From NCBI GenBank assembly GCA_017451915.1, contig JAFTNJ010000035.1, forward strand, positions 6,448-70,447: a DNA stretch of 64,000 bases. The letters run 5' to 3'. The stretch comes from Clostridia bacterium (GTDB lineage: Bacteria > Bacillota > Clostridia > Oscillospirales > CAG-272). The position numbers and the translations under genes are program-made. The notes beneath the pieces are model-generated. The model saw only the letters and a list, made by a program, of their open reading frames with translations. It did not search any database and was not told the origin of the DNA. Of this stretch, positions 1-64,000 are shown piece by piece (position 1 is the stretch's first letter; each line of letters starts with the position of its first letter).

Positions 1-603
1 GCGAAACAGGATATATTCACTGTCGAAATAGGAAAGAGTGGAATCGTGCAGCGTATAATGAATCTCATTGACAGCAAAAAAGAGCAGCCAAAAAACGAAC
101 ATCCCAAGAATGCAGAAGATCACGCCGTCCACGGTGGTATTCCCCTCTCCAAAAAGGAACAGGAAGAAGGAATACAGGATCCACCCCAATCCCAAGGAGA
201 TAAAATAATACGGGATCATAGGGGACAGATCAAAATAATCCGTCGTGATGGTAAGATGGGCAAAGGTCCAGAAATAGGAGACCGAATAGATGAGCATTAC
301 CTGGATCCAACCGCTCAAATAGTGGGCCAACGCCATTTGAGGACGGGAGATGGAAAAGCTGAGCAGGGTGTCCAGATTGCGACGCTTTTTAAAATCCATC
401 AGCTCGATCATGGGAATGACCGTAGCAATTATGCACATCAAGGTGGCCAAAATATAGAGGGCAACGTCGTTGTACTGCGGCTCGCTGGATCGTAGCTCCT
501 GGGTGACGCACACCATGCAAAGCAATAAGCCAAGGATCGCAATGATCAAGGTACGCAAAAAGCCGCTCTCCAGGCGATGCTTTAAATATCTTCCAAAGGT
601 CAT
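1..603 (-). CDS. ABC-2-type transporter permease, C-terminus cut by window edge
   Basis: Minus-strand frame is open from ATG 603-601 (ATGA overlap with the TGA of the upstream ATPase gene) to base 1. My own translation MTFGRYLKHRLESGFLRTLIIAILGLLLCMVCV...IFCILGMFVFWLLFFAV is polytopic and hydrophobic. It is missing from the ORF track only because no stop lies in the window. Confidence 0.6.
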   Translation of the reverse strand, partial: MTFGRYLKHRLESGFLRTLIIAILGLLLCMVCVTQELRSSEPQYNDVALYILATLMCIIATVIPMIELMDFKKRRNLDTLLSFSISRPQMALAHYLSGWIQVMLIYSVSYFWTFAHLTITTDYFDLSPMIPYYFISLGLGWILYSFFLFLFGEGNTTVDGVIFCILGMFVFWLLFFAVNEIHYTLHDSTLSYFDSEYILFR

Positions 604-1484
604 CACGGCAAGATCCCCCTTTCTCCCACCTCGGATATAAACAACTCCTCAAAGTCCATGGGCATCTCCTCCATGATCACGGGAGAAAGACGCTCCAGGG
701 CCCGGGTCATCTCGGTCTTATCCCCCTTGAGGATCACGCGCACAAAGCGTCCGCCGGTCTCCAGGGAAACCACGGGAAGTGCGGCAAAAAATACACGCTC
801 CACCGGCTCGGCAAAGGCCAACTGGAACTTGCAAAACTGTCCCAAATGCTCACTCAGGCTTCCCGAATCCGACACCGTCATGTGGTCGATCAGGGCATAC
901 GAATCGCAAAAGTCCTCCAGCTCCCGCAGAGAGTGACTGGAGATCAGCACGCTGGTACCGTCCTCCTCCACCGCGCGGTTAATGGCCTTTTTAAAACGCA
1001 AGCGGGCCAAAGGGTCCAGACCGTCAAAGGCCTCGTCCAACAGCAGATACTTGGGGCGTGCCGAAAGAGCCAGGGCCACGTAGAGCTGCCGCTTCATGCC
1101 CTTGGAGAAATTGCGGATCGGCTTGCGCTCGTCCAGGCCAAACTCCTGCAGGCATTGCCGCCAAACCGCCCGATCCATATGGGGATAAAAGACCCGATAC
1201 ATTCGCCACAGGCTTTGCGCCGTGGTGTAAACCGTGTAATAGGGATCGTCGGGCAGGAAGAAGATCTCCCGTCGCGCCGCGGCGTTCTGTGTGGAAACGC
1301 CGTCGCACAAAACACATCCCTTATCGGGCGCGTACACCCCGGCAATCAGACGTAACAACGTGGACTTTCCCGCACCGTTGATGCCAACCAAGCCCATAAC
1401 ACTTCCCGACTCCAGGGTCAGGCTCACGTCCCGCAGGACCTCCTTTTCCCCCAAGGAATGGGATAGATTCTTTACCTCAATCAT
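603..1484 (-). CDS. ABC transporter ATP-binding protein
   Basis: 293 aa with Walker A GINGAGKST and Walker B LLLDEAFDGLD. Overlaps the GntR gene upstream and the permease gene downstream, so the three form an operon. Confidence 0.9.
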   Translation of the reverse strand: MIEVKNLSHSLGEKEVLRDVSLTLESGSVMGLVGINGAGKSTLLRLIAGVYAPDKGCVLCDGVSTQNAAARREIFFLPDDPYYTVYTTAQSLWRMYRVFYPHMDRAVWRQCLQEFGLDERKPIRNFSKGMKRQLYVALALSARPKYLLLDEAFDGLDPLARLRFKKAINRAVEEDGTSVLISSHSLRELEDFCDSYALIDHMTVSDSGSLSEHLGQFCKFQLAFAEPVERVFFAALPVVSLETGGRFVRVILKGDKTEMTRALERLSPVIMEEMPMDFEELFISEVGERGILP

Positions 1485-1833
1485 TTTCTGAATACACCTC
1501 CTCGATCCAGGATATCAGCAGTTCCTTTGGAATTCCCTTTTGGCAAAGGGATTGCAGACACGCGCGGCACTCCTCGTCCATCACCGGAGCCTCTCCGTTT
1601 GACTGCCAGATCACGTACAGCCCCTTTTTGGGCAGAGAACGAATATAGCCCTCCCCCTCCAGAAGTGAGTAAGCGCGGGCAATGGTGTTGGGATTTACTC
1701 CCAGCTCGGTGGCCGCCGTACGCACCGAGGGCAATCGCTCACCGTAGCGGATCACCCCCAGCCGAATATACTGCCGATACCGCTCGGCAATTTCCAAATA
1801 AACATCATGCTTTCCCGAAAAATTCAACGCCAT
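1477..1833 (-). CDS. GntR-family (short, YtrA-like) transcriptional regulator
   Basis: Winged-HTH segment LPSVRTAATELGVNPNTIARAYSLLEGEGYI. Start moved to ATG 1833 (MALNFSGK...), which follows a GAAGGGAGGGG RBS. The ORF-track start 1911 is a TTG inside the -35 box of the gene's own promoter. Confidence 0.8.
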   Translation of the reverse strand: MALNFSGKHDVYLEIAERYRQYIRLGVIRYGERLPSVRTAATELGVNPNTIARAYSLLEGEGYIRSLPKKGLYVIWQSNGEAPVMDEECRACLQSLCQKGIPKELLISWIEEVYSEND

Positions 1834-1851
1834 GGAATCCCCTCCCTTCTT

Positions 1852-1911
1852 CTGTATTAACTGTATTATCCGTTCCAACTGTATTGTACCATACCAAAGC
1901 GGTTCTGTCAA
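1852..1911 (-). promoter_or_regulatory. Promoter TTGACA-17-TACAAT plus three CTGTATT direct repeats (candidate GntR operator)
   Basis: On the minus strand, -35 TTGACA is at 1911-1906, the spacer is 17 nt and -10 TACAAT is at 1888-1883. Plus-strand CTGTATT(A/G) copies start at 1852, 1861 and 1879; the last overlaps the -10. Confidence 0.55.
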
Positions 1912-1975
1912 TAGAAAACAGAAAAATTGCAGAAATATTTTCTCCCATTTCTCTCCTGTTTTTTTGCAAAAGCAG

Positions 1976-2004
1976 TAGACAATGGAGGAAAAATGTGTTA
2001 TAAT
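1976..2004 (+). promoter_or_regulatory. Promoter TAGACA-17-TATAAT for the MBL-gltX-glnS gene string
   Basis: TAGACA at 1976-1981, 17-nt spacer, TATAAT at 1999-2004. Divergent from the GntR promoter. Confidence 0.5.
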
Positions 2005-2042
2005 AATATGAATTATTGTTTTTTGGAAAAGGAGGTAGGGCT

Positions 2043-2654
2043 TTGCGCATCCGCAATCTTTATCCCGGCTCCTGGGGCTCCAACTGTTATCTGTTGATCA
2101 GCGGGGGCAACGCCGCCATTGTGGATCCCAGTGCCGACGTAAAGACCTTGACCGCCGCGCTGAAGGAGGAGGGCGCTTCGCTGCGCTGTATTCTTTTGAC
2201 CCACGGTCACTTTGATCACATCGTTTCCCTGGACACCCTGCGTCAGGCGACCGGCGCGCCCGCCATGATCCACGCCTCCGAGCTGGAGTTCCCCTCCGAT
2301 TCTCACAAAAACGCGTTTGCGGATCTCTTCTTTATGGATCGCACCTACCGCGCTCCCGAGGAAGGTCTGTGTGACGGGCAAACCCTATGGCTGGGCGAGG
2401 AATCCATTCGGGTGATCCACACCCCGGGACATACCTGCGGCTCGGTCTGCTATCTCTGTAATGAGGAATTTCTGATCACCGGCGATACCCTCTTTGACGG
2501 AGGCTACGGTCGTTTTGATCTTTATAGCGGAGACGCAAGGGCATTGATGCGCTCCCTGCTCTCTCTGCGGGAATTACCCGGACATCTTCCCATTTACCCC
2601 GGCCACGGCGGCTCCACCACCCTGGCGCAGGCACTCAACAAATTGGATATTTGA
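2043..2654 (+). CDS. MBL-fold metallo-hydrolase (glyoxalase II-like)
   Basis: LLTHGHFDH metal-binding motif. Start placed at TTG 2043, 7 nt after GGAGG (2031-2035). The ORF-track start 2016 is also TTG but has no RBS. Confidence 0.8.
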   Translation: MRIRNLYPGSWGSNCYLLISGGNAAIVDPSADVKTLTAALKEEGASLRCILLTHGHFDHIVSLDTLRQATGAPAMIHASELEFPSDSHKNAFADLFFMDRTYRAPEEGLCDGQTLWLGEESIRVIHTPGHTCGSVCYLCNEEFLITGDTLFDGGYGRFDLYSGDARALMRSLLSLRELPGHLPIYPGHGGSTTLAQALNKLDI

Positions 2655-2690
2655 AACGGCCCCCGGCCGATCAAGAAAGGATATACAACC

Positions 2691-4370
2691 ATGGATTATC
2701 AAAAGCTTGCCGAGCTCCTGTTCCCCGGCGTTACCCAAACACCTGCGGACATGGAGGCAAAATTCCCGCCCCGTAATCTTCCCGAGGGCGCAAAGGTCAC
2801 CCGATTCGCCCCCAGCCCCACGGGCTTCGTTCACTTTGGAGGTCTCTTCCCCACCACCATCGGGGAGCGTCTTGCCCACCAAAGCGGCGGTGTTCTTTAT
2901 CTCCGTATTGAGGATACCGACGCCAAGCGTGAGGTGGACGGTGCCGCCGAGGGCTTGATCAAAACCCTGGCGCATTACGGAATCCACTTTGACGAGGGTG
3001 CGGTCATCGGTGAGGATGGCAATATTTGTGACAAGGGCATCTACGGTCCCTACCGTCAGAGCCAGCGCGGCCCCATTTACCATGTGTACGCAAAGCAGCT
3101 GGTGAGTGAGGGCAAGGCCTATCCCGTGTTCACCACCCAAGAAGAGCTGGACGCGCTGAATGCCGTGGACAAGAAGGCCGAGATCAAGGCCAAGGACTGG
3201 CATGAGGATCAGACCGCCCAAAAGGAGGCCATGCTCAAGGCCCGCGCCATCACCATGGAAGAGGTAGAGGAGAACCTGAAGGCCGGCAATCCCTTCGTTC
3301 TGCGTCTTTTGGCAGATGGAGATCCCGAAAAGAAGACACCCTTTACCGATCTGATCAAGGGCAAGCTGGAGATTCCCGAGAATGACGAGGACTTCGTCCT
3401 GCTCAAATCCGACGGCATTCCCACCTATCACTTTGCCCACGCGGTGGACGATCACCTCATGGGTACCACCCACGTCATTCGCGGCGAGGAGTGGCTCCCC
3501 AGCCTGGCAAAGCACATTATGCTCTTCCGTTACCTGGGCTTCCGTATGCCCAAGTATATGCACATTGCCCAGATCATGCGTTTGGACGAGAACGGCAACA
3601 AGAAAAAGCTCTCCAAACGGGACATGGGTGCCAACATGGACGATTACAGCCGCATGGGCTACGCTCCCGCCTGCGTTTGCGAGTATATTATGACGCTGCT
3701 CAACTCCAACTACGAGGAGTGGCATATGCAGAACGCGGACAAGCCCTACACCGACTTCCCCTTCAATATTAAGAAAATGAGCTCCTCGGGCTGTCTGTTT
3801 GATTTTAACAAGCTGAACGACGTCAGCAAGAACGTCATCTCCCGCATGAGCGCCGACGAGGTCTACGAGCAAGCCACCGCTTGGGCGTTGGAATTTGATC
3901 CCGAGTTTGGCAAAAAGCTGGCGGCAACGCCCGACTTCGCAAAAACCATCTTTGCCATTGGTCGCGGCGGCAAAAAGCCCAGAAAGGACTTTGCTACCTG
4001 GGCCGACGTCAAGCCCTATATGGGATTCTTCTACGACTATGAGCAGATCGACACCTTTGCGGGCGAGCATGATCAGGAAACGGTCAAAAAGGCCCTTTCC
4101 CTGTTCCTCGGCTCCTACGATCCCGCCGACGATATGAACGGCTGGTTTGAAAAGGTCAAGGCCGTGGCCCGCGAGATCGGCTACTGCGACGATATGAAGG
4201 CCTACAAGGCCGATCCTACAGCGTTCCCCGGCAACATTGCCGACGTGAGCATGTTCCTGCGCGTGGCCGTGACCGGCAAGCTCAACGCCCCCGATCTCTA
4301 CACCGTGATGCAGATCCTGGGCGAGGCCGAAACGAGAGCCCGCATTGAAAATATGATTCAAACGATCTAA
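2691..4370 (+). CDS. gltX: Glutamate--tRNA ligase (long form)
   Basis: 559 aa, class I. Contains PSPTGFVHFGG (a HIGH-region variant), LRIEDTD and KLSKRD (KMSKS equivalent). Confidence 0.85.
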   Translation: MDYQKLAELLFPGVTQTPADMEAKFPPRNLPEGAKVTRFAPSPTGFVHFGGLFPTTIGERLAHQSGGVLYLRIEDTDAKREVDGAAEGLIKTLAHYGIHFDEGAVIGEDGNICDKGIYGPYRQSQRGPIYHVYAKQLVSEGKAYPVFTTQEELDALNAVDKKAEIKAKDWHEDQTAQKEAMLKARAITMEEVEENLKAGNPFVLRLLADGDPEKKTPFTDLIKGKLEIPENDEDFVLLKSDGIPTYHFAHAVDDHLMGTTHVIRGEEWLPSLAKHIMLFRYLGFRMPKYMHIAQIMRLDENGNKKKLSKRDMGANMDDYSRMGYAPACVCEYIMTLLNSNYEEWHMQNADKPYTDFPFNIKKMSSSGCLFDFNKLNDVSKNVISRMSADEVYEQATAWALEFDPEFGKKLAATPDFAKTIFAIGRGGKKPRKDFATWADVKPYMGFFYDYEQIDTFAGEHDQETVKKALSLFLGSYDPADDMNGWFEKVKAVAREIGYCDDMKAYKADPTAFPGNIADVSMFLRVAVTGKLNAPDLYTVMQILGEAETRARIENMIQTI

Positions 4371-4402
4371 TCTTTTTGAAAGAAAGGTTTTGGAATACGA
4401 AA

Positions 4403-6058
4403 ATGGCAGAAATTGAAAAAAACTTTATACATGACATCATCGACGAGGATCTGCGTGAGGATCCCAATCTCAAGATCCACACCCGTTTCCCCCCCGAGCC
4501 CAACGGCTACCTCCACATCGGCTCGGTAAAGGCAATCTGCATCAATACCGACGTTGCCAATAAATACACCGGTCTTTTTAATCTTCGTTACGATGACACC
4601 AATCCCGCGAAGGAGTCCGACGAATTTGTTCGGTCGATTCGGGAAGACCTGGAATGGCTTGGCGCAACGCCCACGGGCGGTGTGTTCTACGGCTCCGATT
4701 ATTTCGGAAAATGCTATGAATTTGCCGTTCAGCTCATCAAGCAGGGTGATGCTTACGTGTGCGATCTTTCTAAAGACGATCTTGCGGACTATAAAGGAAC
4801 AGATCGCGCGGTGGCATCCAAGGAATCCCCCTATCGCAACCGTTCGGTAGAAGAAAATCTGGAACTCTTTGAAAGAATGAAAAACGGAGAATTTCCGGAT
4901 GGCGCGCGCACACTCCGCGCAAAAATCGATCCCGCATCCGACAATCCCTATCTGCGTGACCCCGTCATCTACCGAATCAAGCACATTCACCATCACCGTC
5001 AGGGCGACGAATGGTGTGTATATCCCATGTATGACTTTGCGCATCCCATTCAGGACGCGCTTGAAGGAATTACACATTCGCTCTGCTCCAGTGAGTTCCG
5101 CAACCATCGTCCCCTCTACGATTGGGTGGTGGAAAAAATCGGTTTTGCGCAAAAACCCCACCAATGGGAATTTGGTCGCATGAATATCACCTACACCGTC
5201 ATGTCCAAGCGTTATCTCCGCCAGCTTGTGGAGGAAGGCTACGTGGACGGTTGGGATGATCCCCGTCTTCCCACCCTTTGCGGTCTCCGCCGTCGCGGAT
5301 ACACGCCCAAGGCACTCTTTACCTTTGTAAGAGAAGCAGGTGTTACCAACACCGACCACACCGTGGACGTTCGTCAGCTTGAAGCTTGCGTGCGTGACGA
5401 TCTCAACGAGAACGCCCTCCGCCGCATCGCCGTCGTCAATCCCATCAAGGTGATCATCGACAACTACCCCGAGGACAAAGAGGAAATGCTCACGGTCTCC
5501 AATCACCCACAAAAGTCCGAGCTCGGCACACGTCAGGTTCCCATGACGCGCGAGATCTATATCGACGCCGACGACTTTGCAGAGGTTCCGCCTCCCAAGT
5601 TCTTCCGTCTCAAGCCCGACGGTGAGGTTCGTCTCATGAACGGCTATATCATCAAATACGCAGGGATCGAGAAGAACGAGGACGGTAGCATCAAGTGCAT
5701 CCATGCCACGGCAGACCTTGAAACCGGCAACGGAATGCCCACCGACGGCAGAAAGATCAAGGGTACCGTTCACTGGCTTTCCGCAAAATACGCGCGTCCC
5801 GTATCGCTGATGCTCTACGACCGTCTGTTCAACATCGAAAACACCGCCGAGGTTCCCGAAGGAAAAACCTACCTGGATTTCCTCAATCCCGATTCGCTCT
5901 CCAAGGTTGAAACCGCAATGGTGGAACCCTGTCTGGAAACTGCAGAGGCAGGCGAGCGTTACCAGTTCGTTCGTGTTGGTTACTTCTGCAAGGACACCAA
6001 ATACGAAAACACCTTCAACCGCGTGGTTGGTCTGAAGGACAGCTTCCCCAAGAAATAA
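4403..6058 (+). CDS. glnS: Glutamine--tRNA ligase
   Basis: FPPEPNGYLHIGS (HIGH), LRYDDTNP and VMSKRY (KMSKS). I prefer ATG 4403 (MAEIEKNF...) over the non-ATG ORF-track start 4376. Confidence 0.9.
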   Translation: MAEIEKNFIHDIIDEDLREDPNLKIHTRFPPEPNGYLHIGSVKAICINTDVANKYTGLFNLRYDDTNPAKESDEFVRSIREDLEWLGATPTGGVFYGSDYFGKCYEFAVQLIKQGDAYVCDLSKDDLADYKGTDRAVASKESPYRNRSVEENLELFERMKNGEFPDGARTLRAKIDPASDNPYLRDPVIYRIKHIHHHRQGDEWCVYPMYDFAHPIQDALEGITHSLCSSEFRNHRPLYDWVVEKIGFAQKPHQWEFGRMNITYTVMSKRYLRQLVEEGYVDGWDDPRLPTLCGLRRRGYTPKALFTFVREAGVTNTDHTVDVRQLEACVRDDLNENALRRIAVVNPIKVIIDNYPEDKEEMLTVSNHPQKSELGTRQVPMTREIYIDADDFAEVPPPKFFRLKPDGEVRLMNGYIIKYAGIEKNEDGSIKCIHATADLETGNGMPTDGRKIKGTVHWLSAKYARPVSLMLYDRLFNIENTAEVPEGKTYLDFLNPDSLSKVETAMVEPCLETAEAGERYQFVRVGYFCKDTKYENTFNRVVGLKDSFPKK

Positions 6059-6085
6059 TTTTGGAAGTCAAAAGAGGAACACGTT

Positions 6086-7129
6086 ATGAAAAAGATAGCA
6101 TTTATTTTGGCACTGCTCCTTTGTCTTCCCCTTCTGCTTCTTGGATGCACCTCCTCCGGCAATGCCGGAACTCCAACAACTGCCGATAAGGTGCCCACGC
6201 AAGTGCCGACAGAGGAAAGCACAACCGAGCAAGAGCCTCCCGTAAAAGAGCCCGAAACCGTCTCCTTGGACGGCAAAAAGATCATCTTTATTGGAAACTC
6301 CTTTATCTATTACGGCCAGACCGTGCTGGAAAAGAAGCAAACCTACCTGACTCAAGCCGAACGCGCAAACGATAAGGGGTATTTCTATCAGCTCTGCAAA
6401 GCGAACGGCGAGGAGGTATCGGTTACCAACTGGACCTTTGGCGGTCACACCTTTGACCATCTGTTTGGCGGAAATTGTTCTGCAAACAGAGGATGCGATG
6501 GCGTAGATCACAAGAGTTATCTGACCGATCTCAATTACGATTATGTCGTTCTCTCCGCGAGCAGTAGCGCAGCTGCCAACGATGCCTTTTGGGCAAATAT
6601 CGAACAGATCACCACTCTGTTTAAAAATGCCAATCCCAACGTCAAGTTCGTTTATCTTTGCCACACCAGCACCCACGGCGTGATTGCGGGGACGCAACAA
6701 AAAGACATTCTGAACGGACTGAAAACCTTGGAGGATCAAGGCTTTACCGTAGTAGACTGGGGCAAGCTGGTTTCGGATATTGCAAAAGGAAATGTGGCGG
6801 TTCCCGGTGCTTTGCAATCCTACAACAAGAATAGCTTTATTGTGGAAAAAAGCGCCTCCGACGGCTACCATCCCAATCAGCTTGCGGGCTATATCACCAC
6901 GCTGATGACCTACTGTGCCATCACGGGCAAGAGTGCCGTGGGACAGACCTATGATTTTGCCGAGACCACGTGGCGCACGTTCTCTCAGTTTAAAAGCAAA
7001 TATTACACCTACAACGGTGCCACCACCAACTATCCCGAGATCTTCAAATCCGAAAGTGATATGAAGGGCATTCAAGAGCTGATCGACCAATCTCTGGAAG
7101 AAAAGCCCTATCGGGAATATCAATACTAA
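6086..7129 (+). CDS. Lipoprotein, SGNH/GDSL-hydrolase-like
   Basis: Signal peptide with lipobox LLGC. Block I-like IFIGNSF and block V DGYHPN. Confidence 0.6.
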   Translation: MKKIAFILALLLCLPLLLLGCTSSGNAGTPTTADKVPTQVPTEESTTEQEPPVKEPETVSLDGKKIIFIGNSFIYYGQTVLEKKQTYLTQAERANDKGYFYQLCKANGEEVSVTNWTFGGHTFDHLFGGNCSANRGCDGVDHKSYLTDLNYDYVVLSASSSAAANDAFWANIEQITTLFKNANPNVKFVYLCHTSTHGVIAGTQQKDILNGLKTLEDQGFTVVDWGKLVSDIAKGNVAVPGALQSYNKNSFIVEKSASDGYHPNQLAGYITTLMTYCAITGKSAVGQTYDFAETTWRTFSQFKSKYYTYNGATTNYPEIFKSESDMKGIQELIDQSLEEKPYREYQY

Positions 7130-7134
7130 ACAAC

Positions 7135-7169
7135 AAAACAGCGGAAGATTTAACATCTTCCGCTGTTTT
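7135..7169. terminator. Bidirectional intrinsic terminator between convergent SGNH genes
   Basis: AAAACAGCGGAAGAT-TTAAC-ATCTTCCGCTGTTTT: a 15-bp perfect stem with A/T runs on both sides. Confidence 0.8.
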
Positions 7170-7173
7170 ATTG

Positions 7174-8250
7174 TTATTGAAATTTCTGATCGATCTGCTT
7201 CATCTTTCCATAGATCTTCTTTGCCATACGGTAAAAGCCCAGATCGTTGGGATGGACGCCATCTACCGTGCAGTTGATCCAATCGGTTTTGCCAAAAAGC
7301 GTTTTACCGGAAAGGAAGTAAACCTTTTCGTCTCCCATCTCCCGTGCTTTGCGATAGGAACGGCGGATCACCGCTTCCCGATCCTTGCTGTTTTGGAGAC
7401 TCGTGTAAAAGTTGGGACGCGAGATAAACAGGATCGGCGTGTCGGGCTGTAGTTTTCTGAAGGTCTCGTAAAAAGGAAAATGGGTTTGCTCCAGATATTC
7501 GGCATCGGGAGCGTTGTAATCGTAATCCATGACAAAAAGACTGCACGGAATTTTACCAAGATATTCTGCCACAACCTGTTCTCCCCTGCCGTTTCCGCTA
7601 AATCCCAGATTGATGTAATCGATCTCATTCCACTTGGAAATGAGTGCCTGATAGCAGTTGTCGGGGCGGCTGGCGCATCCGCCTTGGGTGATGGACGAGC
7701 CATAATAAAGAATGGGCAATTCGTCGCGGTACTTCTTCCCTCCCGTCACTATAGCCGTAGCGTCCAGCTCGATGTGAAGGGTGTTGATCCAATTGTAAAG
7801 AGGAAGATAGAGGATATAATTGCGCATTTTTCCTCCACGGAGCGTTGCGGTGGAGGTATATCCCGTTTCCCTATGGAACGAGGGCTGAACGCTCTTCATA
7901 AGACGAAGAGAACCGTCCTCACACTCCTCCAAAAGGATCATTCCGCAGGAGCCCAAAAGGGGCATATGAGAGAATCTGGTGAAATGATCGTAGGTCACTT
8001 CAACGCAAAAATATTTGGAATCGGTGGAAAAGCGGACACGTCCACCGGAGACGTTCTTGACAAGATGACAAAGCTGGTCGCTGACGCTCGAAGCCACGTC
8101 AATATCCATTCTAACAAAACAGCTGTTCTTTTCGTCAAACCAAATGCCGTAGAGATCAAAGCCTTTGCAAGGAAGCCGATAGCGGAGCAGTTCTCCCTCC
8201 GCAGTCACCTTTTTTTCGGCAAAATTAGGATCAATTTTTTCAATACCCAT
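7174..8250 (-). CDS. SGNH hydrolase-type esterase with N-terminal beta-sandwich domain
   Basis: 358 aa with YYGSSITQG (catalytic Ser block) and DGVHPND (Asp-x-x-His block). Confidence 0.75.
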   Translation of the reverse strand: MGIEKIDPNFAEKKVTAEGELLRYRLPCKGFDLYGIWFDEKNSCFVRMDIDVASSVSDQLCHLVKNVSGGRVRFSTDSKYFCVEVTYDHFTRFSHMPLLGSCGMILLEECEDGSLRLMKSVQPSFHRETGYTSTATLRGGKMRNYILYLPLYNWINTLHIELDATAIVTGGKKYRDELPILYYGSSITQGGCASRPDNCYQALISKWNEIDYINLGFSGNGRGEQVVAEYLGKIPCSLFVMDYDYNAPDAEYLEQTHFPFYETFRKLQPDTPILFISRPNFYTSLQNSKDREAVIRRSYRKAREMGDEKVYFLSGKTLFGKTDWINCTVDGVHPNDLGFYRMAKKIYGKMKQIDQKFQ

Positions 8251-8265
8251 GTCAAAACTCCTTTT

Positions 8266-9678
8266 TTATCGCGCCGCCAGCTCTTCTTCGGCCAGGATAC
8301 GGCCCATGATCACGCCCATCACCGATGCCATCATCAGCCCGCGGGTCCAACCGCTGGAGTCACCCAAGCAATGCAGGCCCTTGATGTTGGTGTTCAGCCG
8401 CTCGTCCATCTTGACGCGGTTGCTGTAGAACTTCAACTCGGGAGAATACAGCAGGGTCTCATAGGAAGCAAAGCCGGGCACCACCTGATCCATCGCCTGG
8501 ATGAAATTGATGATGTTGGTCATAGCGCGGTAAGGCATGGCCGCGGTAATATCTCCCGCAACAGCATCGGGCAGCGTGGGACGGACGTTGGATTGCGCCA
8601 ATTCCTTTTCCCAGGTGCGCTTTCCGTCCAGGATATCGCCAAAGCGTTGCACCATAATATGTCCCGCGCCCAGCATATTGGTCAGCTCGCCCACCTTTTG
8701 CGCATACTCAATGGGCTTGTTGAAGGGCACCGAGAAGTTGTGGGAGCAAAGGATGGCCAGGTTGGTATTGTCGGATTTACGTTCCTTGTAGGAGTGGCCG
8801 TTGACCACGGCCAGGTCGTTGTCGTAGTTCTCCTGGCTGACGAAGCCGCCGGGATTTTGACAGAAGGTACGCACCTTGTTCTTAAAGGGCGCAGGATAGC
8901 CGATCAGCTTGGACTCGTAAAGAACCTTATTGACCTTTTCCATGATCTCATTCCGTACCTCCACGCGCACGCCAATATCCACAGTGCCGGGCAGATGAGC
9001 AATATTGTGCTCGCCGCAAAGCTTTTCCAGCCAATCGGCACCGCGGCGTCCCGTGGCAATGATGGTGTGCTTGGCACGAATCTCCTCGGTTCCGCCGTTC
9101 TGATGAGTAACGATCACGCCAAGGCAATCGTCGCCCTCCAGCAACAGATCCCGGCACTCACAGCCAAAGTAAATCTCCACGCCATGGTTCTGCAGGTGCT
9201 TCTCGATATCCCAATACAGCTGATGCGCCTTTTCGGTACCTAAGTGACGAATGGGACAGTCTACCAACTTCAACCCCGCACGAATGGCGCGCTTACGGAT
9301 CTCCTTGACCTCGTCGTTGATCTCCGCCCCCTCCACGTGGGTATCGGCACCAAACTCCAGGTAGATGGTGTCGGTGTAGTCGGTGACCTTTTGAACAAAA
9401 TCAGCTCCCAGAAGGTTGGGCAGATCTCCGCCGACCTCACAGCTCAGGGAGAGTTTCCCGTCGGAAAAGGCCCCCGCGCCGGAAAAGCCCGTGGTAATAT
9501 GGCAGTAGGGCTTGCAATTCATGCAACGTCCGGTCTTTTCCTTGGGACAGCTGCGATCCTCCACCGCTCTTCCCTTTTCAACGATCACGATCTTTTGTTG
9601 GCTTCCCTTGCGCAACAGCTCCAAGGCCGTAAAGATCCCCGCAGGTCCTGCGCCAACGATTACAATATCGGTATTCAT
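8266..9678 (-). CDS. NAD(P)/FAD-dependent oxidoreductase (uncharacterised FAD dehydrogenase family)
   Basis: N-terminal Rossmann segment IVIVGAGPAGIF followed by a Cys-rich insert CPKEKTGRCMNCKPYC. 470 aa. Confidence 0.75.
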   Translation of the reverse strand: MNTDIVIVGAGPAGIFTALELLRKGSQQKIVIVEKGRAVEDRSCPKEKTGRCMNCKPYCHITTGFSGAGAFSDGKLSLSCEVGGDLPNLLGADFVQKVTDYTDTIYLEFGADTHVEGAEINDEVKEIRKRAIRAGLKLVDCPIRHLGTEKAHQLYWDIEKHLQNHGVEIYFGCECRDLLLEGDDCLGVIVTHQNGGTEEIRAKHTIIATGRRGADWLEKLCGEHNIAHLPGTVDIGVRVEVRNEIMEKVNKVLYESKLIGYPAPFKNKVRTFCQNPGGFVSQENYDNDLAVVNGHSYKERKSDNTNLAILCSHNFSVPFNKPIEYAQKVGELTNMLGAGHIMVQRFGDILDGKRTWEKELAQSNVRPTLPDAVAGDITAAMPYRAMTNIINFIQAMDQVVPGFASYETLLYSPELKFYSNRVKMDERLNTNIKGLHCLGDSSGWTRGLMMASVMGVIMGRILAEEELAAR

Positions 9679-9702
9679 AGGTCCTTATTCCTCTCTTTCC
9701 CA

Positions 9703-9740
9703 TAAAAATGCCGGAGTGAACGGGACACTCCGGCAAAAAA
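9703..9740. terminator. Intrinsic terminator after asnS
   Basis: GCCGGAGTG-loop-CACTCCGGC (9710-9734) flanked by A5 and A6 runs. On the minus strand the hairpin is followed by ATTTTTAT. Confidence 0.7.
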
Positions 9741-9743
9741 GAA

Positions 9744-11138
9744 TCAATACTCCGCGTTTCCTACGGTACGAGGATACGGAATAACGTCACGAATGTTGGC
9801 AACACCCGTCAAGTACATGATGATACGCTCAAAGCCCAGACCGTAGCCCGCGTGCTTTGTGCCACCGTACTTACGCAGGTTCACGTACCACCAGTAATCC
9901 TCTTCCTTCAGATTGCACTCCTCCATGCGCGCCAGAAGCACGTCCAAACGCTCTTCTCTCTGGCTACCGCCAATGATCTCACCAACGCCGGGAACCAGCA
10001 TATCCATTGCCGCAACGGTCTTTCCGTCGTCGTTGAGTCGCATATAGAAGGATTTGATCTCCTTGGGATAGTTAATAACGAATACCGGCTTACCGAACAC
10101 CTGCTCGGTCAGGTATCTCTCATGCTCGGTCTGCAGGTCACAGCCCCATTCTACCGGGTACTTGAACTCTGCGCCGCTCTTTTTCAGCAGCTCGATGGCA
10201 TCGGTGTAGGTCACCTTCTCGTAGTTGCTGTTTGCCAGTGTGTTCAGGCGCTCCAAAAGGCCCTTGTCCACAAAATTATTAAAGAATTCCAGCTCCTGAC
10301 GGCAATGCTCCAGAACATGGTGAATAATGTACTGGATCATATCCCAGGCCAGCTGCATATTGTCATCCAGATCCGCAAACGCGATCTCGGGCTCGATCAT
10401 CCAGAATTCGGCCGCGTGACGCGCGGTGTTGGAGTTCTCTGCACGGAAGGTGGGACCAAAGGTATAGATGTTACCAAAGGCCATAGCGTAGGTCTCGCCC
10501 TCCAGCTGTCCCGAAACGGTCAGGTTGGCACTCTTGCCAAAGAAGTCCTGGGACCAATCGATCTCCCCGCTCTCGGTCAGAGGAGGATTCTTGGGATCGA
10601 TGGTGGTTACGCGGAACATCTCACCGGCACCCTCGCAGTCGGAGCCCGTGATCAGGGGCGTGTGAACGTACACGAATCCGCGGTTGTGGAAGAAGGAATG
10701 AATGGCGTATGCCACCTCACTTCGAACACGGAAAACCGCCGAAAACAGATTGGTTCTGGGACGCAGGTAGGCCTGCTCACGCAGATACTCTACAGTGTGA
10801 CGCTTCTTTTGCAGAGGGTAATCGGGCGTGGAGGTGCCCTCCACAACGATCTCCACAGCCTTAAGCTCGAAGGGCTGCTTCATTTCGGGAGTCAGAACAA
10901 CAACGCCCTTTACCACCACGGCAGAACCCACGTTCAGCTTGGCGATCTCATCGTAATTGGAGATCTTCTCGCGCTCAAACACCACCTGCATGGTTTTGAA
11001 GCAGCTACCGTCATACAAATCAATAAAGCCGAACGCCTTGCTATCGCGAATACTTCTCGCCCAGCCGCCAACGGTGATCTCTTTGCCGTCGAAGGCGTTT
11101 TGATCGGCATAAATGCTTTTGATCAAATCTCTTTTCAT
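9744..11138 (-). CDS. asnS: Asparagine--tRNA ligase
   Basis: 464 aa, class IIb. Contains [29 protein letters not shown] and GLGFERI. Confidence 0.93.
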
Positions 11139-11177
11139 TTCGAACCTCTTTTTGGATGGTTATTTCTACATCAAATT

Positions 11178-11206
11178 ATTATAGCACACTTTCCTTGTGT
11201 TGTCAA
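11178..11206 (-). promoter_or_regulatory. Consensus promoter TTGACA-17-TATAAT of asnS
   Basis: On the minus strand, TTGACA is at 11206-11201, the spacer is 17 nt and TATAAT is at 11183-11178. The leader is only about 40 nt, so there is no room for a T-box. Confidence 0.75.
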
Positions 11207-11261
11207 TCGAATTCTTTCGGTTTTGGGAAAATTCCCCGAAAAAAGCAAAAAGAATTTCTTT

Positions 11262-11681
11262 TTAAGGAACCAAAACGCAGCGATGCACGATTCCGTCGCA
11301 TCCCAATGCCAAAAACTCCTTTTGGTAATCAAACCACAACGCACGCAAGGGTGTGGAGAGCACTCGACGCGCGGCCTTGAGGGAATATTGCGTGGTGAAT
11401 TTATAAAATGAAATGTCTGCATCGTAGCTATGCGCAACCGTTTCCGCACACTGCCCGCAACGCTCGGCCAACGTCATAGAGTATTGCTTTTTGGGCAAAT
11501 CAATGGGGATGGAACGGCCGCAATGCACACAGCCGGCACTCCTCACCAGCTCCATATCGGTCCCCTTTACATCAATGATCACCTTGCCCTTGGTATTCAG
11601 GGTCTGATCCAAAAACAGTAACAGATCCCTCATTGTAGACTCCGGCGAAACCCGGGACGATGGAATAAGAATTCTATCCAA
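11262..11681 (-). CDS. Hypothetical 139-aa protein with a Cys4 (CxxC...CxxC) zinc-ribbon-like motif
   Basis: TTG start 11681 lies 7 nt after AGGAGG, which overlaps the stop of the adenylase gene. Contains CVHCG and CGQCAE. No family recognised. Confidence 0.55.
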   Translation of the reverse strand: MDRILIPSSRVSPESTMRDLLLFLDQTLNTKGKVIIDVKGTDMELVRSAGCVHCGRSIPIDLPKKQYSMTLAERCGQCAETVAHSYDADISFYKFTTQYSLKAARRVLSTPLRALWFDYQKEFLALGCDGIVHRCVLVP

Positions 11682-11693
11682 GCCGCCCCCTCC

Positions 11694-13202
11694 TTATACA
11701 AAGTAGCGTTGTGCCAGCTGTTTGCGGTCCTTTTTTCCGTTGGGAGTCAGGGGCATACGCTCCAATCGGTGACAGAGTGCCGGCAGCATATAGCGTGGCA
11801 GGTGGTTTTTGAGGTTCTCCATTAAGGAATCAACCTGAGCAGATCCCGTATAAAACAGGACGATCTGCTTTTTCTCGCTATCGTACAAGCAACAGGTTTG
11901 ATCCACGCCCCCGTCCTTTTGCGCGGCGACCTCGATCTCGCCAAGCTCGATGCGGTGCCCCATATGCTTGATCTGGGCGTCGCGACGGCAGACGAAGACC
12001 AGCTCTCCGTGGGAATTGCAATAGGCAATGTCCCCGGTACGGTAGACCAGCTCGGGATAGGCCGATTGCAAGGGGTTTTGCACAAAGGCCTCGGACGTCT
12101 TTTCGGGTTGATTGTAATATCCCAAGGTCACGCAGGTACCGCGAAGATAGATCTCTCCCATCTCTCCGTCCCGCACCTCGCGGCCATCCTCGCCGATCAA
12201 CAACAGATCGGTATTGCGGAAGGGACGACCGATGGGAATGGCCTCCTCGGCATCCAACGCGCGGTCTGCCCGCCAGTAGCAGGACATTCCCGTGGCCTCG
12301 GTGGGCCCATAAAGGTTATAGAAGGTTGCTTGGGGCAGAGCCTCTCGCCAGAGCGCGTACTGACGCTTGGGAAAGACCTCGCTGCCAAAGGCCACGGTGG
12401 TAAGATAGCGCGGCGGATTCTTTTCCAATACCCCCAAGGAGGAGATCATGGTCAGTGCCGACACCACCCAGCAGACCGTATTGATACGGTGCTGATTGAG
12501 GAAATCGCAAAGCCGTATGGGAAAGAGAAAGAGGGACTTTGGAACAAAATAGGCGGTGGCACCAAATTTGATCACCGGCATCAGCTCCTTCAGGGGAGCG
12601 TCAAAGAACAGCGGGGTCTGATTGGCAAACACCGAATCCTCGGAAAACTGCAGAGCATCGCAAAGAGCTTCGGTATAGTCGATCACCGAGCGATGGCAGG
12701 CCACCACACCCTTGGGGACGCCGGTAGAGCCCGAGGTAAAAACAACGTAGATGGGATCGGTATCGATCTGCCGCCGGCGAATCTCCGCCAGGGCCTCCTC
12801 TTGGATCGCCGTAGTTGCCAGGGATTCGTACCGAAGGATCTTGCCGGAAAACTGCAGCTTTCTCGCAAGAGATTCTCCCTTTTCGTCCACGATCAACGCC
12901 CGAGCGCCAACGCTCTCCAGGATCATTTCCATCCGTCCCGCAGGCATATCCATATCCAAGGGGATATAAAAGCCGCCGGCATAAACCACACCAAAGAAGG
13001 CGGCCACCTGGGTGGGATGCTTTTTCATCAGGATCCCCACGGGGGCCTTGGCAAGTCCCTGCTCCAGCAGGGCCGATCCAATGCTACGGCTGGCCTGATG
13101 AAGCTGAGAAAAGGTCAGATGCTCGGTGCCGTCCGAGTAAGCGATCTTATTTGGCAACCTTGGCGCGGTTGCCTCCAGATATTCTAAAATGTTAATTTGC
13201 AT
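11694..13202 (-). CDS. Stand-alone amino-acid adenylation enzyme (DltA-like ANL superfamily)
   Basis: Core motifs TSGSTGVPKG, YGPTE, YRTGD and PNGKKDRK. ATG 13202 lies 2 nt after the TGA of the upstream gene, with GGAGGA 6 nt ahead. The ORF-track start 13208 is a TTG. Confidence 0.85.
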   Translation of the reverse strand: MQINILEYLEATAPRLPNKIAYSDGTEHLTFSQLHQASRSIGSALLEQGLAKAPVGILMKKHPTQVAAFFGVVYAGGFYIPLDMDMPAGRMEMILESVGARALIVDEKGESLARKLQFSGKILRYESLATTAIQEEALAEIRRRQIDTDPIYVVFTSGSTGVPKGVVACHRSVIDYTEALCDALQFSEDSVFANQTPLFFDAPLKELMPVIKFGATAYFVPKSLFLFPIRLCDFLNQHRINTVCWVVSALTMISSLGVLEKNPPRYLTTVAFGSEVFPKRQYALWREALPQATFYNLYGPTEATGMSCYWRADRALDAEEAIPIGRPFRNTDLLLIGEDGREVRDGEMGEIYLRGTCVTLGYYNQPEKTSEAFVQNPLQSAYPELVYRTGDIAYCNSHGELVFVCRRDAQIKHMGHRIELGEIEVAAQKDGGVDQTCCLYDSEKKQIVLFYTGSAQVDSLMENLKNHLPRYMLPALCHRLERMPLTPNGKKDRKQLAQRYFV

Positions 13203-13204
13203 GG

Positions 13205-14290
13205 TCAATCCTCCGCGTAGGGCTCAAGGCTGGGGGTGCTGGTTATGATCTGCTCGGCGCAAGGGGGATATTTTGAAGAGTCATAGGCGTAAAAATAGCC
13301 GGTGACCCCTTGCTCGTTGGCACGGAGATGGGTATAAGACGCGATCTGCCGCTCGGTCAGCAGGCAACCGCTGTGCTGCATCCCCTGCAACCGACAAGCG
13401 TCAAAATGATACCATCTGGGCTGATCGGTGGTTCCTATATTCACGTAATTCCAATAATGCCGCTCGTCCACCAGCCCCCGGGTACGCTGGATATCCATGT
13501 TCTCAATGCCCAGACGCTCAAAAAAGGCCTTGGAAAGGGCGAAATAGGTATAACAATCCCCTTCCCCGGTGCGCAAACCCTCATAAGCCGCGCGGATCCA
13601 ATCGTTTTTATCCGAGGTTGAGGTGTAGGCCACGTGATAAAACACGTAACCGTAAACGGCGCGGGCCTGTTGCTCCTTGCTCCCCGCCGTGGGAACAAAC
13701 TCCTTGATGATGGGATCCAAGCGGGCGCAGAGCATTTCCCAGGTAATTTTTTCTTGGTACAGATACAGGGTTACCGTCACCTCGGCGCGGTTCCCGGCGG
13801 CATCGGTGGCAATATAGGTCACGGGATAGGCCCCCGGCGTGGTTCGATCGACCAGGGAGCTATCCACCTGCAGGTCCAGGCTCCCACCGCAGTTATCGGT
13901 CACCGAAACGCCCGTGCGGTAAGAGATTCCGTCCCCCAGATAGGCGCTCAGGTCCTTGGCACCGTGGATCACGGGGGGATCCAGATCCTTTTGCAGGGTA
14001 AACAACACCTCATAGGTCTGCTCCCGTCCGCGGGCGTCGGTAACGATCAGCGAAAGGCGATACTCTCCCAGGGTGGAAAAGGAATACTCCTGGGCAAAGC
14101 GAGCCGCCGCGCCCTCCGGCAGAGAAACGATGAAATCCTCGGCGCGAGGCAACGGGACGCCCACCGCCCAAACCAGGTTACGGGTCAGGACCTCCTCCGT
14201 GGGAGGGGTCTGCCCTCCGTTGCAGCCCAGCAAAGAGAGCAAAAGCAAAAGAACCACCGCAAGGGCTGTGGCGTATTGGATCTTTTTCAT
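13205..14290 (-). CDS. Lipoprotein with an Ig-like domain and a transglutaminase-like cysteine-protease core
   Basis: MKKIQY... begins at ATG 14290 after GGAGGTGAG. Lipobox LLGC, an Ig-like segment (PGAYPVTYIATDAAGNRAEVTVTLY), then GEGDCYTYFAL and HYWNYV. Confidence 0.75.
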   Translation of the reverse strand: MKKIQYATALAVVLLLLLSLLGCNGGQTPPTEEVLTRNLVWAVGVPLPRAEDFIVSLPEGAAARFAQEYSFSTLGEYRLSLIVTDARGREQTYEVLFTLQKDLDPPVIHGAKDLSAYLGDGISYRTGVSVTDNCGGSLDLQVDSSLVDRTTPGAYPVTYIATDAAGNRAEVTVTLYLYQEKITWEMLCARLDPIIKEFVPTAGSKEQQARAVYGYVFYHVAYTSTSDKNDWIRAAYEGLRTGEGDCYTYFALSKAFFERLGIENMDIQRTRGLVDERHYWNYVNIGTTDQPRWYHFDACRLQGMQHSGCLLTERQIASYTHLRANEQGVTGYFYAYDSSKYPPCAEQIITSTPSLEPYAED

Positions 14291-14328
14291 GGTTCTCTCA
14301 CCTCCCGGGATCACACAAGATAAGGAAA

Positions 14329-14351
14329 GCAGAACCGAGTTCCGATTCTGC
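14329..14351 (-). terminator. Possible weak terminator after asnA
   Basis: A 9-bp stem including one G-U pair on the minus strand, followed only by TTTCC. Weak U-tract. Confidence 0.35.
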
Positions 14352-14366
14352 TCCCAAGGGCAAGGA

Positions 14367-15371
14367 TCACAGCAAATGCACGCCGCGCTCCTCGCAGAGT
14401 CTTACCTCCTCCGCGCTCCAGTGGGAGGATTGCACCTCGCCAATATGAGCCTTGCGAAGGAAAAACATACACATTCTGGATTGTCCGATACCGCCACCGA
14501 TGGTATACGGAAGCTCGCCGTTCAGCAGGGCCTTGTGGAACGGGAGCTCCTGTCGGTCCTCACATCCACGCTCCTTCAGCTGATAGCGAAGGGTCTCCTC
14601 GTCCACGCGGATTCCCATGGAGGAGAGCTCCAGAGCAATGTCCAAAATGGGATAATATACGATGATATCACCGTTGAGGGACCAATCGTCGTAGTCGGGG
14701 GCACGGCCATCGTGGATCTTTCCGCTCTTCAGCTTACCGCCGATCTGCATCAAAAAGATAGCGCCGTACTCCTTGGCCGCGGCGTATTCCCGCTCCTTGG
14801 CCGTCAGCTCGGGCCAGCGGTCCTCCAGCTCCTGGGAGGTAATGTAGGTGATCTTCTCGGGCAACAGCTTGCCAATAAAGGAATATTCGTTTACGATGTA
14901 GTTCTCGGTGTGGCGCAGCGTCCGATAGATGCACTCCACCACCTCCTTGAGGTAAGTGAGATTGCGTTGCTCGGGGGTAATGATCTTTTCCCAATCCCAT
15001 TGATCCACGAACATGGAGTGAATGTTATCGGTATCCTCGTCGCGGCGAATGGCGTTCATATCGGTATAAAGCCCTTCCCCTGCCTCAAAGCCGTAGGTTT
15101 TGAGGGCAAAACGCTTCCATTTTGCCAGGGAATGTACGATCTCCAGGGTCTTGCCGGAAAACAGATCGAACTGTACCGGACGCTCCACACCGTTGAGGTT
15201 ATCGTTCAGGCCGATCTCGGGATCCACAAACAGAGGAGCCGAAACACGGATCAGATTGAGCTGTGCGGTCAGATCGCGCTCAAAAAAATCCTTGACCTTT
15301 TTAATGGCGTATTGGGTTTGACGGAGGGAGAGAAAAGATTGATAGCCCTCGGGAATCATAACGTTTGACAT
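14367..15371 (-). CDS. asnA: Aspartate--ammonia ligase (asparagine synthetase A)
   Basis: 334 aa. N-terminus [26 protein letters not shown] and overall length are typical of AsnA. Confidence 0.85.
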
Positions 15372-15419
15372 TGTTTGTTTACCAAGCCTTTCGGGGGTAT
15401 TGTTTCATAAAATAAAAAA

Positions 15420-15887
15420 TTAAGATCGACGCCTTCCCTTGCGCAATGCGGAAAAGAAGGTGGAAAGAAGAGCGAGAGACTCTTCTTGTAAAAGCCCGCT
15501 TTCGCAAACGGGCTGACACTCCAAAGGATAGGAGGAGAGGCGGAACAGACTCTCACACGCACCGGCACGAGGATCCTTGGCTGCATAAACGATCCTGGGG
15601 ATTCTGGCGTTAATCGCGGCGCCTGCGCACATGGGACAGGGCTCCAGGGTAACGTAGAGGGTGCAATCCGACAGTCGCCAGGATCCAACCCTTTTGCACG
15701 CCTCGGAAATCGCCAGGGTCTCGGCGTGAGCGGTAGCATCGTTATCGTTGACACATCGGTTATGGGCACGGGAAAGCAATTCGGTTCCGCGAACCACGAC
15801 CGCTCCCACGGGAACCTCCCCTTCCGCAGCCGCTTGCGCCGCCTCTTCCAGGGCAACGCGCATCCATTGTTCATCCATGTTCATCAT
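15420..15887 (-). CDS. tadA: tRNA adenosine(34) deaminase
   Basis: HAETLAI and PCPMCAGA zinc-deaminase motifs. The ATG directly abuts the TAA of the upstream CPBP gene. Confidence 0.9.
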   Translation of the reverse strand: MMNMDEQWMRVALEEAAQAAAEGEVPVGAVVVRGTELLSRAHNRCVNDNDATAHAETLAISEACKRVGSWRLSDCTLYVTLEPCPMCAGAAINARIPRIVYAAKDPRAGACESLFRLSSYPLECQPVCESGLLQEESLALLSTFFSALRKGRRRS

Positions 15888-16907
15888 TTACATCACCATC
15901 GCAATCAGCAGGATCAGCCCCACCTGCAATGCCACCAGCACCACAAAAGCAATCATGGATGGTGCCCAGAACAAACGGCGAACGCGATTGGCCGCCACGG
16001 GAGCCGCGGAGTAGCCATCACAGGACGGCAGCTCTCTTCCAAAAAAGCCCTCCGAGAAATCCCTCTCGCGCTTGGAGAAAAAGCGAAGGATCAGTACCGC
16101 GGCAGACAAAATTCCAAGGAAGAAGATCACCAGCTCCAAAAGGTCAATATACAGCAAAAGCTGAACCGAATCCTCCAGTGCGGTATAGATCAGGTTCTCT
16201 GTGGTGGCAACGAAATTGTTAAAGATATGGAGCAGAACACAGTTCCAAATGCTGCCGGTGCGCTCGTAAATGATCCCCAACAGAATTCCCGCCGCAAAGG
16301 TATACAGGATCTGGGCAGGATTCTGATGCATCAGGCTAAAGAGCAACGAGCTGATCAAAATGGCGTTGCTTCGCCCAAAGGGCAAGCAGTTAGTCAGTAT
16401 GGCACCCCGGAACAAAAACTCCTCGCAAAAGCCCGGCACCATGCAGACCACAATGAATTCCAGCACCCAATGATAAACCGTGGGCAAACCCGCTTCGGCC
16501 TCCGGCGCTTCAAAAAATATATCGGGATAGCCGCCAAAGATCTCCATGATCCAGGAATTCAAATAGGAAAAAACAAAGACCAGAGAAACGCTGCTCAAAA
16601 GGATCAGGGGCAACCAGGGAGAGATCTTCAGGGGCGAATACATGGAACGGTAGGAATAGCCCGCCCGTTTGACAAACATTTTTAAAAAAATCACCGGAAC
16701 CATAAAGCAAGCGGTATAGCCTGCCGCGTAGGACAGCTGATAGATCAAGTCGTAAGCCACCGGGGCGTGCGGTAAAACCGCCCCCAGCACCATGGGCAGG
16801 AGCAACGTGATCACCAATCCAAACACGTTAAACAAAAGAAGAAAGATCAACATGGTAAATCCAATGGCACTCACCGTTTTTCGATAATACTGTTCATTGA
16901 GATTCAT
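15888..16907 (-). CDS. CPBP-family intramembrane glutamic endopeptidase (CAAX protease-like)
   Basis: EEFLFRG, FSLMH and LLHIFNN motifs in a polytopic protein. Start moved to ATG 16907 after GGGAGGAAACCGAA. Confidence 0.8.
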   Translation of the reverse strand: MNLNEQYYRKTVSAIGFTMLIFLLLFNVFGLVITLLLPMVLGAVLPHAPVAYDLIYQLSYAAGYTACFMVPVIFLKMFVKRAGYSYRSMYSPLKISPWLPLILLSSVSLVFVFSYLNSWIMEIFGGYPDIFFEAPEAEAGLPTVYHWVLEFIVVCMVPGFCEEFLFRGAILTNCLPFGRSNAILISSLLFSLMHQNPAQILYTFAAGILLGIIYERTGSIWNCVLLHIFNNFVATTENLIYTALEDSVQLLLYIDLLELVIFFLGILSAAVLILRFFSKRERDFSEGFFGRELPSCDGYSAAPVAANRVRRLFWAPSMIAFVVLVALQVGLILLIAMVM

Positions 16908-16999
16908 TTCGGTTTCCTCCCTTCTTTTCCGCGCGCAACAGAAACAATATTTCATATTATTTTACCACAAAACCCTGGGATTGTAAAGGGCTTTCCATA

Positions 17000-17040
17000 A
17001 AAAAAGAAAAAAAGAACCGATGTTTTCACATCGGTTCTTT
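17000..17040 (-). terminator. Intrinsic terminator of the MsmX-type ATPase gene
   Basis: On the minus strand, GAACCGATG-TGAAAA-CATCGGTTC is followed by TTTTTTTCTTTTTTT. Confidence 0.8.
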
Positions 17041-17060
17041 TCAAATTCAGTAAATCAAGA

Positions 17061-18176
17061 TTAGTGGATGATGCAACGCTCGGTATCCTTATCGAAGATG
17101 TGCATTCTCTCCATGTCAAAGCCGATCTTAATGGTATCGCCGGCACGGGTGGTGGATCTGGAGGATACGCGCGCGGTCAGCTTGCCTTCCTCACCAACGT
17201 TGAGGTACAGGTAAATCTCTGCGCCCATCAACTCGGTAACGTCTACGAATGCGTTCAGGGTTGCACCCTCGCACTTGTCAATACCGGAAACGTCGTCGTG
17301 GATACACTCGGGACGGAGACCGCCAACAACTTCCTTGCCAATGTACTCAGCCAGAGCGGGATTCTCTGCCTTCTCCTTGGGCAGCTTCAGAGCGTTGCCC
17401 TCGTATACGAAGTACAGACCGTCGGCCTTCTTCTCAAGGGTACCGTTGAGGAAGTTCATCTGAGGAGTTCCGATAAAGCCTGCAACGAACAGGTTTACGG
17501 GCTCGTCATACAGCTTCTGAGGAGTATCTACCTGCTGGATCAGACCGTCCTTCATAACTACGATTCTGGTAGCCATGGTCATAGCCTCTACCTGGTCGTG
17601 CGTTACGTATACGAAGGTGGTACCAACGCGGTTGTGGAGCTTGGTCAGCTCGGTTCTCATGGCAGCACGGAGCTTTGCGTCCAAGTTGGACAACGGCTCG
17701 TCGAGAAGGAATACCTGGGGATCACGAACGATTGCACGACCCAAAGCCACACGCTGCTTCTGACCACCGGACAGAGCCTTGGGCTTACGGTCCAGCAAGT
17801 GGGTGATGTCCAGGATACGGGCTGCATCCTCTACCTTCTTCTTAATGGTTTCCTTCGGAACCTTGCTCAGCTTCAGACCGAATGCCATGTTCTCAAACAC
17901 GGACATATGGGGGTACAGAGCGTAGTTCTGGAACACCATCGCGATCTTACGATCCTTAGGAGCAACGTCGTTCACCAGACGGTCGCCGATGAAGAGCTCG
18001 CCCTCGGAAATTTCTTCCAGACCTGCGATCATACGAAGGGTGGTGGACTTACCGCAACCGGAAGGTCCTACCAATACCAAGAATTCCTTATCCTTAACTT
18101 CCAGGTTAAAGTCGGACACTGCGGTAACGCCGCCCGGATACTTTTTATAAATATGTCTGAGGGATAAACCTGCCAT
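17061..18176 (-). CDS. Stand-alone sugar ABC importer ATPase (MsmX/MsmK/MalK type)
   Basis: GPSGCGKSTTLRMIAGLE, LSGGQKQRVALGRA and FLLDEPLSNLD, with a C-terminal regulatory domain. Monocistronic. Confidence 0.9.
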   Translation of the reverse strand: MAGLSLRHIYKKYPGGVTAVSDFNLEVKDKEFLVLVGPSGCGKSTTLRMIAGLEEISEGELFIGDRLVNDVAPKDRKIAMVFQNYALYPHMSVFENMAFGLKLSKVPKETIKKKVEDAARILDITHLLDRKPKALSGGQKQRVALGRAIVRDPQVFLLDEPLSNLDAKLRAAMRTELTKLHNRVGTTFVYVTHDQVEAMTMATRIVVMKDGLIQQVDTPQKLYDEPVNLFVAGFIGTPQMNFLNGTLEKKADGLYFVYEGNALKLPKEKAENPALAEYIGKEVVGGLRPECIHDDVSGIDKCEGATLNAFVDVTELMGAEIYLYLNVGEEGKLTARVSSRSTTRAGDTIKIGFDMERMHIFDKDTERCIIH

Positions 18177-18371
18177 TTTTTGTTCCTCCTAAGATTGCCC
18201 CCGGTGAGGGCATTATTTTTAACACTATATATTGTACCAAATTTTCGCCAAAAATGGAAGAGGTTAATTCTCCAAAATTTCTTCCCCGCCATTGTGCAAC
18301 CTGCACAATTTTCAATAACAAACTATGAACTCGAAACCGAGAAAAAACCTTCGTTTTTTAATAAATTAAAA

Positions 18372-20537
18372 TTATGCCTTGGATTTGGAGCGCATGGTGA
18401 GGGAGATCCGCTTTTTGGGGACGTCCACACTCAAAACGCGCACCTTAACGATATCCCCCACCTTGACCACCTCGGAGGGATGCTTTACAAAGCGATCGCA
18501 AAGCTGAGAGATATGCACCAGGCCGTCCTGATGGACGCCAATGTCCACAAAGGCACCAAAGTCGATGACGTTCCGGACGGTTCCCGTCAGCTCCATGTCG
18601 GGCTTGAGGTCCTCCAGGCTCAGGATATCGTCGCGGAGCACGGGAGGCGGAAGCGAGTCACGAATGTCGCGTCCCGGCTTCTCCAGCTCGCCGAGAATAT
18701 CGAAGAGGGTGGGCTCACCAATGCCGAGGGTTTGGCAAACCGAGGGAATTCCGGCCTTGCGCACCTTATCTCCCAGGGTCTTGCCAATGGTTCCGTTGGC
18801 AACGTCCTCCTTGGTGTAGTCGAACATGGAGAGGAGCTGTGCGGTAGCGGCGTAGGACTCGGGATGCACGCCGGTGTTATCCAGAATCTCCTTTCCGCCG
18901 GGAACCCGCAAAAAGCCTGCGGCCTGCTCATAGGCCTTGGCACCGATGCGCGGAACCTTAAGCAGCTGAGCACGGGAGGTAAATTCCCCGTTCTCCTCAC
19001 GGTACTTTACAATGTTCTTTGCGGAAGTGGTATTGATACCCGAAATATAGGACAGCAAGGAATAGGACGCGGTGTTAACGTCCACGCCAACCTTATTTAC
19101 GCAATCCTCCACAACGCCGCCCAAAGCCTCGTCCAGGCGAGCCTGCTTCATATCGTGCTGATACTGTCCCACACCGATGCCCTTGGGGTCGATTTTGATC
19201 AGCTCGGCCAGAGGGTCCTGCAAGCGGCGGGCAATGGAAACCGCGCTTCGCTGCATAACGTCGAACTCGGGGAATTCCTCGGCTGCCAGCTTGGAGGCCG
19301 AATAGATGGAAGCCCCCGCCTCGCTGACCACAATGTATTTTACGTCACCGGGAACCTCCTTTAAGAGATTGGCAATAAAGATCTCGCTCTCCTTGGAGGC
19401 GGTGCCGTTGCCGATGGCAATCACGTCCACCTTATGCTTGGCGATCAGACGCTTGACGATGGATTTGCTCTTTTCGATCTCCTCCCGAGGCTTTACGGGA
19501 TAAATCACGGCGGTATCCACTACCCTGCCCGTCTTCTCCACCACCGCCAGCTTACAGCCGTGGGCGTAGCCGGGGTCAAAGCCCAGAACGGTCTTGCCCT
19601 TCAGGGGCGACTGCATGAGCAGATGACTCAGGTTATCGGCAAAGACCTTGATGGCCCCCTCGCTGGCGTTATCAAAGAGATCGTTGCGGATCTCGCGCTC
19701 AATGGAGGGCGCGATCAGGCGGTCGTAGCTATCCAGCACAGCGGCACTCACGTACTTCTCAGCGGGACTGCCATTGTTCAGAAGGGTTTGTGAAAGAAGA
19801 TAATTCAAAACGATCTCGGAGGCAACGGTAACATCTACCTTCAAAAATTCCTCCTTTTCTCCACGGTTGATCGCAAGAACGCGGTGAGGAAGGACCTTTT
19901 TAAGAGGCTCGGAATACTCGTAGTACTGGGCATAAACCGAATCCTCCTCCTTTGCCTTCCTGGTGGAAAGCAGACCGAACTCAAAGGTCAGGCGGCGGAG
20001 CTCCTTACGGAACTCGGCGTTGTCCGAAACATCCTCGGCAATGATATCCTTGGCTCCCTGCAAGGCCTCCTCCACCGACGCCACGCCCTTTTCCTCGCTG
20101 ATAAAGGCCTCGGCCTGCTCCTCAATGGAGGGCGTGTAGACAGGCTCCTGGGCAAAGATCAATTTTGCCAGATCCTCCAGGCCCTTTTCTCTCGCCACCG
20201 ACGCACGGGTCTTGCGGTGGGGACGGAAGGGACGGTAAATGTCGTCTACCTCGGTAACGGTCTGGGCGGCCTCAATGGCGGCCTGGATCTCGGGGGTCAT
20301 CTTCTCCTGGGCACTGATCAGATCAAAGACCTCCTGCTTGCGCTTTTCGATGTTGCGCAAAAAGGTGAGGCGGTCAAACAGATCACGCAGGATATTGTCG
20401 TCCAGGCTTCCAGTAACCTCCTTACGGTAACGGGCAATAAAAGGGATGGTGTTGCCCTCATCGATCAGCTCCACGGTCTTTTCCACCTGCTCGAGCTTGA
20501 GATTGAATTCCTGGGCAAGTTTTTCGTTGATGTTCAT
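18372..20537 (-). CDS. tex: Tex-like S1 RNA-binding transcription accessory protein
   Basis: 721 aa with IPFIARYRKE, a YqgF/HhH middle region and a C-terminal S1 domain (GTVRNVIDFGAFVDIG). Confidence 0.9.
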   Translation of the reverse strand: MNINEKLAQEFNLKLEQVEKTVELIDEGNTIPFIARYRKEVTGSLDDNILRDLFDRLTFLRNIEKRKQEVFDLISAQEKMTPEIQAAIEAAQTVTEVDDIYRPFRPHRKTRASVAREKGLEDLAKLIFAQEPVYTPSIEEQAEAFISEEKGVASVEEALQGAKDIIAEDVSDNAEFRKELRRLTFEFGLLSTRKAKEEDSVYAQYYEYSEPLKKVLPHRVLAINRGEKEEFLKVDVTVASEIVLNYLLSQTLLNNGSPAEKYVSAAVLDSYDRLIAPSIEREIRNDLFDNASEGAIKVFADNLSHLLMQSPLKGKTVLGFDPGYAHGCKLAVVEKTGRVVDTAVIYPVKPREEIEKSKSIVKRLIAKHKVDVIAIGNGTASKESEIFIANLLKEVPGDVKYIVVSEAGASIYSASKLAAEEFPEFDVMQRSAVSIARRLQDPLAELIKIDPKGIGVGQYQHDMKQARLDEALGGVVEDCVNKVGVDVNTASYSLLSYISGINTTSAKNIVKYREENGEFTSRAQLLKVPRIGAKAYEQAAGFLRVPGGKEILDNTGVHPESYAATAQLLSMFDYTKEDVANGTIGKTLGDKVRKAGIPSVCQTLGIGEPTLFDILGELEKPGRDIRDSLPPPVLRDDILSLEDLKPDMELTGTVRNVIDFGAFVDIGVHQDGLVHISQLCDRFVKHPSEVVKVGDIVKVRVLSVDVPKKRISLTMRSKSKA

Positions 20538-20579
20538 TGGGTTCTTCAGGGTTCCTTTCGTTGAATATTCTAAAGCAAA

Positions 20580-21284
20580 TTATTGTTGATTTAACAAAGT
20601 GATCTCTTCCTCGGTCAGCTCCCGCCATTCTCCCCGCTCCAGGGTCGGATCCAGGGAAAGAGGGCCAAAGGTCAACCGCTCCAGGGAAGTGATCTGATTG
20701 TGTACGGCCTCCATCATCAGCTTGATCTGGTGGTATTTCCCCTCGGTAATGGCAATGACGCCATTCCGCTCGTTGGACAGATTGACGCGGCAGGGCTTGG
20801 TCACGTAGCCGCCAATGTCCACACCGCCCTCCAGCGCATCGATATCGGCCGAGGAGAGCGGAAACTTTACGGTAAAGCCGTAGGATTTTTCCACGTGATG
20901 CTTTGGGGATAGCAGACGGTGGGAAAGAACGCCGTCGTTGGTCAGGAGCATCAGTCCCAGGGTATGCTTATCCAGTCGCCCACAGGGGAACAGCCCCAGC
21001 CTGCGGTATTCCTCGGGCAAAAGCTCGGTCACCACCGGATCGCGTCCGTCCTCGGTGGCACTGACGTAGCCGTCGGGCTTATTCAGCATAAAGTAAAAGA
21101 ATTTTCGATATCGCACGGGGGTACCGCAATAGACCACGGCGTCCACCGCGGGGTCGACCTTGACGTCGGCCGAGCGCACGGGGGTGCCGTTGACGGTAAT
21201 GGAGCCTGCCCGCGCCGCACGGGCACTCTCCTTCCGCGTAGCGACACCGCACTCGGAAAGCATTTTATCCAAACGCACGGACAT
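20580..21284 (-). CDS. Pseudouridine synthase, RsuA/RluB family, with S4 domain
   Basis: N-terminal S4 segment (RLDKMLSECGVATRKE) and catalytic GRLDKHTLGLMLLTNDG. Confidence 0.85.
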   Translation of the reverse strand: MSVRLDKMLSECGVATRKESARAARAGSITVNGTPVRSADVKVDPAVDAVVYCGTPVRYRKFFYFMLNKPDGYVSATEDGRDPVVTELLPEEYRRLGLFPCGRLDKHTLGLMLLTNDGVLSHRLLSPKHHVEKSYGFTVKFPLSSADIDALEGGVDIGGYVTKPCRVNLSNERNGVIAITEGKYHQIKLMMEAVHNQITSLERLTFGPLSLDPTLERGEWRELTEEEITLLNQQ

Positions 21285-21311
21285 ACCTCCTTTTGTTTTT
21301 TTGTGATATGA

Positions 21312-22127
21312 TTACAGCGCGCGGCTCTTCCAGCCGTCCCGCGTCATGACCCACACGCAACCAAGCCCGCTGGAGCGCGCCAGATGCACCGCGTCGGCAA
21401 AGCCGTACAGAAGATTCTCCTTGGCGTGCGCGTCCGAGGTGATGGTAACGTTGCCCCGCTTCTCCGCGATGCGACGCAGAAGAATGGGCGAGGGATAGGG
21501 CGTCTTTCGGTATCCCCGAGACATGGCACCGGTATTGATCTCAAAGACCACGTCCTTTTCCAGCAGCGCGTCCAGGGCCTCCAGAGCCACGCGAAGATAG
21601 CGGGGATCCTGCTCGTCAAACATCCGTCCGCCCTCATTGAACTTGGTCACCAGGTCAAAGTGGCCTACAATATCGCATCGGGTGACGTCCGCCACCGTAG
21701 CCATGCGTTGATAATAATCCTTGCAAAGGCGGTAGAGATCGCCGCCGTAATAGGTTTTGGCTCCCTCCAAGAGTACCTCCTCCGAGTGATCCACCATTAC
21801 CTCGCCGCCCTCGGGCTGCAGGCAATGCACCGAGCCGATGACGTAATCGTATGGATAATCGGGAATCCCTGTCAGAAGATCCTGCTCAATACCCAATAGA
21901 ATATGTAACCGGTCCTTATAAGCATCCTTCAAGCGAAGAATCTCCCTTTGATATTGCTTGGTTCGTTCCTGCTTCATCGCCCACGTGGTAGAAAACGGCA
22001 ATCCGGAATGCCCCGAAAAGCCCAGGGTCTCCATCCCCGCGTCGATGGCCGCCAGCACCATTTCCTCGGCGCTGTGCTTTCCGTCGCAAAAATTGGTATG
22101 CGTATGCAGATTACATTTTGGAATCAT
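21312..22127 (-). CDS. PHP-family histidinol-phosphatase (HisJ/HisK type)
   Basis: NLHTHTNFCDGK and later His/Asp metal ligands. 271 aa. Confidence 0.75.
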   Translation of the reverse strand: MIPKCNLHTHTNFCDGKHSAEEMVLAAIDAGMETLGFSGHSGLPFSTTWAMKQERTKQYQREILRLKDAYKDRLHILLGIEQDLLTGIPDYPYDYVIGSVHCLQPEGGEVMVDHSEEVLLEGAKTYYGGDLYRLCKDYYQRMATVADVTRCDIVGHFDLVTKFNEGGRMFDEQDPRYLRVALEALDALLEKDVVFEINTGAMSRGYRKTPYPSPILLRRIAEKRGNVTITSDAHAKENLLYGFADAVHLARSSGLGCVWVMTRDGWKSRAL

Positions 22128-22133
22128 GAAAAA

Positions 22134-23123
22134 TCACTCCGTTTCTTGGGTTGGCTGTACCGGCACACGAATGGAATAGCTATGAAGCGTATCCCCTTCG
22201 GGATAAGGCATGACCGCCAGCAGGATCGCTTTGAGCTCGCCATCCTCAAAATAAGGTTGGGGACGCTCCAGCCGCTTGACGGCCAGTGTCCCGGTTTCCA
22301 TAGGAAGCACCAAAGGCATGGCCAAGGGCTCCTCGGCGGGAACAAAACCCACGCCGTCGGTGGACACGAACAGTGCTAAGGACGTGGAACCGGTTCCTGT
22401 AAAATAGCCGTGAAAATCCTTGGCAATGGCCCAAAGCCTTCCCTGTTCATAAAAGAGACAGGGATCCTCCACCGACCAGGGGTGCTCGGGATTTTGCATC
22501 ACGGGAATGCCTGTTTTTTCAAAGGGGCCCATAGGATCCTTGGCGTAAGCCATACTGCACACCACGGGGCCTCCCTTGGGAAGACTCCCCTCCTTCCCTA
22601 CGCCCTTGTAAAGGAGGGCGATGCGTCCGTCCGGGAACCGACAGACCGAGGGGTTGGAGGTCATCAGGCAATCAAAGCCGTGGGGAGAAACGTCGATCAC
22701 GGGTGCCGGGGAGCGGGTCCACGCTCCCAAGGGATGGGAGGCATACGCCACGCCGATGCGCTGGTGATTGCGATGATCCCAATAGGATCCGTCGCCGTAG
22801 TTCCCCATATAATAAAGGTAAAATACACCGTTTTGCTCAATGACACAGGGGTTATGAAAGCAATCCCGATCCCAGGAGGGAGCCTCCGAGCGCGTCAGTA
22901 TCACCTTTTCAAAGCGAAATTCGCCAAACAGCGTCTTTGACGTGGCCACGGCAATCTCGGAGTGCGTCACCCATGCGTCAAAGCCGTATTCCTTCTTCCA
23001 ACGGGAATAGAAAAGATAATAGGTATCCCCGTGCTTGATCAGCGAACCGCACCAAACGAAATAGCCATCCTCCGAAAAGATCGCCGTGGTTGGAGCCGGT
23101 TGTAAGCGGTCATAAAAACGCAT
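22134..23123 (-). CDS. Five-bladed beta-propeller glycoside-hydrolase-like protein (GH43/GH117-like clan)
   Basis: Repeated blade signatures: GDTYYLFYS, NGVFYLYYMG, DGRIALLYKG and GRLWAIAKD. Family assignment is tentative. Confidence 0.5.
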   Translation of the reverse strand: MRFYDRLQPAPTTAIFSEDGYFVWCGSLIKHGDTYYLFYSRWKKEYGFDAWVTHSEIAVATSKTLFGEFRFEKVILTRSEAPSWDRDCFHNPCVIEQNGVFYLYYMGNYGDGSYWDHRNHQRIGVAYASHPLGAWTRSPAPVIDVSPHGFDCLMTSNPSVCRFPDGRIALLYKGVGKEGSLPKGGPVVCSMAYAKDPMGPFEKTGIPVMQNPEHPWSVEDPCLFYEQGRLWAIAKDFHGYFTGTGSTSLALFVSTDGVGFVPAEEPLAMPLVLPMETGTLAVKRLERPQPYFEDGELKAILLAVMPYPEGDTLHSYSIRVPVQPTQETE

Positions 23124-23149
23124 GGTAAACTTCCTTTCAAGTTAAGAGG

Positions 23150-25060
23150 TCAATCCTTGGACAGGATGCAAGCAACGATGCTGTCGCAATCCAAGCCCAC
23201 GGTCTTGAGGATAGGCTCGTCCTTTTCCTGCACGGCAAAGGACTCCTCCACCGCCAGGATTCGAACACGTTTGTTTTGCATCTGTGCGTGGTGGGAAAGC
23301 TCCTCGGAAAGCAGCATCCCCATGCCGCCGGCGCGGATCTCCTCCTCCAGGAATATAACCTTGCAAGCCTTTTGCGGCAGGTACGGGAGGATCCGTTGCG
23401 CGGTCTCGCCGTAGGGCTTTAACTGCTCCAAAAGCAGGATTCCTACACGAAGCCCTTGCTCCTTCAAGGAAGTCGCCGCCTTCATGACCTCCCGCACGAT
23501 GCGTCCGTGCGTTACGATCACGGCGTCAATATCCTCCTTCTGATTCAAAGGATAATTACTCCGCAAACCAAGGTCGTTCTGGGGCGAGGTTCCGTAGAAG
23601 GCTTCGGCCACCTCGGCATCCTCATAGCCGTTGGCATAGCGAATGGCACATGGGCCGTTGGCCTTGAGGGCTGCCTCCAGCGAAAGCTGCAATCCCTTGC
23701 GGGTTACGGGAGTATAGATCCGCATCCCGGGGATTTGGGAAAGAAAAGCCACATCAAAAATGCCGTGATGAGTGGCTCCGTCCCCGGCGTTCAGGCCGGC
23801 GCGGTCCACACAAAGCACCACGGGAAGCTCCTGGAGAGCTACGTCGTGGATAATGTTGTCGTAAGAGCGTTGCAAAAAGGTGGAATAAATGGCAACCACG
23901 GGACGGTAGCCGTTGGCCGCCAGCCCCGCCGCAAAGGTCACGGCGTGCTCCTCGGCAATGCCCACGTCAAAGAACCGTCCGGGATGGGCGGAACGGAAGG
24001 GGGTCAGCCCGGTACCCTCGGTCATGGCCGCGGTCACCGCGCAAATCCGCTCGTTTTTCATTGCCTTTGCGGTAAGATAGCTTCCCATCTCCTCCGAAAA
24101 GCTGGGGCCGGTCGCCGGCTTCTTTCCGTTGGGGGAAATGCCGTGGAAACGGTCGGGACGGGTCTCGGCAGGGGCGTAGCCCTTTCCCTTTTGGGTCTTG
24201 AGGTGGATCACACAGCTCTGCCCCGTAGCCTTGGCCTCCCGCAGAAGGCGTTCTACCGAGGCCTCGTCGTTTCCGTCCACCGGGCCAAAATAGGTCATGC
24301 CCAGATTCTCAAAATAATTGGAGCCGTACAACGCCGACTTAATAGCGATCTTCAGGCGCAGCAGCAAGCGGAACAAGGGCTTACCGATCAAGGGCAGATG
24401 ATTCAGCACGGAGATCGTGAGGCTCTTGGTGCGAAAATACCGCTGGCTGGAGCGCAGGTTCGACAGGCTCTTGGCAAACCGTCCGATGTTCTTGGAGATC
24501 GACATCTCGTTCTCATTGATCACAATGATCAAGCGCAGCTTTTTTCGACAGTTGTTCAGCGCCTCGTGGATCATACCGCCGGTATAGGCACCGTCGCCAA
24601 GAACGCATACGGTGTAGGCATTGGAGCCCGACAGTCGGTCAGCCTCGGCAAAGCCCAGGGCGGCGGAAAGGGACGTGGAGCTATGTCCCGTGCCAAAGCA
24701 ATCGTGCTCGCTCTCGCTCCGCTTGGGAAAGCCGCTCAAGCCGCCTCCCTGGCGAAGAGTGGAAAACTTCTCCCGCCGTCCGGTGAGAAGCTTGTGCACG
24801 TAGCTCTGGTGGCCAACGTCAAAAATAACGTGATCCTTGGGAGAAGAAAAGACGCGGTGAATGGCAAGGGTCAGTTCCACCACACCAAGGTTGGAGGCCA
24901 AATGCCCACCGTGCTCACTGACCTGCTCGATCAAAAAGCTACGGATCTCATTTGCCAGGAGGGGCAATTCCTCCGAAGAAAGGTTCTTCAGCTCCTCCGG
25001 ACTATTTACTTTTTCAAGGTAAGGATATCGCATGGTCGAATCTTTTTGTTCTTCCGCCAT
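23150..25060 (-). CDS. dxs: 1-deoxy-D-xylulose-5-phosphate synthase
   Basis: GHLASNLGVVELT and GDGAYTGGM (TPP site). Start moved to ATG 25060 (MAEEQKD...) after GAGAGGAAGGGTG. The 90 extra codons in the ORF track cross the promoter. Confidence 0.92.
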   Translation of the reverse strand: MAEEQKDSTMRYPYLEKVNSPEELKNLSSEELPLLANEIRSFLIEQVSEHGGHLASNLGVVELTLAIHRVFSSPKDHVIFDVGHQSYVHKLLTGRREKFSTLRQGGGLSGFPKRSESEHDCFGTGHSSTSLSAALGFAEADRLSGSNAYTVCVLGDGAYTGGMIHEALNNCRKKLRLIIVINENEMSISKNIGRFAKSLSNLRSSQRYFRTKSLTISVLNHLPLIGKPLFRLLLRLKIAIKSALYGSNYFENLGMTYFGPVDGNDEASVERLLREAKATGQSCVIHLKTQKGKGYAPAETRPDRFHGISPNGKKPATGPSFSEEMGSYLTAKAMKNERICAVTAAMTEGTGLTPFRSAHPGRFFDVGIAEEHAVTFAAGLAANGYRPVVAIYSTFLQRSYDNIIHDVALQELPVVLCVDRAGLNAGDGATHHGIFDVAFLSQIPGMRIYTPVTRKGLQLSLEAALKANGPCAIRYANGYEDAEVAEAFYGTSPQNDLGLRSNYPLNQKEDIDAVIVTHGRIVREVMKAATSLKEQGLRVGILLLEQLKPYGETAQRILPYLPQKACKVIFLEEEIRAGGMGMLLSEELSHHAQMQNKRVRILAVEESFAVQEKDEPILKTVGLDCDSIVACILSKD

Positions 25061-25105
25061 TGTATAGCACCCTTCCTCTCTTTTTATCATTATTATATCC
25101 ATAAG

Positions 25106-25134
25106 ATTATACCATAAAAACGCTTCGTTGTCAA
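25106..25134 (-). promoter_or_regulatory. Consensus promoter TTGACA-17-TATAAT of dxs
   Basis: On the minus strand, TTGACA is at 25134-25129 and TATAAT at 25111-25106, with an upstream TG (extended -10). Confidence 0.7.
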
Positions 25135-25268
25135 GTCGGCAACTCGATTTCTCGTTTTTTCCGCACGCCCAGGACAGGCATTCGTTTTTTTCTGAAAAAT
25201 CGCAAAAAAGAGAGAAAAAACGAGATTTTTGCAGGTTTTTCCGTCTTTTTCGCTCCTTTTTGCTGATT

Positions 25269-25341
25269 TTTGACTTTCTTTGACTTTGACTTTCTTTGAC
25301 TTTCGAAGTATAATGATCACGGAAAGTCAAAGAAGGTCAAA
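25269..25341 (+). promoter_or_regulatory. ctsR operon promoter (TTGACT-17-TATAAT) with three CtsR operators
   Basis: -35 at 25286-25291 and -10 at 25309-25314. Two back-to-back AGTCAAAGAAAGTCAAA operators lie on the minus strand (25269-25285 and 25285-25301). One AGTCAAAGAAGGTCAAA operator lies on the plus strand (25325-25341). Confidence 0.85.
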
Positions 25342-25355
25342 AAGGAGAAACCGAT

Positions 25356-25802
25356 ATGTTAACCGATTCCATCGCAAAAATGATTGAAGAAATGCTGAAC
25401 GAGGGCAACGGGATTCTGGAGCTGCAACGAAACGAAATGGCCATGCGCCTGGGCTGTGTTCCCAGCCAGATCAGCTACGTCATCTCTTCCCGCTTTACCC
25501 CCGAGCGTGGCTACGTCATCGAATCCCGACGCGGCGGCGGCGGATGTATCCGCATCGTACGCAAGCAAATGGGACGCAACGATTACCTGATGCACTTCTT
25601 TTGCGCCATCGGGGACCGCATCGACGAGCAGGAGGCCCTTGCCTATCTGAAAAACCTCTTGGGCAACGAGTATATCACCTCCCGGGAGTTTGCCCTGTGC
25701 GCGGCGGCCCTCTCCCAAGCCTCCCTTTCCTCCCTGCCTCCCCAGGTTCGCAGTCTGACCCGGGCGGATATTCTTAAGCAGTTGATCCTTACTTTGATGT
25801 AA
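25356..25802 (+). CDS. ctsR: Class III stress-gene repressor CtsR
   Basis: 148 aa. MLTDSIAKMIEEML... and GYVIESRRGGGGCIRIV are typical CtsR sequence. Confidence 0.92.
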   Translation: MLTDSIAKMIEEMLNEGNGILELQRNEMAMRLGCVPSQISYVISSRFTPERGYVIESRRGGGGCIRIVRKQMGRNDYLMHFFCAIGDRIDEQEALAYLKNLLGNEYITSREFALCAAALSQASLSSLPPQVRSLTRADILKQLILTLM

Positions 25803-25913
25803 AAAAACAAATTTTTCCAAATTGCAGAGAAAGCGACAAATTATTTCGCACAAAAGAGCTATAATAGAACAAAAAAGCCGCAAGAGTCCTTGCGGAGAAA
25901 GGAACCAATCAAA

Positions 25914-26456
25914 ATGCTTTGTGAAACCTGTAAAAAACGAACCGCGACCGTGTTCTACAATGAAAATATCAACGGCAAAACCCGCTCCTATTCCCTTTGC
26001 GGCGAATGTGCCGCAAAACTGAGAGAAAAGGGCGAGCTTCAGGATATTACGTCTATGATCGGCAGCTTTGCCGACCCCTTCTCTACCCTGCAGGACGATC
26101 TCTTTGGCGGATTCTTCGGGATCCCCACGTCTCTGCACCTTTCCTCCCAGAAAAAATGTCCCTCCTGTTCCTGTACCTACGATCAGATCAGCAAGGAGGG
26201 AAAGGTGGGCTGTCCCCAATGCTACACCACCTTTCGGGACGAGCTCTCCCGCCTGATCGCCTCGGTGCACGGCACCACCTCCCACGTGGGGAGCGTCCCC
26301 GCGCGGCATCGGGCCAAGCGCGAGCGGGATCTTCGACTGCAGGAGCTGACGGCTCAGCTGCAGAACGCCATTCAAGCCGAGCAATACGAGCAAGCTGCTA
26401 CCCTGCGGGATGAGATCCGCAAGCTGAAGGAGCAGGCACAGAAGGAGGTAGAATAA
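25914..26456 (+). CDS. mcsA: McsA (zinc-finger / UVR-motif activator of McsB)
   Basis: CETCKK...CGEC zinc fingers and a C-terminal UVR motif (EQYEQAATLRDEIRKL). ATG 25914 follows GGAGAAAGGAA. Confidence 0.85.
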   Translation: MLCETCKKRTATVFYNENINGKTRSYSLCGECAAKLREKGELQDITSMIGSFADPFSTLQDDLFGGFFGIPTSLHLSSQKKCPSCSCTYDQISKEGKVGCPQCYTTFRDELSRLIASVHGTTSHVGSVPARHRAKRERDLRLQELTAQLQNAIQAEQYEQAATLRDEIRKLKEQAQKEVE

Positions 26457-26457
26457 T

Positions 26458-27483
26458 ATGGCATGGTACAATACGGCAGGAAAACACGCCGACACCGTTA
26501 TCAGCACCCGCGTGCGTCTGGCAAGAAACCTCAACGGCTACCCCTTTGCCTCCAAGCTGGATGCCGCCGGTGCCAATGAGATCATTGAAAAGGTCAGCGC
26601 ACCTTTGGAATCCGCGGGGTTCCGAAAGATCCATTTTTCGGATCTCTCCCCGGTGATGGCCACCTCCTACGTGGAGCGACATTACGTAAGCCCCGAGTTT
26701 GCCACCAAGGAATCTCCTCACGCCCTGCTGCTGCAGGAGCCCCTTGGCATTGCCGTAATGGTTTGCGAGGAGGATCATCTGCGGATCCAATCCATTCTCC
26801 CCGGCCTTGCCCTGGAAGAAGCCTACAAAAACGCGCAACAGACCGAAAAGCGTCTGGACGAGGATTTTGACTTTGCATACAGCGAGGAGCTGGGCTACCT
26901 GACCCACTGCCCCACCAATCTGGGCACCGGTATGCGGGCCTCGGTGATGATGTTCCTCCCGGCACTGACCCGCGGCGGCTATATGGATTCCCTGGCCGCC
27001 CAGCTCTCCAAGATCGGACTGGCGGTACGCGGCCTGTTTGGCGAGGGCAGCGGAGCGGCAGGATGTATGTATCAGATCTCCAATCAGATCACTTTGGGCA
27101 TCACCGAAGAGGATACCCTGAAAAAGCTGAAGGAAGCCGTAAAGCAGATCACCGAAAAGGAGCACTACGCGAGAAAGAGCATTCAGGGGGAGGCGCGGGA
27201 CCGCTTGACCGACCGCATCCTGCGGAGTGAGGGACTGTTGAAGCACGCTTTCCTGATGTCCTCCTCAGAGTTCATCAAGCTCTATGCCGACGTCCGCTTT
27301 GGCATTGCCCTGGGGATCGTGCAGGACGTGAGCTACGAGCAGCTGGGCAGCCTTTTGGTGGAAACCATGCCCGCAACGCTGACCCTTTCCTCGGAATCCA
27401 CCCCCAAGACCGAAACCGCCCGGGACAAGCTCCGCGCCCAGCGGATCAAGCTTGCCTTGAATCATACGGGCACCCCGGAATAA
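26458..27483 (+). CDS. mcsB: Protein arginine kinase McsB
   Basis: Phosphagen-kinase signature HCPTNLGTGMRAS. 341 aa. The start lies 1 nt after the mcsA stop. Confidence 0.9.
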   Translation: MAWYNTAGKHADTVISTRVRLARNLNGYPFASKLDAAGANEIIEKVSAPLESAGFRKIHFSDLSPVMATSYVERHYVSPEFATKESPHALLLQEPLGIAVMVCEEDHLRIQSILPGLALEEAYKNAQQTEKRLDEDFDFAYSEELGYLTHCPTNLGTGMRASVMMFLPALTRGGYMDSLAAQLSKIGLAVRGLFGEGSGAAGCMYQISNQITLGITEEDTLKKLKEAVKQITEKEHYARKSIQGEARDRLTDRILRSEGLLKHAFLMSSSEFIKLYADVRFGIALGIVQDVSYEQLGSLLVETMPATLTLSSESTPKTETARDKLRAQRIKLALNHTGTPE

Positions 27484-27514
27484 CCTTGCAAACCAGAAAG
27501 GAGCGTGATTGCTT

Positions 27515-29986
27515 ATGGCAAACCGCTTTACACAAAAAGCACAGAACGTCCTGACCCTGGCCCTGAAAAGCGCCGCGGAAATGGGACACACCTATATTGG
27601 CTCGGAGCACCTGCTGCTGGGTCTGCTCCTGGAAAAAAACGGCGTTGCCGCCCACTACCTGGCCGAGAGAAATGCCGACGAGGAAAAGATCCGTCAATCC
27701 ATTGCTCAACTGGCCGGTGTGGGCTCCCCCTCCGGGGTCAACGCCTCGGATATGACCCCGCGCACCAAAAAGATCATTGAAACCTCCTTTTACGAGTCCC
27801 AGCGTTACGGCCAGGACTACATTGGCACGGAGCATCTGCTCCTGGCCCTTTTGAACGAGCGGGATTGCGTGGCCGTCCGTATTCTGGAGAATCTGGAGAT
27901 CTCGGTCAACGAGCTGAAAAACGATCTTTCCACCTTCCTCTCGGGCACCGGCGGCGGAATGTCCGGCAATGAAAAGAATCCGCCCTCCAAGGGACGGGAA
28001 ACCGCGGCCCTCGGTCATGCACTGGATTCGGCACCGACACTGAAAAGCTTTGGGCGCGACCTGACCGCCATGGCGAAAAACGGCAAGATCGATCCCATCA
28101 TTGGACGGGACGCCGAAACCGAGCGGGTAATCCAGATCCTTTCCCGTCGCACCAAGAACAATCCCTGCCTCATCGGCGAGCCCGGCGTTGGCAAAACCGC
28201 CGTGGTGGAGGGGCTGGCACAACGCATTGTTGCCGGGAACGTCCCCGAAAATCTGCGCAACAAAACCATCGTCACCCTGGACATTGCCTCCATGATCGCG
28301 GGGGCCAAATACCGCGGCGAATTTGAGGAGCGTTTTAAAAACGTGATGTCCGAGGTGCAAAAGAATCCCGACCTCATCCTATTTATTGACGAGATCCACA
28401 CCATCATCGGTGCCGGTGCCGCCGAGGGTGCGGTAGACGCGGCCAACATCATCAAGCCTGCGCTGGCGCGGGGCGAGATGCAGGTGATTGGTGCTACTAC
28501 CCTGGCCGAATACCGCAAGCACATTGAAAAGGACGCCGCCCTGGAGCGTCGCTTCCAATCGGTGCTGGTGGGAGAGCCCTGCAAGGAGGACGCACTGCAG
28601 ATTTTGCACGGTCTGCGGGATAAGTACGAAGCCCATCACAAGCTCAAGATTTCCGACGAGGCCCTGTCCGCCGCGGTACAGCTCTCCACCCGTTATATCA
28701 CCGACCGTTTTCTTCCCGACAAGGCCATTGACCTCATCGACGAGGCGGCGTCCCGCCGCCGGATCGCGGCCTTTACCTCCCCGCCCGATCTGAAGGAGCT
28801 GGAGGAATCCATGAAATCCCTGGCCACCGAAAAGGAGGAAGCCATTGCCGAGCAGAATTTTGAACGCGCGGCAGCCCTGCGGGACGAGGAGCAACGGCTG
28901 AAAAAGGAATACGAATCCAAAAAGGCCGAATGGTCCTCCGAGCAGGACACCTCCTCCATTACGGTGCGGGCCGAGGACATTGCCGACGTGGTAACCCAGT
29001 GGACGGGGATCCCGGTGAATCAGCTCCTTGCCGAGGAGAGCGAAAAGCTCCTGCATCTGGACGAGCTTCTCAACGCCCGTGTCATTGGGCAGGAGGAGGC
29101 CGTAGCGGCCGTTTCCCGCGCCATTCGCCGCGGTCGCATGGGGCTCAAGGATCCCAAACGCCCGGTAGGCTCCTTCATCTTCATGGGTCCCACCGGTATT
29201 GGTAAGACCGAGCTGACCAAGGCGTTGGCCGACGTCATGTTTGGCGATCCCAACGCCATGATCCGTTTGGATATGTCGGAATATATGGAAAAACACAGCG
29301 TTTCCAAGCTGATCGGCTCGCCTCCCGGCTACGTGGGCTTTGAGGAGGGGGGACAGCTCACCGAAAAGATCCGTCGCAAGCCCTACTCGGTGGTGTTGTT
29401 TGACGAGATCGAAAAGGCGCACCCCGATGTGTTCAACATCCTTCTGCAGGTTCTGGAGGATGGAATTCTGACCGACTCCCAGGGACGGCGGGTGGATTTC
29501 CGAAACACCGTCATTATTCTCACCTCCAACGTGGGAGCCGGGGAGATCAGCGGTCCCAAATCCCTGGGCTTTGCGGCTGACGCCCCCGCCAACAGCGACG
29601 ACAACCGCAAGGAGCAGATGATGAAGGCTCTGCGCGGCACCTTCCGCCCGGAATTCATCAACCGTATCGACGATATCATCCTTTTCCACCCCTTAAAGCA
29701 GGAGGACATTGAAAAGATCGCCGGGCTGATGCTGGAGGAGGTCCGCCGCCGTATTGAGGCGTTGGAGATCCGGATCCATTTTGATCCCTCGGTAGCAACA
29801 CTCCTTGCCAAAAAGGGCTTTGATCCCACCTACGGTGCACGTCCTCTGCGTCGCGCGGTGGTGCGTATGGTGGAGGATGCCTTCTCTACGGAAATGCTGG
29901 AGGGACGCATTGGACGCGGTGACGAGATCACGGCAACGGTGGAAAACGAGAGCATTGTTTTCCACACCAAGTCCGAAAAATCCTGA
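27515..29986 (+). CDS. clpC: ATP-dependent Clp protease ATP-binding subunit ClpC
   Basis: Clp N-domain repeats, GEPGVGKT (NBD1), a UVR linker and [10 protein letters not shown] (NBD2). I prefer ATG 27515; TTG 27509 is possible. Confidence 0.93.
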
Positions 29987-30005
29987 CCCAAATTCAAAAA
30001 AATTC

Positions 30006-30053
30006 AGGTCGTTTCAAGCCACCCTCTTGAGACGGCCTCTTTTTTTGTTTTTT
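30006..30053 (+). terminator. Intrinsic terminator of the clpC operon
   Basis: A 13-bp stem (AGGTCGTTTCAAG / CTTGAGACGGCCT, with two G-U pairs) followed by CTTTTTTTGTTTTTT. Confidence 0.8.
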
Positions 30054-30133
30054 CTCCAAAAAGCTCTTCCCAAAATTCTTTTTTTATGTTATAATGGAAA
30101 AAAGATCCCATGCGGAAAGGCGGATTGATTTTT

Positions 30134-32329
30134 ATGAAGGCAAAAGCAAAAAAGATATTGGTGTCCGCTCTCTCGGCGGTAATGATCGGTGCGCTTTTGC
30201 TGGCCGTGGGACTAAGCCTCCGTATGGAAGGAAGCACCACCGAACGCTTCTTCTCCGGAGACGCCCAAACCTACTACGAGTCCCTTCTGGACGCCGGGTT
30301 TCCCAAGGACTACGCCGTTTCCCTGACCGAGCTCCATCTGTTGCATCCCAACTGGGTCTTTCTTCCTCTGCAAATCACCCAAACCAATGAGGCATACACC
30401 TGGGACTACGTGATCAAAAAGGAAACCGAAAATCCCCTGACCAATCTCATTCCCGCCTCCCAAACCTATCAGGCATACCATCATCCTCTCAACAAGGAGC
30501 AATATGACTCCGGCTATTATCAGGCCTCGGTGGATACCGTGCGCTATTTTATGGACCCCCGCAACTTCTTGAATGAGGCCGACATCTTCCAGTTCTACGA
30601 CCTCTCCTATCAAACCACCGCCACGTTGCAGGAGATTGAAGCGGTTTTGAACGGCACGTTTATGGAAAACGGCACGTTGGAAAACGGAAGGTCCTACGCC
30701 GCCTATCTTCAGGAGGTGGGACAGGCCCTGGACCTCCATCCCGTCTACCTTGCGGCAAAAATCCGCCAGGAGCAAGGCAGCGCAGGAACCTCGGCCATTA
30801 TCTCGGGCCGTTGCGGAAGTCTTTTGGCCGATTATTACCGCAATCAGACCCAGACCAGCGAGAACGGAAAGAAGATCCTCCCCCCCTCCTCGGGCTACAC
30901 CGTGGAGCAGCTCTGCGCCCTGGACGGCTACTACAATATGTTCAACGTAAAGGCCAGCGGAACCGGGCTCTTTCAGATCTATCTGAACGCTATGAACCGC
31001 GCGGTGGACGGCACCGCGGAAATGGCCTCCGCCTGGGGTGGAAGTGCCGCCTGGAATACCCGTTGGAAATCGATCTACGGCGGCTCCTATCTTCTCAAAA
31101 AGAACTACATCGACCGCTATCAATCCACCGTTTATCTGCAAAAGTTTAACGTGGACGGCCGTGCCGCCGACCGCAACTTTTGGGGACAGTATATGCAAAA
31201 CGTGGCGGGTGCTTTGACCGAAGCCCGCTCCCTTTATTCGGCCTTTGCCGCCGTGGATGCCCTGGACAGTGCCTGCACCTTCCTGATTCCGGTGTATGAG
31301 GGTATGCCCGACGCCCCCTGCAAAGACCCTGCCAACGGCACCTGTACCCTCCTTGCACAAGCCCCGAACCGCTATTCCTACACCGTGGAGCTGACCTCGC
31401 CCGACCGTCTGCTCTCGGAGGATTCTACGGTCTATCAGACCCTCTATCCTCAAAGTGAAAAAACGCTCCGGCTTTCGGGCCGCGTGGAGCATAGCTACGG
31501 CATCCGCGTCCTGCAATACCGCCTGGACGACGGGGAATGGATCACCTTTTCCACCTCGGAAAAGCTGGATCTTTCCATTCCTATGCAATTTTTGGCGGGA
31601 AGCAAGCATATATTAACAGTACGGGGCTGGGCGAATTACGATAACGACGATCCCTCCCAAAAACAAAACCACTCCTTCCTGTGCGCGGTCTTCTATCTGG
31701 AAATGCAAACCACACAACACGAAATCGCCTTTGTGGAAAAGGATTCCTCCACAACACAGACCCATCCCAAGGGAACGCGGTTGGAGCTTCCCGACTGCGC
31801 ACTTCCCTATTTTGTAGGCTGGATCGGCTCCGACGGCTCCTTTTTGCCGGCGGGAGCGCAGATCGAGCTGACCCGGGATCTGACCTATACCGCCACCACC
31901 GCCCGTTTTTTTCTGCTTCACGGGGCGTCCCTCTCCCTAAAGGGAACCCCGCCGCAGCTGCGCTTTTCCGCAGTTCTCGCCCTGGAGGACTATCAAGCCC
32001 TGAAAAGCCAAGATCGCATCCGTCTTTTTGCCACGCTGCAGGAAGAGGGACTTTCCACCCCTGCCTCGATCAGCGACCTGCGGGAGCTTGGGGATTGGGT
32101 CAAGATCAGCGTAGACACCCCGCCGGTCACCAACTTTGAAGCGCTTTACTCCGCCGCGTTCTCCATAGAAGTGCGATACAGCAACGGCGAGAAGCAAACC
32201 CTTTGTGCCGCGGGAGAGCCCTGCGACCGCTCGGTGGAGCTGGTGGCAACCGCTGCGCTGAACGATGCCTCCGTCGCTTATTCCCAGCAAACGCTGACCT
32301 ACTTACGCGACCTCCTCTCCACACAATAA
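30134..32329 (+). CDS. Secreted cell-wall hydrolase, glucosaminidase-like N-terminal domain plus C-terminal beta-rich domains
   Basis: MKAKAKKILVSALSAVMIGALLL signal/anchor. YLAAKIRQEQGS resembles the glucosaminidase (GH73-like) core. Function is tentative. Confidence 0.55.
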   Translation: MKAKAKKILVSALSAVMIGALLLAVGLSLRMEGSTTERFFSGDAQTYYESLLDAGFPKDYAVSLTELHLLHPNWVFLPLQITQTNEAYTWDYVIKKETENPLTNLIPASQTYQAYHHPLNKEQYDSGYYQASVDTVRYFMDPRNFLNEADIFQFYDLSYQTTATLQEIEAVLNGTFMENGTLENGRSYAAYLQEVGQALDLHPVYLAAKIRQEQGSAGTSAIISGRCGSLLADYYRNQTQTSENGKKILPPSSGYTVEQLCALDGYYNMFNVKASGTGLFQIYLNAMNRAVDGTAEMASAWGGSAAWNTRWKSIYGGSYLLKKNYIDRYQSTVYLQKFNVDGRAADRNFWGQYMQNVAGALTEARSLYSAFAAVDALDSACTFLIPVYEGMPDAPCKDPANGTCTLLAQAPNRYSYTVELTSPDRLLSEDSTVYQTLYPQSEKTLRLSGRVEHSYGIRVLQYRLDDGEWITFSTSEKLDLSIPMQFLAGSKHILTVRGWANYDNDDPSQKQNHSFLCAVFYLEMQTTQHEIAFVEKDSSTTQTHPKGTRLELPDCALPYFVGWIGSDGSFLPAGAQIELTRDLTYTATTARFFLLHGASLSLKGTPPQLRFSAVLALEDYQALKSQDRIRLFATLQEEGLSTPASISDLRELGDWVKISVDTPPVTNFEALYSAAFSIEVRYSNGEKQTLCAAGEPCDRSVELVATAALNDASVAYSQQTLTYLRDLLSTQ

Positions 32330-32355
32330 GAACAGAAAGGATCCTTTGCCCACCT

Positions 32356-33198
32356 ATGAAAACCCTTGGATATTACAACGGCACGGTTGACGAGCTGGAA
32401 AAAATTCAAGTTCCCATGCTGGATCGCGCCTGCTACTTTGGCGACGGCGTTTACGACGTTACCTACTGTCGAAACTACTGCATCTACGAGCTGGAAGAGC
32501 ACGTTGACCGCATCTTTCAGAGCGCAAAGCTCCTGGAGATTACTCCGCGCCTGACCAAGGCCGAGCTCTGCGAGCTTTTGAAATCCCTGGTAAAACAACT
32601 GGATTCGCCCAACCAATGGGTGTATTTTCAATTCTCCAGAGGCACGGGGATCCGCTCCCACGCCTTCCCGGAAGAGGATCGGTCCAATCTTTGGATCATG
32701 CTCAAGCCCGGAGAGATCAAGGATACCTACGCTCCCCTTCGTTGCATCACCGCCGCGGATACGCGGTTTTACCACTGCAATATCAAATCCCTCAATCTGC
32801 TCCCCAACGTGCTTGCCACCCAGGCCACGGTACGCGCAGGTGTGGACGAATGCATTTTGCACCGTGACCAAACCGTTACCGAATGTGCCCACTCCAACAT
32901 CTCCATTCTGAAGAACGGCAAGCTGATCACCCATCCCGCCAACGAGCTGATTCTGGCCGGCACCGGTCGGGCGCACCTGATGGCCTGCTGCAAGGCGCAA
33001 GGGATCCCCGTAGAGGAAACGCCCTATTCCCTCTCCCAGCTGATGGAAGCCGACGAGATCCTGATCACCTCGGCCTCGGCCCTTTGTATGCGCGTGGTGG
33101 AGGTAGACGGTGTTGCCGTGGGTGGAAAGGCCGCCTATACCGTAAAGCAACTCCAGGACGCGCTGCTGGCAGATTACCTGGAGAAAACCCAAGGATGA
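32356..33198 (+). CDS. dat: Class IV aminotransferase, D-amino-acid (D-alanine) transaminase-like
   Basis: 280 aa starting at ATG 32356 (MKTLGYYNG...). FGDGVYD and the overall layout resemble Dat. The ORF-track start 32203 runs into the previous gene. Confidence 0.7.
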   Translation: MKTLGYYNGTVDELEKIQVPMLDRACYFGDGVYDVTYCRNYCIYELEEHVDRIFQSAKLLEITPRLTKAELCELLKSLVKQLDSPNQWVYFQFSRGTGIRSHAFPEEDRSNLWIMLKPGEIKDTYAPLRCITAADTRFYHCNIKSLNLLPNVLATQATVRAGVDECILHRDQTVTECAHSNISILKNGKLITHPANELILAGTGRAHLMACCKAQGIPVEETPYSLSQLMEADEILITSASALCMRVVEVDGVAVGGKAAYTVKQLQDALLADYLEKTQG

Positions 33199-33207
33199 TA
33201 TCGTTAC

Positions 33208-33246
33208 AAAAAAAGAGTCGATAGAACCTCTATCGACTCTTTTTTA
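33208..33246. terminator. Bidirectional terminator between dat-like and plsC-like genes
   Basis: AGAGTCGATAG-AACCT-CTATCGACTCT flanked by A7 and T6 runs. Confidence 0.8.
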
Positions 33247-33252
33247 TTCGGA

Positions 33253-34056
33253 TTATTCTTCGCCCAGATCCTTTGCGATCACGCTTCGAACATGATTACA
33301 GAGCTCCTCCATGGAGCGCTCTTTCACTGCCTCGGGAGGCAAAACCTCCAGCACCGTCAGCTCGATCCTTGTGGAACGCCACGGGAAGCGGCGAAAGACC
33401 TTTTCGGTCCCCTTGGTAGACATGACCACAATGGGAGCGTTGGCGCGTTTGGCCAAAAGAAAGGCTCCGGTTTTGAATTCCAGGAGCCGTCCGGTGCGGC
33501 TTCGGGTTCCCTCGGGGTAAATGCCCATATCCATCCCCGTGCGTTGCATCACCTCGGCGGCATGCTTCAACGTGCGGAGAGCGCGCATACCGTTGTTTCG
33601 GTCAATGGCATGAAAGCCCGCATGGTGAATGAAGGGGCCTACGATGGGGATCTTCATATTGGATTCCTTGGAAATAAACGCCAGAGGACGGTGCTTCAAC
33701 GCCGCCAACGTGGCAATGGGGTCCATGGCCGAGCGATGGTTGCTCACCAGAACACAGGAGCCTGTGGGCAGCTGTTCGGCTCCGTGCAGAGTGATGCGAC
33801 AGCGCAGAAGCCGTGTCAAGCAATCCATGGTAATAACCACAAAGAACCGACAAAGCTTTTTGGGCTGCTCCACCGGCTTTTTGACCGAGAGAAAGGCCGA
33901 GGCCGCGAGAAGTCCCAACAAATAAAGCAGGATCCACGCCACAAAAAAGCCGAGCTGGATCGGCAGGATCCACCAAAAAGAAAGCGCTCCCGCAAGCGCA
34001 TAGACCGCCACCGTGGATCCCACGGAGGCCAGCCAGAACAGAACCGTTAAAACCAT
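33253..34056 (-). CDS. plsC: 1-acyl-sn-glycerol-3-phosphate acyltransferase family protein
   Basis: NHRSAMD (HX4D) and YPEGTRS motifs, with N-terminal TM segments. Confidence 0.8.
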   Translation of the reverse strand: MVLTVLFWLASVGSTVAVYALAGALSFWWILPIQLGFFVAWILLYLLGLLAASAFLSVKKPVEQPKKLCRFFVVITMDCLTRLLRCRITLHGAEQLPTGSCVLVSNHRSAMDPIATLAALKHRPLAFISKESNMKIPIVGPFIHHAGFHAIDRNNGMRALRTLKHAAEVMQRTGMDMGIYPEGTRSRTGRLLEFKTGAFLLAKRANAPIVVMSTKGTEKVFRRFPWRSTRIELTVLEVLPPEAVKERSMEELCNHVRSVIAKDLGEE

Positions 34057-34090
34057 AAAAATGCTCCTTTTGAATCATCTGAACGCCATT

Positions 34091-34119
34091 ATTGTATCAT
34101 AAAAGCGAAAAAAAGTCAA
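34091..34119 (-). promoter_or_regulatory. Promoter TTGACT-17-TACAAT of the plsC-like gene
   Basis: On the minus strand, TTGACT is at 34119-34114 and TACAAT at 34096-34091. Confidence 0.65.
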
Positions 34120-34143
34120 TCGGCAACCAAAAAACAGGCAAAA

Positions 34144-35655
34144 TCAATTTCGATTTTCCTCGATCCGCGTCAGGATCTGCGAGATTGCCGCAGGAATCTT
34201 GGCCACGGTGTCCGACGCCACCATACTGATGGGGTTGCTCTCCGCCTGCGCCAATTCTCCGGCAAGGCCGGCGATATAAGCACCGCAGGCCGCGGTCAGT
34301 GGCGTTGCCGAGGCGAATCCCAACAGTCCTGCCAGGATCCCCGAGAGCACGTCGCCGCTCCCTGCGGTTGCCATGCCGGAGCAGCCGCGGGAAACCAGCA
34401 AAACCTCCTCACCGTCGGTGACCACGGTGCAGGGTCCCTTGAGCAGGAGCACCACGCCCATCTCCTTGGCGTACGCCTTGGCGCAACCAATGGGATCCTC
34501 TTGGATCTCCTTCATGGAATAGCGACTCAATCGCTCGAATTCCTTGAGGTGCGGGGTCAGGATCACCGCACAATCGGTGGTTTTCAAAATGGATGGATCC
34601 ATTTCGGCCAAGGTATTCAAACCGTCGGCATCGATCACCAGGGAAATGGCATAGGAGCGCAGAATGTGCTCCAGGATCTGCGGATACGCCGCAGATCGTC
34701 CCCAGCCCATTCCAACGGCAAGCGCTCTTTGCTTGGAAAGCACCGCGTCCAAGGCCTTGGGCGAAAAGAGCATCCGTCCTTCCCCATCGCTTGGCAGACA
34801 CGCCATCGTACTCTCCAGCAGATAGGGAGATACGCTATTTTGAATTGCGTCGGGCAGGATCACCTGGGCCACGCCGCAGCCTGCGCGCAATGCGGCACAG
34901 CTGAGATTGGCCAGCTTAACGGCCCCGGAATAGGAGGTACAGCCCCCCAGAACCGAAACGTAGCCGTAATCCCCCTTGTGGGAATTCTGACGGCGGGGCT
35001 TCAATACCTCTCCCAGATCCTCCGGCTCCACCAAGAAGGCGGCCGAGCCGTAGAGATCGATGCCAATGTCCCGGTTTATCACGCGGCGCATCACATCCTT
35101 GGCGTCGTTCAAAAAATGTCCCGTCTTATAATATCCAATGGAAACCGTCAGATCCGAATGGACGCAAAGGGGCGAGCGTCCGCTGTTGCCGCAAAGACCG
35201 CTGTTGATATCCACGGAGATCACGGTCTTTCCGCTTTGATTGATGGCGCGGATCACGTCGGCCACATCCCCTCGCACCTCACCCGCAAAGCCGGTGCCGA
35301 GAATACAGTCCACGATCTCGCAAAAGTCCCCAAAGGACTCCCGAGGCGTCCAGGAACGGATCTCAATCCCCTTTTTGCGGCAATCCTCATAATAAAACGC
35401 GCCGTCCTCGGAAAAACGGTCCGAGAGCAGAAATACCACCGCGGGGATCTTCCGCTCCCAAAGCAATCCCGCCAGCACGTAGCCGTCGCCGCCGTTGTTT
35501 CCGCTTCCGCAAACGATGGCAACCGGCCCCTTCCAGTCGTAGCTTTCCAGGATCCCCTGTCCCGCGCGTCGCATCAGCTCGCGCCCGGAAATTCCGCTTT
35601 GAATGGTTCTTTCATCGCTGTGGCGCATAGTCTCAACACTTACAACCTTTTGCAA
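34144..35655 (-). CDS. nnr: Bifunctional NAD(P)H-hydrate epimerase / ADP-dependent dehydratase
   Basis: GSGNNGGDG (YjeF-N) and GSGDVLSG (carbohydrate-kinase C-domain). The start must lie downstream of the promoter at 35678-35706. I chose TTG 35655, which is 9 nt after AAGGAG; TTG 35664 and ATG 35628 are alternatives. The 634-aa ORF-track call is over-extended. Confidence 0.85.
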   Translation of the reverse strand: MQKVVSVETMRHSDERTIQSGISGRELMRRAGQGILESYDWKGPVAIVCGSGNNGGDGYVLAGLLWERKIPAVVFLLSDRFSEDGAFYYEDCRKKGIEIRSWTPRESFGDFCEIVDCILGTGFAGEVRGDVADVIRAINQSGKTVISVDINSGLCGNSGRSPLCVHSDLTVSIGYYKTGHFLNDAKDVMRRVINRDIGIDLYGSAAFLVEPEDLGEVLKPRRQNSHKGDYGYVSVLGGCTSYSGAVKLANLSCAALRAGCGVAQVILPDAIQNSVSPYLLESTMACLPSDGEGRMLFSPKALDAVLSKQRALAVGMGWGRSAAYPQILEHILRSYAISLVIDADGLNTLAEMDPSILKTTDCAVILTPHLKEFERLSRYSMKEIQEDPIGCAKAYAKEMGVVLLLKGPCTVVTDGEEVLLVSRGCSGMATAGSGDVLSGILAGLLGFASATPLTAACGAYIAGLAGELAQAESNPISMVASDTVAKIPAAISQILTRIEENRN

Positions 35656-35677
35656 CCTGATCAACTCCTTTGCTCCT

Positions 35678-35706
35678 ATTATACAACAGATCCCGCACCC
35701 TGTCAA
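35678..35706 (-). promoter_or_regulatory. Consensus promoter TTGACA-17-TATAAT of nnr
   Basis: On the minus strand, TTGACA is at 35706-35701 and TATAAT at 35683-35678. It lies inside the over-extended ORF-track reading frame. Confidence 0.7.
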
Positions 35707-35811
35707 TGAAATTACCATATTTTTGGGGGTTCCATTTTCCGAAAAAATGATTATAATAAGAATAAGAGGACATTGCTTCCGTCCAAAAAAAGAAAGGAGT
35801 AGCCTTTTTGC

Positions 35812-36471
35812 ATGGAACTGATACGTATCAGCAGCAGCAAACTCAAAATTATGCTGACCCCTACGGATATGTGTCACTTTGAGCTGAACAACGATTGCAT
35901 TGGCGACGACAACGAAAAAACGCGCCGCGCCTTCCGCCATCTGATGACCGAGATCAAAAAGCAGACCGGCTTTGATGCGGACGATAACCATATTTCCATA
36001 CAGTATTTTCCCTCCCGCGAAGGAGGCTGCGAAATGTTTATTACTCACCTCCCCGCGTTGCCCCCGGCCACGGCCGAGCGCATCAACGAAGGGACCGATG
36101 CCCGTGCCGGGGAGCGGGGAAAGGCGCCGCCCCAGCGCGGCCCCTCCGGAGCCCTTGCCAAGCGTGGAATCAACGCCTTCCAGCGGGATTTTGCCTATCG
36201 GTTTGACGCCGTGGAGGATCTGCTCTCGGTCTGCCGACGCCTCCTGGATCTGGATTACATCGGCGCCTCCCAGGCCTTTCGGGATGAGAGGAAAAGCTAT
36301 TATCTTCTCCTCTCCCTGCTCTGCGCCTCCCCCTTTTCCCTGCCGGAGGAGCTGGGCTTTATCAACGAGTACGGTATGCCGGAAAACGCCGCCATGCTAA
36401 AGCTCTATCTCAAGGAGCACGGAACTCTGCTCTGCGCCTCCAATGCCGTTTCCATTCTCGCAGACCTGTGA
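35812..36471 (+). CDS. mecA: MecA-like Clp adaptor protein
   Basis: N-terminus MELIRISSSKLKIMLTPTDMCHFEL, an Ala/Pro/Gly-rich linker and a C-terminal YYLLLSL...YLKEHG region resembling MecA. Confidence 0.6.
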   Translation: MELIRISSSKLKIMLTPTDMCHFELNNDCIGDDNEKTRRAFRHLMTEIKKQTGFDADDNHISIQYFPSREGGCEMFITHLPALPPATAERINEGTDARAGERGKAPPQRGPSGALAKRGINAFQRDFAYRFDAVEDLLSVCRRLLDLDYIGASQAFRDERKSYYLLLSLLCASPFSLPEELGFINEYGMPENAAMLKLYLKEHGTLLCASNAVSILADL

Positions 36472-36479
36472 TCTTCATA

Positions 36480-36516
36480 AAAAAAGCACTCTTCAAGGTT
36501 GAAGAGTGCTTTTTTT
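36480..36516. terminator. Bidirectional terminator
   Basis: AGCACTCTTC-AAGGTT-GAAGAGTGCT flanked by A5 and T6 runs, between convergent genes. Confidence 0.8.
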
Positions 36517-36517
36517 A

Positions 36518-38019
36518 TCAGTTCCACTTACTGAACAGCTCGTTCAGAGTCTTTACGTGGTATTCTGCCATGCTACGCTGGCTGTTCCACCAGGTAGTAA
36601 AATTGTGTCCGGAATGAGAAACCAAGTAGTATCCGGGCATACCCACGGGAGAGCCCCAATAGGATGCCATATCGTACACGCGCCCTTCCTTGATCATATC
36701 CATGATCGCATAGCTTTGCGGATCCTGGGAAAATTTCAGCTTCAGGATCTGCTCATAGTAAACCGGGACCACCGAGCGATAGCCCTCGGCACACAGGGCC
36801 TCCAAGACCGCGCCAAGGAATTCCAGGCGTTCCTCGCTCTTTCCCATGGGAATACCAATCTGGTTTGCGCCCGCGTCTACCCAGGAGTGGTAGCCGTCTA
36901 CCGTGTCGTCCCACTTGGGCCACGGGATCACGCCGTAATCCAACATTCCCTCCTGGATCAGAGTAGAGATCTCATAGGTACGCAGATCCATAAACAGGAG
37001 ATTTCCCTGGGCAAAGAGACGGCGCAGCTGGATCAGTTGGACCGAGGAGGTGAATTCTTCAAAGATGTCACAGTTGTCCTGCTCCATGAATTCAAAGAAT
37101 TTTGCAAAAATGGTTTCATTGCGCTCGTTATAAAGGGTCAGCGAAAAGGTGCTACCGTCGTTGTGGGAGACCTTTCCTCCGCCGGAATACAGAACATTGA
37201 TGGGACCACAGTACTTATCGGTTACATAGCCCATAATATCCCCGTCCTCCAGGACCAGCTTGCTGTCACCGTTTTTGTCGGCACTGGCCTGTTTTACCAT
37301 GCTTGAAAAAAGTTCAAAGGTCCAATCCTCGGTCAATACCGCGCCGTAGGGCTCCTCCAGGCCGAGATCCTTGCAAAGCGTTTTATTAAACACCATGGAG
37401 TCGGTGTGCCCCAGGAGCTGATAGCTGATATCACCGCCAATAAAGAACATCTTGCCGTTGATCTCAAAATCCTCGATCATATTCTGATCCCAATACTTCT
37501 TGGTGAGGTCAAGATGGGGACGGTGTTCAGATCCAGCATCAGCGATCCCTGGGCGTATTTGCTCAGAGAGTGTCCGTGATTGATGATCAGATCCCAATCG
37601 CAGGCACCGCTTTGGATCGTGGCAAACAGAGAAATATCGTAGTTATCGCTGGGAGAACGCCCAATCGTGTAGTAAATGCCGCCAAATCGCTCGGATACCG
37701 CCTCGTTCCGCTGATATACGGCGCGGTCCACGAAGGAGGTTGCAGTATCATAGGATTCAACGTACTGGTCGGAAATAAAGAAATCGTTATTCCGCATATG
37801 GATCTTCAGCTCATATCCGGAAAAATTCAGCTCGGGGAGATCTTCCACGTATGCGGGATCCTCGGTAGCAACCGTGGTTGCCTCCGTAGAGGTCACCGGA
37901 GCATTGGTGGTTGCAGACGGAACGTTGGTTCCTCCGCCACATGCAATCAGGGTACCAAAAAGCATACCAAGAAAAAGAAGAAGGCACAAAATGCGTGATA
38001 TACGACTGTTTTTTCTCAT
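36518..38019 (-). pseudogene. Extracellular solute-binding lipoprotein (CUT1 sugar-ABC type) split by a 1-nt frameshift
   Basis: The N-terminal ORF 37477-38019 (lipobox LIACG) and the C-terminal ORF 36518-37597 are contiguous parts of one SBP. The frames join at the G4 run 37516-37519: adding one base gives ...LNTVPHLDLTKKYWDQN... Confidence 0.8.
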
Positions 38020-38053
38020 GGGAACGCTCCTTTTTTTATTTTTTTACGGTTTC

Positions 38054-38082
38054 ATTTTACCATGCTTTCAATTTCTTGTCAA
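38054..38082 (-). promoter_or_regulatory. Promoter TTGACA-17-TAAAAT of the frameshifted SBP gene
   Basis: On the minus strand, TTGACA is at 38082-38077 and TAAAAT at 38059-38054 with an upstream TG. An AAAGGAG RBS precedes ATG 38019. Confidence 0.65.
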
Positions 38083-38179
38083 TCAAAAAAGATAAAATCA
38101 CCGAAAATATCCTATTCTTTAGAAAAAAGCCCCCTCTTTTTTTCGTTTTGAAAGAGTTTTTTGAATTGGCTCGACGTAA

Positions 38180-39325
38180 TTACTTTTTCAGAAGCTCCTC
38201 TACGGCAGAGGCAAAGTGATCCATTTGCTCTTTTGTGTTATAGATTCCCGGGCTGACCCGCACCGCACCACCGGGAGGGGTATTCAGTGTGGTATGTCCC
38301 AGAGCCGAGCAATGATATCCGGCACGGACGCAAAAGCCGCAACGGTTCAACCAATCCCCTACCCCATCGGCAGAGATCCCCTCCACGCCAAACAACAGCA
38401 CCGCGCCCGAATGCTGTGGGGCGTAGATCCGCACGCCCGGAAGGTGCCGCAGGTGATTTTGCAGTCTTGCATTCAATCCCGCAATATGCCTGGCGATCGA
38501 AGCTACCCCCAACCGCTTCACCTCTCGGATCCCCTCGCAAAGGCCAACGATGGCGGGCGTGGCAAGAGTACCCGCCTCGTAGCGCTCGGGGGCCTCCAGG
38601 GGCATTTCGGCATCCAGAGAATTGTATCCGCTGCCGCCCTCCAAAAGGGTATCGGCCATAATCCCGTCTCCCAGCAGTAGCATTCCGCTCCCCTGGGGAC
38701 CAAGCAGTCCCTTGTGTCCCGGCACGCAGAGAGCGTCGATGGCCATTTCCTTCATATCAATCACCTCATGACCCGCCGACTGGGCGGCGTCTACTACGAA
38801 AAGAAGTCCGTGACGTCGGCAAAAGGCCCCCAACTCCCGCAAGGGAGCCTTCCAGGAGCAAATATTGGAGGCATGGGTACAGATCAGCATTCGCGTATTG
38901 GGACGCAGACATTTTGCGATTCCCATGCAAAGATCGGCCACCGTGGCCTCGGGGTGTGTGACAAGGCTGGGAAAGACGTCAAAGGTGATCCGCCCCTGAT
39001 TCTTCAACTTCTGCACGGGACGGTAAACGGCATTGTGCTCCATATCCGAGAGAAGAACGTGATCCCCTTGGCGAAGCAGGCCTTTGACGGCCATATTCAA
39101 GGCAACAGTGGTATTGGGAGTAAAGATCACGTTCTCGGGAGAGGACACACCAAAAAAAGCCGCCGCCTCCTCACGGCAGGCGTAAATGCGCTCTGCCGCC
39201 TCCATGGCAAGGGCGTGGGAGCCCCTGCCCGGATTGCCGCAATACTGGCGCATACACCGCAGCATCTCATCGCTGACCCGAGCCGGCTTTGGAAAGCTGG
39301 TGGCCGCGTTATCAAGATAGATCAT
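38180..39325 (-). CDS. Cysteine desulfurase-family class V aminotransferase
   Basis: MIYLDNAATSFPKP N-terminus and PLP-lysine region HKGLLGPQG. 381 aa. Confidence 0.85.
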   Translation of the reverse strand: MIYLDNAATSFPKPARVSDEMLRCMRQYCGNPGRGSHALAMEAAERIYACREEAAAFFGVSSPENVIFTPNTTVALNMAVKGLLRQGDHVLLSDMEHNAVYRPVQKLKNQGRITFDVFPSLVTHPEATVADLCMGIAKCLRPNTRMLICTHASNICSWKAPLRELGAFCRRHGLLFVVDAAQSAGHEVIDMKEMAIDALCVPGHKGLLGPQGSGMLLLGDGIMADTLLEGGSGYNSLDAEMPLEAPERYEAGTLATPAIVGLCEGIREVKRLGVASIARHIAGLNARLQNHLRHLPGVRIYAPQHSGAVLLFGVEGISADGVGDWLNRCGFCVRAGYHCSALGHTTLNTPPGGAVRVSPGIYNTKEQMDHFASAVEELLKK

Positions 39326-39570
39326 ACCGAATCTCCCTCGTAGTACTCACGAACACGGATCCCCGCGCTCTTTAAGATCTGTTGCACATTCTCCTGTTGG
39401 GAACAGGAAAACGCAACGGCATAGGCACATCCGCGCTTGGTTCTTGCCGAATCGGCCTTGACCACCTCCGCGCGGATGGCGGCATTGGTCAAGGCGGTCT
39501 GGGCACGCAGGGCCTGGGTCATGGAGCCGAGGGTTGCCAGACAAACGCCTCGGGATGCATATTCCTTCAT
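39322..39570 (-). CDS. DUF3343-like small protein (putative S/Se carrier partner of the desulfurase)
   Basis: 82 aa. ATGA stop/start overlap with the desulfurase gene. GAAGGGAGGTG RBS. The family name is from memory. Confidence 0.6.
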   Translation of the reverse strand: MKEYASRGVCLATLGSMTQALRAQTALTNAAIRAEVVKADSARTKRGCAYAVAFSCSQQENVQQILKSAGIRVREYYEGDSV

Positions 39571-39715
39571 CGTCTACACCTCCCTTCTACTGACAGAATA
39601 TGACAAAACCGTAGGAAAAGTGACGGGATCCGCAGGCTTCCGCATTCGACTCCGCGGGTTTGCGAATAGAGCGGCCAAGGATGGGCGATACTGAAGCTGT
39701 ATTCCAAAATAATGA

Positions 39716-41044
<1,329 letters not shown>

Positions 41045-41156
41045 TTCCTGCACCAAGGGATAGAAAATGCCTGCATCAAAAAGGGTGTTGTCCTTATCGG
41101 AGAAATAAGATATGGGTATGGGCATAGCCCGATGCATTTGTTTAACAAATGCGAAA

Positions 41157-41172
41157 CTCTCTCTCTCTCTCT
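41157..41172. repeat. (CT)8 dinucleotide microsatellite
   Basis: CTCTCTCTCTCTCTCT read directly from the sequence. A complementary GAAGAGAGAG lies at 41187-41196. Confidence 0.95.
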
Positions 41173-41189
41173 TTCGATAAAATACAGAA

Positions 41190-41232
41190 GAGAGAGCAAA
41201 TCGGTTTATAGCCGAATTGTTCTCTCTTTTTT
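41190..41232 (+). terminator. Intrinsic terminator of eno
   Basis: A 15-bp stem, GAGAGAGCAAATCGG / CCGAATTGTTCTCTC, with one mismatch and one G-U pair. Loop TTTATAG, then TTTTTT. Confidence 0.8.
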
Positions 41233-41249
41233 CTGCTTTTCAGTTTAGA

Positions 41250-41461
41250 GTTATGAGGCTCGCCAAATTGCCTTGCAATTTATCTCGCCGTTATGAGTTT
41301 GCCTTTGGCTTCGCCAAAATGCAAACGTTATGATATGATTGCCACGTGTCCCTTTAGCGCGACGTAGTCGCTCATAACTTGGCGTAGCCAATCAGAACTC
41401 ATAACTTGCCCGTATGGGCAATCATAACTTCGCGTGTTCTCCGTTAAGGATAACACGCGAA
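41250..41461. repeat. Array of six convergent GTTATGAG/CTCATAAC octamers interleaved with six unrelated hairpins (unknown element)
   Basis: Octamers start at 41250, 41290 and 41327 (plus sense) and at 41371, 41398 and 41421 (complement), with a degenerate copy at 41391. Hairpins are at 41265-41281, 41297-41326, 41359-41371, 41379-41391, 41406-41421 and 41429-41461. Confidence 0.9.
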
Positions 41462-41484
41462 AAGATGCAGGCTTTTTTAATCAA

Positions 41485-42294
41485 TTATGAAACCGGCTCG
41501 GGAGCCTCGGCCGTCGGTTCGGAGTTCTCCGAGAACAGCGGCGGGAAGGTAAAGGTGGTTTCGTCCACGTCGTAAAACAGCTTGTAAAAGTCGCTTCCCA
41601 GATTCTTGCCGTAGGGTGAGGAACGGAACATTCCCGACCGATGCTTTAAAATGGGATAAAAGCGATTGTCGGCGATGAGCAGATGCTCCACAAAGGCAAT
41701 GCCGATGGACTCCAGATAGACCTGGGCGGAATCGGTCAGCTCGTAGTCGTTGGGCGACGGAACTGCCAAGCCGCTGGGATGGTTGTGCGCCAACACCACG
41801 GCCGCAGCCTTCTTCTTAACAATGATATCGTTGATCTTGGCTAAAGGCAAACTGGTGCTGTTGACCGTTCCCTCGGACACCAGCACGCAATCCAACAGAT
41901 TCATGCGATTATTGAACAGCATCATATACAGCCGCTCGCGGGTGACACCGATGTATAAGCGGAATAAATAATGAAGAATCTGGCTCAGGGAGTTATATCT
42001 TGTTACCGGGACAGCGCAATCCCTGGCATAACGCTTGGCGCACTCCAGGATCAGCTTGATCATAATTGCCGACTGTACTCCAATGCCGGGAACCTCGGTC
42101 AGATCCTCGATGTCGGCTTCCACCACGTCCTTAAAAGAGCCAAAACGTTCCAGCAGGCTATGTGCGCAGCCGTTGGTATCCACTCTTGGCCGGGAAGAAT
42201 AGAGCAACGTCTCCAGCAGCTCGTGGTCCGCAAGATTCTCAAAGCCCTCTCGCAATATTCGGTTTCTCATTCTTTTTCTATGATTCTCATGCAT
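41485..42294 (-). CDS. radC: RadC-like JAB/MPN-domain protein
   Basis: HhH segment LTEVPGIGVQSA and JAMM motif HNHPSG...PSPNDYELT. There is an approximately 45-aa C-terminal extension relative to the usual length. Confidence 0.85.
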   Translation of the reverse strand: MHENHRKRMRNRILREGFENLADHELLETLLYSSRPRVDTNGCAHSLLERFGSFKDVVEADIEDLTEVPGIGVQSAIMIKLILECAKRYARDCAVPVTRYNSLSQILHYLFRLYIGVTRERLYMMLFNNRMNLLDCVLVSEGTVNSTSLPLAKINDIIVKKKAAAVVLAHNHPSGLAVPSPNDYELTDSAQVYLESIGIAFVEHLLIADNRFYPILKHRSGMFRSSPYGKNLGSDFYKLFYDVDETTFTFPPLFSENSEPTAEAPEPVS

Positions 42295-42314
42295 ATCTCT
42301 TCCATCAAGATCGC

Positions 42315-43112
42315 TTATTTGCGTTTCAGGCGACCAATCACGTGTCCCTTACACTGGACGTCTTCAAAATCCTTCAAAAGGATGGGAGCATAATCGGGAT
42401 TCAGCGAAAGCAACCGATCCCCGCCGTAGACCTTGAAGAAGCCGCAACCGTCCAGCAGGAAGATTCCAAGCTCGCCTACCTCCACGCCATCGGCGTGCTG
42501 TACCAGGAGAATATCACCGTTATGATACTTGGGCTCCATACTGTTGCCGCTGATGCGCAGAGCATAGTCGGCCTCGGCGGTCTTTTCGTTGTTGGGAATA
42601 CTGATGCTCTCGGCGCGCTCCTCATCCAGATACACGCCAACGCCGGCAGACACCGGAAGATCGTACAGCTGTATATTCCGCTTACCCGAGCGCACTCGCT
42701 GCTCCTCGGCATAGCGGTTGCCAAGGCGAATGGGTTGAAGAATTCGCGCCGGCTTTTCTTCCTTCTCGGCAGGTACGAAAGATGCTCCGCGCGCAATGGC
42801 CTTGGTCATCACGCTGTCCACCAGATCTCTTCCCCAGGCATCCAACTGACGGTAGTCCTCAATCACGCGGATCTCCTCGGCACTCAAGGTATAATTATGG
42901 GTATTTTCCGGCGTGCCGCTGACGATGTACTCCACCGAGCAATCCAAGGCACCGCAGATTGCAATAATATTGGAAAGCTTTGGAGAATCACTCATTCCCG
43001 CCAGGAGCTTGCTCAGGGTTCCCAGAGGGATCCCGGTCATGGCGGCCAGCTGATCGTTGGTGATCTTCTTTTTATTTTTCAAGAGCTTGATACGGTCAAT
43101 ATAGGTTTCCAT
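42315..43112 (-). CDS. XRE-HTH / S24 peptidase repressor (LexA/CI-like)
   Basis: ATG 43112 (METYIDRIKLL...) follows AAGGAGG. HTH segment ITNDQLAAMTGIPLGTLSKLLAG and S24 catalytic GNSMEP with a downstream Lys. The stop lies 20 nt before radC. Confidence 0.85.
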   Translation of the reverse strand: METYIDRIKLLKNKKKITNDQLAAMTGIPLGTLSKLLAGMSDSPKLSNIIAICGALDCSVEYIVSGTPENTHNYTLSAEEIRVIEDYRQLDAWGRDLVDSVMTKAIARGASFVPAEKEEKPARILQPIRLGNRYAEEQRVRSGKRNIQLYDLPVSAGVGVYLDEERAESISIPNNEKTAEADYALRISGNSMEPKYHNGDILLVQHADGVEVGELGIFLLDGCGFFKVYGGDRLLSLNPDYAPILLKDFEDVQCKGHVIGRLKRK

Positions 43113-43142
43113 ATTCCGCCTCCTTTTTCCGTTTACGATACT

Positions 43143-43170
43143 ATTATACCACTTTTTTTGAATTTGTAAA
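43143..43170 (-). promoter_or_regulatory. Promoter TTTACA-16-TGgTATAAT of the repressor-radC operon
   Basis: On the minus strand, TTTACA is at 43170-43165 and TATAAT at 43148-43143, with an extended -10 TG. Confidence 0.6.
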
Positions 43171-43211
43171 GAGGTTTTTGAAATATTTTTTCTTTTTTTG
43201 GAAAAAAGGTA

Positions 43212-43240
43212 TTGACAAACCCCAAAAAAGGTGCTATAAT
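43212..43240 (+). promoter_or_regulatory. Consensus promoter TTGACA-17-TATAAT, divergent from the repressor gene
   Basis: TTGACA at 43212-43217 and TATAAT at 43235-43240. The -35 is flanked by AAAAAAGGT(A/G) direct repeats at about 43202 and about 43224. Confidence 0.7.
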
Positions 43241-43283
43241 GTGCCTGTAAGAAATTCCAATTTTGGTAATTTTGGAGGGCTTT

Positions 43284-43628
43284 ATGAATCGCTCTGTAGA
43301 AAGAAACGACTATACTCATTCCGATAACGGAATTTTCGAGGCGTTTTTCACCGAATCGCAAAGTTATAAAACCGGCCTGCAAAAAGGCGTTGACGCACTG
43401 CTTTCCTTCCTGTTTGTTTTGCGCCGTATCCTTTGCGGACAAGCCGTTCGCAAGTGGAGCAAGGTGGTATCCCTTTCCCTTTGCCTGGTAGGCTTTGTTG
43501 GTGTGATCGGTGCCATGGAGCGCGGCACTCTGGGCCTTGGCATGGGAATGTTGATTGGCGCGGGGCTGCTTTTGGTAGAGTATTTTTGCCTGCGTAGCAA
43601 GTCCACCAACACCAAGGAGAACGAATAA
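43284..43628 (+). CDS. Small hypothetical membrane protein (114 aa)
   Basis: ATG 43284 follows GGAGGG. Two or three hydrophobic segments (VDALLSFLFVL, VVSLSLCLVGFVGVIGA, GMGMLIGAGLLLV). No family recognised. Confidence 0.5.
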   Translation: MNRSVERNDYTHSDNGIFEAFFTESQSYKTGLQKGVDALLSFLFVLRRILCGQAVRKWSKVVSLSLCLVGFVGVIGAMERGTLGLGMGMLIGAGLLLVEYFCLRSKSTNTKENE

Positions 43629-43637
43629 AATAATGAT

Positions 43638-43678
43638 AAAAAAACGGCCGCTGACGTTTCGTCGGCGGCCATTCTTTT
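43638..43678. terminator. Bidirectional terminator
   Basis: GGCCGCTGACG-TTT-CGTCGGCGGCC (43646-43670) flanked by A8 and a T-rich run. Confidence 0.75.
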
Positions 43679-43684
43679 ATGGAT

Positions 43685-44758
43685 TTATTGCGTTACATTC
43701 TCCGTGGAAAGCAGAAGATCGGCCAGGGCCGTTCCCACGTATGCGGCGGCTCGCTTTGCCTGCTCCGGCGTATTGGCGCCGCTCCCGATCTCCAACAAAA
43801 GATACCCCGGCAGGAGCTCTTGATTATAGGAAGACTGTCGCAGAGAGATGGGACGACAAAGGGTGGGAAGCATCTGATTCAAGTGCTCCCGAAGCTGCAG
43901 GGCCAGCGCAAGATTGGCTTGCCAATCATAGGCCGTGCCATTGCAGTCACTTCCTACCACCGCCATCACCTGGGCAACCTCCCCGTCGGCGGTCAGAAGA
44001 CGAACATATTCTCCGTCTCCCGTCAGGATGGCGTCCCGATGGAGATCAATAACGCAAACGATACTCGGGTACTCCGCAAGATACCGCCTCACCGTTTCCA
44101 AGGAACGCTCGTAGGCTCCGCGCAGGGTGGGCTCGTCGTGACGAAGGGTGCAGTGAAGGGTCTCGATCCCCTTCTCGTTCAGCACACGGCAGAGCTCAGC
44201 CCCCACACCGATCACGTTTTCTTCCTCCACCGTGCTGTACGTCAGATCTCCCGGCAGTCCGTCCATGTCCTCCCCTCCGTTGGGAAGATAACTTTCGGTG
44301 GTGTGGGTGTGCAGGATCAGCACCTTGGGTCCCTCCCCCGTAAAGGGAGAAAGCGGCGCGGAAAGCAGATCGGCCACGTTGGGCTTATAAGGGGTTTCGT
44401 TGTGCAGATAAGCAGAGCCCAGGGAAGGATACGAAAGGTCCATCTCCACGATGGGGGTCTGTCCCGAGGGTTGCGGAGATTGGCCTGCGGGGGCGGTGGT
44501 AAGCGCGTTGGGAGGATAGGTGCCGCCGTCCCCGGTGCCATCGGGAGCCTCGGTGGTAGCCGCGGGAAAGAAGGACCGCCAGGGATCGAGAAGATTGCCC
44601 CGCATGGCAATGGATACCACGGCAAAGGCAGCCACCAACAGCGTGCAACCGATCAAAAAGGTACAAAAAACGCGGGAGGCGCTTCCGTGGGAACGGGGAC
44701 GCAGGGTGATCGGCTCGTCCCCCGCGGGCAAAAGTGAATTCTTGTTGGATGCTTCCAT
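43685..44758 (-). CDS. spoIIP: Stage II sporulation protein P
   Basis: ILHTHTTESY and DLHRDA motifs with an N-terminal TM anchor. Start at ATG 44758 (MEASNKN...) after GGAAGGGAGAA. Confidence 0.85.
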   Translation of the reverse strand: MEASNKNSLLPAGDEPITLRPRSHGSASRVFCTFLIGCTLLVAAFAVVSIAMRGNLLDPWRSFFPAATTEAPDGTGDGGTYPPNALTTAPAGQSPQPSGQTPIVEMDLSYPSLGSAYLHNETPYKPNVADLLSAPLSPFTGEGPKVLILHTHTTESYLPNGGEDMDGLPGDLTYSTVEEENVIGVGAELCRVLNEKGIETLHCTLRHDEPTLRGAYERSLETVRRYLAEYPSIVCVIDLHRDAILTGDGEYVRLLTADGEVAQVMAVVGSDCNGTAYDWQANLALALQLREHLNQMLPTLCRPISLRQSSYNQELLPGYLLLEIGSGANTPEQAKRAAAYVGTALADLLLSTENVTQ

Positions 44759-44839
44759 GTGGGTTCTCCCTTCCGTGCAACGGTCTTGCCGTTGCGTCTG
44801 GTTCACTCTATGCGCCCCCAACGCGCTTTATTCCAAAAT

Positions 44840-45727
44840 TCAAAGGCCGGTAAAGGCCGCAGCGATGGAGGACGAGAGAAGCCGCGCCACCCGCTCGGTG
44901 ATCACGTCGCTTTCCTTTGGAGAAACGAAAAAGTGCTTTCCGGTTTCCAGTACGCGGGTCAAGGGCTCCCCGATCTCCCGGATCCCTGCCTCCCGCAAGG
45001 CGTCGTACACCAAAGTGGCCGAATCCACCACCGTGGGAACCCCCAACGCCAGCACCGGAACCCCGAGGGTCTCCCGTGTCAACGCCGCCCGATGGTTGCC
45101 TACCCCGGAGCCCGGGGATATGCCTGCGTCCGAGAGCTGAACCGTGGAGGCCAAGCGGTTACAATCCCGGGCGGCCAGGGCATCCACGGCAATGACAACG
45201 TCGGGGTGAATGCATTCCACCACACTTTTGAGCAGCTCGCAGGTTTCCATCCCCGTCTGTCCCAACACGCCCGGAGCCAGGAGAGAGAGGGCGGAACAAC
45301 CAATGGACCGATACAGGCCCTGCTCATGCTCCCGCAAATGCCGCGTAGCGGTAAGATACCCCACCGTCTTGGGGCCAATGGCGTCGGCTGTCATTTCAGC
45401 GTTTCCAAGGCCCGCGACAAAAACGCCAAAGGAGGCATCCGCCGGCTTGCCCGTCAGGCGTTGCGCCATTCCCCGCAGCTTTCCCGCAAGAAGGCGGATC
45501 AAAAGATCCTCGTCCTCTTCGCCCATCATCACCAGCTTTCCGCACTCCACCGTAAGGTAGCTTCCGGGGGCCATGGGAGGCGTTTCCCCCGCCTCCGACG
45601 GAGGCACCGTCATCTCCAGGAGCATAAAAGGCCCCACCTGCTCCCGCCGCACCTGTTGTGCCGCTCCTCCTATTCGATCCTCGTCAATCCCTTCACAGGC
45701 CAAATCGGTTCTTGCATGAAAATTCAT
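44840..45727 (-). CDS. gpr: Germination protease (GPR endopeptidase)
   Basis: N-terminal RTDLACE motif. 295 aa. Adjacent to spoIIP, as in Bacillus. Confidence 0.85.
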   Translation of the reverse strand: MNFHARTDLACEGIDEDRIGGAAQQVRREQVGPFMLLEMTVPPSEAGETPPMAPGSYLTVECGKLVMMGEEDEDLLIRLLAGKLRGMAQRLTGKPADASFGVFVAGLGNAEMTADAIGPKTVGYLTATRHLREHEQGLYRSIGCSALSLLAPGVLGQTGMETCELLKSVVECIHPDVVIAVDALAARDCNRLASTVQLSDAGISPGSGVGNHRAALTRETLGVPVLALGVPTVVDSATLVYDALREAGIREIGEPLTRVLETGKHFFVSPKESDVITERVARLLSSSIAAAFTGL

Positions 45728-45758
45728 TTTTTCCTCCCATCTCGTTAAAATATGTCCT

Positions 45759-45788
45759 TACTTTGCCAAGAAAATTAACAAAATATAC
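45759..45788 (-). promoter_or_regulatory. Candidate forespore sigma-G/F-type promoter of gpr
   Basis: On the minus strand, GTATA (45788-45784), an 18-nt spacer, then CAAAGTA (45765-45759). This resembles the remembered gHATR-18-CAtnnTA pattern. No TTGACA/TATAAT promoter is present. Confidence 0.4.
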
Positions 45789-45809
45789 ACGAAAAGATTT
45801 GGGAATCTA

Positions 45810-45838
45810 TTGAAATCGCAAAAAAAATAGTATATAAT
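45810..45838 (+). promoter_or_regulatory. Promoter TTGAAA-17-TATAAT of the family-5 SBP gene
   Basis: TTGAAA at 45810-45815 and TATAAT at 45833-45838. Confidence 0.65.
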
Positions 45839-45906
45839 ATAGGGGTACATATGGCGCATTCCGCCGAATTCCGATTTTTTCATTTATGAGGAGGATTTAC
45901 AGTACC

Positions 45907-48057
45907 ATGTCAAAACGGATCATTGCACTTCTTCTGTGCGCATTCATGCTCATTCCCTGCTTCGCATCCTGTGCGAAAAAGGACGAAGATGACGTAGGCG
46001 CATACATCACGATGTATCTGACCGACGACACCTTTGACTTTGACCCCGCCAACGCGTATTACAACAAGGATTCGATCAATATCATCGGCCTGCTGTTCGA
46101 TACGCTCTTTACCCTGGACAAGGATGGAAAGGTAAAGAAATCGCTGGTTGAGGAATACGAGATCATTGAGGACGTTGAAAAGAACGAATACTCCATGGAG
46201 CTCAAGCTGAACGAAACCTGCTGGAGCAACGGCACCCAGCTGAGCGCCGATGACGTGGTATTCGCTTGGAAGCGCTTGGTAAACTCCAATAACAACTTCC
46301 CCGCCGCCTCTCTCCTGTACGACGTGAAGAACGCCCGTGCCATCAAAGAGGGTGACGTTTCCATCGACGACCTGGGCGTTGAGGCAATCGCGCTGGACAT
46401 GGTGAAGGTAACCTTTGAGGGTCCCATCGACTATGACCAGTTCCTGCTGAATCTGACCAGCGTTGCTACCGCTCCCCTGTATGAGAACTATGTTACCAAG
46501 AACGCCGACTGGGCAAAGAAGCCTTCTACCATGGTAACCAGCGGCGCTTACAAGATCGGTAAGATCAACTACAAGGACGTTACCGAGCCTCTGCTCAACT
46601 CCAAGGGTGAAGTTGTAGAAGGCCAGGAGGTTCAGGTGAAGGTTCCCGATGACTACGCTTTTGACGAAGGCTACTACGGCATGGAAGAGGACGTAGAAAA
46701 GGGCACCATCGGCAGCGGCACCTACGTTCGCAAGAAGATCAACTTCTTCTACCTGGAAAGAAACGTTTACTACTACCGTGATACCGAGAGAGATTCCATC
46801 GACGAGTCGGTTACCAACTACCGTATTCTGGTGGATTGCACCATGACCGATGCTCAGCTCCTGGAGGAGTACAAGGCCGGCCGTATCTTCTACGTTGGCA
46901 ACATTCCCCTTTCCCTGCGCGGTGATGCCTTTGTAAAGGAAAACGTAAAGACCACCAACGCACTCTCCACCTTCGTTCTCTACATGAATGAGAACGCCCT
47001 GATCGATGACGGAGGCGACGGCTCCAAGCTGTTTGCCGATGCCAACGTTCGCAACGCGCTTTCTCTGGCCATTGACCGTCAGGCCATTGCCGAGGCAGTG
47101 GTTTACGCCAAGGCAGCAACCGGTTTGGTTTGCCCCGGCGTATTTGACACCAACAGCAAGAAAAAGGAATTCCGCACCGAGGGCGGCGATCTGATTGCCA
47201 CCTCCAAGAACCTTGCCAAGGCGCAGGAGCTCCTGACTGCCGCAGGCATTACCCCCTCCAAGTACACCTTTACCGTAAAGGTTGCCGGCAACGATGAAGT
47301 AAACGTTGCCATTACCAAGATGATCGTTGCCGCATGGCAGGAGCTTGGCTTTAACGTAACCATGGAAGAGATCTTCGTGATCACCAACAACGACTACTAT
47401 AAGGAAACCGACTCGGTTCCCAACGACGTTTGTGACGATCTGTTCATCGAATCCATCCAGAGAAACAAGTACGAGGTTATCGCCTTCGATTACAACGCTT
47501 ACTCTGCTGACGCTTACTCCATGCTCTCCAACTTTGCAAACTCCTTCTCGGGCATGGCTCTGCAGCTGGTTGACGGCGTGTATAGCCTGACCCCCAACAG
47601 CACCGGCTACACCAGCACCGAGTACAACGATCTGATGGAAGCCATCTACTACATTCCCTACTTTGCAAAGCTGACCGAGGATAGCTACAGCTTCCTGGGC
47701 CTGTACGACACCGCAGAGGAGTTCAAGACCCTCTACAACAAGATCAAGGCCATCTATGAGGCCAACGGCATTACCCCCTCCACCAAGCCTGCTGATTGGA
47801 CCAAGCAAAAGTCCACCCTGCTCCACAAGGCAGAGGAGCTGCTGCTGAAGGATATGCCCGTGATCCCCGTGGTATTCAATGAGAATGCCGTTCTGGTAAG
47901 CGACGAGCTGACCAAGGTATCCTCCACCTACTACATTCCCGCTTACTTCCGCAAGACCAACCTCAAGGATTATCAGGATTACGTTCCTGTCCTGGAGGGC
48001 TTCCCCGCAGTGGATTGGAGCAAGAAGGGCTACGTAGCACCCGAAGAAACCAAATAA
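45907..48057 (+). CDS. Orphan ABC substrate-binding lipoprotein, family 5 (peptide/oligosaccharide OppA-like)
   Basis: ATG 45907 follows GAGGAGGA. Lipobox FASC. About 716 aa. No permease or ATPase gene is adjacent. Confidence 0.8.
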   Translation: MSKRIIALLLCAFMLIPCFASCAKKDEDDVGAYITMYLTDDTFDFDPANAYYNKDSINIIGLLFDTLFTLDKDGKVKKSLVEEYEIIEDVEKNEYSMELKLNETCWSNGTQLSADDVVFAWKRLVNSNNNFPAASLLYDVKNARAIKEGDVSIDDLGVEAIALDMVKVTFEGPIDYDQFLLNLTSVATAPLYENYVTKNADWAKKPSTMVTSGAYKIGKINYKDVTEPLLNSKGEVVEGQEVQVKVPDDYAFDEGYYGMEEDVEKGTIGSGTYVRKKINFFYLERNVYYYRDTERDSIDESVTNYRILVDCTMTDAQLLEEYKAGRIFYVGNIPLSLRGDAFVKENVKTTNALSTFVLYMNENALIDDGGDGSKLFADANVRNALSLAIDRQAIAEAVVYAKAATGLVCPGVFDTNSKKKEFRTEGGDLIATSKNLAKAQELLTAAGITPSKYTFTVKVAGNDEVNVAITKMIVAAWQELGFNVTMEEIFVITNNDYYKETDSVPNDVCDDLFIESIQRNKYEVIAFDYNAYSADAYSMLSNFANSFSGMALQLVDGVYSLTPNSTGYTSTEYNDLMEAIYYIPYFAKLTEDSYSFLGLYDTAEEFKTLYNKIKAIYEANGITPSTKPADWTKQKSTLLHKAEELLLKDMPVIPVVFNENAVLVSDELTKVSSTYYIPAYFRKTNLKDYQDYVPVLEGFPAVDWSKKGYVAPEETK

Positions 48058-48067
48058 AAAAACTTCA

Positions 48068-48100
48068 AAGGAACCGATGCTGGCATCGGTTCCTTCTTTT
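48068..48100 (+). terminator. Intrinsic terminator of the SBP gene
   Basis: AAGGAACCGATG-CTGG-CATCGGTTCCTT followed by CTTTTCTTACTTTTTTT. Confidence 0.8.
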
Positions 48101-48122
48101 CTTACTTTTTTTCAAAAAACTC

Positions 48123-48151
48123 TTGCAAAAAGAGTTGGAATATGTTATACT
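48123..48151 (+). promoter_or_regulatory. Promoter TTGCAA-17-TATACT of the pheST leader
   Basis: TTGCAA at 48123-48128 and TATACT at 48146-48151. Confidence 0.6.
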
Positions 48152-48157
48152 ATATAA

Positions 48158-48418
48158 ATGTAGAAAGAAAGACCATGATGAAGTTTGCCAACCGTTCCCA
48201 AGGCGTTTCAGAGAGTGCCGCCCCGGCTGTAAGCGGCGTACCCTTTCGGCTTGTGCATTTCGCTTCGGAGTTGATCGGAGGAAAGCAAGACTCTTGCGTG
48301 TAGTTCGATACGGCCGACACCGTTATCCGTCAAAGAGTGTCGAAGGAATCTCCTTCGGAATTCGGGTGGTACCGCGAGCGTTTTTCGCCTCGTCCTGATC
48401 TTGGGACGGGCTTTTTTT
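48158..48418 (+). promoter_or_regulatory. T-box leader (tRNA-responsive attenuator) of pheST
   Basis: Conserved T-box AATTCGGGTGGTACCGCG at 48359-48376, an AGAGAG motif at about 48210, and a terminator (GCC-CGTCC / GGACG-GGC, 48387-48411) followed by T7. The T-box overlaps the 5' flank of the terminator. A candidate Phe specifier TTC lies at 48245-48247 but was not verified by folding. Confidence 0.85.
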
Positions 48419-48465
48419 ATTGCCCTGCCCGAACAAAGAGAAAAAAGAAAGGAAAAAACTGCAAA

Positions 48466-49479
48466 ATGAAAGAAAAGCTTGCCCGTATTCGGAGCGAAGC
48501 ACTGGAACAGATCCACGATGCCAATGCTGACCCCGAGCAGATCAAAATCAAATATCTCGGCAAAAAAGGAGAGCTCACCGCCGTCCTGCGCGGCATGGGT
48601 GCCCTGAGTGCCGAGGAACGTCCCATCATTGGTCAGCTTGCCAATGAGGTGCGTGCCGACATTGAAAACGCGCTGACCGTTATGGTGCAGCAAAAACAAG
48701 CCAAAGCCCTGGAGGAAAAGCTGAAGGCCGAAAAGCTGGACGTTACCATGCCTGCCAAGGCGGCGCCCGTGGGTCACATTCATCCCCTGACCCAGGTTCA
48801 GCGTGAGCTGGAGGATATCTTTATCGGTATGGGCTTCTCCATTGTGGAAGGCCCCGAGGTAGAACTGGATTACTACAACTTCCAGGCTCTCAACATTCCC
48901 GAAAATCATCCCGCCCGCGATACCCAGGACACCTTCTATATTGGGGAAAACGTTCTCCTGCGCTCCCAGACCTCTCCGGTGCAGGTGCGTACCATGGAGC
49001 ACCAAAAGCCCCCCATTCGCATCATCTCCCCCGGCCGTGTGTACCGCTCCGATGCGTTGGATGCCACCCACTCCCCTCTCTTCCATCAGCTGGAGGGCCT
49101 TGTGGTGGATAAGGGCATTACCATGGGCGACCTGAAGGGCACTCTTGAGATCTTTGCCAAGAAGCTCTTTGGCGAGAGCACCCGCATCCGCTTCCGTCCC
49201 CACCACTTCCCCTTCACCGAGCCCTCCGCAGAGGTAGACGTTTCCTGCTTTGTTTGCGGCGGCAAGGGTTGCAGACTTTGCAAGGGTGAGGGTTGGATCG
49301 AAATTCTGGGCGCCGGCATGGTGCACCCCTTCGTGCTCTCCAACTGCGGCATTGATCCCGAGGAATACTCCGGCTTTGCCTTTGGATTGGGTCTGGAGCG
49401 TATCGCTATGACCCGCTACGGCATCGACGACATTCGTCTGTTCTACGAAAACGACGAACGCTTCCTCGAGCAGTTCTGA
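48466..49479 (+). CDS. pheS: Phenylalanine--tRNA ligase alpha subunit
   Basis: ATG 48466 (MKEKLARI...). [19 protein letters not shown] and [11 protein letters not shown] motifs. The ORF-track start 48337 lies inside the T-box leader. Confidence 0.93.
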
Positions 49480-49495
49480 TAGGAGGTATATTAAA

Positions 49496-51898
49496 ATGAA
49501 TCTTTCCAGAAATTGGCTTTCGGATTTCGTCAACGTAGACGAAATTGATAATAAAACCTATTGTGACCGTTTGACCATTACCGGCTCCAAGGTAGAGGGC
49601 TTTGAGGTTTTGGGCGACGACATTGAAAACGTGGTGGTTGCCAAAGTAACCGCTATGGAAAAGCACCCCGACTCGGATCACCTCTGGATCTGTAAGCTGG
49701 ATGCGGGTGACGTGCACGGACACGACATTCAGATCGTGACCGGTGCGCAGAACGTATTCGTTGGCGCATTGGTTCCCGCGGCACTTCCCGTGGCAAAGCT
49801 CCCCGGTGATATCGTTATCAAGGCAGGCAAGCTCCGCGGTATTGAGTCCAACGGTATGCTCTGCTCCATGGGTGAGCTGAAGCTCACCACCCACGAATGC
49901 CCCGGCAAGGAAGAAAACGGCATTCTGATCCTGGACGAGGATTGCGCCGACCGCCTTGGCGACGATATCCGTGACGTACTGATGCTGAAGGACACCTCGG
50001 TGGAGTTTGAGATCACCTCCAACCGCCCCGACTGTCTCTCGGTCATCGGCCTTGCTCGTGAAACCGCCGTTTCCTTTGATAAGGAACTGACGGTAAAAGC
50101 TCCCGTGGTAAAGGGGGCCGGCGACGGGGACAAGATCGAAAACTACCTGAACGTTAAAATTTCGGCTCCCGATCTCTGCTACCGCTACTGCGCAAGAGTG
50201 GTAAAGAACGTAAAGATCGCTCCCTCTCCCCTGTGGATGCGGATGCGTCTGCGCGCGTCGGGAGTTCGTCCCATCAACAACATCGTAGACATTACCAACT
50301 ACGTTATGCTGGAGTACGGCCAGCCTATGCACGCCTTTGATTACAAGTGCCTGGACGGTGCCGCCATCGACGTGCGTCGCGCCGGCAATGGCGAGGCCTT
50401 CAAGTCCCTGGACGATATCGACCACACCCTGGATGAAACCATGCTGGTGATTGCCGACAGCAAAAAAGCTTGCGCTCTGGCCGGCGTTATGGGCGGCGCA
50501 AACTCCGAGATCCTCGATGACACCGCAACGGTGGTATTTGAGTCGGCTTGCTTCAACGGTGCGTCGGTTCGTGTAACCGCCAAGAAGAACGGTATGCGTA
50601 CCGAGTCCTCGGCCCGCTTTGAAAAGGGTCTGGATCCCGAAAACTGTATGGCAGGTCTTGAGAGAGCCTGCGAGCTGGTAGAGCTTTTGGGCGCCGGCGA
50701 CGTGGTTGACGGCATCATCGACGTTTACCCCACCAAGACCGAGCAGACGGTTCTTCCCTTCACTCCCGCAAGATACAACGAGTTCCTTGGTATGAACATT
50801 CCCGAGGAGCATATGCTCAGCACGCTGAAGGGTCTGGGCTGCCGTGTGGAGAACGGAATGATCTACGTTCCCTCCTTCCGCGCTGACCTGGCCTGCATGA
50901 ACGATATTGCCGAGGAGGTCTGCCGTGTTTACGGATACGACAAGATCGAATCCTCTACCATGAACGCGCAAACCACCCTTGGTGGAAGAACGGCGAAACA
51001 GCAGTTTGAGGTAGACGTGGAAAAGGCGATGGTTGGCATGGGAGCCTCCCAGATCCATACCTTCTCCTTCATCAGCCCCAAATATTACGATAAGGTTCGC
51101 ATGGCCGAAAACGATCCTCTCCGCCGCTCGGTGGTGATCTCCAACCCCTTGGGTGAGGACACCAGCGTAATGCGTACCACCGCGCTCCCCTCCCTGATGG
51201 AGATCGTCGCGCGCAACAACAACTTCAACAACGAAAACGTATGCCTCTTTGAGATCGCCAAGATCTATCTCCCCCACGAGTCGGTCAATGAGCTTCCCGA
51301 TGAGAAGACGGTTTTGACCGTTGGTGCCTACGGAGCTACGGATTTCTACGCCATGAAGGGCATTTGTGAAAATATTCTTGCTATGGCAGGCATTAAGGCC
51401 ACCTACCGCTCCTACGGCGAGCATCCCGCATACCATCCCGGCAGATGCGCCCAGATCGTAGCCGCAGACGGCAGCGTGCTTGGTATTCTTGGTCAGGCAC
51501 ATCCCCTGATGGCAGACAATTACGGCATGAATATTCCCGTAATGATCGCCGAATTGGATTTTGACGGCATCTTTGAAAAGGCCAATATGAAAAAGGCCTA
51601 CAAGGCCCTGCCCAAGTACCCCGCCACCACCCGTGACTTCTCCTTTGTTTGCGATGAGGAGATGGAGGTTGGTGCCATTGAGGGCGTAATGGCAAAGGCC
51701 GGCGGAAATTTGGTAGAAAACATCGTGCTCTTTGACATCTACCGTGGAGCCCAGGTGGGCGAAGGTAAGAAATCGGTATCGATTCGTGTAACCCTTCGCG
51801 CCGCAGACCGCACCCTGACGGTGGAAGAAGCCGATAAGGTTTCCAAGAAGATCCTGAATGACCTGAAGTTCAAAATGGGCTTGGAGCTCAGAAGCTAA
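49496..51898 (+). CDS. pheT: Phenylalanine--tRNA ligase beta subunit
   Basis: 800 aa. AGGAGG RBS. Has the N-terminal tRNA-binding domain and the B3/4, B5 and FDX-ACB layout. Follows pheS by 16 nt. Confidence 0.93.
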   Translation: MNLSRNWLSDFVNVDEIDNKTYCDRLTITGSKVEGFEVLGDDIENVVVAKVTAMEKHPDSDHLWICKLDAGDVHGHDIQIVTGAQNVFVGALVPAALPVAKLPGDIVIKAGKLRGIESNGMLCSMGELKLTTHECPGKEENGILILDEDCADRLGDDIRDVLMLKDTSVEFEITSNRPDCLSVIGLARETAVSFDKELTVKAPVVKGAGDGDKIENYLNVKISAPDLCYRYCARVVKNVKIAPSPLWMRMRLRASGVRPINNIVDITNYVMLEYGQPMHAFDYKCLDGAAIDVRRAGNGEAFKSLDDIDHTLDETMLVIADSKKACALAGVMGGANSEILDDTATVVFESACFNGASVRVTAKKNGMRTESSARFEKGLDPENCMAGLERACELVELLGAGDVVDGIIDVYPTKTEQTVLPFTPARYNEFLGMNIPEEHMLSTLKGLGCRVENGMIYVPSFRADLACMNDIAEEVCRVYGYDKIESSTMNAQTTLGGRTAKQQFEVDVEKAMVGMGASQIHTFSFISPKYYDKVRMAENDPLRRSVVISNPLGEDTSVMRTTALPSLMEIVARNNNFNNENVCLFEIAKIYLPHESVNELPDEKTVLTVGAYGATDFYAMKGICENILAMAGIKATYRSYGEHPAYHPGRCAQIVAADGSVLGILGQAHPLMADNYGMNIPVMIAELDFDGIFEKANMKKAYKALPKYPATTRDFSFVCDEEMEVGAIEGVMAKAGGNLVENIVLFDIYRGAQVGEGKKSVSIRVTLRAADRTLTVEEADKVSKKILNDLKFKMGLELRS

Positions 51899-51973
51899 AG
51901 CAATGAAAGTTTTGATCAAACTTTTTTAAAAGTTTGCGCGGTGGAGGGCGCGTAGCCCTCCTCGCGCTCCGCA

Positions 51974-52006
51974 GAGCGCGAAACATCCTTCGGCGCTTTT
52001 CTTTTT
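51974..52006 (+). terminator. Probable pheT terminator
   Basis: GCGCGAA-ACATCC-TTCG(G)CGC followed by TTTTCTTTTT. It is preceded by two further hairpins at 51906-51924 and 51936-51967. Confidence 0.5.
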
Positions 52007-52059
52007 GTTAGCTTGCGTAAGGAGTTTTCACATTCTTCATTCCGAAAGAAGGAGTTGCC

Positions 52060-52995
52060 ATGAAACACATTGATTTAAACTTTTTCCCCGGCTGGGTTCG
52101 CAAGTCCATCACCTTTACCATTGATGACGGCAACCTGAAGCTGGACAGAAAGTTTCTTAACATTACCGAGCCTGCGGGACTCAAGGGAACCTTCAATCTC
52201 AACACGCCCCTCAAGCGCGGCACCCCCGAGGAATACGTGGCCTTCTATAAGGGCTACGAGATCACCAACCATTGCAAGTATCATCCCATGGCATTTTCCC
52301 CAAGAATGCCTCTTCGCCCTGTTGCGGAGGAGGCATTTGACAAAACGACCGCCAACCCCGAATTTCTTTATCGCGCAGAGGAGGACGGCGTTTATTGGGG
52401 AAGCGATGTCCCCCACAACAGATGGTGGCACGTTGCAACCGACGAAAAATACCTTGCCTGCGCCCTTGATGCCACCGAGGAGCTGGAAAACGTCTTTGGA
52501 AAAGGCATCATTCAGGATTTTGTGTGGCCCTTTGGCGCGCAAGAAAACGAAGTGGTGTTTGAGGGCTTGAAGAAGCAGGGCTACCGCTCGATCCGTAAGA
52601 CGGGATGCGTGAAGAACAGCACGAATTTTGCCCTTCCCGCCGACCGCATGGCCTGGAGCTACAACGCCAACTGCAACTGCATGGAGGAGTGCGGCGCTCA
52701 ATACGACGCCCTTGCCGATGACGGCGAGTTAAAGTTCTTCTGCTTTGGCGTTCACTCCCACGACTTTGAAAACGCCGACTGTTGGGAGGTCCTGATCGAC
52801 TTTTGCAACAAGTACGGCAACCGTCCCCATGACTTCTGGTACGCCTCGGTGGGTGAGATCTTTGACTACGAGGATGCCGTGAAGGCGGTACAAATCACCG
52901 ACACCAAGATCGTCAATCCCTCCCCCGTGGATCTCTACATCAAAATTGATGGAGAGAATATCAAGCTGGCGGCCAAATCGGAAATGATGATCTGA
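52060..52995 (+). CDS. Polysaccharide deacetylase (NodB-like) family protein
   Basis: TFTIDDG (NodB motif 1) and NHCKYH (His-His motif 2 spacing). GAAGGAG RBS. Confidence 0.6.
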   Translation: MKHIDLNFFPGWVRKSITFTIDDGNLKLDRKFLNITEPAGLKGTFNLNTPLKRGTPEEYVAFYKGYEITNHCKYHPMAFSPRMPLRPVAEEAFDKTTANPEFLYRAEEDGVYWGSDVPHNRWWHVATDEKYLACALDATEELENVFGKGIIQDFVWPFGAQENEVVFEGLKKQGYRSIRKTGCVKNSTNFALPADRMAWSYNANCNCMEECGAQYDALADDGELKFFCFGVHSHDFENADCWEVLIDFCNKYGNRPHDFWYASVGEIFDYEDAVKAVQITDTKIVNPSPVDLYIKIDGENIKLAAKSEMMI

Positions 52996-53000
52996 CATCA

Positions 53001-53047
53001 AAAAAAACGGGCTGCCTCAAATCGTTGATTTGAGGCAGCCCGTTTTT
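53001..53047. terminator. Bidirectional terminator
   Basis: A 16-bp perfect stem, CGGGCTGCCTCAAATC / GATTTGAGGCAGCCCG, flanked by A7 and T5 runs. Confidence 0.85.
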
Positions 53048-53051
53048 ACTA

Positions 53052-53555
53052 TTATTCCACAAAATAACAGTAATCCATAATAATATTTCCCTCCGCGTCG
53101 GGAGTGGTGTAGCGTGGACAGACACAGTTTTCAAACGACCATTTTCCGCCGTTTTCGTCCTTCCAGATCGTCATGCCGGCATCCTTTACGGTCTGCTTGC
53201 AAGCCTTGGTTTTGTGGACTTCCTTTTCATCACCCTGAATCCAACAGGTGCCCAAGCCCATGGCGGGAAAATCCACACAAGCAAAGCCCTCCGGAACCGG
53301 AGTATCGACGGGGGTAAACATCCCGATCCAATATTCAAAGGGTTGGTCGGCTGCGCGGCGTTCCAGCCCTACGTAACCGCCGCCGTTTTCCCAGAGTTTC
53401 AAAATCGACTCGGTACCGCCCATGGCGCGCTCGATCTCGTCGAACCAACCGTTTGCAAACCATTCGCCCCACCAAGGACCAAAGCCCTCGTATTTTTTGC
53501 CGATAAAGCGCATTGCGGGCACTGCTTCTCTGAATGTTTTTACGATGCTTGCCAT
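53052..53555 (-). CDS. GyrI-like small-molecule-binding domain protein
   Basis: ATG 53555 (MASIVKTFREAV...) follows AAGGAG and lies 4 nt after the AraC gene stop. About 167 aa. Family assignment is from general resemblance only. Confidence 0.5.
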   Translation of the reverse strand: MASIVKTFREAVPAMRFIGKKYEGFGPWWGEWFANGWFDEIERAMGGTESILKLWENGGGYVGLERRAADQPFEYWIGMFTPVDTPVPEGFACVDFPAMGLGTCWIQGDEKEVHKTKACKQTVKDAGMTIWKDENGGKWSFENCVCPRYTTPDAEGNIIMDYCYFVE

Positions 53556-53559
53556 TTGT

Positions 53560-54396
53560 TTACTCCTTCTTTTTGATCGGAACGTAGATGCGCTCCGAAT
53601 ATTTTTTGCTGGTTTCCACGTAACATTCCAATTCAAAGCCATCCCCACGCATATATCCGTTTTGGGGCAGCCACACCCGATAGATCCAATCCCAGGTCTT
53701 CCGTATGGTAGCTACAAAATCATGTTGTGTGGCAGGGGCCGTTTCAAACATGGCATACAAACCGTCCGAAATATTCAACGCCACCGTTCCCGAAATATCC
53801 CCCTGTGCCTCGGTGGAACGAACCCCAATATAATACTCCAGATTCTTGGTGTTGGAGTTCCATCGCATGGCACCAAAATCCTCCGTAATCTTTCCACCCG
53901 ATAAAATAAGGGACCTTTTTTGGGAATTGTAACGGTTCAAAAACAAGGGCGGCTCCTTTTGGTCGCTTGGATAGGCAAACAAGGAAAAGCGGTTGATGTA
54001 AACCAGAGAGACGGTTGGAACAGGATCGATCTGCGCAAAGGAAAAGGGCTCGTACAACCGCAAGCTGCAACCGGCAGAACGGAATTCGGTGGGCAAAATT
54101 CCATGCTCCTTTTTAAAGGCGCGGGTGAAATTCTCCTTGGAATTAAAGCCATACTCAAAGGCAATATCCGACAAGGGGCGATTCCCGTTACCAATGCAAT
54201 GAACGATCTCGGAAATGCGGCGTTTGCGGATATAATCGGCAGGGGTCAGATGAACGACCGCGCGAAAAAGACGGAGAAAATGAAATTCCGAATAGCCTGC
54301 CAATTTAGCAAGCGTAGCGTTATCAAGGACACCTTGATTGTCATCCTTCAAATGCTCCTCAATATAGTCCAGCACGCACCGAACACGCGATTCCAT
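53560..54396 (-). CDS. AraC-family regulator with C-terminal GyrI-like effector domain
   Basis: HTH region FHFLRLFR...NFTRAFKKEHG, then an approximately 150-aa effector-binding domain. Start at ATG 54396 (MESRVRC...). Confidence 0.8.
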   Translation of the reverse strand: MESRVRCVLDYIEEHLKDDNQGVLDNATLAKLAGYSEFHFLRLFRAVVHLTPADYIRKRRISEIVHCIGNGNRPLSDIAFEYGFNSKENFTRAFKKEHGILPTEFRSAGCSLRLYEPFSFAQIDPVPTVSLVYINRFSLFAYPSDQKEPPLFLNRYNSQKRSLILSGGKITEDFGAMRWNSNTKNLEYYIGVRSTEAQGDISGTVALNISDGLYAMFETAPATQHDFVATIRKTWDWIYRVWLPQNGYMRGDGFELECYVETSKKYSERIYVPIKKKE

Positions 54397-54500
54397 ATCT
54401 TCCCCGCCTCTCTGCTTCATCCAATGTAATGTTACAGACATATTATACTACTTTTGGGGCGTTGATGATTGATAAAAATTGCGTTTTTTTGACACAAAAT

Positions 54501-55061
54501 TCATTCTTCCGTCTTTTTGGGATACGTAATTGTATTGGGAATCTGTTTGATGTGGGCAAAGGTTTTAGCTTCTCCCTGCTCGGCAAGCATACGAAGCCAG
54601 GATTCGAGAAGATCCGCCGTCTCTGCGTGCATTTTTTTACGGGCGTTTCCACGCTGAAAATAGTCCAGCGGATGACGGTCGGTATAGTTCTTGCCTTGAT
54701 AGATCTTGCTCGCGGCCACGCGGTCACAAAACATTTCCTTAACGTAGCGCACGGGCATAGGAACCGGCTCGTACATCTTGGTGGCAGGGTTGAGATCGTT
54801 CCAATATTCAAAATGATGCCGATTTCGGCCCTTGTGATGGAGCCAAGCCGCGGAATAGCCAAACAGCTCCCGCTCCCGCTCGTTGGGACTGCGGCTCCCC
54901 TGATAGTACCGCGCGCCGGGCAAGAACTCGGTAGATGAATACTTGGAAAGATCGTGAAACAGCCCCTGCCAGCCGATCCCCGCCCGAAAACAATGGGCAA
55001 TAACCTTGTGGCGGTGGCGTGTAATGGTTCTGAAATGCAACCATGGATGGCTTCTTGACAT
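54501..55061 (-). CDS. Hypothetical protein (DUF5662-like; HDLSK and WLHHKGRNRHHFEYW motifs)
   Basis: 186 aa. His-rich motifs suggest a metal-binding helical protein. The family name is from memory. The competing frame 54443-55081 is Arg/Pro-rich and was rejected. Confidence 0.55.
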   Translation of the reverse strand: MSRSHPWLHFRTITRHRHKVIAHCFRAGIGWQGLFHDLSKYSSTEFLPGARYYQGSRSPNERERELFGYSAAWLHHKGRNRHHFEYWNDLNPATKMYEPVPMPVRYVKEMFCDRVAASKIYQGKNYTDRHPLDYFQRGNARKKMHAETADLLESWLRMLAEQGEAKTFAHIKQIPNTITYPKKTEE

Positions 55062-55087
55062 ATCCTGCAGATCCTTTCCAAAGAAAA

Positions 55088-55732
55088 TTATACGTTGGCG
55101 GATAGACGCGTGGTCCGATCTCCCATAAAATCGTCGCGGCCGTATTCCTCCAAGGTCAGTTCCGTGCCGTCAAAGCAGACCTTGGTAACCGAGGCGTTGG
55201 TGACCCAAGGAATCGTTTTGATCTCATCCGCCGACAGGTGCTTGCAATGGGCGGCAAGAACTCGAATGGGGGTGGCGTGGGTAAAGAGCAGGATCACCCG
55301 CCCCTCGTTTTCCTTGGCTATACGGGTCACCGCGGTAACGATGCGACGTTGCAGATCCAACACGCTTTCCCCGCCGTCGGGATGGGCGTTGCCAATGTCG
55401 GTCTTCCAAATATCGTAGCTTTCCCGATATTGCTCGGAAATCATGTCAAAGGGCACGTTCTCCCAGGCTCCCGCCATAATTTCCCGCAGGGCCGCATCCT
55501 TTTGAATGGAAAGCCCAAAGCGGTGTGCCGTAGGCGTAGCGGTTTGATACGCGCGGGACAGATCGCTGGAATAAATGACGTCCGGGGTCACGTGAGCGGA
55601 AAGAAAATTGGCGGTGATCTCGGCCTGTTCCCGTCCCGTATCGGTCAATCCAAGGTCATAGTGTCCCAAAAAAGTATTGCGGCGATTGGCCTCGGATTCT
55701 CCGTGGCGAATCAAATAGATGGTGGTAGTCAT
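55088..55732 (-). CDS. Histidine phosphatase family protein (phosphoglycerate mutase/CobC-like)
   Basis: LIRHGESEAN (RHG catalytic motif). 214 aa. Confidence 0.85.
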   Translation of the reverse strand: MTTTIYLIRHGESEANRRNTFLGHYDLGLTDTGREQAEITANFLSAHVTPDVIYSSDLSRAYQTATPTAHRFGLSIQKDAALREIMAGAWENVPFDMISEQYRESYDIWKTDIGNAHPDGGESVLDLQRRIVTAVTRIAKENEGRVILLFTHATPIRVLAAHCKHLSADEIKTIPWVTNASVTKVCFDGTELTLEEYGRDDFMGDRTTRLSANV

Positions 55733-55822
55733 GAAAGTGTGTTCCCTCCTTGCTTCATTCGCTCTATTATATCACATTCCCGGGATTTTTTCAAGAGTAG
55801 ATTCCTCTTGGCAGAAAAATCG

Positions 55823-55851
55823 TTGACAAACGGCAAAAAGTATGCTAAAAT
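55823..55851 (+). promoter_or_regulatory. Consensus promoter TTGACA-17-TAAAAT of the AraC gene
   Basis: TTGACA at 55823-55828 and TAAAAT at 55846-55851. Followed by a leader hairpin GATTTT-GGAT-CCCCTTT-TTC-AAAGGGG-AAAATC. Confidence 0.65.
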
Positions 55852-55922
55852 GATTTTGGATCCCCTTTTTCAAAGGGGAAAAATCTGCGGTATTTTTACA
55901 TTTCATTCCAGGAGGTGGCAGA

Positions 55923-56717
55923 ATGGAGATCGGGAATATCCCGGAGGAACAAACGATTCCCACGCTGATGATGAGCCGCTATTACAATTCCCGAGGACAG
56001 GAGCGCGTTCCCTACCGATACGCCGAATTTTTTGAGATCAGCGTCTATCTGGAAAGCAGCGGTACCCTTTACATCAACGACCATCCCTATACGCTCCACC
56101 GCGGAGACGTGCGCTTTATTCGTCCCGGCACCAAGCTGCGTAGCATTGGCGAATACTCCTGCTACTCCTTTTGGTTCCGCTTTGGCAAGGAAAACAACGA
56201 GTATTCCGCAGCGTTGATTGACAAGATCCTGCCCTTCTTTTCCTGTGGCGAGGAGATAATTGCCGACGCGTCCAACACCGTTTCCCTGTTTGCCGCCGAC
56301 CGGGTGGGCAGCAAGCTGAAAATGAATATGATGTTCCTTCGCTTGCTCTATAAGTGCTACTCCTTCTCGGTCAAATCCCAGATCCAATCCCCTGCGGTGC
56401 AGACCTGCATTGCCTATCTACGCGAGCATTTCAGCGAGCAGATCACCCTGGAGCATTTGGGTACCCTGACCGGCTACGTTCCCCTGCACGTTCTTCGCAT
56501 CTTCAAGGCCGAAACCGGAGAAACGCCCCACGATTATCTTTGCAATCTCCGCATGACCTATGCCCGCAACCTGCTTTTAAATACCGACGGAACCATCAGC
56601 GAGGTAGCCTCCAAATGCGGATTTCAGTCCTCTTCCCATTTCCAAACCCTATTCAAGCAAAAATTTGGCATTACCCCCGGAAAGTACCGAAAGAGTGCGG
56701 AGGGATATGATCTTTGA
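55923..56717 (+). CDS. AraC-family transcriptional regulator (cupin sensor + HTH)
   Basis: 264 aa. C-terminal HTH SSHFQTLFKQKFGITP. AGGAGGTGG RBS. Confidence 0.85.
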   Translation: MEIGNIPEEQTIPTLMMSRYYNSRGQERVPYRYAEFFEISVYLESSGTLYINDHPYTLHRGDVRFIRPGTKLRSIGEYSCYSFWFRFGKENNEYSAALIDKILPFFSCGEEIIADASNTVSLFAADRVGSKLKMNMMFLRLLYKCYSFSVKSQIQSPAVQTCIAYLREHFSEQITLEHLGTLTGYVPLHVLRIFKAETGETPHDYLCNLRMTYARNLLLNTDGTISEVASKCGFQSSSHFQTLFKQKFGITPGKYRKSAEGYDL

Positions 56718-56841
56718 TTGCGGCATCTTCTTCGAATTCTTTACATAAATCTTTGCCAAATTGACAATCCGCCAAAGGGCCCTTGCATTGGGGAAAAAAA
56801 TGTGATAGAATACCCCCAAATCAAACCAATAAGGAGCACTT

Positions 56842-57624
56842 ATGAACGTATTTATACTTACCGATCTGGAAGGCATTCCCGGTGTAAACTCCATTGATCA
56901 AATGGAGCGCGGAACTCCTCAAAACATTCTGGCCAAGGAACAACTTTGCAAATGGATCAACAAGACCGCCGAATATTGCCGCAAGCACGGTGCCGAAACT
57001 GTTTACTATCTGGACGGACACGGTGGCGGCGGAAACGTGTTTGAGGAGAAGATTGACCCTACGTTGATCAAATGCTCGATCCTTGATTGGGGGGAGCTAT
57101 TAAAGGCGGGAAAGATCGATTGCCAGATCGAATTGGGTGCCCATGCCCGTGCCGGAACCATTGGCGGCTTTTTGGATCATACCATCAGCTCAAGGGAGTG
57201 GTTTCGCTACACCTTGGGGGGCCGGGAATTCAGCGAGCTTGCCATCCACGCCGCTCTTTGCGGTGCGTATAACGTCCCCATTGTGGCTTGCATCGGCGAT
57301 GAGACCGCCTGCGAGCAGGCCAAGGAGTATATTCCTGCCATCGTTACCGGCGCGGTGAAGAAGGCCTCCTGCCGCAATCTCTGCCAGGACCATCCCAACG
57401 CAGAGGAGATCGTAGAGAACGCAGTTCGTCAGGCGTTGGAGAATTATCGCTCCATCCCTCCCTATCACACCAGCCTCCCCACCACCGTGGAATTGACCTT
57501 TTATCGCACCGACTTTTGCGAGAAGGCCATGGAAAAGGCGCAATGCGAGTTTGTCCGCCTCGACGCGAGAACTCTGCAAAGAAGAGTTGAAAAGATTGAA
57601 CGGTATGCGGACCTGAAAATTTAA
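56842..57624 (+). CDS. M55-family metallopeptidase (DppA D-aminopeptidase-like)
   Basis: N-terminus MNVFILTDLEGIPGV is typical of DppA/M55. AAGGAG RBS. Confidence 0.75.
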   Translation: MNVFILTDLEGIPGVNSIDQMERGTPQNILAKEQLCKWINKTAEYCRKHGAETVYYLDGHGGGGNVFEEKIDPTLIKCSILDWGELLKAGKIDCQIELGAHARAGTIGGFLDHTISSREWFRYTLGGREFSELAIHAALCGAYNVPIVACIGDETACEQAKEYIPAIVTGAVKKASCRNLCQDHPNAEEIVENAVRQALENYRSIPPYHTSLPTTVELTFYRTDFCEKAMEKAQCEFVRLDARTLQRRVEKIERYADLKI

Positions 57625-57752
57625 TTTTTCAAGAAGAGAGTATGATTGCCCAACTTCTCATAAGGAAGTTGGGCAGACTTTCAAATAAAAAACGAACACA
57701 TAGACCACAGGCAACGATCGATGACTTGCCAATAACTGTGAGGACAAGAAAA

Positions 57753-58556
57753 ATGGATTTTGAACAACTTGCCAAAATAGAAAACGAAAGCGAACGTGTG
57801 AATAAAACGTATGATATTTTTAACGAGGATCGCAGGCTCAATCATTCGAAAGCCGCACGGGTTGAATTTTTGACTACCGTGCACTACATAGAAAAGTATT
57901 TGAAAGAGGGCGACAAGATCCTTGACATCGGCGCAGGTGCAGGCGAATACAGCCTTTACTTTGCCCGTAAGGGTTATGAAGTGTCGGCACTTGAACTTGC
58001 CGATGCCAATATCGCAGCTTTTAAAAAGAAACTCACTCCGGAAGATAAGATCGATCTTGTGCAAGGCAATGCGCTTGACCTCTCTCGTTATAAGGACAAG
58101 TCCTTTGACATCGTCCTTCTGTTCGGCCCTCTTTATCATTTGAAAAACGATACAGACAAACAGAAATGTATCCGCGAAGCAAAGCGTGTTTGTAAAGACG
58201 GTGGCAAGATCTTCTTCGCCTTTATCTCCAACGACTTTATTTTTCTCACGGAATTTGAATACGACGTTCATTATTTTAGCAACGGCGATTACGATAAGGA
58301 AACATTCAAGCTCAATGACTTTCCGTTTGTATTCCATACGGTTGATGCAGCGAGAAAGCTTCTTGCGGACGGAGACATAACCGTGTTGCACGAGGTAGCA
58401 GCCGACGGAGCAAGCGAGCTTTTGGCGTCAAGAATCAATGAAATGAGCGACGAGGACTATGCACAGTATCTCCGCTATCACTTTTACATCTGCGAAAAAC
58501 CGGAACTGCTTGGTATGACAAATCATTTGCTGTTTGTTGGAAAAAATAATGGATAA
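57753..58556 (+). CDS. Class I SAM-dependent methyltransferase
   Basis: Motif I ILDIGAGAGEY. ATG 57753 (MDFEQLAK...). Visibly AT-richer codon usage than the neighbouring genes. Confidence 0.85.
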   Translation: MDFEQLAKIENESERVNKTYDIFNEDRRLNHSKAARVEFLTTVHYIEKYLKEGDKILDIGAGAGEYSLYFARKGYEVSALELADANIAAFKKKLTPEDKIDLVQGNALDLSRYKDKSFDIVLLFGPLYHLKNDTDKQKCIREAKRVCKDGGKIFFAFISNDFIFLTEFEYDVHYFSNGDYDKETFKLNDFPFVFHTVDAARKLLADGDITVLHEVAADGASELLASRINEMSDEDYAQYLRYHFYICEKPELLGMTNHLLFVGKNNG

Positions 58557-58577
58557 TATACGTTAGAACAAAACCAA

Positions 58578-58611
58578 CCCCGACAGATACAAAAAAATCT
58601 GTCGGGGTTTT
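58578..58611. terminator. Bidirectional terminator
   Basis: CCCCGACAGAT-loop-ATCTGTCGGGG followed by TTTT. On the other strand it is followed by TTGGTTTT. Confidence 0.75.
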
Positions 58612-58677
58612 CACATCCCTATGAGATCCGCCTTTTCATACGCTCTCTTCATTTCAAAAATTGTTATGGACACCGAC

Positions 58678-59553
58678 TCACTTTTCCGGCACCACAAATT
58701 CCTGCGTTGACCCAAGCAATGCCTCGGCCATCTTTGCGGCGCGGATTGTTTGCTCCTCCTCGGAGGAGCAAACATCGTCCCAATCGATGAGCTGCAGGGC
58801 GGTTTCGGGGATTCGGATCCATTCCCGTGTGAAGCGATCCAGCTCCGAATAGTAATCGTCCAGGTAGACTTTTTTACCGTGAATAAAGTACCGGGTGTCG
58901 GGATAAATCTCCTCTCCCGTAAGAGGATCGCTGTGGGCAATGTCATACTGACTGCTCAAAAAGGAGCCATCGTAATAAAGGCCGGATTCTGCATTGTACT
59001 CAACAAAGCCCAAAAAACGCATCCGCGATGCCCAACCAAAGCGCAACCAGTACTGCCCTACCATCGCGCACTCCCCTGTGGTAACATTATAGTAGGTACA
59101 CCAGGATTCGTCATTGCCGCCATCAATGGAGCCGATCTTTTTTCCGGTGGGAATATCATAAATAAAATAAGTGGACGTTCCCGAGGAGCCATAGTAGCCC
59201 CTGGGATGAACCAGCAATTCCGGAATTCCGTCCCCGGTAATATCCAGGAGTCCGCACCGATATCCCGGGGGAATGGAGGGCGCAAGAGGATCGGGCACCT
59301 GAAAGCCCAAAAGCTCTCCCCGTGCATCCTCGGAATAAACCTCGATTTCTTGATTGGCCAACAGCTTTTCCAACGGCGCGCGAAGCGACTCCTTCTTCTC
59401 ATCCGTCAAGAAGGAGATGGTCTGCCCTTGGATCACACAATATTCCGGCGACGGAGCGGCGTCGCTCGATGTGCCATTCTTCCCGCAGGCGGACAAGCCC
59501 AGGCACAGGCATGAGAGCAGAATCCCAAGGATCATTTTATTAAAACGGTTCAT
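58678..59553 (-). CDS. Hypothetical lipoprotein
   Basis: ATG 59553 (MNRFNKMILGILLSCLCLGLSACGKN) follows GGAGG. Lipobox LSAC. 14-nt overlap with the upstream HAD gene. Confidence 0.65.
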   Translation of the reverse strand: MNRFNKMILGILLSCLCLGLSACGKNGTSSDAAPSPEYCVIQGQTISFLTDEKKESLRAPLEKLLANQEIEVYSEDARGELLGFQVPDPLAPSIPPGYRCGLLDITGDGIPELLVHPRGYYGSSGTSTYFIYDIPTGKKIGSIDGGNDESWCTYYNVTTGECAMVGQYWLRFGWASRMRFLGFVEYNAESGLYYDGSFLSSQYDIAHSDPLTGEEIYPDTRYFIHGKKVYLDDYYSELDRFTREWIRIPETALQLIDWDDVCSSEEEQTIRAAKMAEALLGSTQEFVVPEK

Positions 59554-60334
59554 TTTTTTCCTCCGTAGTGTCATTAAAAAGTAGATGTTTCTCTAAAAAC
59601 CGCGCTACGCCGTCCCGGTCGTTGCTATCGGTAAGAACATCGGCAACGGCTTTTACCTCGTCAATGGCGTTGGCAACGGCTACCGCGGTTCCCGCCAGGG
59701 TCAGCATTCCAAGATCGTTGCGGTCATCGCCAAAGGCAATCACATCCTCCGTGGAAATGCCCAGATGATCGACCAGAATTTGCAGCGCGGTTTTCTTATC
59801 CGAATGTCCGGCAGCAAAACGACGCCAGATCTCTCCCGAAAAACCGATCACGGTGCAGCCGGGGCAGGCCTGTACGATCTCCTCTCCCCATTCCTCCTTC
59901 TCCAGCTCTGCGGTGATCTTATAGGACGGGGGCTTAAAGCCGTCAAAATTCGTATGGATCGCCGCCGCCCGTCGATCGGGATCCCTTGGAATAAAATTGC
60001 AATAATAGCCGTCGGCCGCCTCCACCGTGATCAATCCCTTATCCTGTGTATAGGCGCGGCACATTTGCAGAATGGTAGCAACCTCCGCGGAGGACATCCA
60101 ATTCTGATAAATCACGGTTCCCTCTGCCCGAACCGTTGCGCCGCCGTTGGAAACGATGCTGTCCGGCTCGATGGCCTGCACAAATCGCACCATGGCATTT
60201 TCGGCACGTGCCGTGGCAAAGGCGATCCGATGCCCCTTCTCGCGGCATTTCCGCAACACCTCCACGGTGTAATCCGAGAGGCTTTTGTCGCTTCTTAAAA
60301 GGGTGTTGTCAAGATCGGTAATGATCAGCTTCAT
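59540..60334 (-). CDS. Cof-type HAD-IIB family hydrolase
   Basis: IITDLDNTLL (DxD) and FGDDRND motifs. ATG 60334 follows AAGGAG. Confidence 0.85.
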   Translation of the reverse strand: MKLIITDLDNTLLRSDKSLSDYTVEVLRKCREKGHRIAFATARAENAMVRFVQAIEPDSIVSNGGATVRAEGTVIYQNWMSSAEVATILQMCRAYTQDKGLITVEAADGYYCNFIPRDPDRRAAAIHTNFDGFKPPSYKITAELEKEEWGEEIVQACPGCTVIGFSGEIWRRFAAGHSDKKTALQILVDHLGISTEDVIAFGDDRNDLGMLTLAGTAVAVANAIDEVKAVADVLTDSNDRDGVARFLEKHLLFNDTTEEKNEPF

Positions 60335-60366
60335 AACAATTCTCCTTTGGAACAAGTCACGAATTT

Positions 60367-60395
60367 ATTGTATCATACAACCGATCAAAAGTCAA
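60367..60395 (-). promoter_or_regulatory. Promoter TTGACT-17-TACAAT of the HAD-lipoprotein operon
   Basis: On the minus strand, TTGACT is at 60395-60390 and TACAAT at 60372-60367. Confidence 0.65.
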
Positions 60396-60410
60396 GAAAA
60401 AAGAGGACGC

Positions 60411-60453
60411 ATAAAAGAGAGGGATGTCTCAAATTTGCCATTTGAAACATCCC
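60411..60453 (-). terminator. Intrinsic terminator ending the ABC-2 gene string
   Basis: A long hairpin at 60421-60453 (GGGATGT.TCAAAT / ATTTGA.ACATCCC), followed on the minus strand by TCTCTTTTAT. Confidence 0.7.
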
Positions 60454-60475
60454 TTGATTTCGATACCTTCCCGTA

Positions 60476-61288
60476 TCATACCAAACGCGTTCTTTTCAGC
60501 ACGGCCTTGCTGACTGCGCCAAGGCCTACGGCAAACAGGCACCCGCCTGCTAAGCAGAGGACCACGTGAAAAAACGTAGAAGCAAGCGGAGTAAGAATGG
60601 AAACCATCATAAAGAGAAGCATTCCCCCGCCCAGAGAGCCACAGATCGAAAGCCATGTCTTTTGCTTAGCCGCCACACTGATCAAAGTAAAGATGGAAAC
60701 GAACACAGGCATCAGAAAGATCTTTGCCAGCATACACAGAACCAGATGGAGCGCTGTCAGGCCGTGAAGATCAAAGGAGAGCCCCGCAATGGCGCCGCCA
60801 AGAACCGAACCAAGCAGATAGGCAATCAGCATCAGTGCACCGCAAAGGACGCCTGCAAGGGTTTTGGAAATGACGTACTCCCCTTTTTTGGTTCGTACGG
60901 CAAACAGATTCTTGGCGTAACCGCTCCGAAAATCCTCCGAAATAAAGCAGCACACAAACACGCAAACGCCCATAAACATCATATTAATGTTACACATACC
61001 AAACACGTCCATGCCCCCCATGGTCTCGCCGCCGGGTAGAGTTCCAAGGTTTTGCCAGGTGTTTTCGGGCCCCTGCATAACCGTTTCAACACCGGTTTGC
61101 GGATCCACCGAGACCGTGCCATCCATCATGGTCATCATTACGGTCATAAGAAGCGGCATCACCAACGCGCAGGCCAGGAGGATGTAAAAGAGTCCGGATC
61201 GGAGCATTCTCCGAAAATCCACCTTCAGCATACTTTTCAGCCGCTTGCGAAACGAAATGGGTTCAAACGTCACATGAGCCTCCATCAA
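60476..61288 (-). CDS. ABC-2-type exporter permease (module 2)
   Basis: 270 aa, polytopic. 4-nt overlap with its ATPase gene. Paralogue of 62200-63036. Confidence 0.75.
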   Translation of the reverse strand: MMEAHVTFEPISFRKRLKSMLKVDFRRMLRSGLFYILLACALVMPLLMTVMMTMMDGTVSVDPQTGVETVMQGPENTWQNLGTLPGGETMGGMDVFGMCNINMMFMGVCVFVCCFISEDFRSGYAKNLFAVRTKKGEYVISKTLAGVLCGALMLIAYLLGSVLGGAIAGLSFDLHGLTALHLVLCMLAKIFLMPVFVSIFTLISVAAKQKTWLSICGSLGGGMLLFMMVSILTPLASTFFHVVLCLAGGCLFAVGLGAVSKAVLKRTRLV

Positions 61289-62187
61289 CCCTTTCCTCCC
61301 TTCATCAAATCGATATAATATTCTTCAAGACCGATCTTATCGGTCCGGATCGAGGTAACGCAGATGCCGTTTTCATAGAGATAGGTCACAATCTCCTCGG
61401 GGGTGGTGGCATCGTACACCCGCAGATCTCCCGCCGCATCGGTCTCCACACGGGAGAATTTGCCAAAAAGGAGCTGCTTGGTTCGATCCATGTCACCGCT
61501 TTGCAGAGCAACGTAGGTGCGACAGCTTGCGTCCAGCTCGTCGGCGGTCATTTCCGCAATCATTCTACCGTGGCGGATAATGCCGTAATGCGTGGCAACC
61601 TTTTGCAGCTCACCAAGAAGGTGGGAGGAGATCACAATGGTACGGGTGCCGTCCCGAACCACATCAAGAAAGACCTCCCGCAGAATACGCATACCGTCGG
61701 CATCCAATCCATTGAGGGGCTCGTCCAAAACGAGAAGCTTGGGATTTCCCAACAGTGCCATGGCAATGCCCACTCTCTGCTTCATTCCCAGAGAGCAATT
61801 TTTGTACTTATTCCCTGCCGCGCCCTCCATGCGAACGGTTTTCAGCACCTTGATCACCTCTTGCTCCGCATTGGGAACAGAGAGGTTGGCCGCCTGGAGC
61901 ATCAGATTGTCCCAAACGGTGAGCCCGGGAAAGCAGCCGGGGGATTCGATAAGAACCCCGACCTTGGAGCGAACAGATTCGTCGGTATAGTCCTTTCCGT
62001 AAAGCTTGATCGAACCTCCGCCGATGGGAAGCAGACCGCAGATCATTTTTTCAGTTGTGGATTTTCCGGAGCCGTTCTCACCGATAAAACCGTAGATCGC
62101 TCCCATGGGGACGGTCATGTCAAGACCACAGACCGCCTGCTTGGAGCCGAACTGCTTGGATAAATTTTTAATTTCGATTGCGTTCAT
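61285..62187 (-). CDS. ABC transporter ATP-binding protein (module 2)
   Basis: GENGSGKST, LVLDEPLNGLD and C-terminal IGLEEYYIDLM. Paralogue of 63037-63951. Confidence 0.9.
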   Translation of the reverse strand: MNAIEIKNLSKQFGSKQAVCGLDMTVPMGAIYGFIGENGSGKSTTEKMICGLLPIGGGSIKLYGKDYTDESVRSKVGVLIESPGCFPGLTVWDNLMLQAANLSVPNAEQEVIKVLKTVRMEGAAGNKYKNCSLGMKQRVGIAMALLGNPKLLVLDEPLNGLDADGMRILREVFLDVVRDGTRTIVISSHLLGELQKVATHYGIIRHGRMIAEMTADELDASCRTYVALQSGDMDRTKQLLFGKFSRVETDAAGDLRVYDATTPEEIVTYLYENGICVTSIRTDKIGLEEYYIDLMKGGKG

Positions 62188-62199
62188 TTCGGTTCCCCC

Positions 62200-63036
62200 T
62201 TAATATACGTCACTCTTGGAAAGGATTCTTGTGCCGAGAAAATTATAGAATACCGCCCAAGCCGCAGACACGACCGCGCAAATGATCAGCGAATCCATTC
62301 CGCTGGAAAGATTGGCATTGACCGACGCACCGTACAGAAAGAGGTTGAGAAATGCCGTGGGAATAGAAAGATTTTCTACGATGGCCGCCACGCCGATGAT
62401 CAGGATCCCGGTGCCAAAAAAGAAGCTGGATGCAATGGAAATGCCAAAATATCTTCGGAAGATCACGTTGAGGAAGGTATAAAGACTTGCCCACCCCAGG
62501 GACAGGATCATCTTTCCAAAAATGGCAATGAGCAGAGAGCCGATATTTACGGAGGTATCATACCCAACCAACAAGCCGCCAACCGTGCCGCCAATAAAAT
62601 ACGTCAAACACATACAAGCCATGGCAAAGGCACAAACCAGGCTTTTGGAGATCATATAGTCCTGCTTTTTTGCATGCGTGGTAAAGAGTTGCTTAACGTA
62701 GCCCGATTTATAATCGTGACCGATAAAGATGGACACCATGATTCCCCCAAAGATGAATACCATGTTCATGTTTGCGTAATCGGCAATGGTTTCTATAACG
62801 TAAAGGGACTTGGATGCGGCAATGATCTGCCAGACATTGGAATACAGCGGCTCCATGGTATTGCCGTTGGGATCGGGCATCATGGTCATGGCCGAAACCA
62901 TGGCAGGAATGATAGCCGCGATGGCAAGAAAAATATAGAACAGGGGCGTGTGGAACAGACGATAAAAGTCAACACCAAGCATTCCCTTGATGCGCTCGCC
63001 AAAGCGCGGGGAAGTAAATTGCAGTTCTCGTGTCAT
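62200..63036 (-). CDS. ABC-2-type exporter permease (module 1)
   Basis: 278 aa, polytopic. The start abuts the stop of its ATPase gene. Confidence 0.75.
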   Translation of the reverse strand: MTRELQFTSPRFGERIKGMLGVDFYRLFHTPLFYIFLAIAAIIPAMVSAMTMMPDPNGNTMEPLYSNVWQIIAASKSLYVIETIADYANMNMVFIFGGIMVSIFIGHDYKSGYVKQLFTTHAKKQDYMISKSLVCAFAMACMCLTYFIGGTVGGLLVGYDTSVNIGSLLIAIFGKMILSLGWASLYTFLNVIFRRYFGISIASSFFFGTGILIIGVAAIVENLSIPTAFLNLFLYGASVNANLSSGMDSLIICAVVSAAWAVFYNFLGTRILSKSDVY

Positions 63037-63951
63037 TTAATTGCCCTCCTTAGGGTCTTCGGGACGGGACATCAGCTCGATGTAATATTCCTCAAGACCG
63101 ATCTTATTTTTTTGGATCTCGCGGACCACGTGGCCTTCTTTCATCAGCAGATCTACAATGGCGGCGGTGTCATCCACATCCAAGATGCGGATCGCATCCT
63201 CCTCCCTGCGCACGTCGGCATATCTTTGAGAAAGCACCCGAGCCGCACCCTCCAGATCCTTGGTTTTCAGCGTGGTGAACACCTGGGCTCTCGCATCCAT
63301 CTCCTTGGCGGAAAGCTCCATGATCATTTTGCCTTGGCGGATGATCCCGTAATGAGTAGCGATCTTCTCCAGCTCTCCCAGAATATGCGAGGAAATGAGA
63401 ACGGTGCACCCGTATTTTTGCGTAATATCCACGAGGATCTCCCGCATAATCCGCATACCGTCGGTATCAAGACCGTTGATGGGCTCATCGAGAATGAGAA
63501 GCGCAGGATCCCCAAGCAGTGCCATGGCAATGCCGATGCGTTGCTTCATGCCAAGAGAGCAGCTCCTAAATTTGAGATTGGCGTTGTCCTCCATGCGAAC
63601 GATGGAAAGAACACGTCGGATCTCCTCATCGGGATTGGAAAGACCGAGGTTGATGGTCTGCATACGAAGGTTCTGATACACGCTGGAATTTGGAAAGCAG
63701 CCCGCGTTTTCGATCAACGCACCAACGCGTACCCGTACTCCGGGATCGGTATATTCCCTATCAAACAGTCGGATCTCCCCTTCATCGGGCACCAGATGTC
63801 CGCAGATCAGCTTCATGGTGGTGGATTTGCCCGAGCCGTTCTCCCCGATGAAGCCGTAAATGGATCCTACGGGAACATGCATCGTCAGGTGGTCCACCGC
63901 ATACATTCCGCGAAAGCTCTTGGAAAGAGCTCTGATTTCAATAGCGTTCAT
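63037..63951 (-). CDS. ABC transporter ATP-binding protein (module 1)
   Basis: ATG 63951 (MNAIEIRALSKSF...) follows AAAGGAG. GENGSGKST, LILDEPINGLD and IGLEEYYIELM. Confidence 0.9.
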   Translation of the reverse strand: MNAIEIRALSKSFRGMYAVDHLTMHVPVGSIYGFIGENGSGKSTTMKLICGHLVPDEGEIRLFDREYTDPGVRVRVGALIENAGCFPNSSVYQNLRMQTINLGLSNPDEEIRRVLSIVRMEDNANLKFRSCSLGMKQRIGIAMALLGDPALLILDEPINGLDTDGMRIMREILVDITQKYGCTVLISSHILGELEKIATHYGIIRQGKMIMELSAKEMDARAQVFTTLKTKDLEGAARVLSQRYADVRREEDAIRILDVDDTAAIVDLLMKEGHVVREIQKNKIGLEEYYIELMSRPEDPKEGN

Positions 63952-64000
63952 TGTTTTCTCCTTTGCTATCCAATATACACGCAAGGGAACCACCGAATTG

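Follow-up and report, generated by a model that had tools for sequence, protein, structure and literature searches.

Introduction

Correia/NEMIS, ERIC, RUP and bcr1 are examples of bacterial MITEs whose RNA forms long hairpins close to terminators. Palindromes also serve as targets for other elements: IS1397 and ISKpn1 go into the loops of REP sequences, members of the IS110/IS1111 family into REPs, and class C group II introns beside terminators, and these palindrome-targeting elements encode their own transposase or reverse transcriptase. A MITE with an internal minisatellite is reported from Porphyromonas gingivalis (PMC4596501).

Here we analyse a hairpin array in the eno-radC spacer of a 64,000-nt stretch of Clostridia DNA (the window). 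We consider it highly probable that this array is the internal hairpin module of one ~375-bp copy of a non-coding mosaic repeat that is dispersed among uncultured Clostridia of gut and rumen. Because terminators throughout these uncultured gut bacteria hold similar copies, we take the element to be an apparently undescribed REP/BIME/MITE-like genomic repeat and not a radC-specific regulator.

Results

Anatomy of the window copy

Six of the 14 GTTATGA sites in the window fall inside 180 bp, three on the + strand (starting at 41250, 41290 and 41327) and three as the complement (41372, 41399 and 41422), and 41392-41398 reads TCAGAAC, a copy with one mismatch. Shuffled 64-kb sequences held 4.9 +/- 2.4 GTTATGA sites, with 14 or more in none of 100 shuffles, which bears out the non-randomness claimed in the original prediction. 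The gaps between heptamers are filled by perfect small hairpins, located at 41265-41281, 41297-41326 (nested; Hd), 41359-41371 (Hx), 41379-41391 (Hc), 41406-41421 (Ha) and 41429-41461. On re-reading of the sequence, all octamer or heptamer positions given earlier were confirmed, every hairpin was found in its place, and the run across 41359-41461 was indeed free of gaps. Three features had gone unnoticed: an imperfect inverted repeat of 46 nt (41059-41104 / 41437-41482) around the entire spacer, a long-range complement (P1; Table 1), and the extension of the structure to the left as far as 41083. The three-rung heptamer ladder and the P1 helix are two predicted, mutually exclusive foldings of the array. 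The CACGTG at 41343-41348, proposed as its centre, is present, yet it is not conserved in the closest copy (L136), and we give it no weight.

Table 1. Parts of the element copy and its host site in the window.
Feature	Position	Strand	Remarks
Host terminator 5' arm GCCTGCATC	41069..41077	.	Complementary to 41464-41472; A-run 41064-41067 ahead of arm
'B-end' terminal inverted repeat, GG + 20-mer GTGTTGTCCTTATCGGAGAA	41083..41104	+	
Conserved core B, two hairpins with conserved flanks	41112..41155	.	
(CT)8 microsatellite, window copy only	41157..41172	.	Closest copy L136 has GACTGGCGAT instead
Hairpin T, long GA/TC-rich terminator-like stem-loop of the element	41179..41239	.	
Distal array half, three TCATAAC heptamers, then CTCTAAAC	41243..41334	-	
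Long-range helix P1, 3' strand GGCAATCAT	41335..41343	-	Partner 41417-41425
Proximal array half	41359..41428	-	GTTATGA-Ha-GTTATGA-GTTCTGA-Hc-GTTATGA-Hx
Terminal hairpin H0, GCGTGTTATCC-TTAAC-GGAGAACACGC	41432..41458	-	Includes second 20-mer 41437-41456
Host terminator 3' arm GATGCAGGC + T-run	41464..41478	.	

The ends of the element are terminal inverted repeats of 20-24 nt: the 20-mers at 41085-41104 (+) and 41437-41456 (-) agree at 18/20 positions when inverted, where chance predicts no match, and the same B-end occurs in L136, L151, L155, L175 and L209. Core B consists of the hairpins GGGC-ATA-GCCC (41120-41130) and GCATTTGTT-T-AACAAATGC (41134-41152). Its sequence is kept across all heptamer subfamilies, and its orientation in the window/L136 type is inverted relative to the L234/L241 type. 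The neighbouring (CT)8 is complementary to a GA-run in the stem of hairpin T, whose arms (41188-41204 / 41212-41228) are 88% complementary, with pairing that reaches over the full feature. Every complete copy at an unrelated locus has a homologue of this hairpin. Read from the sequence, T carries a T-rich 3' shoulder on both strands, and we infer that it works as a terminator; a simple terminator scan detected only its inner 6-bp stem. The segment 41190-41232 had been taken for the eno terminator but is not eno's own, the same hairpin being present in element copies at unrelated loci (L136). In the distal array half, the heptamers are separated by a GCGAG...GCGAG motif (41257-41289), into which the hairpin 41265-41281 is inserted, and by Hd with its nested hairpin; compared with 12-13 other copies, both nested hairpins are insertions. 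H0 contains a conserved A.G mismatch.

Insertion into the loop of the predicted eno/radC terminator

Comparison of the syntenic block gpr-spoIIP-XRE/S24-radC|eno revealed a spacer of 440 bp in the window and in the window's own strain (L001). In three syntenic relatives with RadC identities of 81% (the closest to the window), 64% and 60%, the spacers measure 65, 74 and 42 bp and amount to a plain terminator; none of the three carries the array. The extra DNA, at ~41083-41458 (~375 bp) and ending in the inverted 20-mers (GTGTTRTCCTTAWCGGAGAA), separates the two halves of a terminator stem, GCCTGCATC/GATGCAGGC, and the syntenic relative L004 has an intact terminator with CCTGCATC at the equivalent position. 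The 46-nt repeat that forms the host frame holds a 9-bp stem with A-run and T-run, plus the 20-mers. Its layout, AAAA-GCCTGCATC ... GATGCAGGC-TTTTTT located between the stop codons of eno (41044) and radC (41485), is that of a predicted intrinsic terminator, and a comparable A-run/stem/T-run frame surrounds the other listed copies. Together, these comparisons show that the window copy interrupts the loop of an ancestral, predicted bidirectional eno/radC terminator. As reconstructed, the empty terminator reads AAAATGCCTGCATC-AAAAG-GATGCAGGCTTTTTT.

Because the array lies between the stop codon of radC (gene 41485-42294, stop codon 41485-41487; the XRE-S24 gene follows at 42315-43442) and the nearest terminator-like hairpin, it would form part of the radC 3' UTR if transcribed, as originally suggested. 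The accompanying statement that no canonical terminator is present overlooks both the split host terminator around the element and the element's own central terminator-like hairpin. The 64-kb window contains this one copy only, and Logan contigs from its own strain end inside the element, at 41314.

A dispersed family with a common module order

A scan of GTDB Clostridia MAGs with the 20-mer returned at least 120 loci; several MAGs had more than one match, and many matches lay ~100 nt from contig ends. Among the matches listed, inverted 20-mer pairs 238-504 bp apart at 43 loci delimit complete copies, mostly 330-450 bp long. All 43 share one order of modules: H0; [heptamer + variable hairpin]n; the P1 partner; [inverted heptamer + hairpin]n; T; core B; and the inverted end. 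Each sits in a different A-run/stem...stem/T-run host hairpin with copy-specific arms, and convergent ORFs flank 19 of the 26 copies that could be scored. A given copy uses one heptamer type, with 3-5 direct and 1-5 inverted repeats, and the type differs among subfamilies (unit motifs of 7-8 nt such as GTTATGA, GTGAAGT, TGAATTG, CGATAT and others). L136 and L175 belong to the same MAG and represent two different heptamer subfamilies. In nearly all 43 copies, a P1 complement of 10-14 nt lies ~112 nt into the element, its sequence wholly different between subfamilies.

Between the window copy and L136, found in another MAG and another terminator, identity is 84%; it reaches 94% between copies from different GTDB species. 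The modules also occur apart from one another. H0 is found at terminator tips in the absence of the rest of the element (L157, L158, L215 and L224), and its orientation relative to the array is flip in 60 cases, flop in 7 and symmetric in 2. Stand-alone arrays lacking H0, T or B exist as well, and in orthologous stand-alone arrays unit number and identity vary and the heptamers are kept. ORFs inside the element reach only 42-46 aa, and no reading frame is kept between copies. A small ORF at the B-end (MFLAENLK...) was rejected as a conserved gene for the same reason, its frame not being maintained.

We infer that the element is mobile from its distribution, the similarity between copies and its absence in relatives. 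It is small (~375 bp), non-coding and present at no fewer than 120 loci, with several copies in some MAGs. We found no fixed target-site duplication: direct repeats of 2-5 nt at the junctions were no commoner than in mismatched flank pairs (for k = 4, 3 observed vs 1.4 expected). No inverted 20-mer pair 1-3 kb apart, such as an autonomous IS with the same ends would show, appeared in the 120 loci listed (up to 8 kb). Among 1257 flanking ORFs of the fetched loci no transposase or recombinase family recurred; the recurrent neighbours belonged only to common paralogous families (ABC transporters, LRR, AraC, SDR, histidine kinases and GH2).

Covarying hairpins and strand symmetry

Across 14 GTTATGA-type copies, 11/15 small-hairpin pairs showed double-sided changes with 97-100% of cells paired, a result as high in 0/500 shuffles. 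In the two variable hairpin slots of the proximal half (helices 4 and 6), 9/10 pairs changed on both sides, and hairpin Hd (helix 7) covaries too. These patterns, which agree with the structural selection on small hairpins claimed earlier, show that the predicted small stems are maintained through compensatory changes or whole-unit replacement. Folding of the window copy gave z = -10 and -12.6 for the two strands against shuffles, with the host stem closed in both MFE structures. Strands differed in MFE by 1.8 +/- 7.4 kcal/mol (p = 0.10), and G.T and A.C mismatches numbered 35 vs 24 (p = 0.19); given this lack of asymmetry in folding energy and in G.U vs A.C counts, a strand-specific RNA was rejected.

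Database and motif searches

At gathering score, Rfam 15 yielded no match, and no group II intron or other signature, for the window or five other loci. With E up to 10 over 40900-41700 only chance-level matches appeared, the sole one over the array being AaHKsRNA22 (14 bits vs a threshold of 39.8). The earlier impression that the array belongs to no recognised RNA family is in keeping with this. In contrast, the companion claim that it is no IS end or REP class was wrong in spirit, as the array makes up part of the interior of a mosaic repeat that is dispersed and ends in terminal inverted repeats. The element had no BLASTN match among PLSDB plasmids or INPHARED phages, and a literature search by literal sequence and keyword found no description of the element. 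A pattern of three spaced GTTATGA copies gave 118 matches in IMG/VR and is too unspecific; the hairpin-bearing matches listed were all tandem repeats of identical units, with no differing spacers among them. A sigma-70 promoter for an independent small RNA was considered and rejected: the + strand has two weak matches only, within 41305-41339 inside the array (9/12, second hexamer TATGAT), and none lies at the element ends. Nor did core B contain a conserved -35/-10 pair across the several copies read. Readings as attC, CRISPR, iterons, pac site, shufflon or recombinase arm sites were excluded by unit size, spacing, orientation and missing partner genes.

Discussion

We propose that the element is a selfish or near-neutral repeat that is kept in the terminator loops of convergent gene junctions. 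It would persist there because its whole interior folds on itself on either strand and because T supplies a bidirectional terminator at its centre. For the window, this predicts that eno transcripts stop at T past core B, and radC transcripts at T past H0 and the array. The heptamers may draw the hairpin units together as a compact rod, acting as identical single-stranded joints or as 7-bp direct:inverted rungs, and identical joints could let units be gained, lost or swapped quickly. Spread would most likely be non-autonomous and in trans, driven by an enzyme that works on DNA in hairpin or single-stranded form; nothing implicates RadC or the XRE-S24 protein. Simple nested pairing needs no uniform heptamers, and recognition by a trans-acting factor could explain their uniformity instead. 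H0 and core B are strongly conserved in sequence across families, which could point to a role for the host beyond selfish spread.

At the locus itself, the closeness of radC and the XRE-S24 gene, together with a site repeated in convergent orientation, had suggested a locus-specific binding array or operator for the LexA-like XRE-S24 repressor or for RadC. This reading retains hardly any probability and is effectively refuted: the same gene pair occurs in three relatives that have no array, heptamer spacing is irregular (23, 27, 37 and 40 bp), and arrays of the same type occur at dozens of loci with unrelated neighbours (ABC transporters, AraC regulators, GH2 enzymes and kinases). As syntenic relatives lack the array and 120 or more unrelated loci carry its architecture, there is no basis for XRE-S24 or RadC as its partner, and the array cannot be seen as a feature of the eno-radC spacer. 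A broader alternative, possible though doubtful, is that the array represents a host-selected structured RNA domain of 3' UTRs and operon spacers whose spread is secondary, and which might block 3'-5' exonucleases, offer a platform for processing, or act as a heptamer sponge for a small RNA or RNA-binding protein. Such a role would suit the covariation of the small hairpins, heptamers that stay constant as stems turn over, and the 5 G.U at Hd pair 138-168 on the H0-first strand, as well as the placement of composite copies between stop codon and terminator and of the stand-alone arrays L271 and L278 between stop codon and next ribosome-binding site. However, it sits poorly with the absence of an overall strand bias in the folding and mismatch measures, and with the location of most copies at convergent gene pairs, which allows transcription of either strand. 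The syntenic relatives do without the array, and the heptamer varies among subfamilies, even in one MAG, contrary to a single trans partner.

The strand symmetry suits an element that works at the DNA level, and one candidate agent is a REP-associated tyrosine (Y1/HUH) transposase (RAYT) for which heptamer-hairpin units would be REP-like substrates. The heptamer would then be the GTAG equivalent, the hairpin would be read by shape only, and BIME-like clusters would be made or moved on single-stranded DNA. We regard this as unlikely, although several observations point towards it. Like REP/BIME clusters, the arrays combine a constant 5' motif with a palindrome in each unit and set the units in two opposed blocks; a Y1/RAYT gene at L278 (Pfam Y1_Tnp, E = 4e-5; NCBIfam REP_Tyr_transpos, E = 8e-18; JGI name RayT) sits between two GTTATGA arrays; the array of L271 occupies a deoB-cdd site where relatives have a RAYT; and GTAG-type REPs or REPINs lie beside or within heptamer arrays in L259 and L261. 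The immediate flanks speak differently, since at 5/5 RAYT loci, L278 and four homologous ones, they are classical GTAG REPs and not heptamer units, and only at L278 do heptamer arrays occur farther out. True GTAG REPs of the same metagenomes also differ in appearance from heptamer units. Homologues of ~50% identity have no flanking repeats at all, and a RAYT profile detected no further gene in ~150 loci with arrays or H0, nor in the window. With L136 and L175, a single MAG holds two heptamer subfamilies, and one enzyme of single specificity is therefore insufficient. One locus, L278, is suggestive, but the repeats cognate to that RAYT clade are GTAG REPs, and the link is not supported. A bolder reading, which we rate as quite improbable, makes the arrays the product of dedicated machinery, an HUH/Y1-type or other single-stranded-DNA enzyme with heptamer-set specificity that builds, shuffles and copies hairpin cassettes at heptamers. 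If true, this would be a new class of self-organising repeat with a logic unlike that of REPs, CRISPR or integron cassettes, marked by constant joints, fast-replaced structured units, heptamers in concerted evolution per lineage and flipping hairpin tips; for the host, the arrays might double as modular 3'-end stabilisers or terminator cassettes.

Returning to the mosaic repeat, if our description holds, an abundant and apparently undescribed family with its own terminator-like hairpin colonises terminator loops in gut and rumen Clostridia known mostly from MAGs, with an unusual pattern of conservation in which constant 7-nt joints stand against covarying hairpins that turn over fast. In practice, such elements break short-read assemblies, can pass for regulatory RNAs or operators specific to one locus, as this array did, and could be a marker for strain typing. 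Conceptually, they offer a natural test of insert tolerance inside an intrinsic terminator, a case for concerted evolution of short identical repeats within one element, and a case for trans-acting enzymes that mobilise hairpin DNA in Firmicutes.

Among known systems, integron attC sites and CALINs are alike in having hairpins of fixed shape and variable sequence with short conserved boxes containing AAC/GTT. The differences are considerable: GTTATGA breaks GTTRRRY, no inverse-core/core pair surrounds each hairpin, units measure 13-33 nt vs 57-141 nt, and the heptamers form two opposed blocks instead of being all co-oriented, with no cassettes; Pfam found no integrase among the ten ORFs of 34144-48057. 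Unlike the palindrome-targeting elements, the repeat encodes nothing, but it resembles them in its apparent target, the apex of a hairpin-forming sequence, with 43/43 copies in copy-specific stems. With the bacterial MITEs, including the one reported from P. gingivalis, the repeat shares a length of ~350 bp, no ORF, terminal inverted repeats, dispersed multicopy occurrence, strong predicted secondary structure and an internal repeat array with a variable number of units. It departs from them in that neither a target-site duplication nor a parent IS with matching ends was detected, insertion is specifically into predicted intrinsic-terminator loops, and the internal array is no plain tandem repeat but has covarying hairpins set between invariant heptamers.

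The REP/BIME and REPIN sequences of Enterobacteria and Pseudomonas are similar in many respects. Both are short extragenic palindromes in opposed clusters with conserved linker motifs and a mosaic of module types; both lie at gene 3' ends, between convergent genes and in operon spacers, form hairpins on both strands and reach many copies per genome, breaking assemblies. In the Clostridia element, however, no GTAG/GTGG stands 5' of a conserved palindrome and no cognate RAYT was found flanked by heptamer units, and the composite form is a defined ~350-bp unit with inverted ends and its own terminator-like hairpin. Its motif of 7-8 nt adjoins stems that vary, so that the conservation seen in REP/BIME is reversed: here it is the linker heptamer that is constant and the palindrome stem that changes.

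A heptamer–hairpin array at the tip of a terminator

The original prediction described GTTATGA repeats and small perfect hairpins between eno and radC. Its positions for the six repeats were exact, and its list of hairpins and the gap-free tiling of 41359–41461 were both reproduced. GTTATGA occurs 14 times in the 64-kb window against 4.9 ± 2.4 in dinucleotide-preserving shuffles, none of 100 of which reached 14, and 6 of the 14 copies are packed into 180 bp. A generic scan for clusters (a 7-mer at least twice per strand, at least five copies in total, within 350 bp) returned the array plus one weak, unrelated cluster and nothing more. Together, the enrichment, the hairpins and the cluster scan show that the array in the window is real and non-random.

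Gene order is kept in all the contigs encoding RadC homologues that were compared for synteny: gpr, spoIIP, a small ORF, XRE-S24, radC, convergent eno, a Se_S_carrier-family ORF (Pfam match recorded in all except contigs L007 and L010) and an aminotransferase. The radC–eno spacer measures 440 bp in the window and in L001 from its own strain (RadC identity 100%), 65 bp in L004 and L005 (81%), 74 bp in L007 (64%) and 42 bp in L011 (60%). As these syntenic relatives carry a plain hairpin terminator in the spacer, the array is not tied to the eno–radC junction, contrary to what had been proposed. A 46-nt imperfect inverted repeat frames the window spacer. Its outer part, AAAA-GCCTGCATC ... GATGCAGGC-TTTTTT, reads as a bidirectional intrinsic terminator whose loop is now filled with ~380 bp; L004 has the stem CCTGCATC at the equivalent place. 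The inner part consists of the 20-mer GTGTTRTCCTTAWCGGAGAA, which each strand of the window carries just once.

Features of the window at and around the element (gene assignments from Pfam)
Feature	Position	Strand	Remark
Enolase	39737–41044	+	
RadC	41485–42294	−	
HTH/peptidase-S24 protein	42315–43442	−	
SpoIIP, germination protease			beyond the HTH/S24 gene
Framing inverted repeat	41059–41104, 41437–41482		46 nt, imperfect
B-end repeat	41083–41104		
Core B	41112–41155		
T	41179–41239		
Array	41250–41428		
GTTATGA	41250, 41290, 41327	+	
GTTATGA	41372, 41399, 41422	−	
TCAGAAC	41392–41398		degenerate heptamer
H0	41432–41458		

The mechanically called XRE/S24 ORF of the window has 375 aa against 264–266 aa in gene calls on related contigs, which have a small divergent ORF upstream of the gene; judging from this comparison, the long N-terminal extension is probably not translated. 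Elsewhere in the window, between the divergent ORFs 49406–51919 (−) and 52060–52995 (+), positions 51906–51990 hold a palindrome, AAAGTTTTGATCAAACTTTT, and a G+C-rich nested hairpin, GCGCGGTGGAGGGC-GCGTA-GCCCTCCTCGCGC, neither of them akin to the element.

A dispersed family with a shared plan

Searching GTDB species genomes with the 20-mer, two positions left free, yielded at least 120 matching stretches. Among the matches listed, all except L208 lie in Clostridia MAGs (Oscillospiraceae, Christensenellaceae, Acutalibacteraceae, Ruminococcus, and 'Clostridia' or 'Eubacteriales' bacteria), and the named sources are goat, sheep and deer gut. For many matches the contig ends ~100 nt away, and two or three are present in several MAGs, which is the behaviour of an assembly-breaking repeat. 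Logan contigs L002 and L003, both from the window's own strain, stop at the same base, 41314, inside hairpin Hd, suggesting an assembly-graph branch caused by other element copies or by a nested-hairpin variant in that metagenome.

In 43 loci among the matches listed, two inverted 20-mers (mismatches allowed) lie 238–504 bp apart, most of them 330–450 bp. All 43 complete copies have the same order of parts, reading from the better-conserved end: hairpin H0 (GC-GTGTTATCC-TTAAC-GGAGAACAC-GC, with a conserved A·G mismatch); three to five units of heptamer plus short hairpin; a junction, then the complement of the run's start (helix P1); two to five units of inverted heptamer plus hairpin, including a conserved GAGCG..GCGAG motif; a long GA/TC-rich hairpin, T; the conserved core B, with two hairpins (GGGC-TTA-GCCC and GCATTTGAC-NGG-TCAAATGC); and the inverted 20-mer, which closes the element. 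As the window copy fits this plan, the hairpin formerly assigned to eno as its terminator belongs to the element: it is T, and the same T is present in L136, the closest copy among the matches listed (84% identical, in another MAG and a different host hairpin). The window copy also bears two nested hairpins that the other copies lack, in the loops of Hd (41303–41320) and of the GCGAG motif (41265–41281).

Several copies show further detail. A (CT)8 microsatellite inside the window element (41157–41172) is missing from L136; it offers an alternative pairing, with the complementary GA-run in the stem of T, and its length may vary between strains. In locus L251 (6878–7115) the same TGAATT-type array stands after each of two H0 hairpins, which are separated by 215 bp; this composite copy is tandem or partially duplicated. 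A small insert, GGGGTTCCCCGA(A/G)GCGAAG(C/T)ATGAGCTTTGGGGG, found at differing positions within L225, L246, L156 and L183, looks like a further mini repeat nesting in elements.

Insertion sites

Each complete copy sits between two complementary arms of its own, which an A-run precedes and a T-run follows (for example GGCGAAAGCACTT...AAGTGCTTTCGCC and GCAGAGGGTT...AACCCTCTGC); being copy-specific, the arms belong to the host site. Where a long ORF could be scored on both sides (26 copies), 19 junctions were convergent, three were co-directional in one sense and three in the other, and one was divergent. No target-site duplication was found, junction repeats of 2–5 nt being no commoner than in mismatched pairs. 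H0 alone occurs at the tip of terminator-like hairpins in L157, L158, L215 and L224. About 43 nt upstream of H0 (TACCTACCRACAG..GGACAGAGARTGTTTAGC) are common to L158 and L231, whose flanking genes are unrelated; one locus has a full element, the other a lone H0 capping the hairpin. Possibly the T-like outer hairpin is itself a repeated module, in which case modules would be nested.

Constant heptamers and variable hairpins

Every complete copy uses a single heptamer, three to five times direct and one to five times inverted. It is GTTATGA in the window, L136 and L241, and GTGAAGT, GTGATGT, GTGATAT, G/TCGATAT, TGAATTG or TGAAATC in other subfamilies; these heptamers are separated by one or two substitutions. 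The change is uniform within an element, including the partial copy in P1, and two subfamilies occur in a single MAG (L136 and L175, both JAZULL01). P1 comprises the 5' arm of the first unit and the preceding part-heptamer; in nearly all copies a perfect complement of 10–14 nt lies ~112 nt into the element. The sequences of P1 are subfamily-specific (TATGATTGCC, GAGATAAATCCC, TGAATTGCAACC, TCAAATCCGTCT, TAAGTTTGCCC, TTCTATTCGCC), and it is mutually exclusive both with the first local hairpin and with a ladder of direct:inverted heptamer pairs.

A metagenome scan with the window's first unit added 34 loci, and covariation was assessed in an alignment of 14 composite GTTATGA-type copies. The hairpin stems did covary: two variable slots and Hd were paired in 97–100% of cells, with two-sided changes in 11 of 15 stem pairs. 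None of 500 shuffles matched these pairing values, and pairing fell to 25–49% when the structures were shifted by 1–3 columns. Part of this 'covariation' is replacement of whole hairpins, such as GCGAC-TAC-GTCGC in the window versus TTGGC-TTC-GCCAA in most copies. As the heptamers, the first hairpin and P1 are invariant in the GTTATGA subfamily, the 14-copy alignment is neutral on them, and their support comes from comparison between subfamilies.

The same scan revealed GTTATGA–hairpin arrays that lack H0, T and B. In L268, inverted units come after at least 12 tandem units of 23 nt (GTTATGA-TTGCCC-TTGC-GGGCAA), whose stem variants are compensated; shorter stand-alone arrays occur in L256, L259, L261, L266, L272, L280 and L283, and in L271 and L278 the array follows a stop codon and precedes the next gene. 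In the orthologous arrays of L272 and L261/L286, with flanks 82–88% identical, the heptamers, centre and last unit are kept and the other hairpins vary in number and identity, indicating that units are replaced more rapidly than the DNA around them changes. Arrays of this kind form an independent REP/BIME-like module, and the composite element is a mosaic incorporating one. On L014, an IMG/VR contig, arrays with different heptamers (ATATCAC and ATGAATT; 1–120 and 930–1290) lie 800 bp apart; it is filed as viral, shows no phage evidence in the examined stretch and may be a host fragment.

Strand symmetry and the search for a mobilising enzyme

The window element folds far better than shuffles on both strands (z = −10.1 and −12.6); the predicted minimum-energy structures of both also close the split host stem. 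A strand-specific RNA was considered and rejected, as nothing indicates one: across the 43 copies the strands differ in folding energy by 1.8 ± 7.4 kcal/mol (Wilcoxon p = 0.10), and single non-Watson–Crick stem positions are G·T in 35 cases and A·C in 24 (p = 0.19). The hairpins are maintained as Watson–Crick palindromes, as expected if both strands count, through two-sided transcription at convergent junctions or a single-stranded DNA stage. H0 has two mirror forms with respect to the array: 60 cases are flip and 7 are flop, the latter spread over four subfamilies, and 2 are symmetric. The two-hairpin unit of core B is inverted between the window/L136 and L234/L241 types, so that short palindromic segments invert in the family's evolution.

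Clustering of 1257 ORFs within 3 kb of the 20-mer at 120 loci gave only common paralogous families as recurrent neighbours. One candidate mobiliser was a 160-aa Y1 transposase encoded between two GTTATGA arrays in L278 (Pfam Y1_Tnp, E = 4e-5). Its best NCBIfam match is the REP-associated tyrosine transposase (RAYT; E = 8e-18, under the equivalog cut-off), and JGI labels it RayT. The immediate flanks of this gene and its homologues (68–81% identity; L287, L298, L299/L300) are classical GTAG REPs, CCGTAGGGGCGAGCATCGCTCGTCCC, in places in long BIME-like arrays; homologues at ~50% identity lie in operons without repeats. A RAYT profile built from 120 homologues found no further copy in any array locus, H0 locus or the window. 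The enzyme thus belongs to the GTAG REPs and is not supported as mobiliser of the heptamer arrays, to which its link is at most indirect.

The REP/RAYT system occupies the deoB–cdd locus of related gut Clostridia (L278 1115–1830, L287 1037–1760, L298 600–1640, L299 844–2242, the last with BIME-like arrays of about ten alternating units). GTAG-type REPs also lie inside or adjoining GTTATGA arrays in L259 (13700–13880, where an inverted pair with a ~100-nt spacer forms a REPIN) and just upstream of them in L261, L269, L276 and L286; the two repeat systems thus co-localise.

Proposed working and comparison with known systems

At the level of sequence, these comparisons show a repeated, non-coding, self-complementary mosaic at the tip of intrinsic terminators, most of them at convergent junctions, with its small hairpins maintained and its heptamers homogeneous within a copy. 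We propose that the insert is tolerated because it would fold locally on either strand and bring the host stem arms together. Hairpin T, which is long and has a T-rich shoulder on either strand, could take over as bidirectional terminator. In the window, transcription from eno would then run through the host 5' arm and core B as far as T, and transcription from radC would reach T, and end there, by way of H0 and the array. The earlier suggestion that the array is a radC 3' UTR fits such a radC transcript, without implying any relation to radC function. The heptamers may be single-stranded joints in a P1-closed multiloop or 7-bp rungs of a ladder; both are compatible with the data. Being identical, they could pair in any register and permit unequal exchange, which would explain the gain, loss and swapping of units and the concerted change of the heptamers.

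The original view that the array matches no known RNA family stands, as the element had no match in Rfam, nor among plasmids or phages. We found no description in the literature outside subscription journals, and a prior description is possible. Among known systems, the element comes nearest to REP/BIME clusters and structured bacterial MITEs. However, REP/BIME clusters have a defining GTAG motif and a cognate RAYT, both of which the element lacks, and MITEs have a target-site duplication and a parent IS, neither of which was found for it. Unlike both, it combines constant joints with variable palindromes, resides strictly in terminator loops and carries a terminator-like hairpin of its own.
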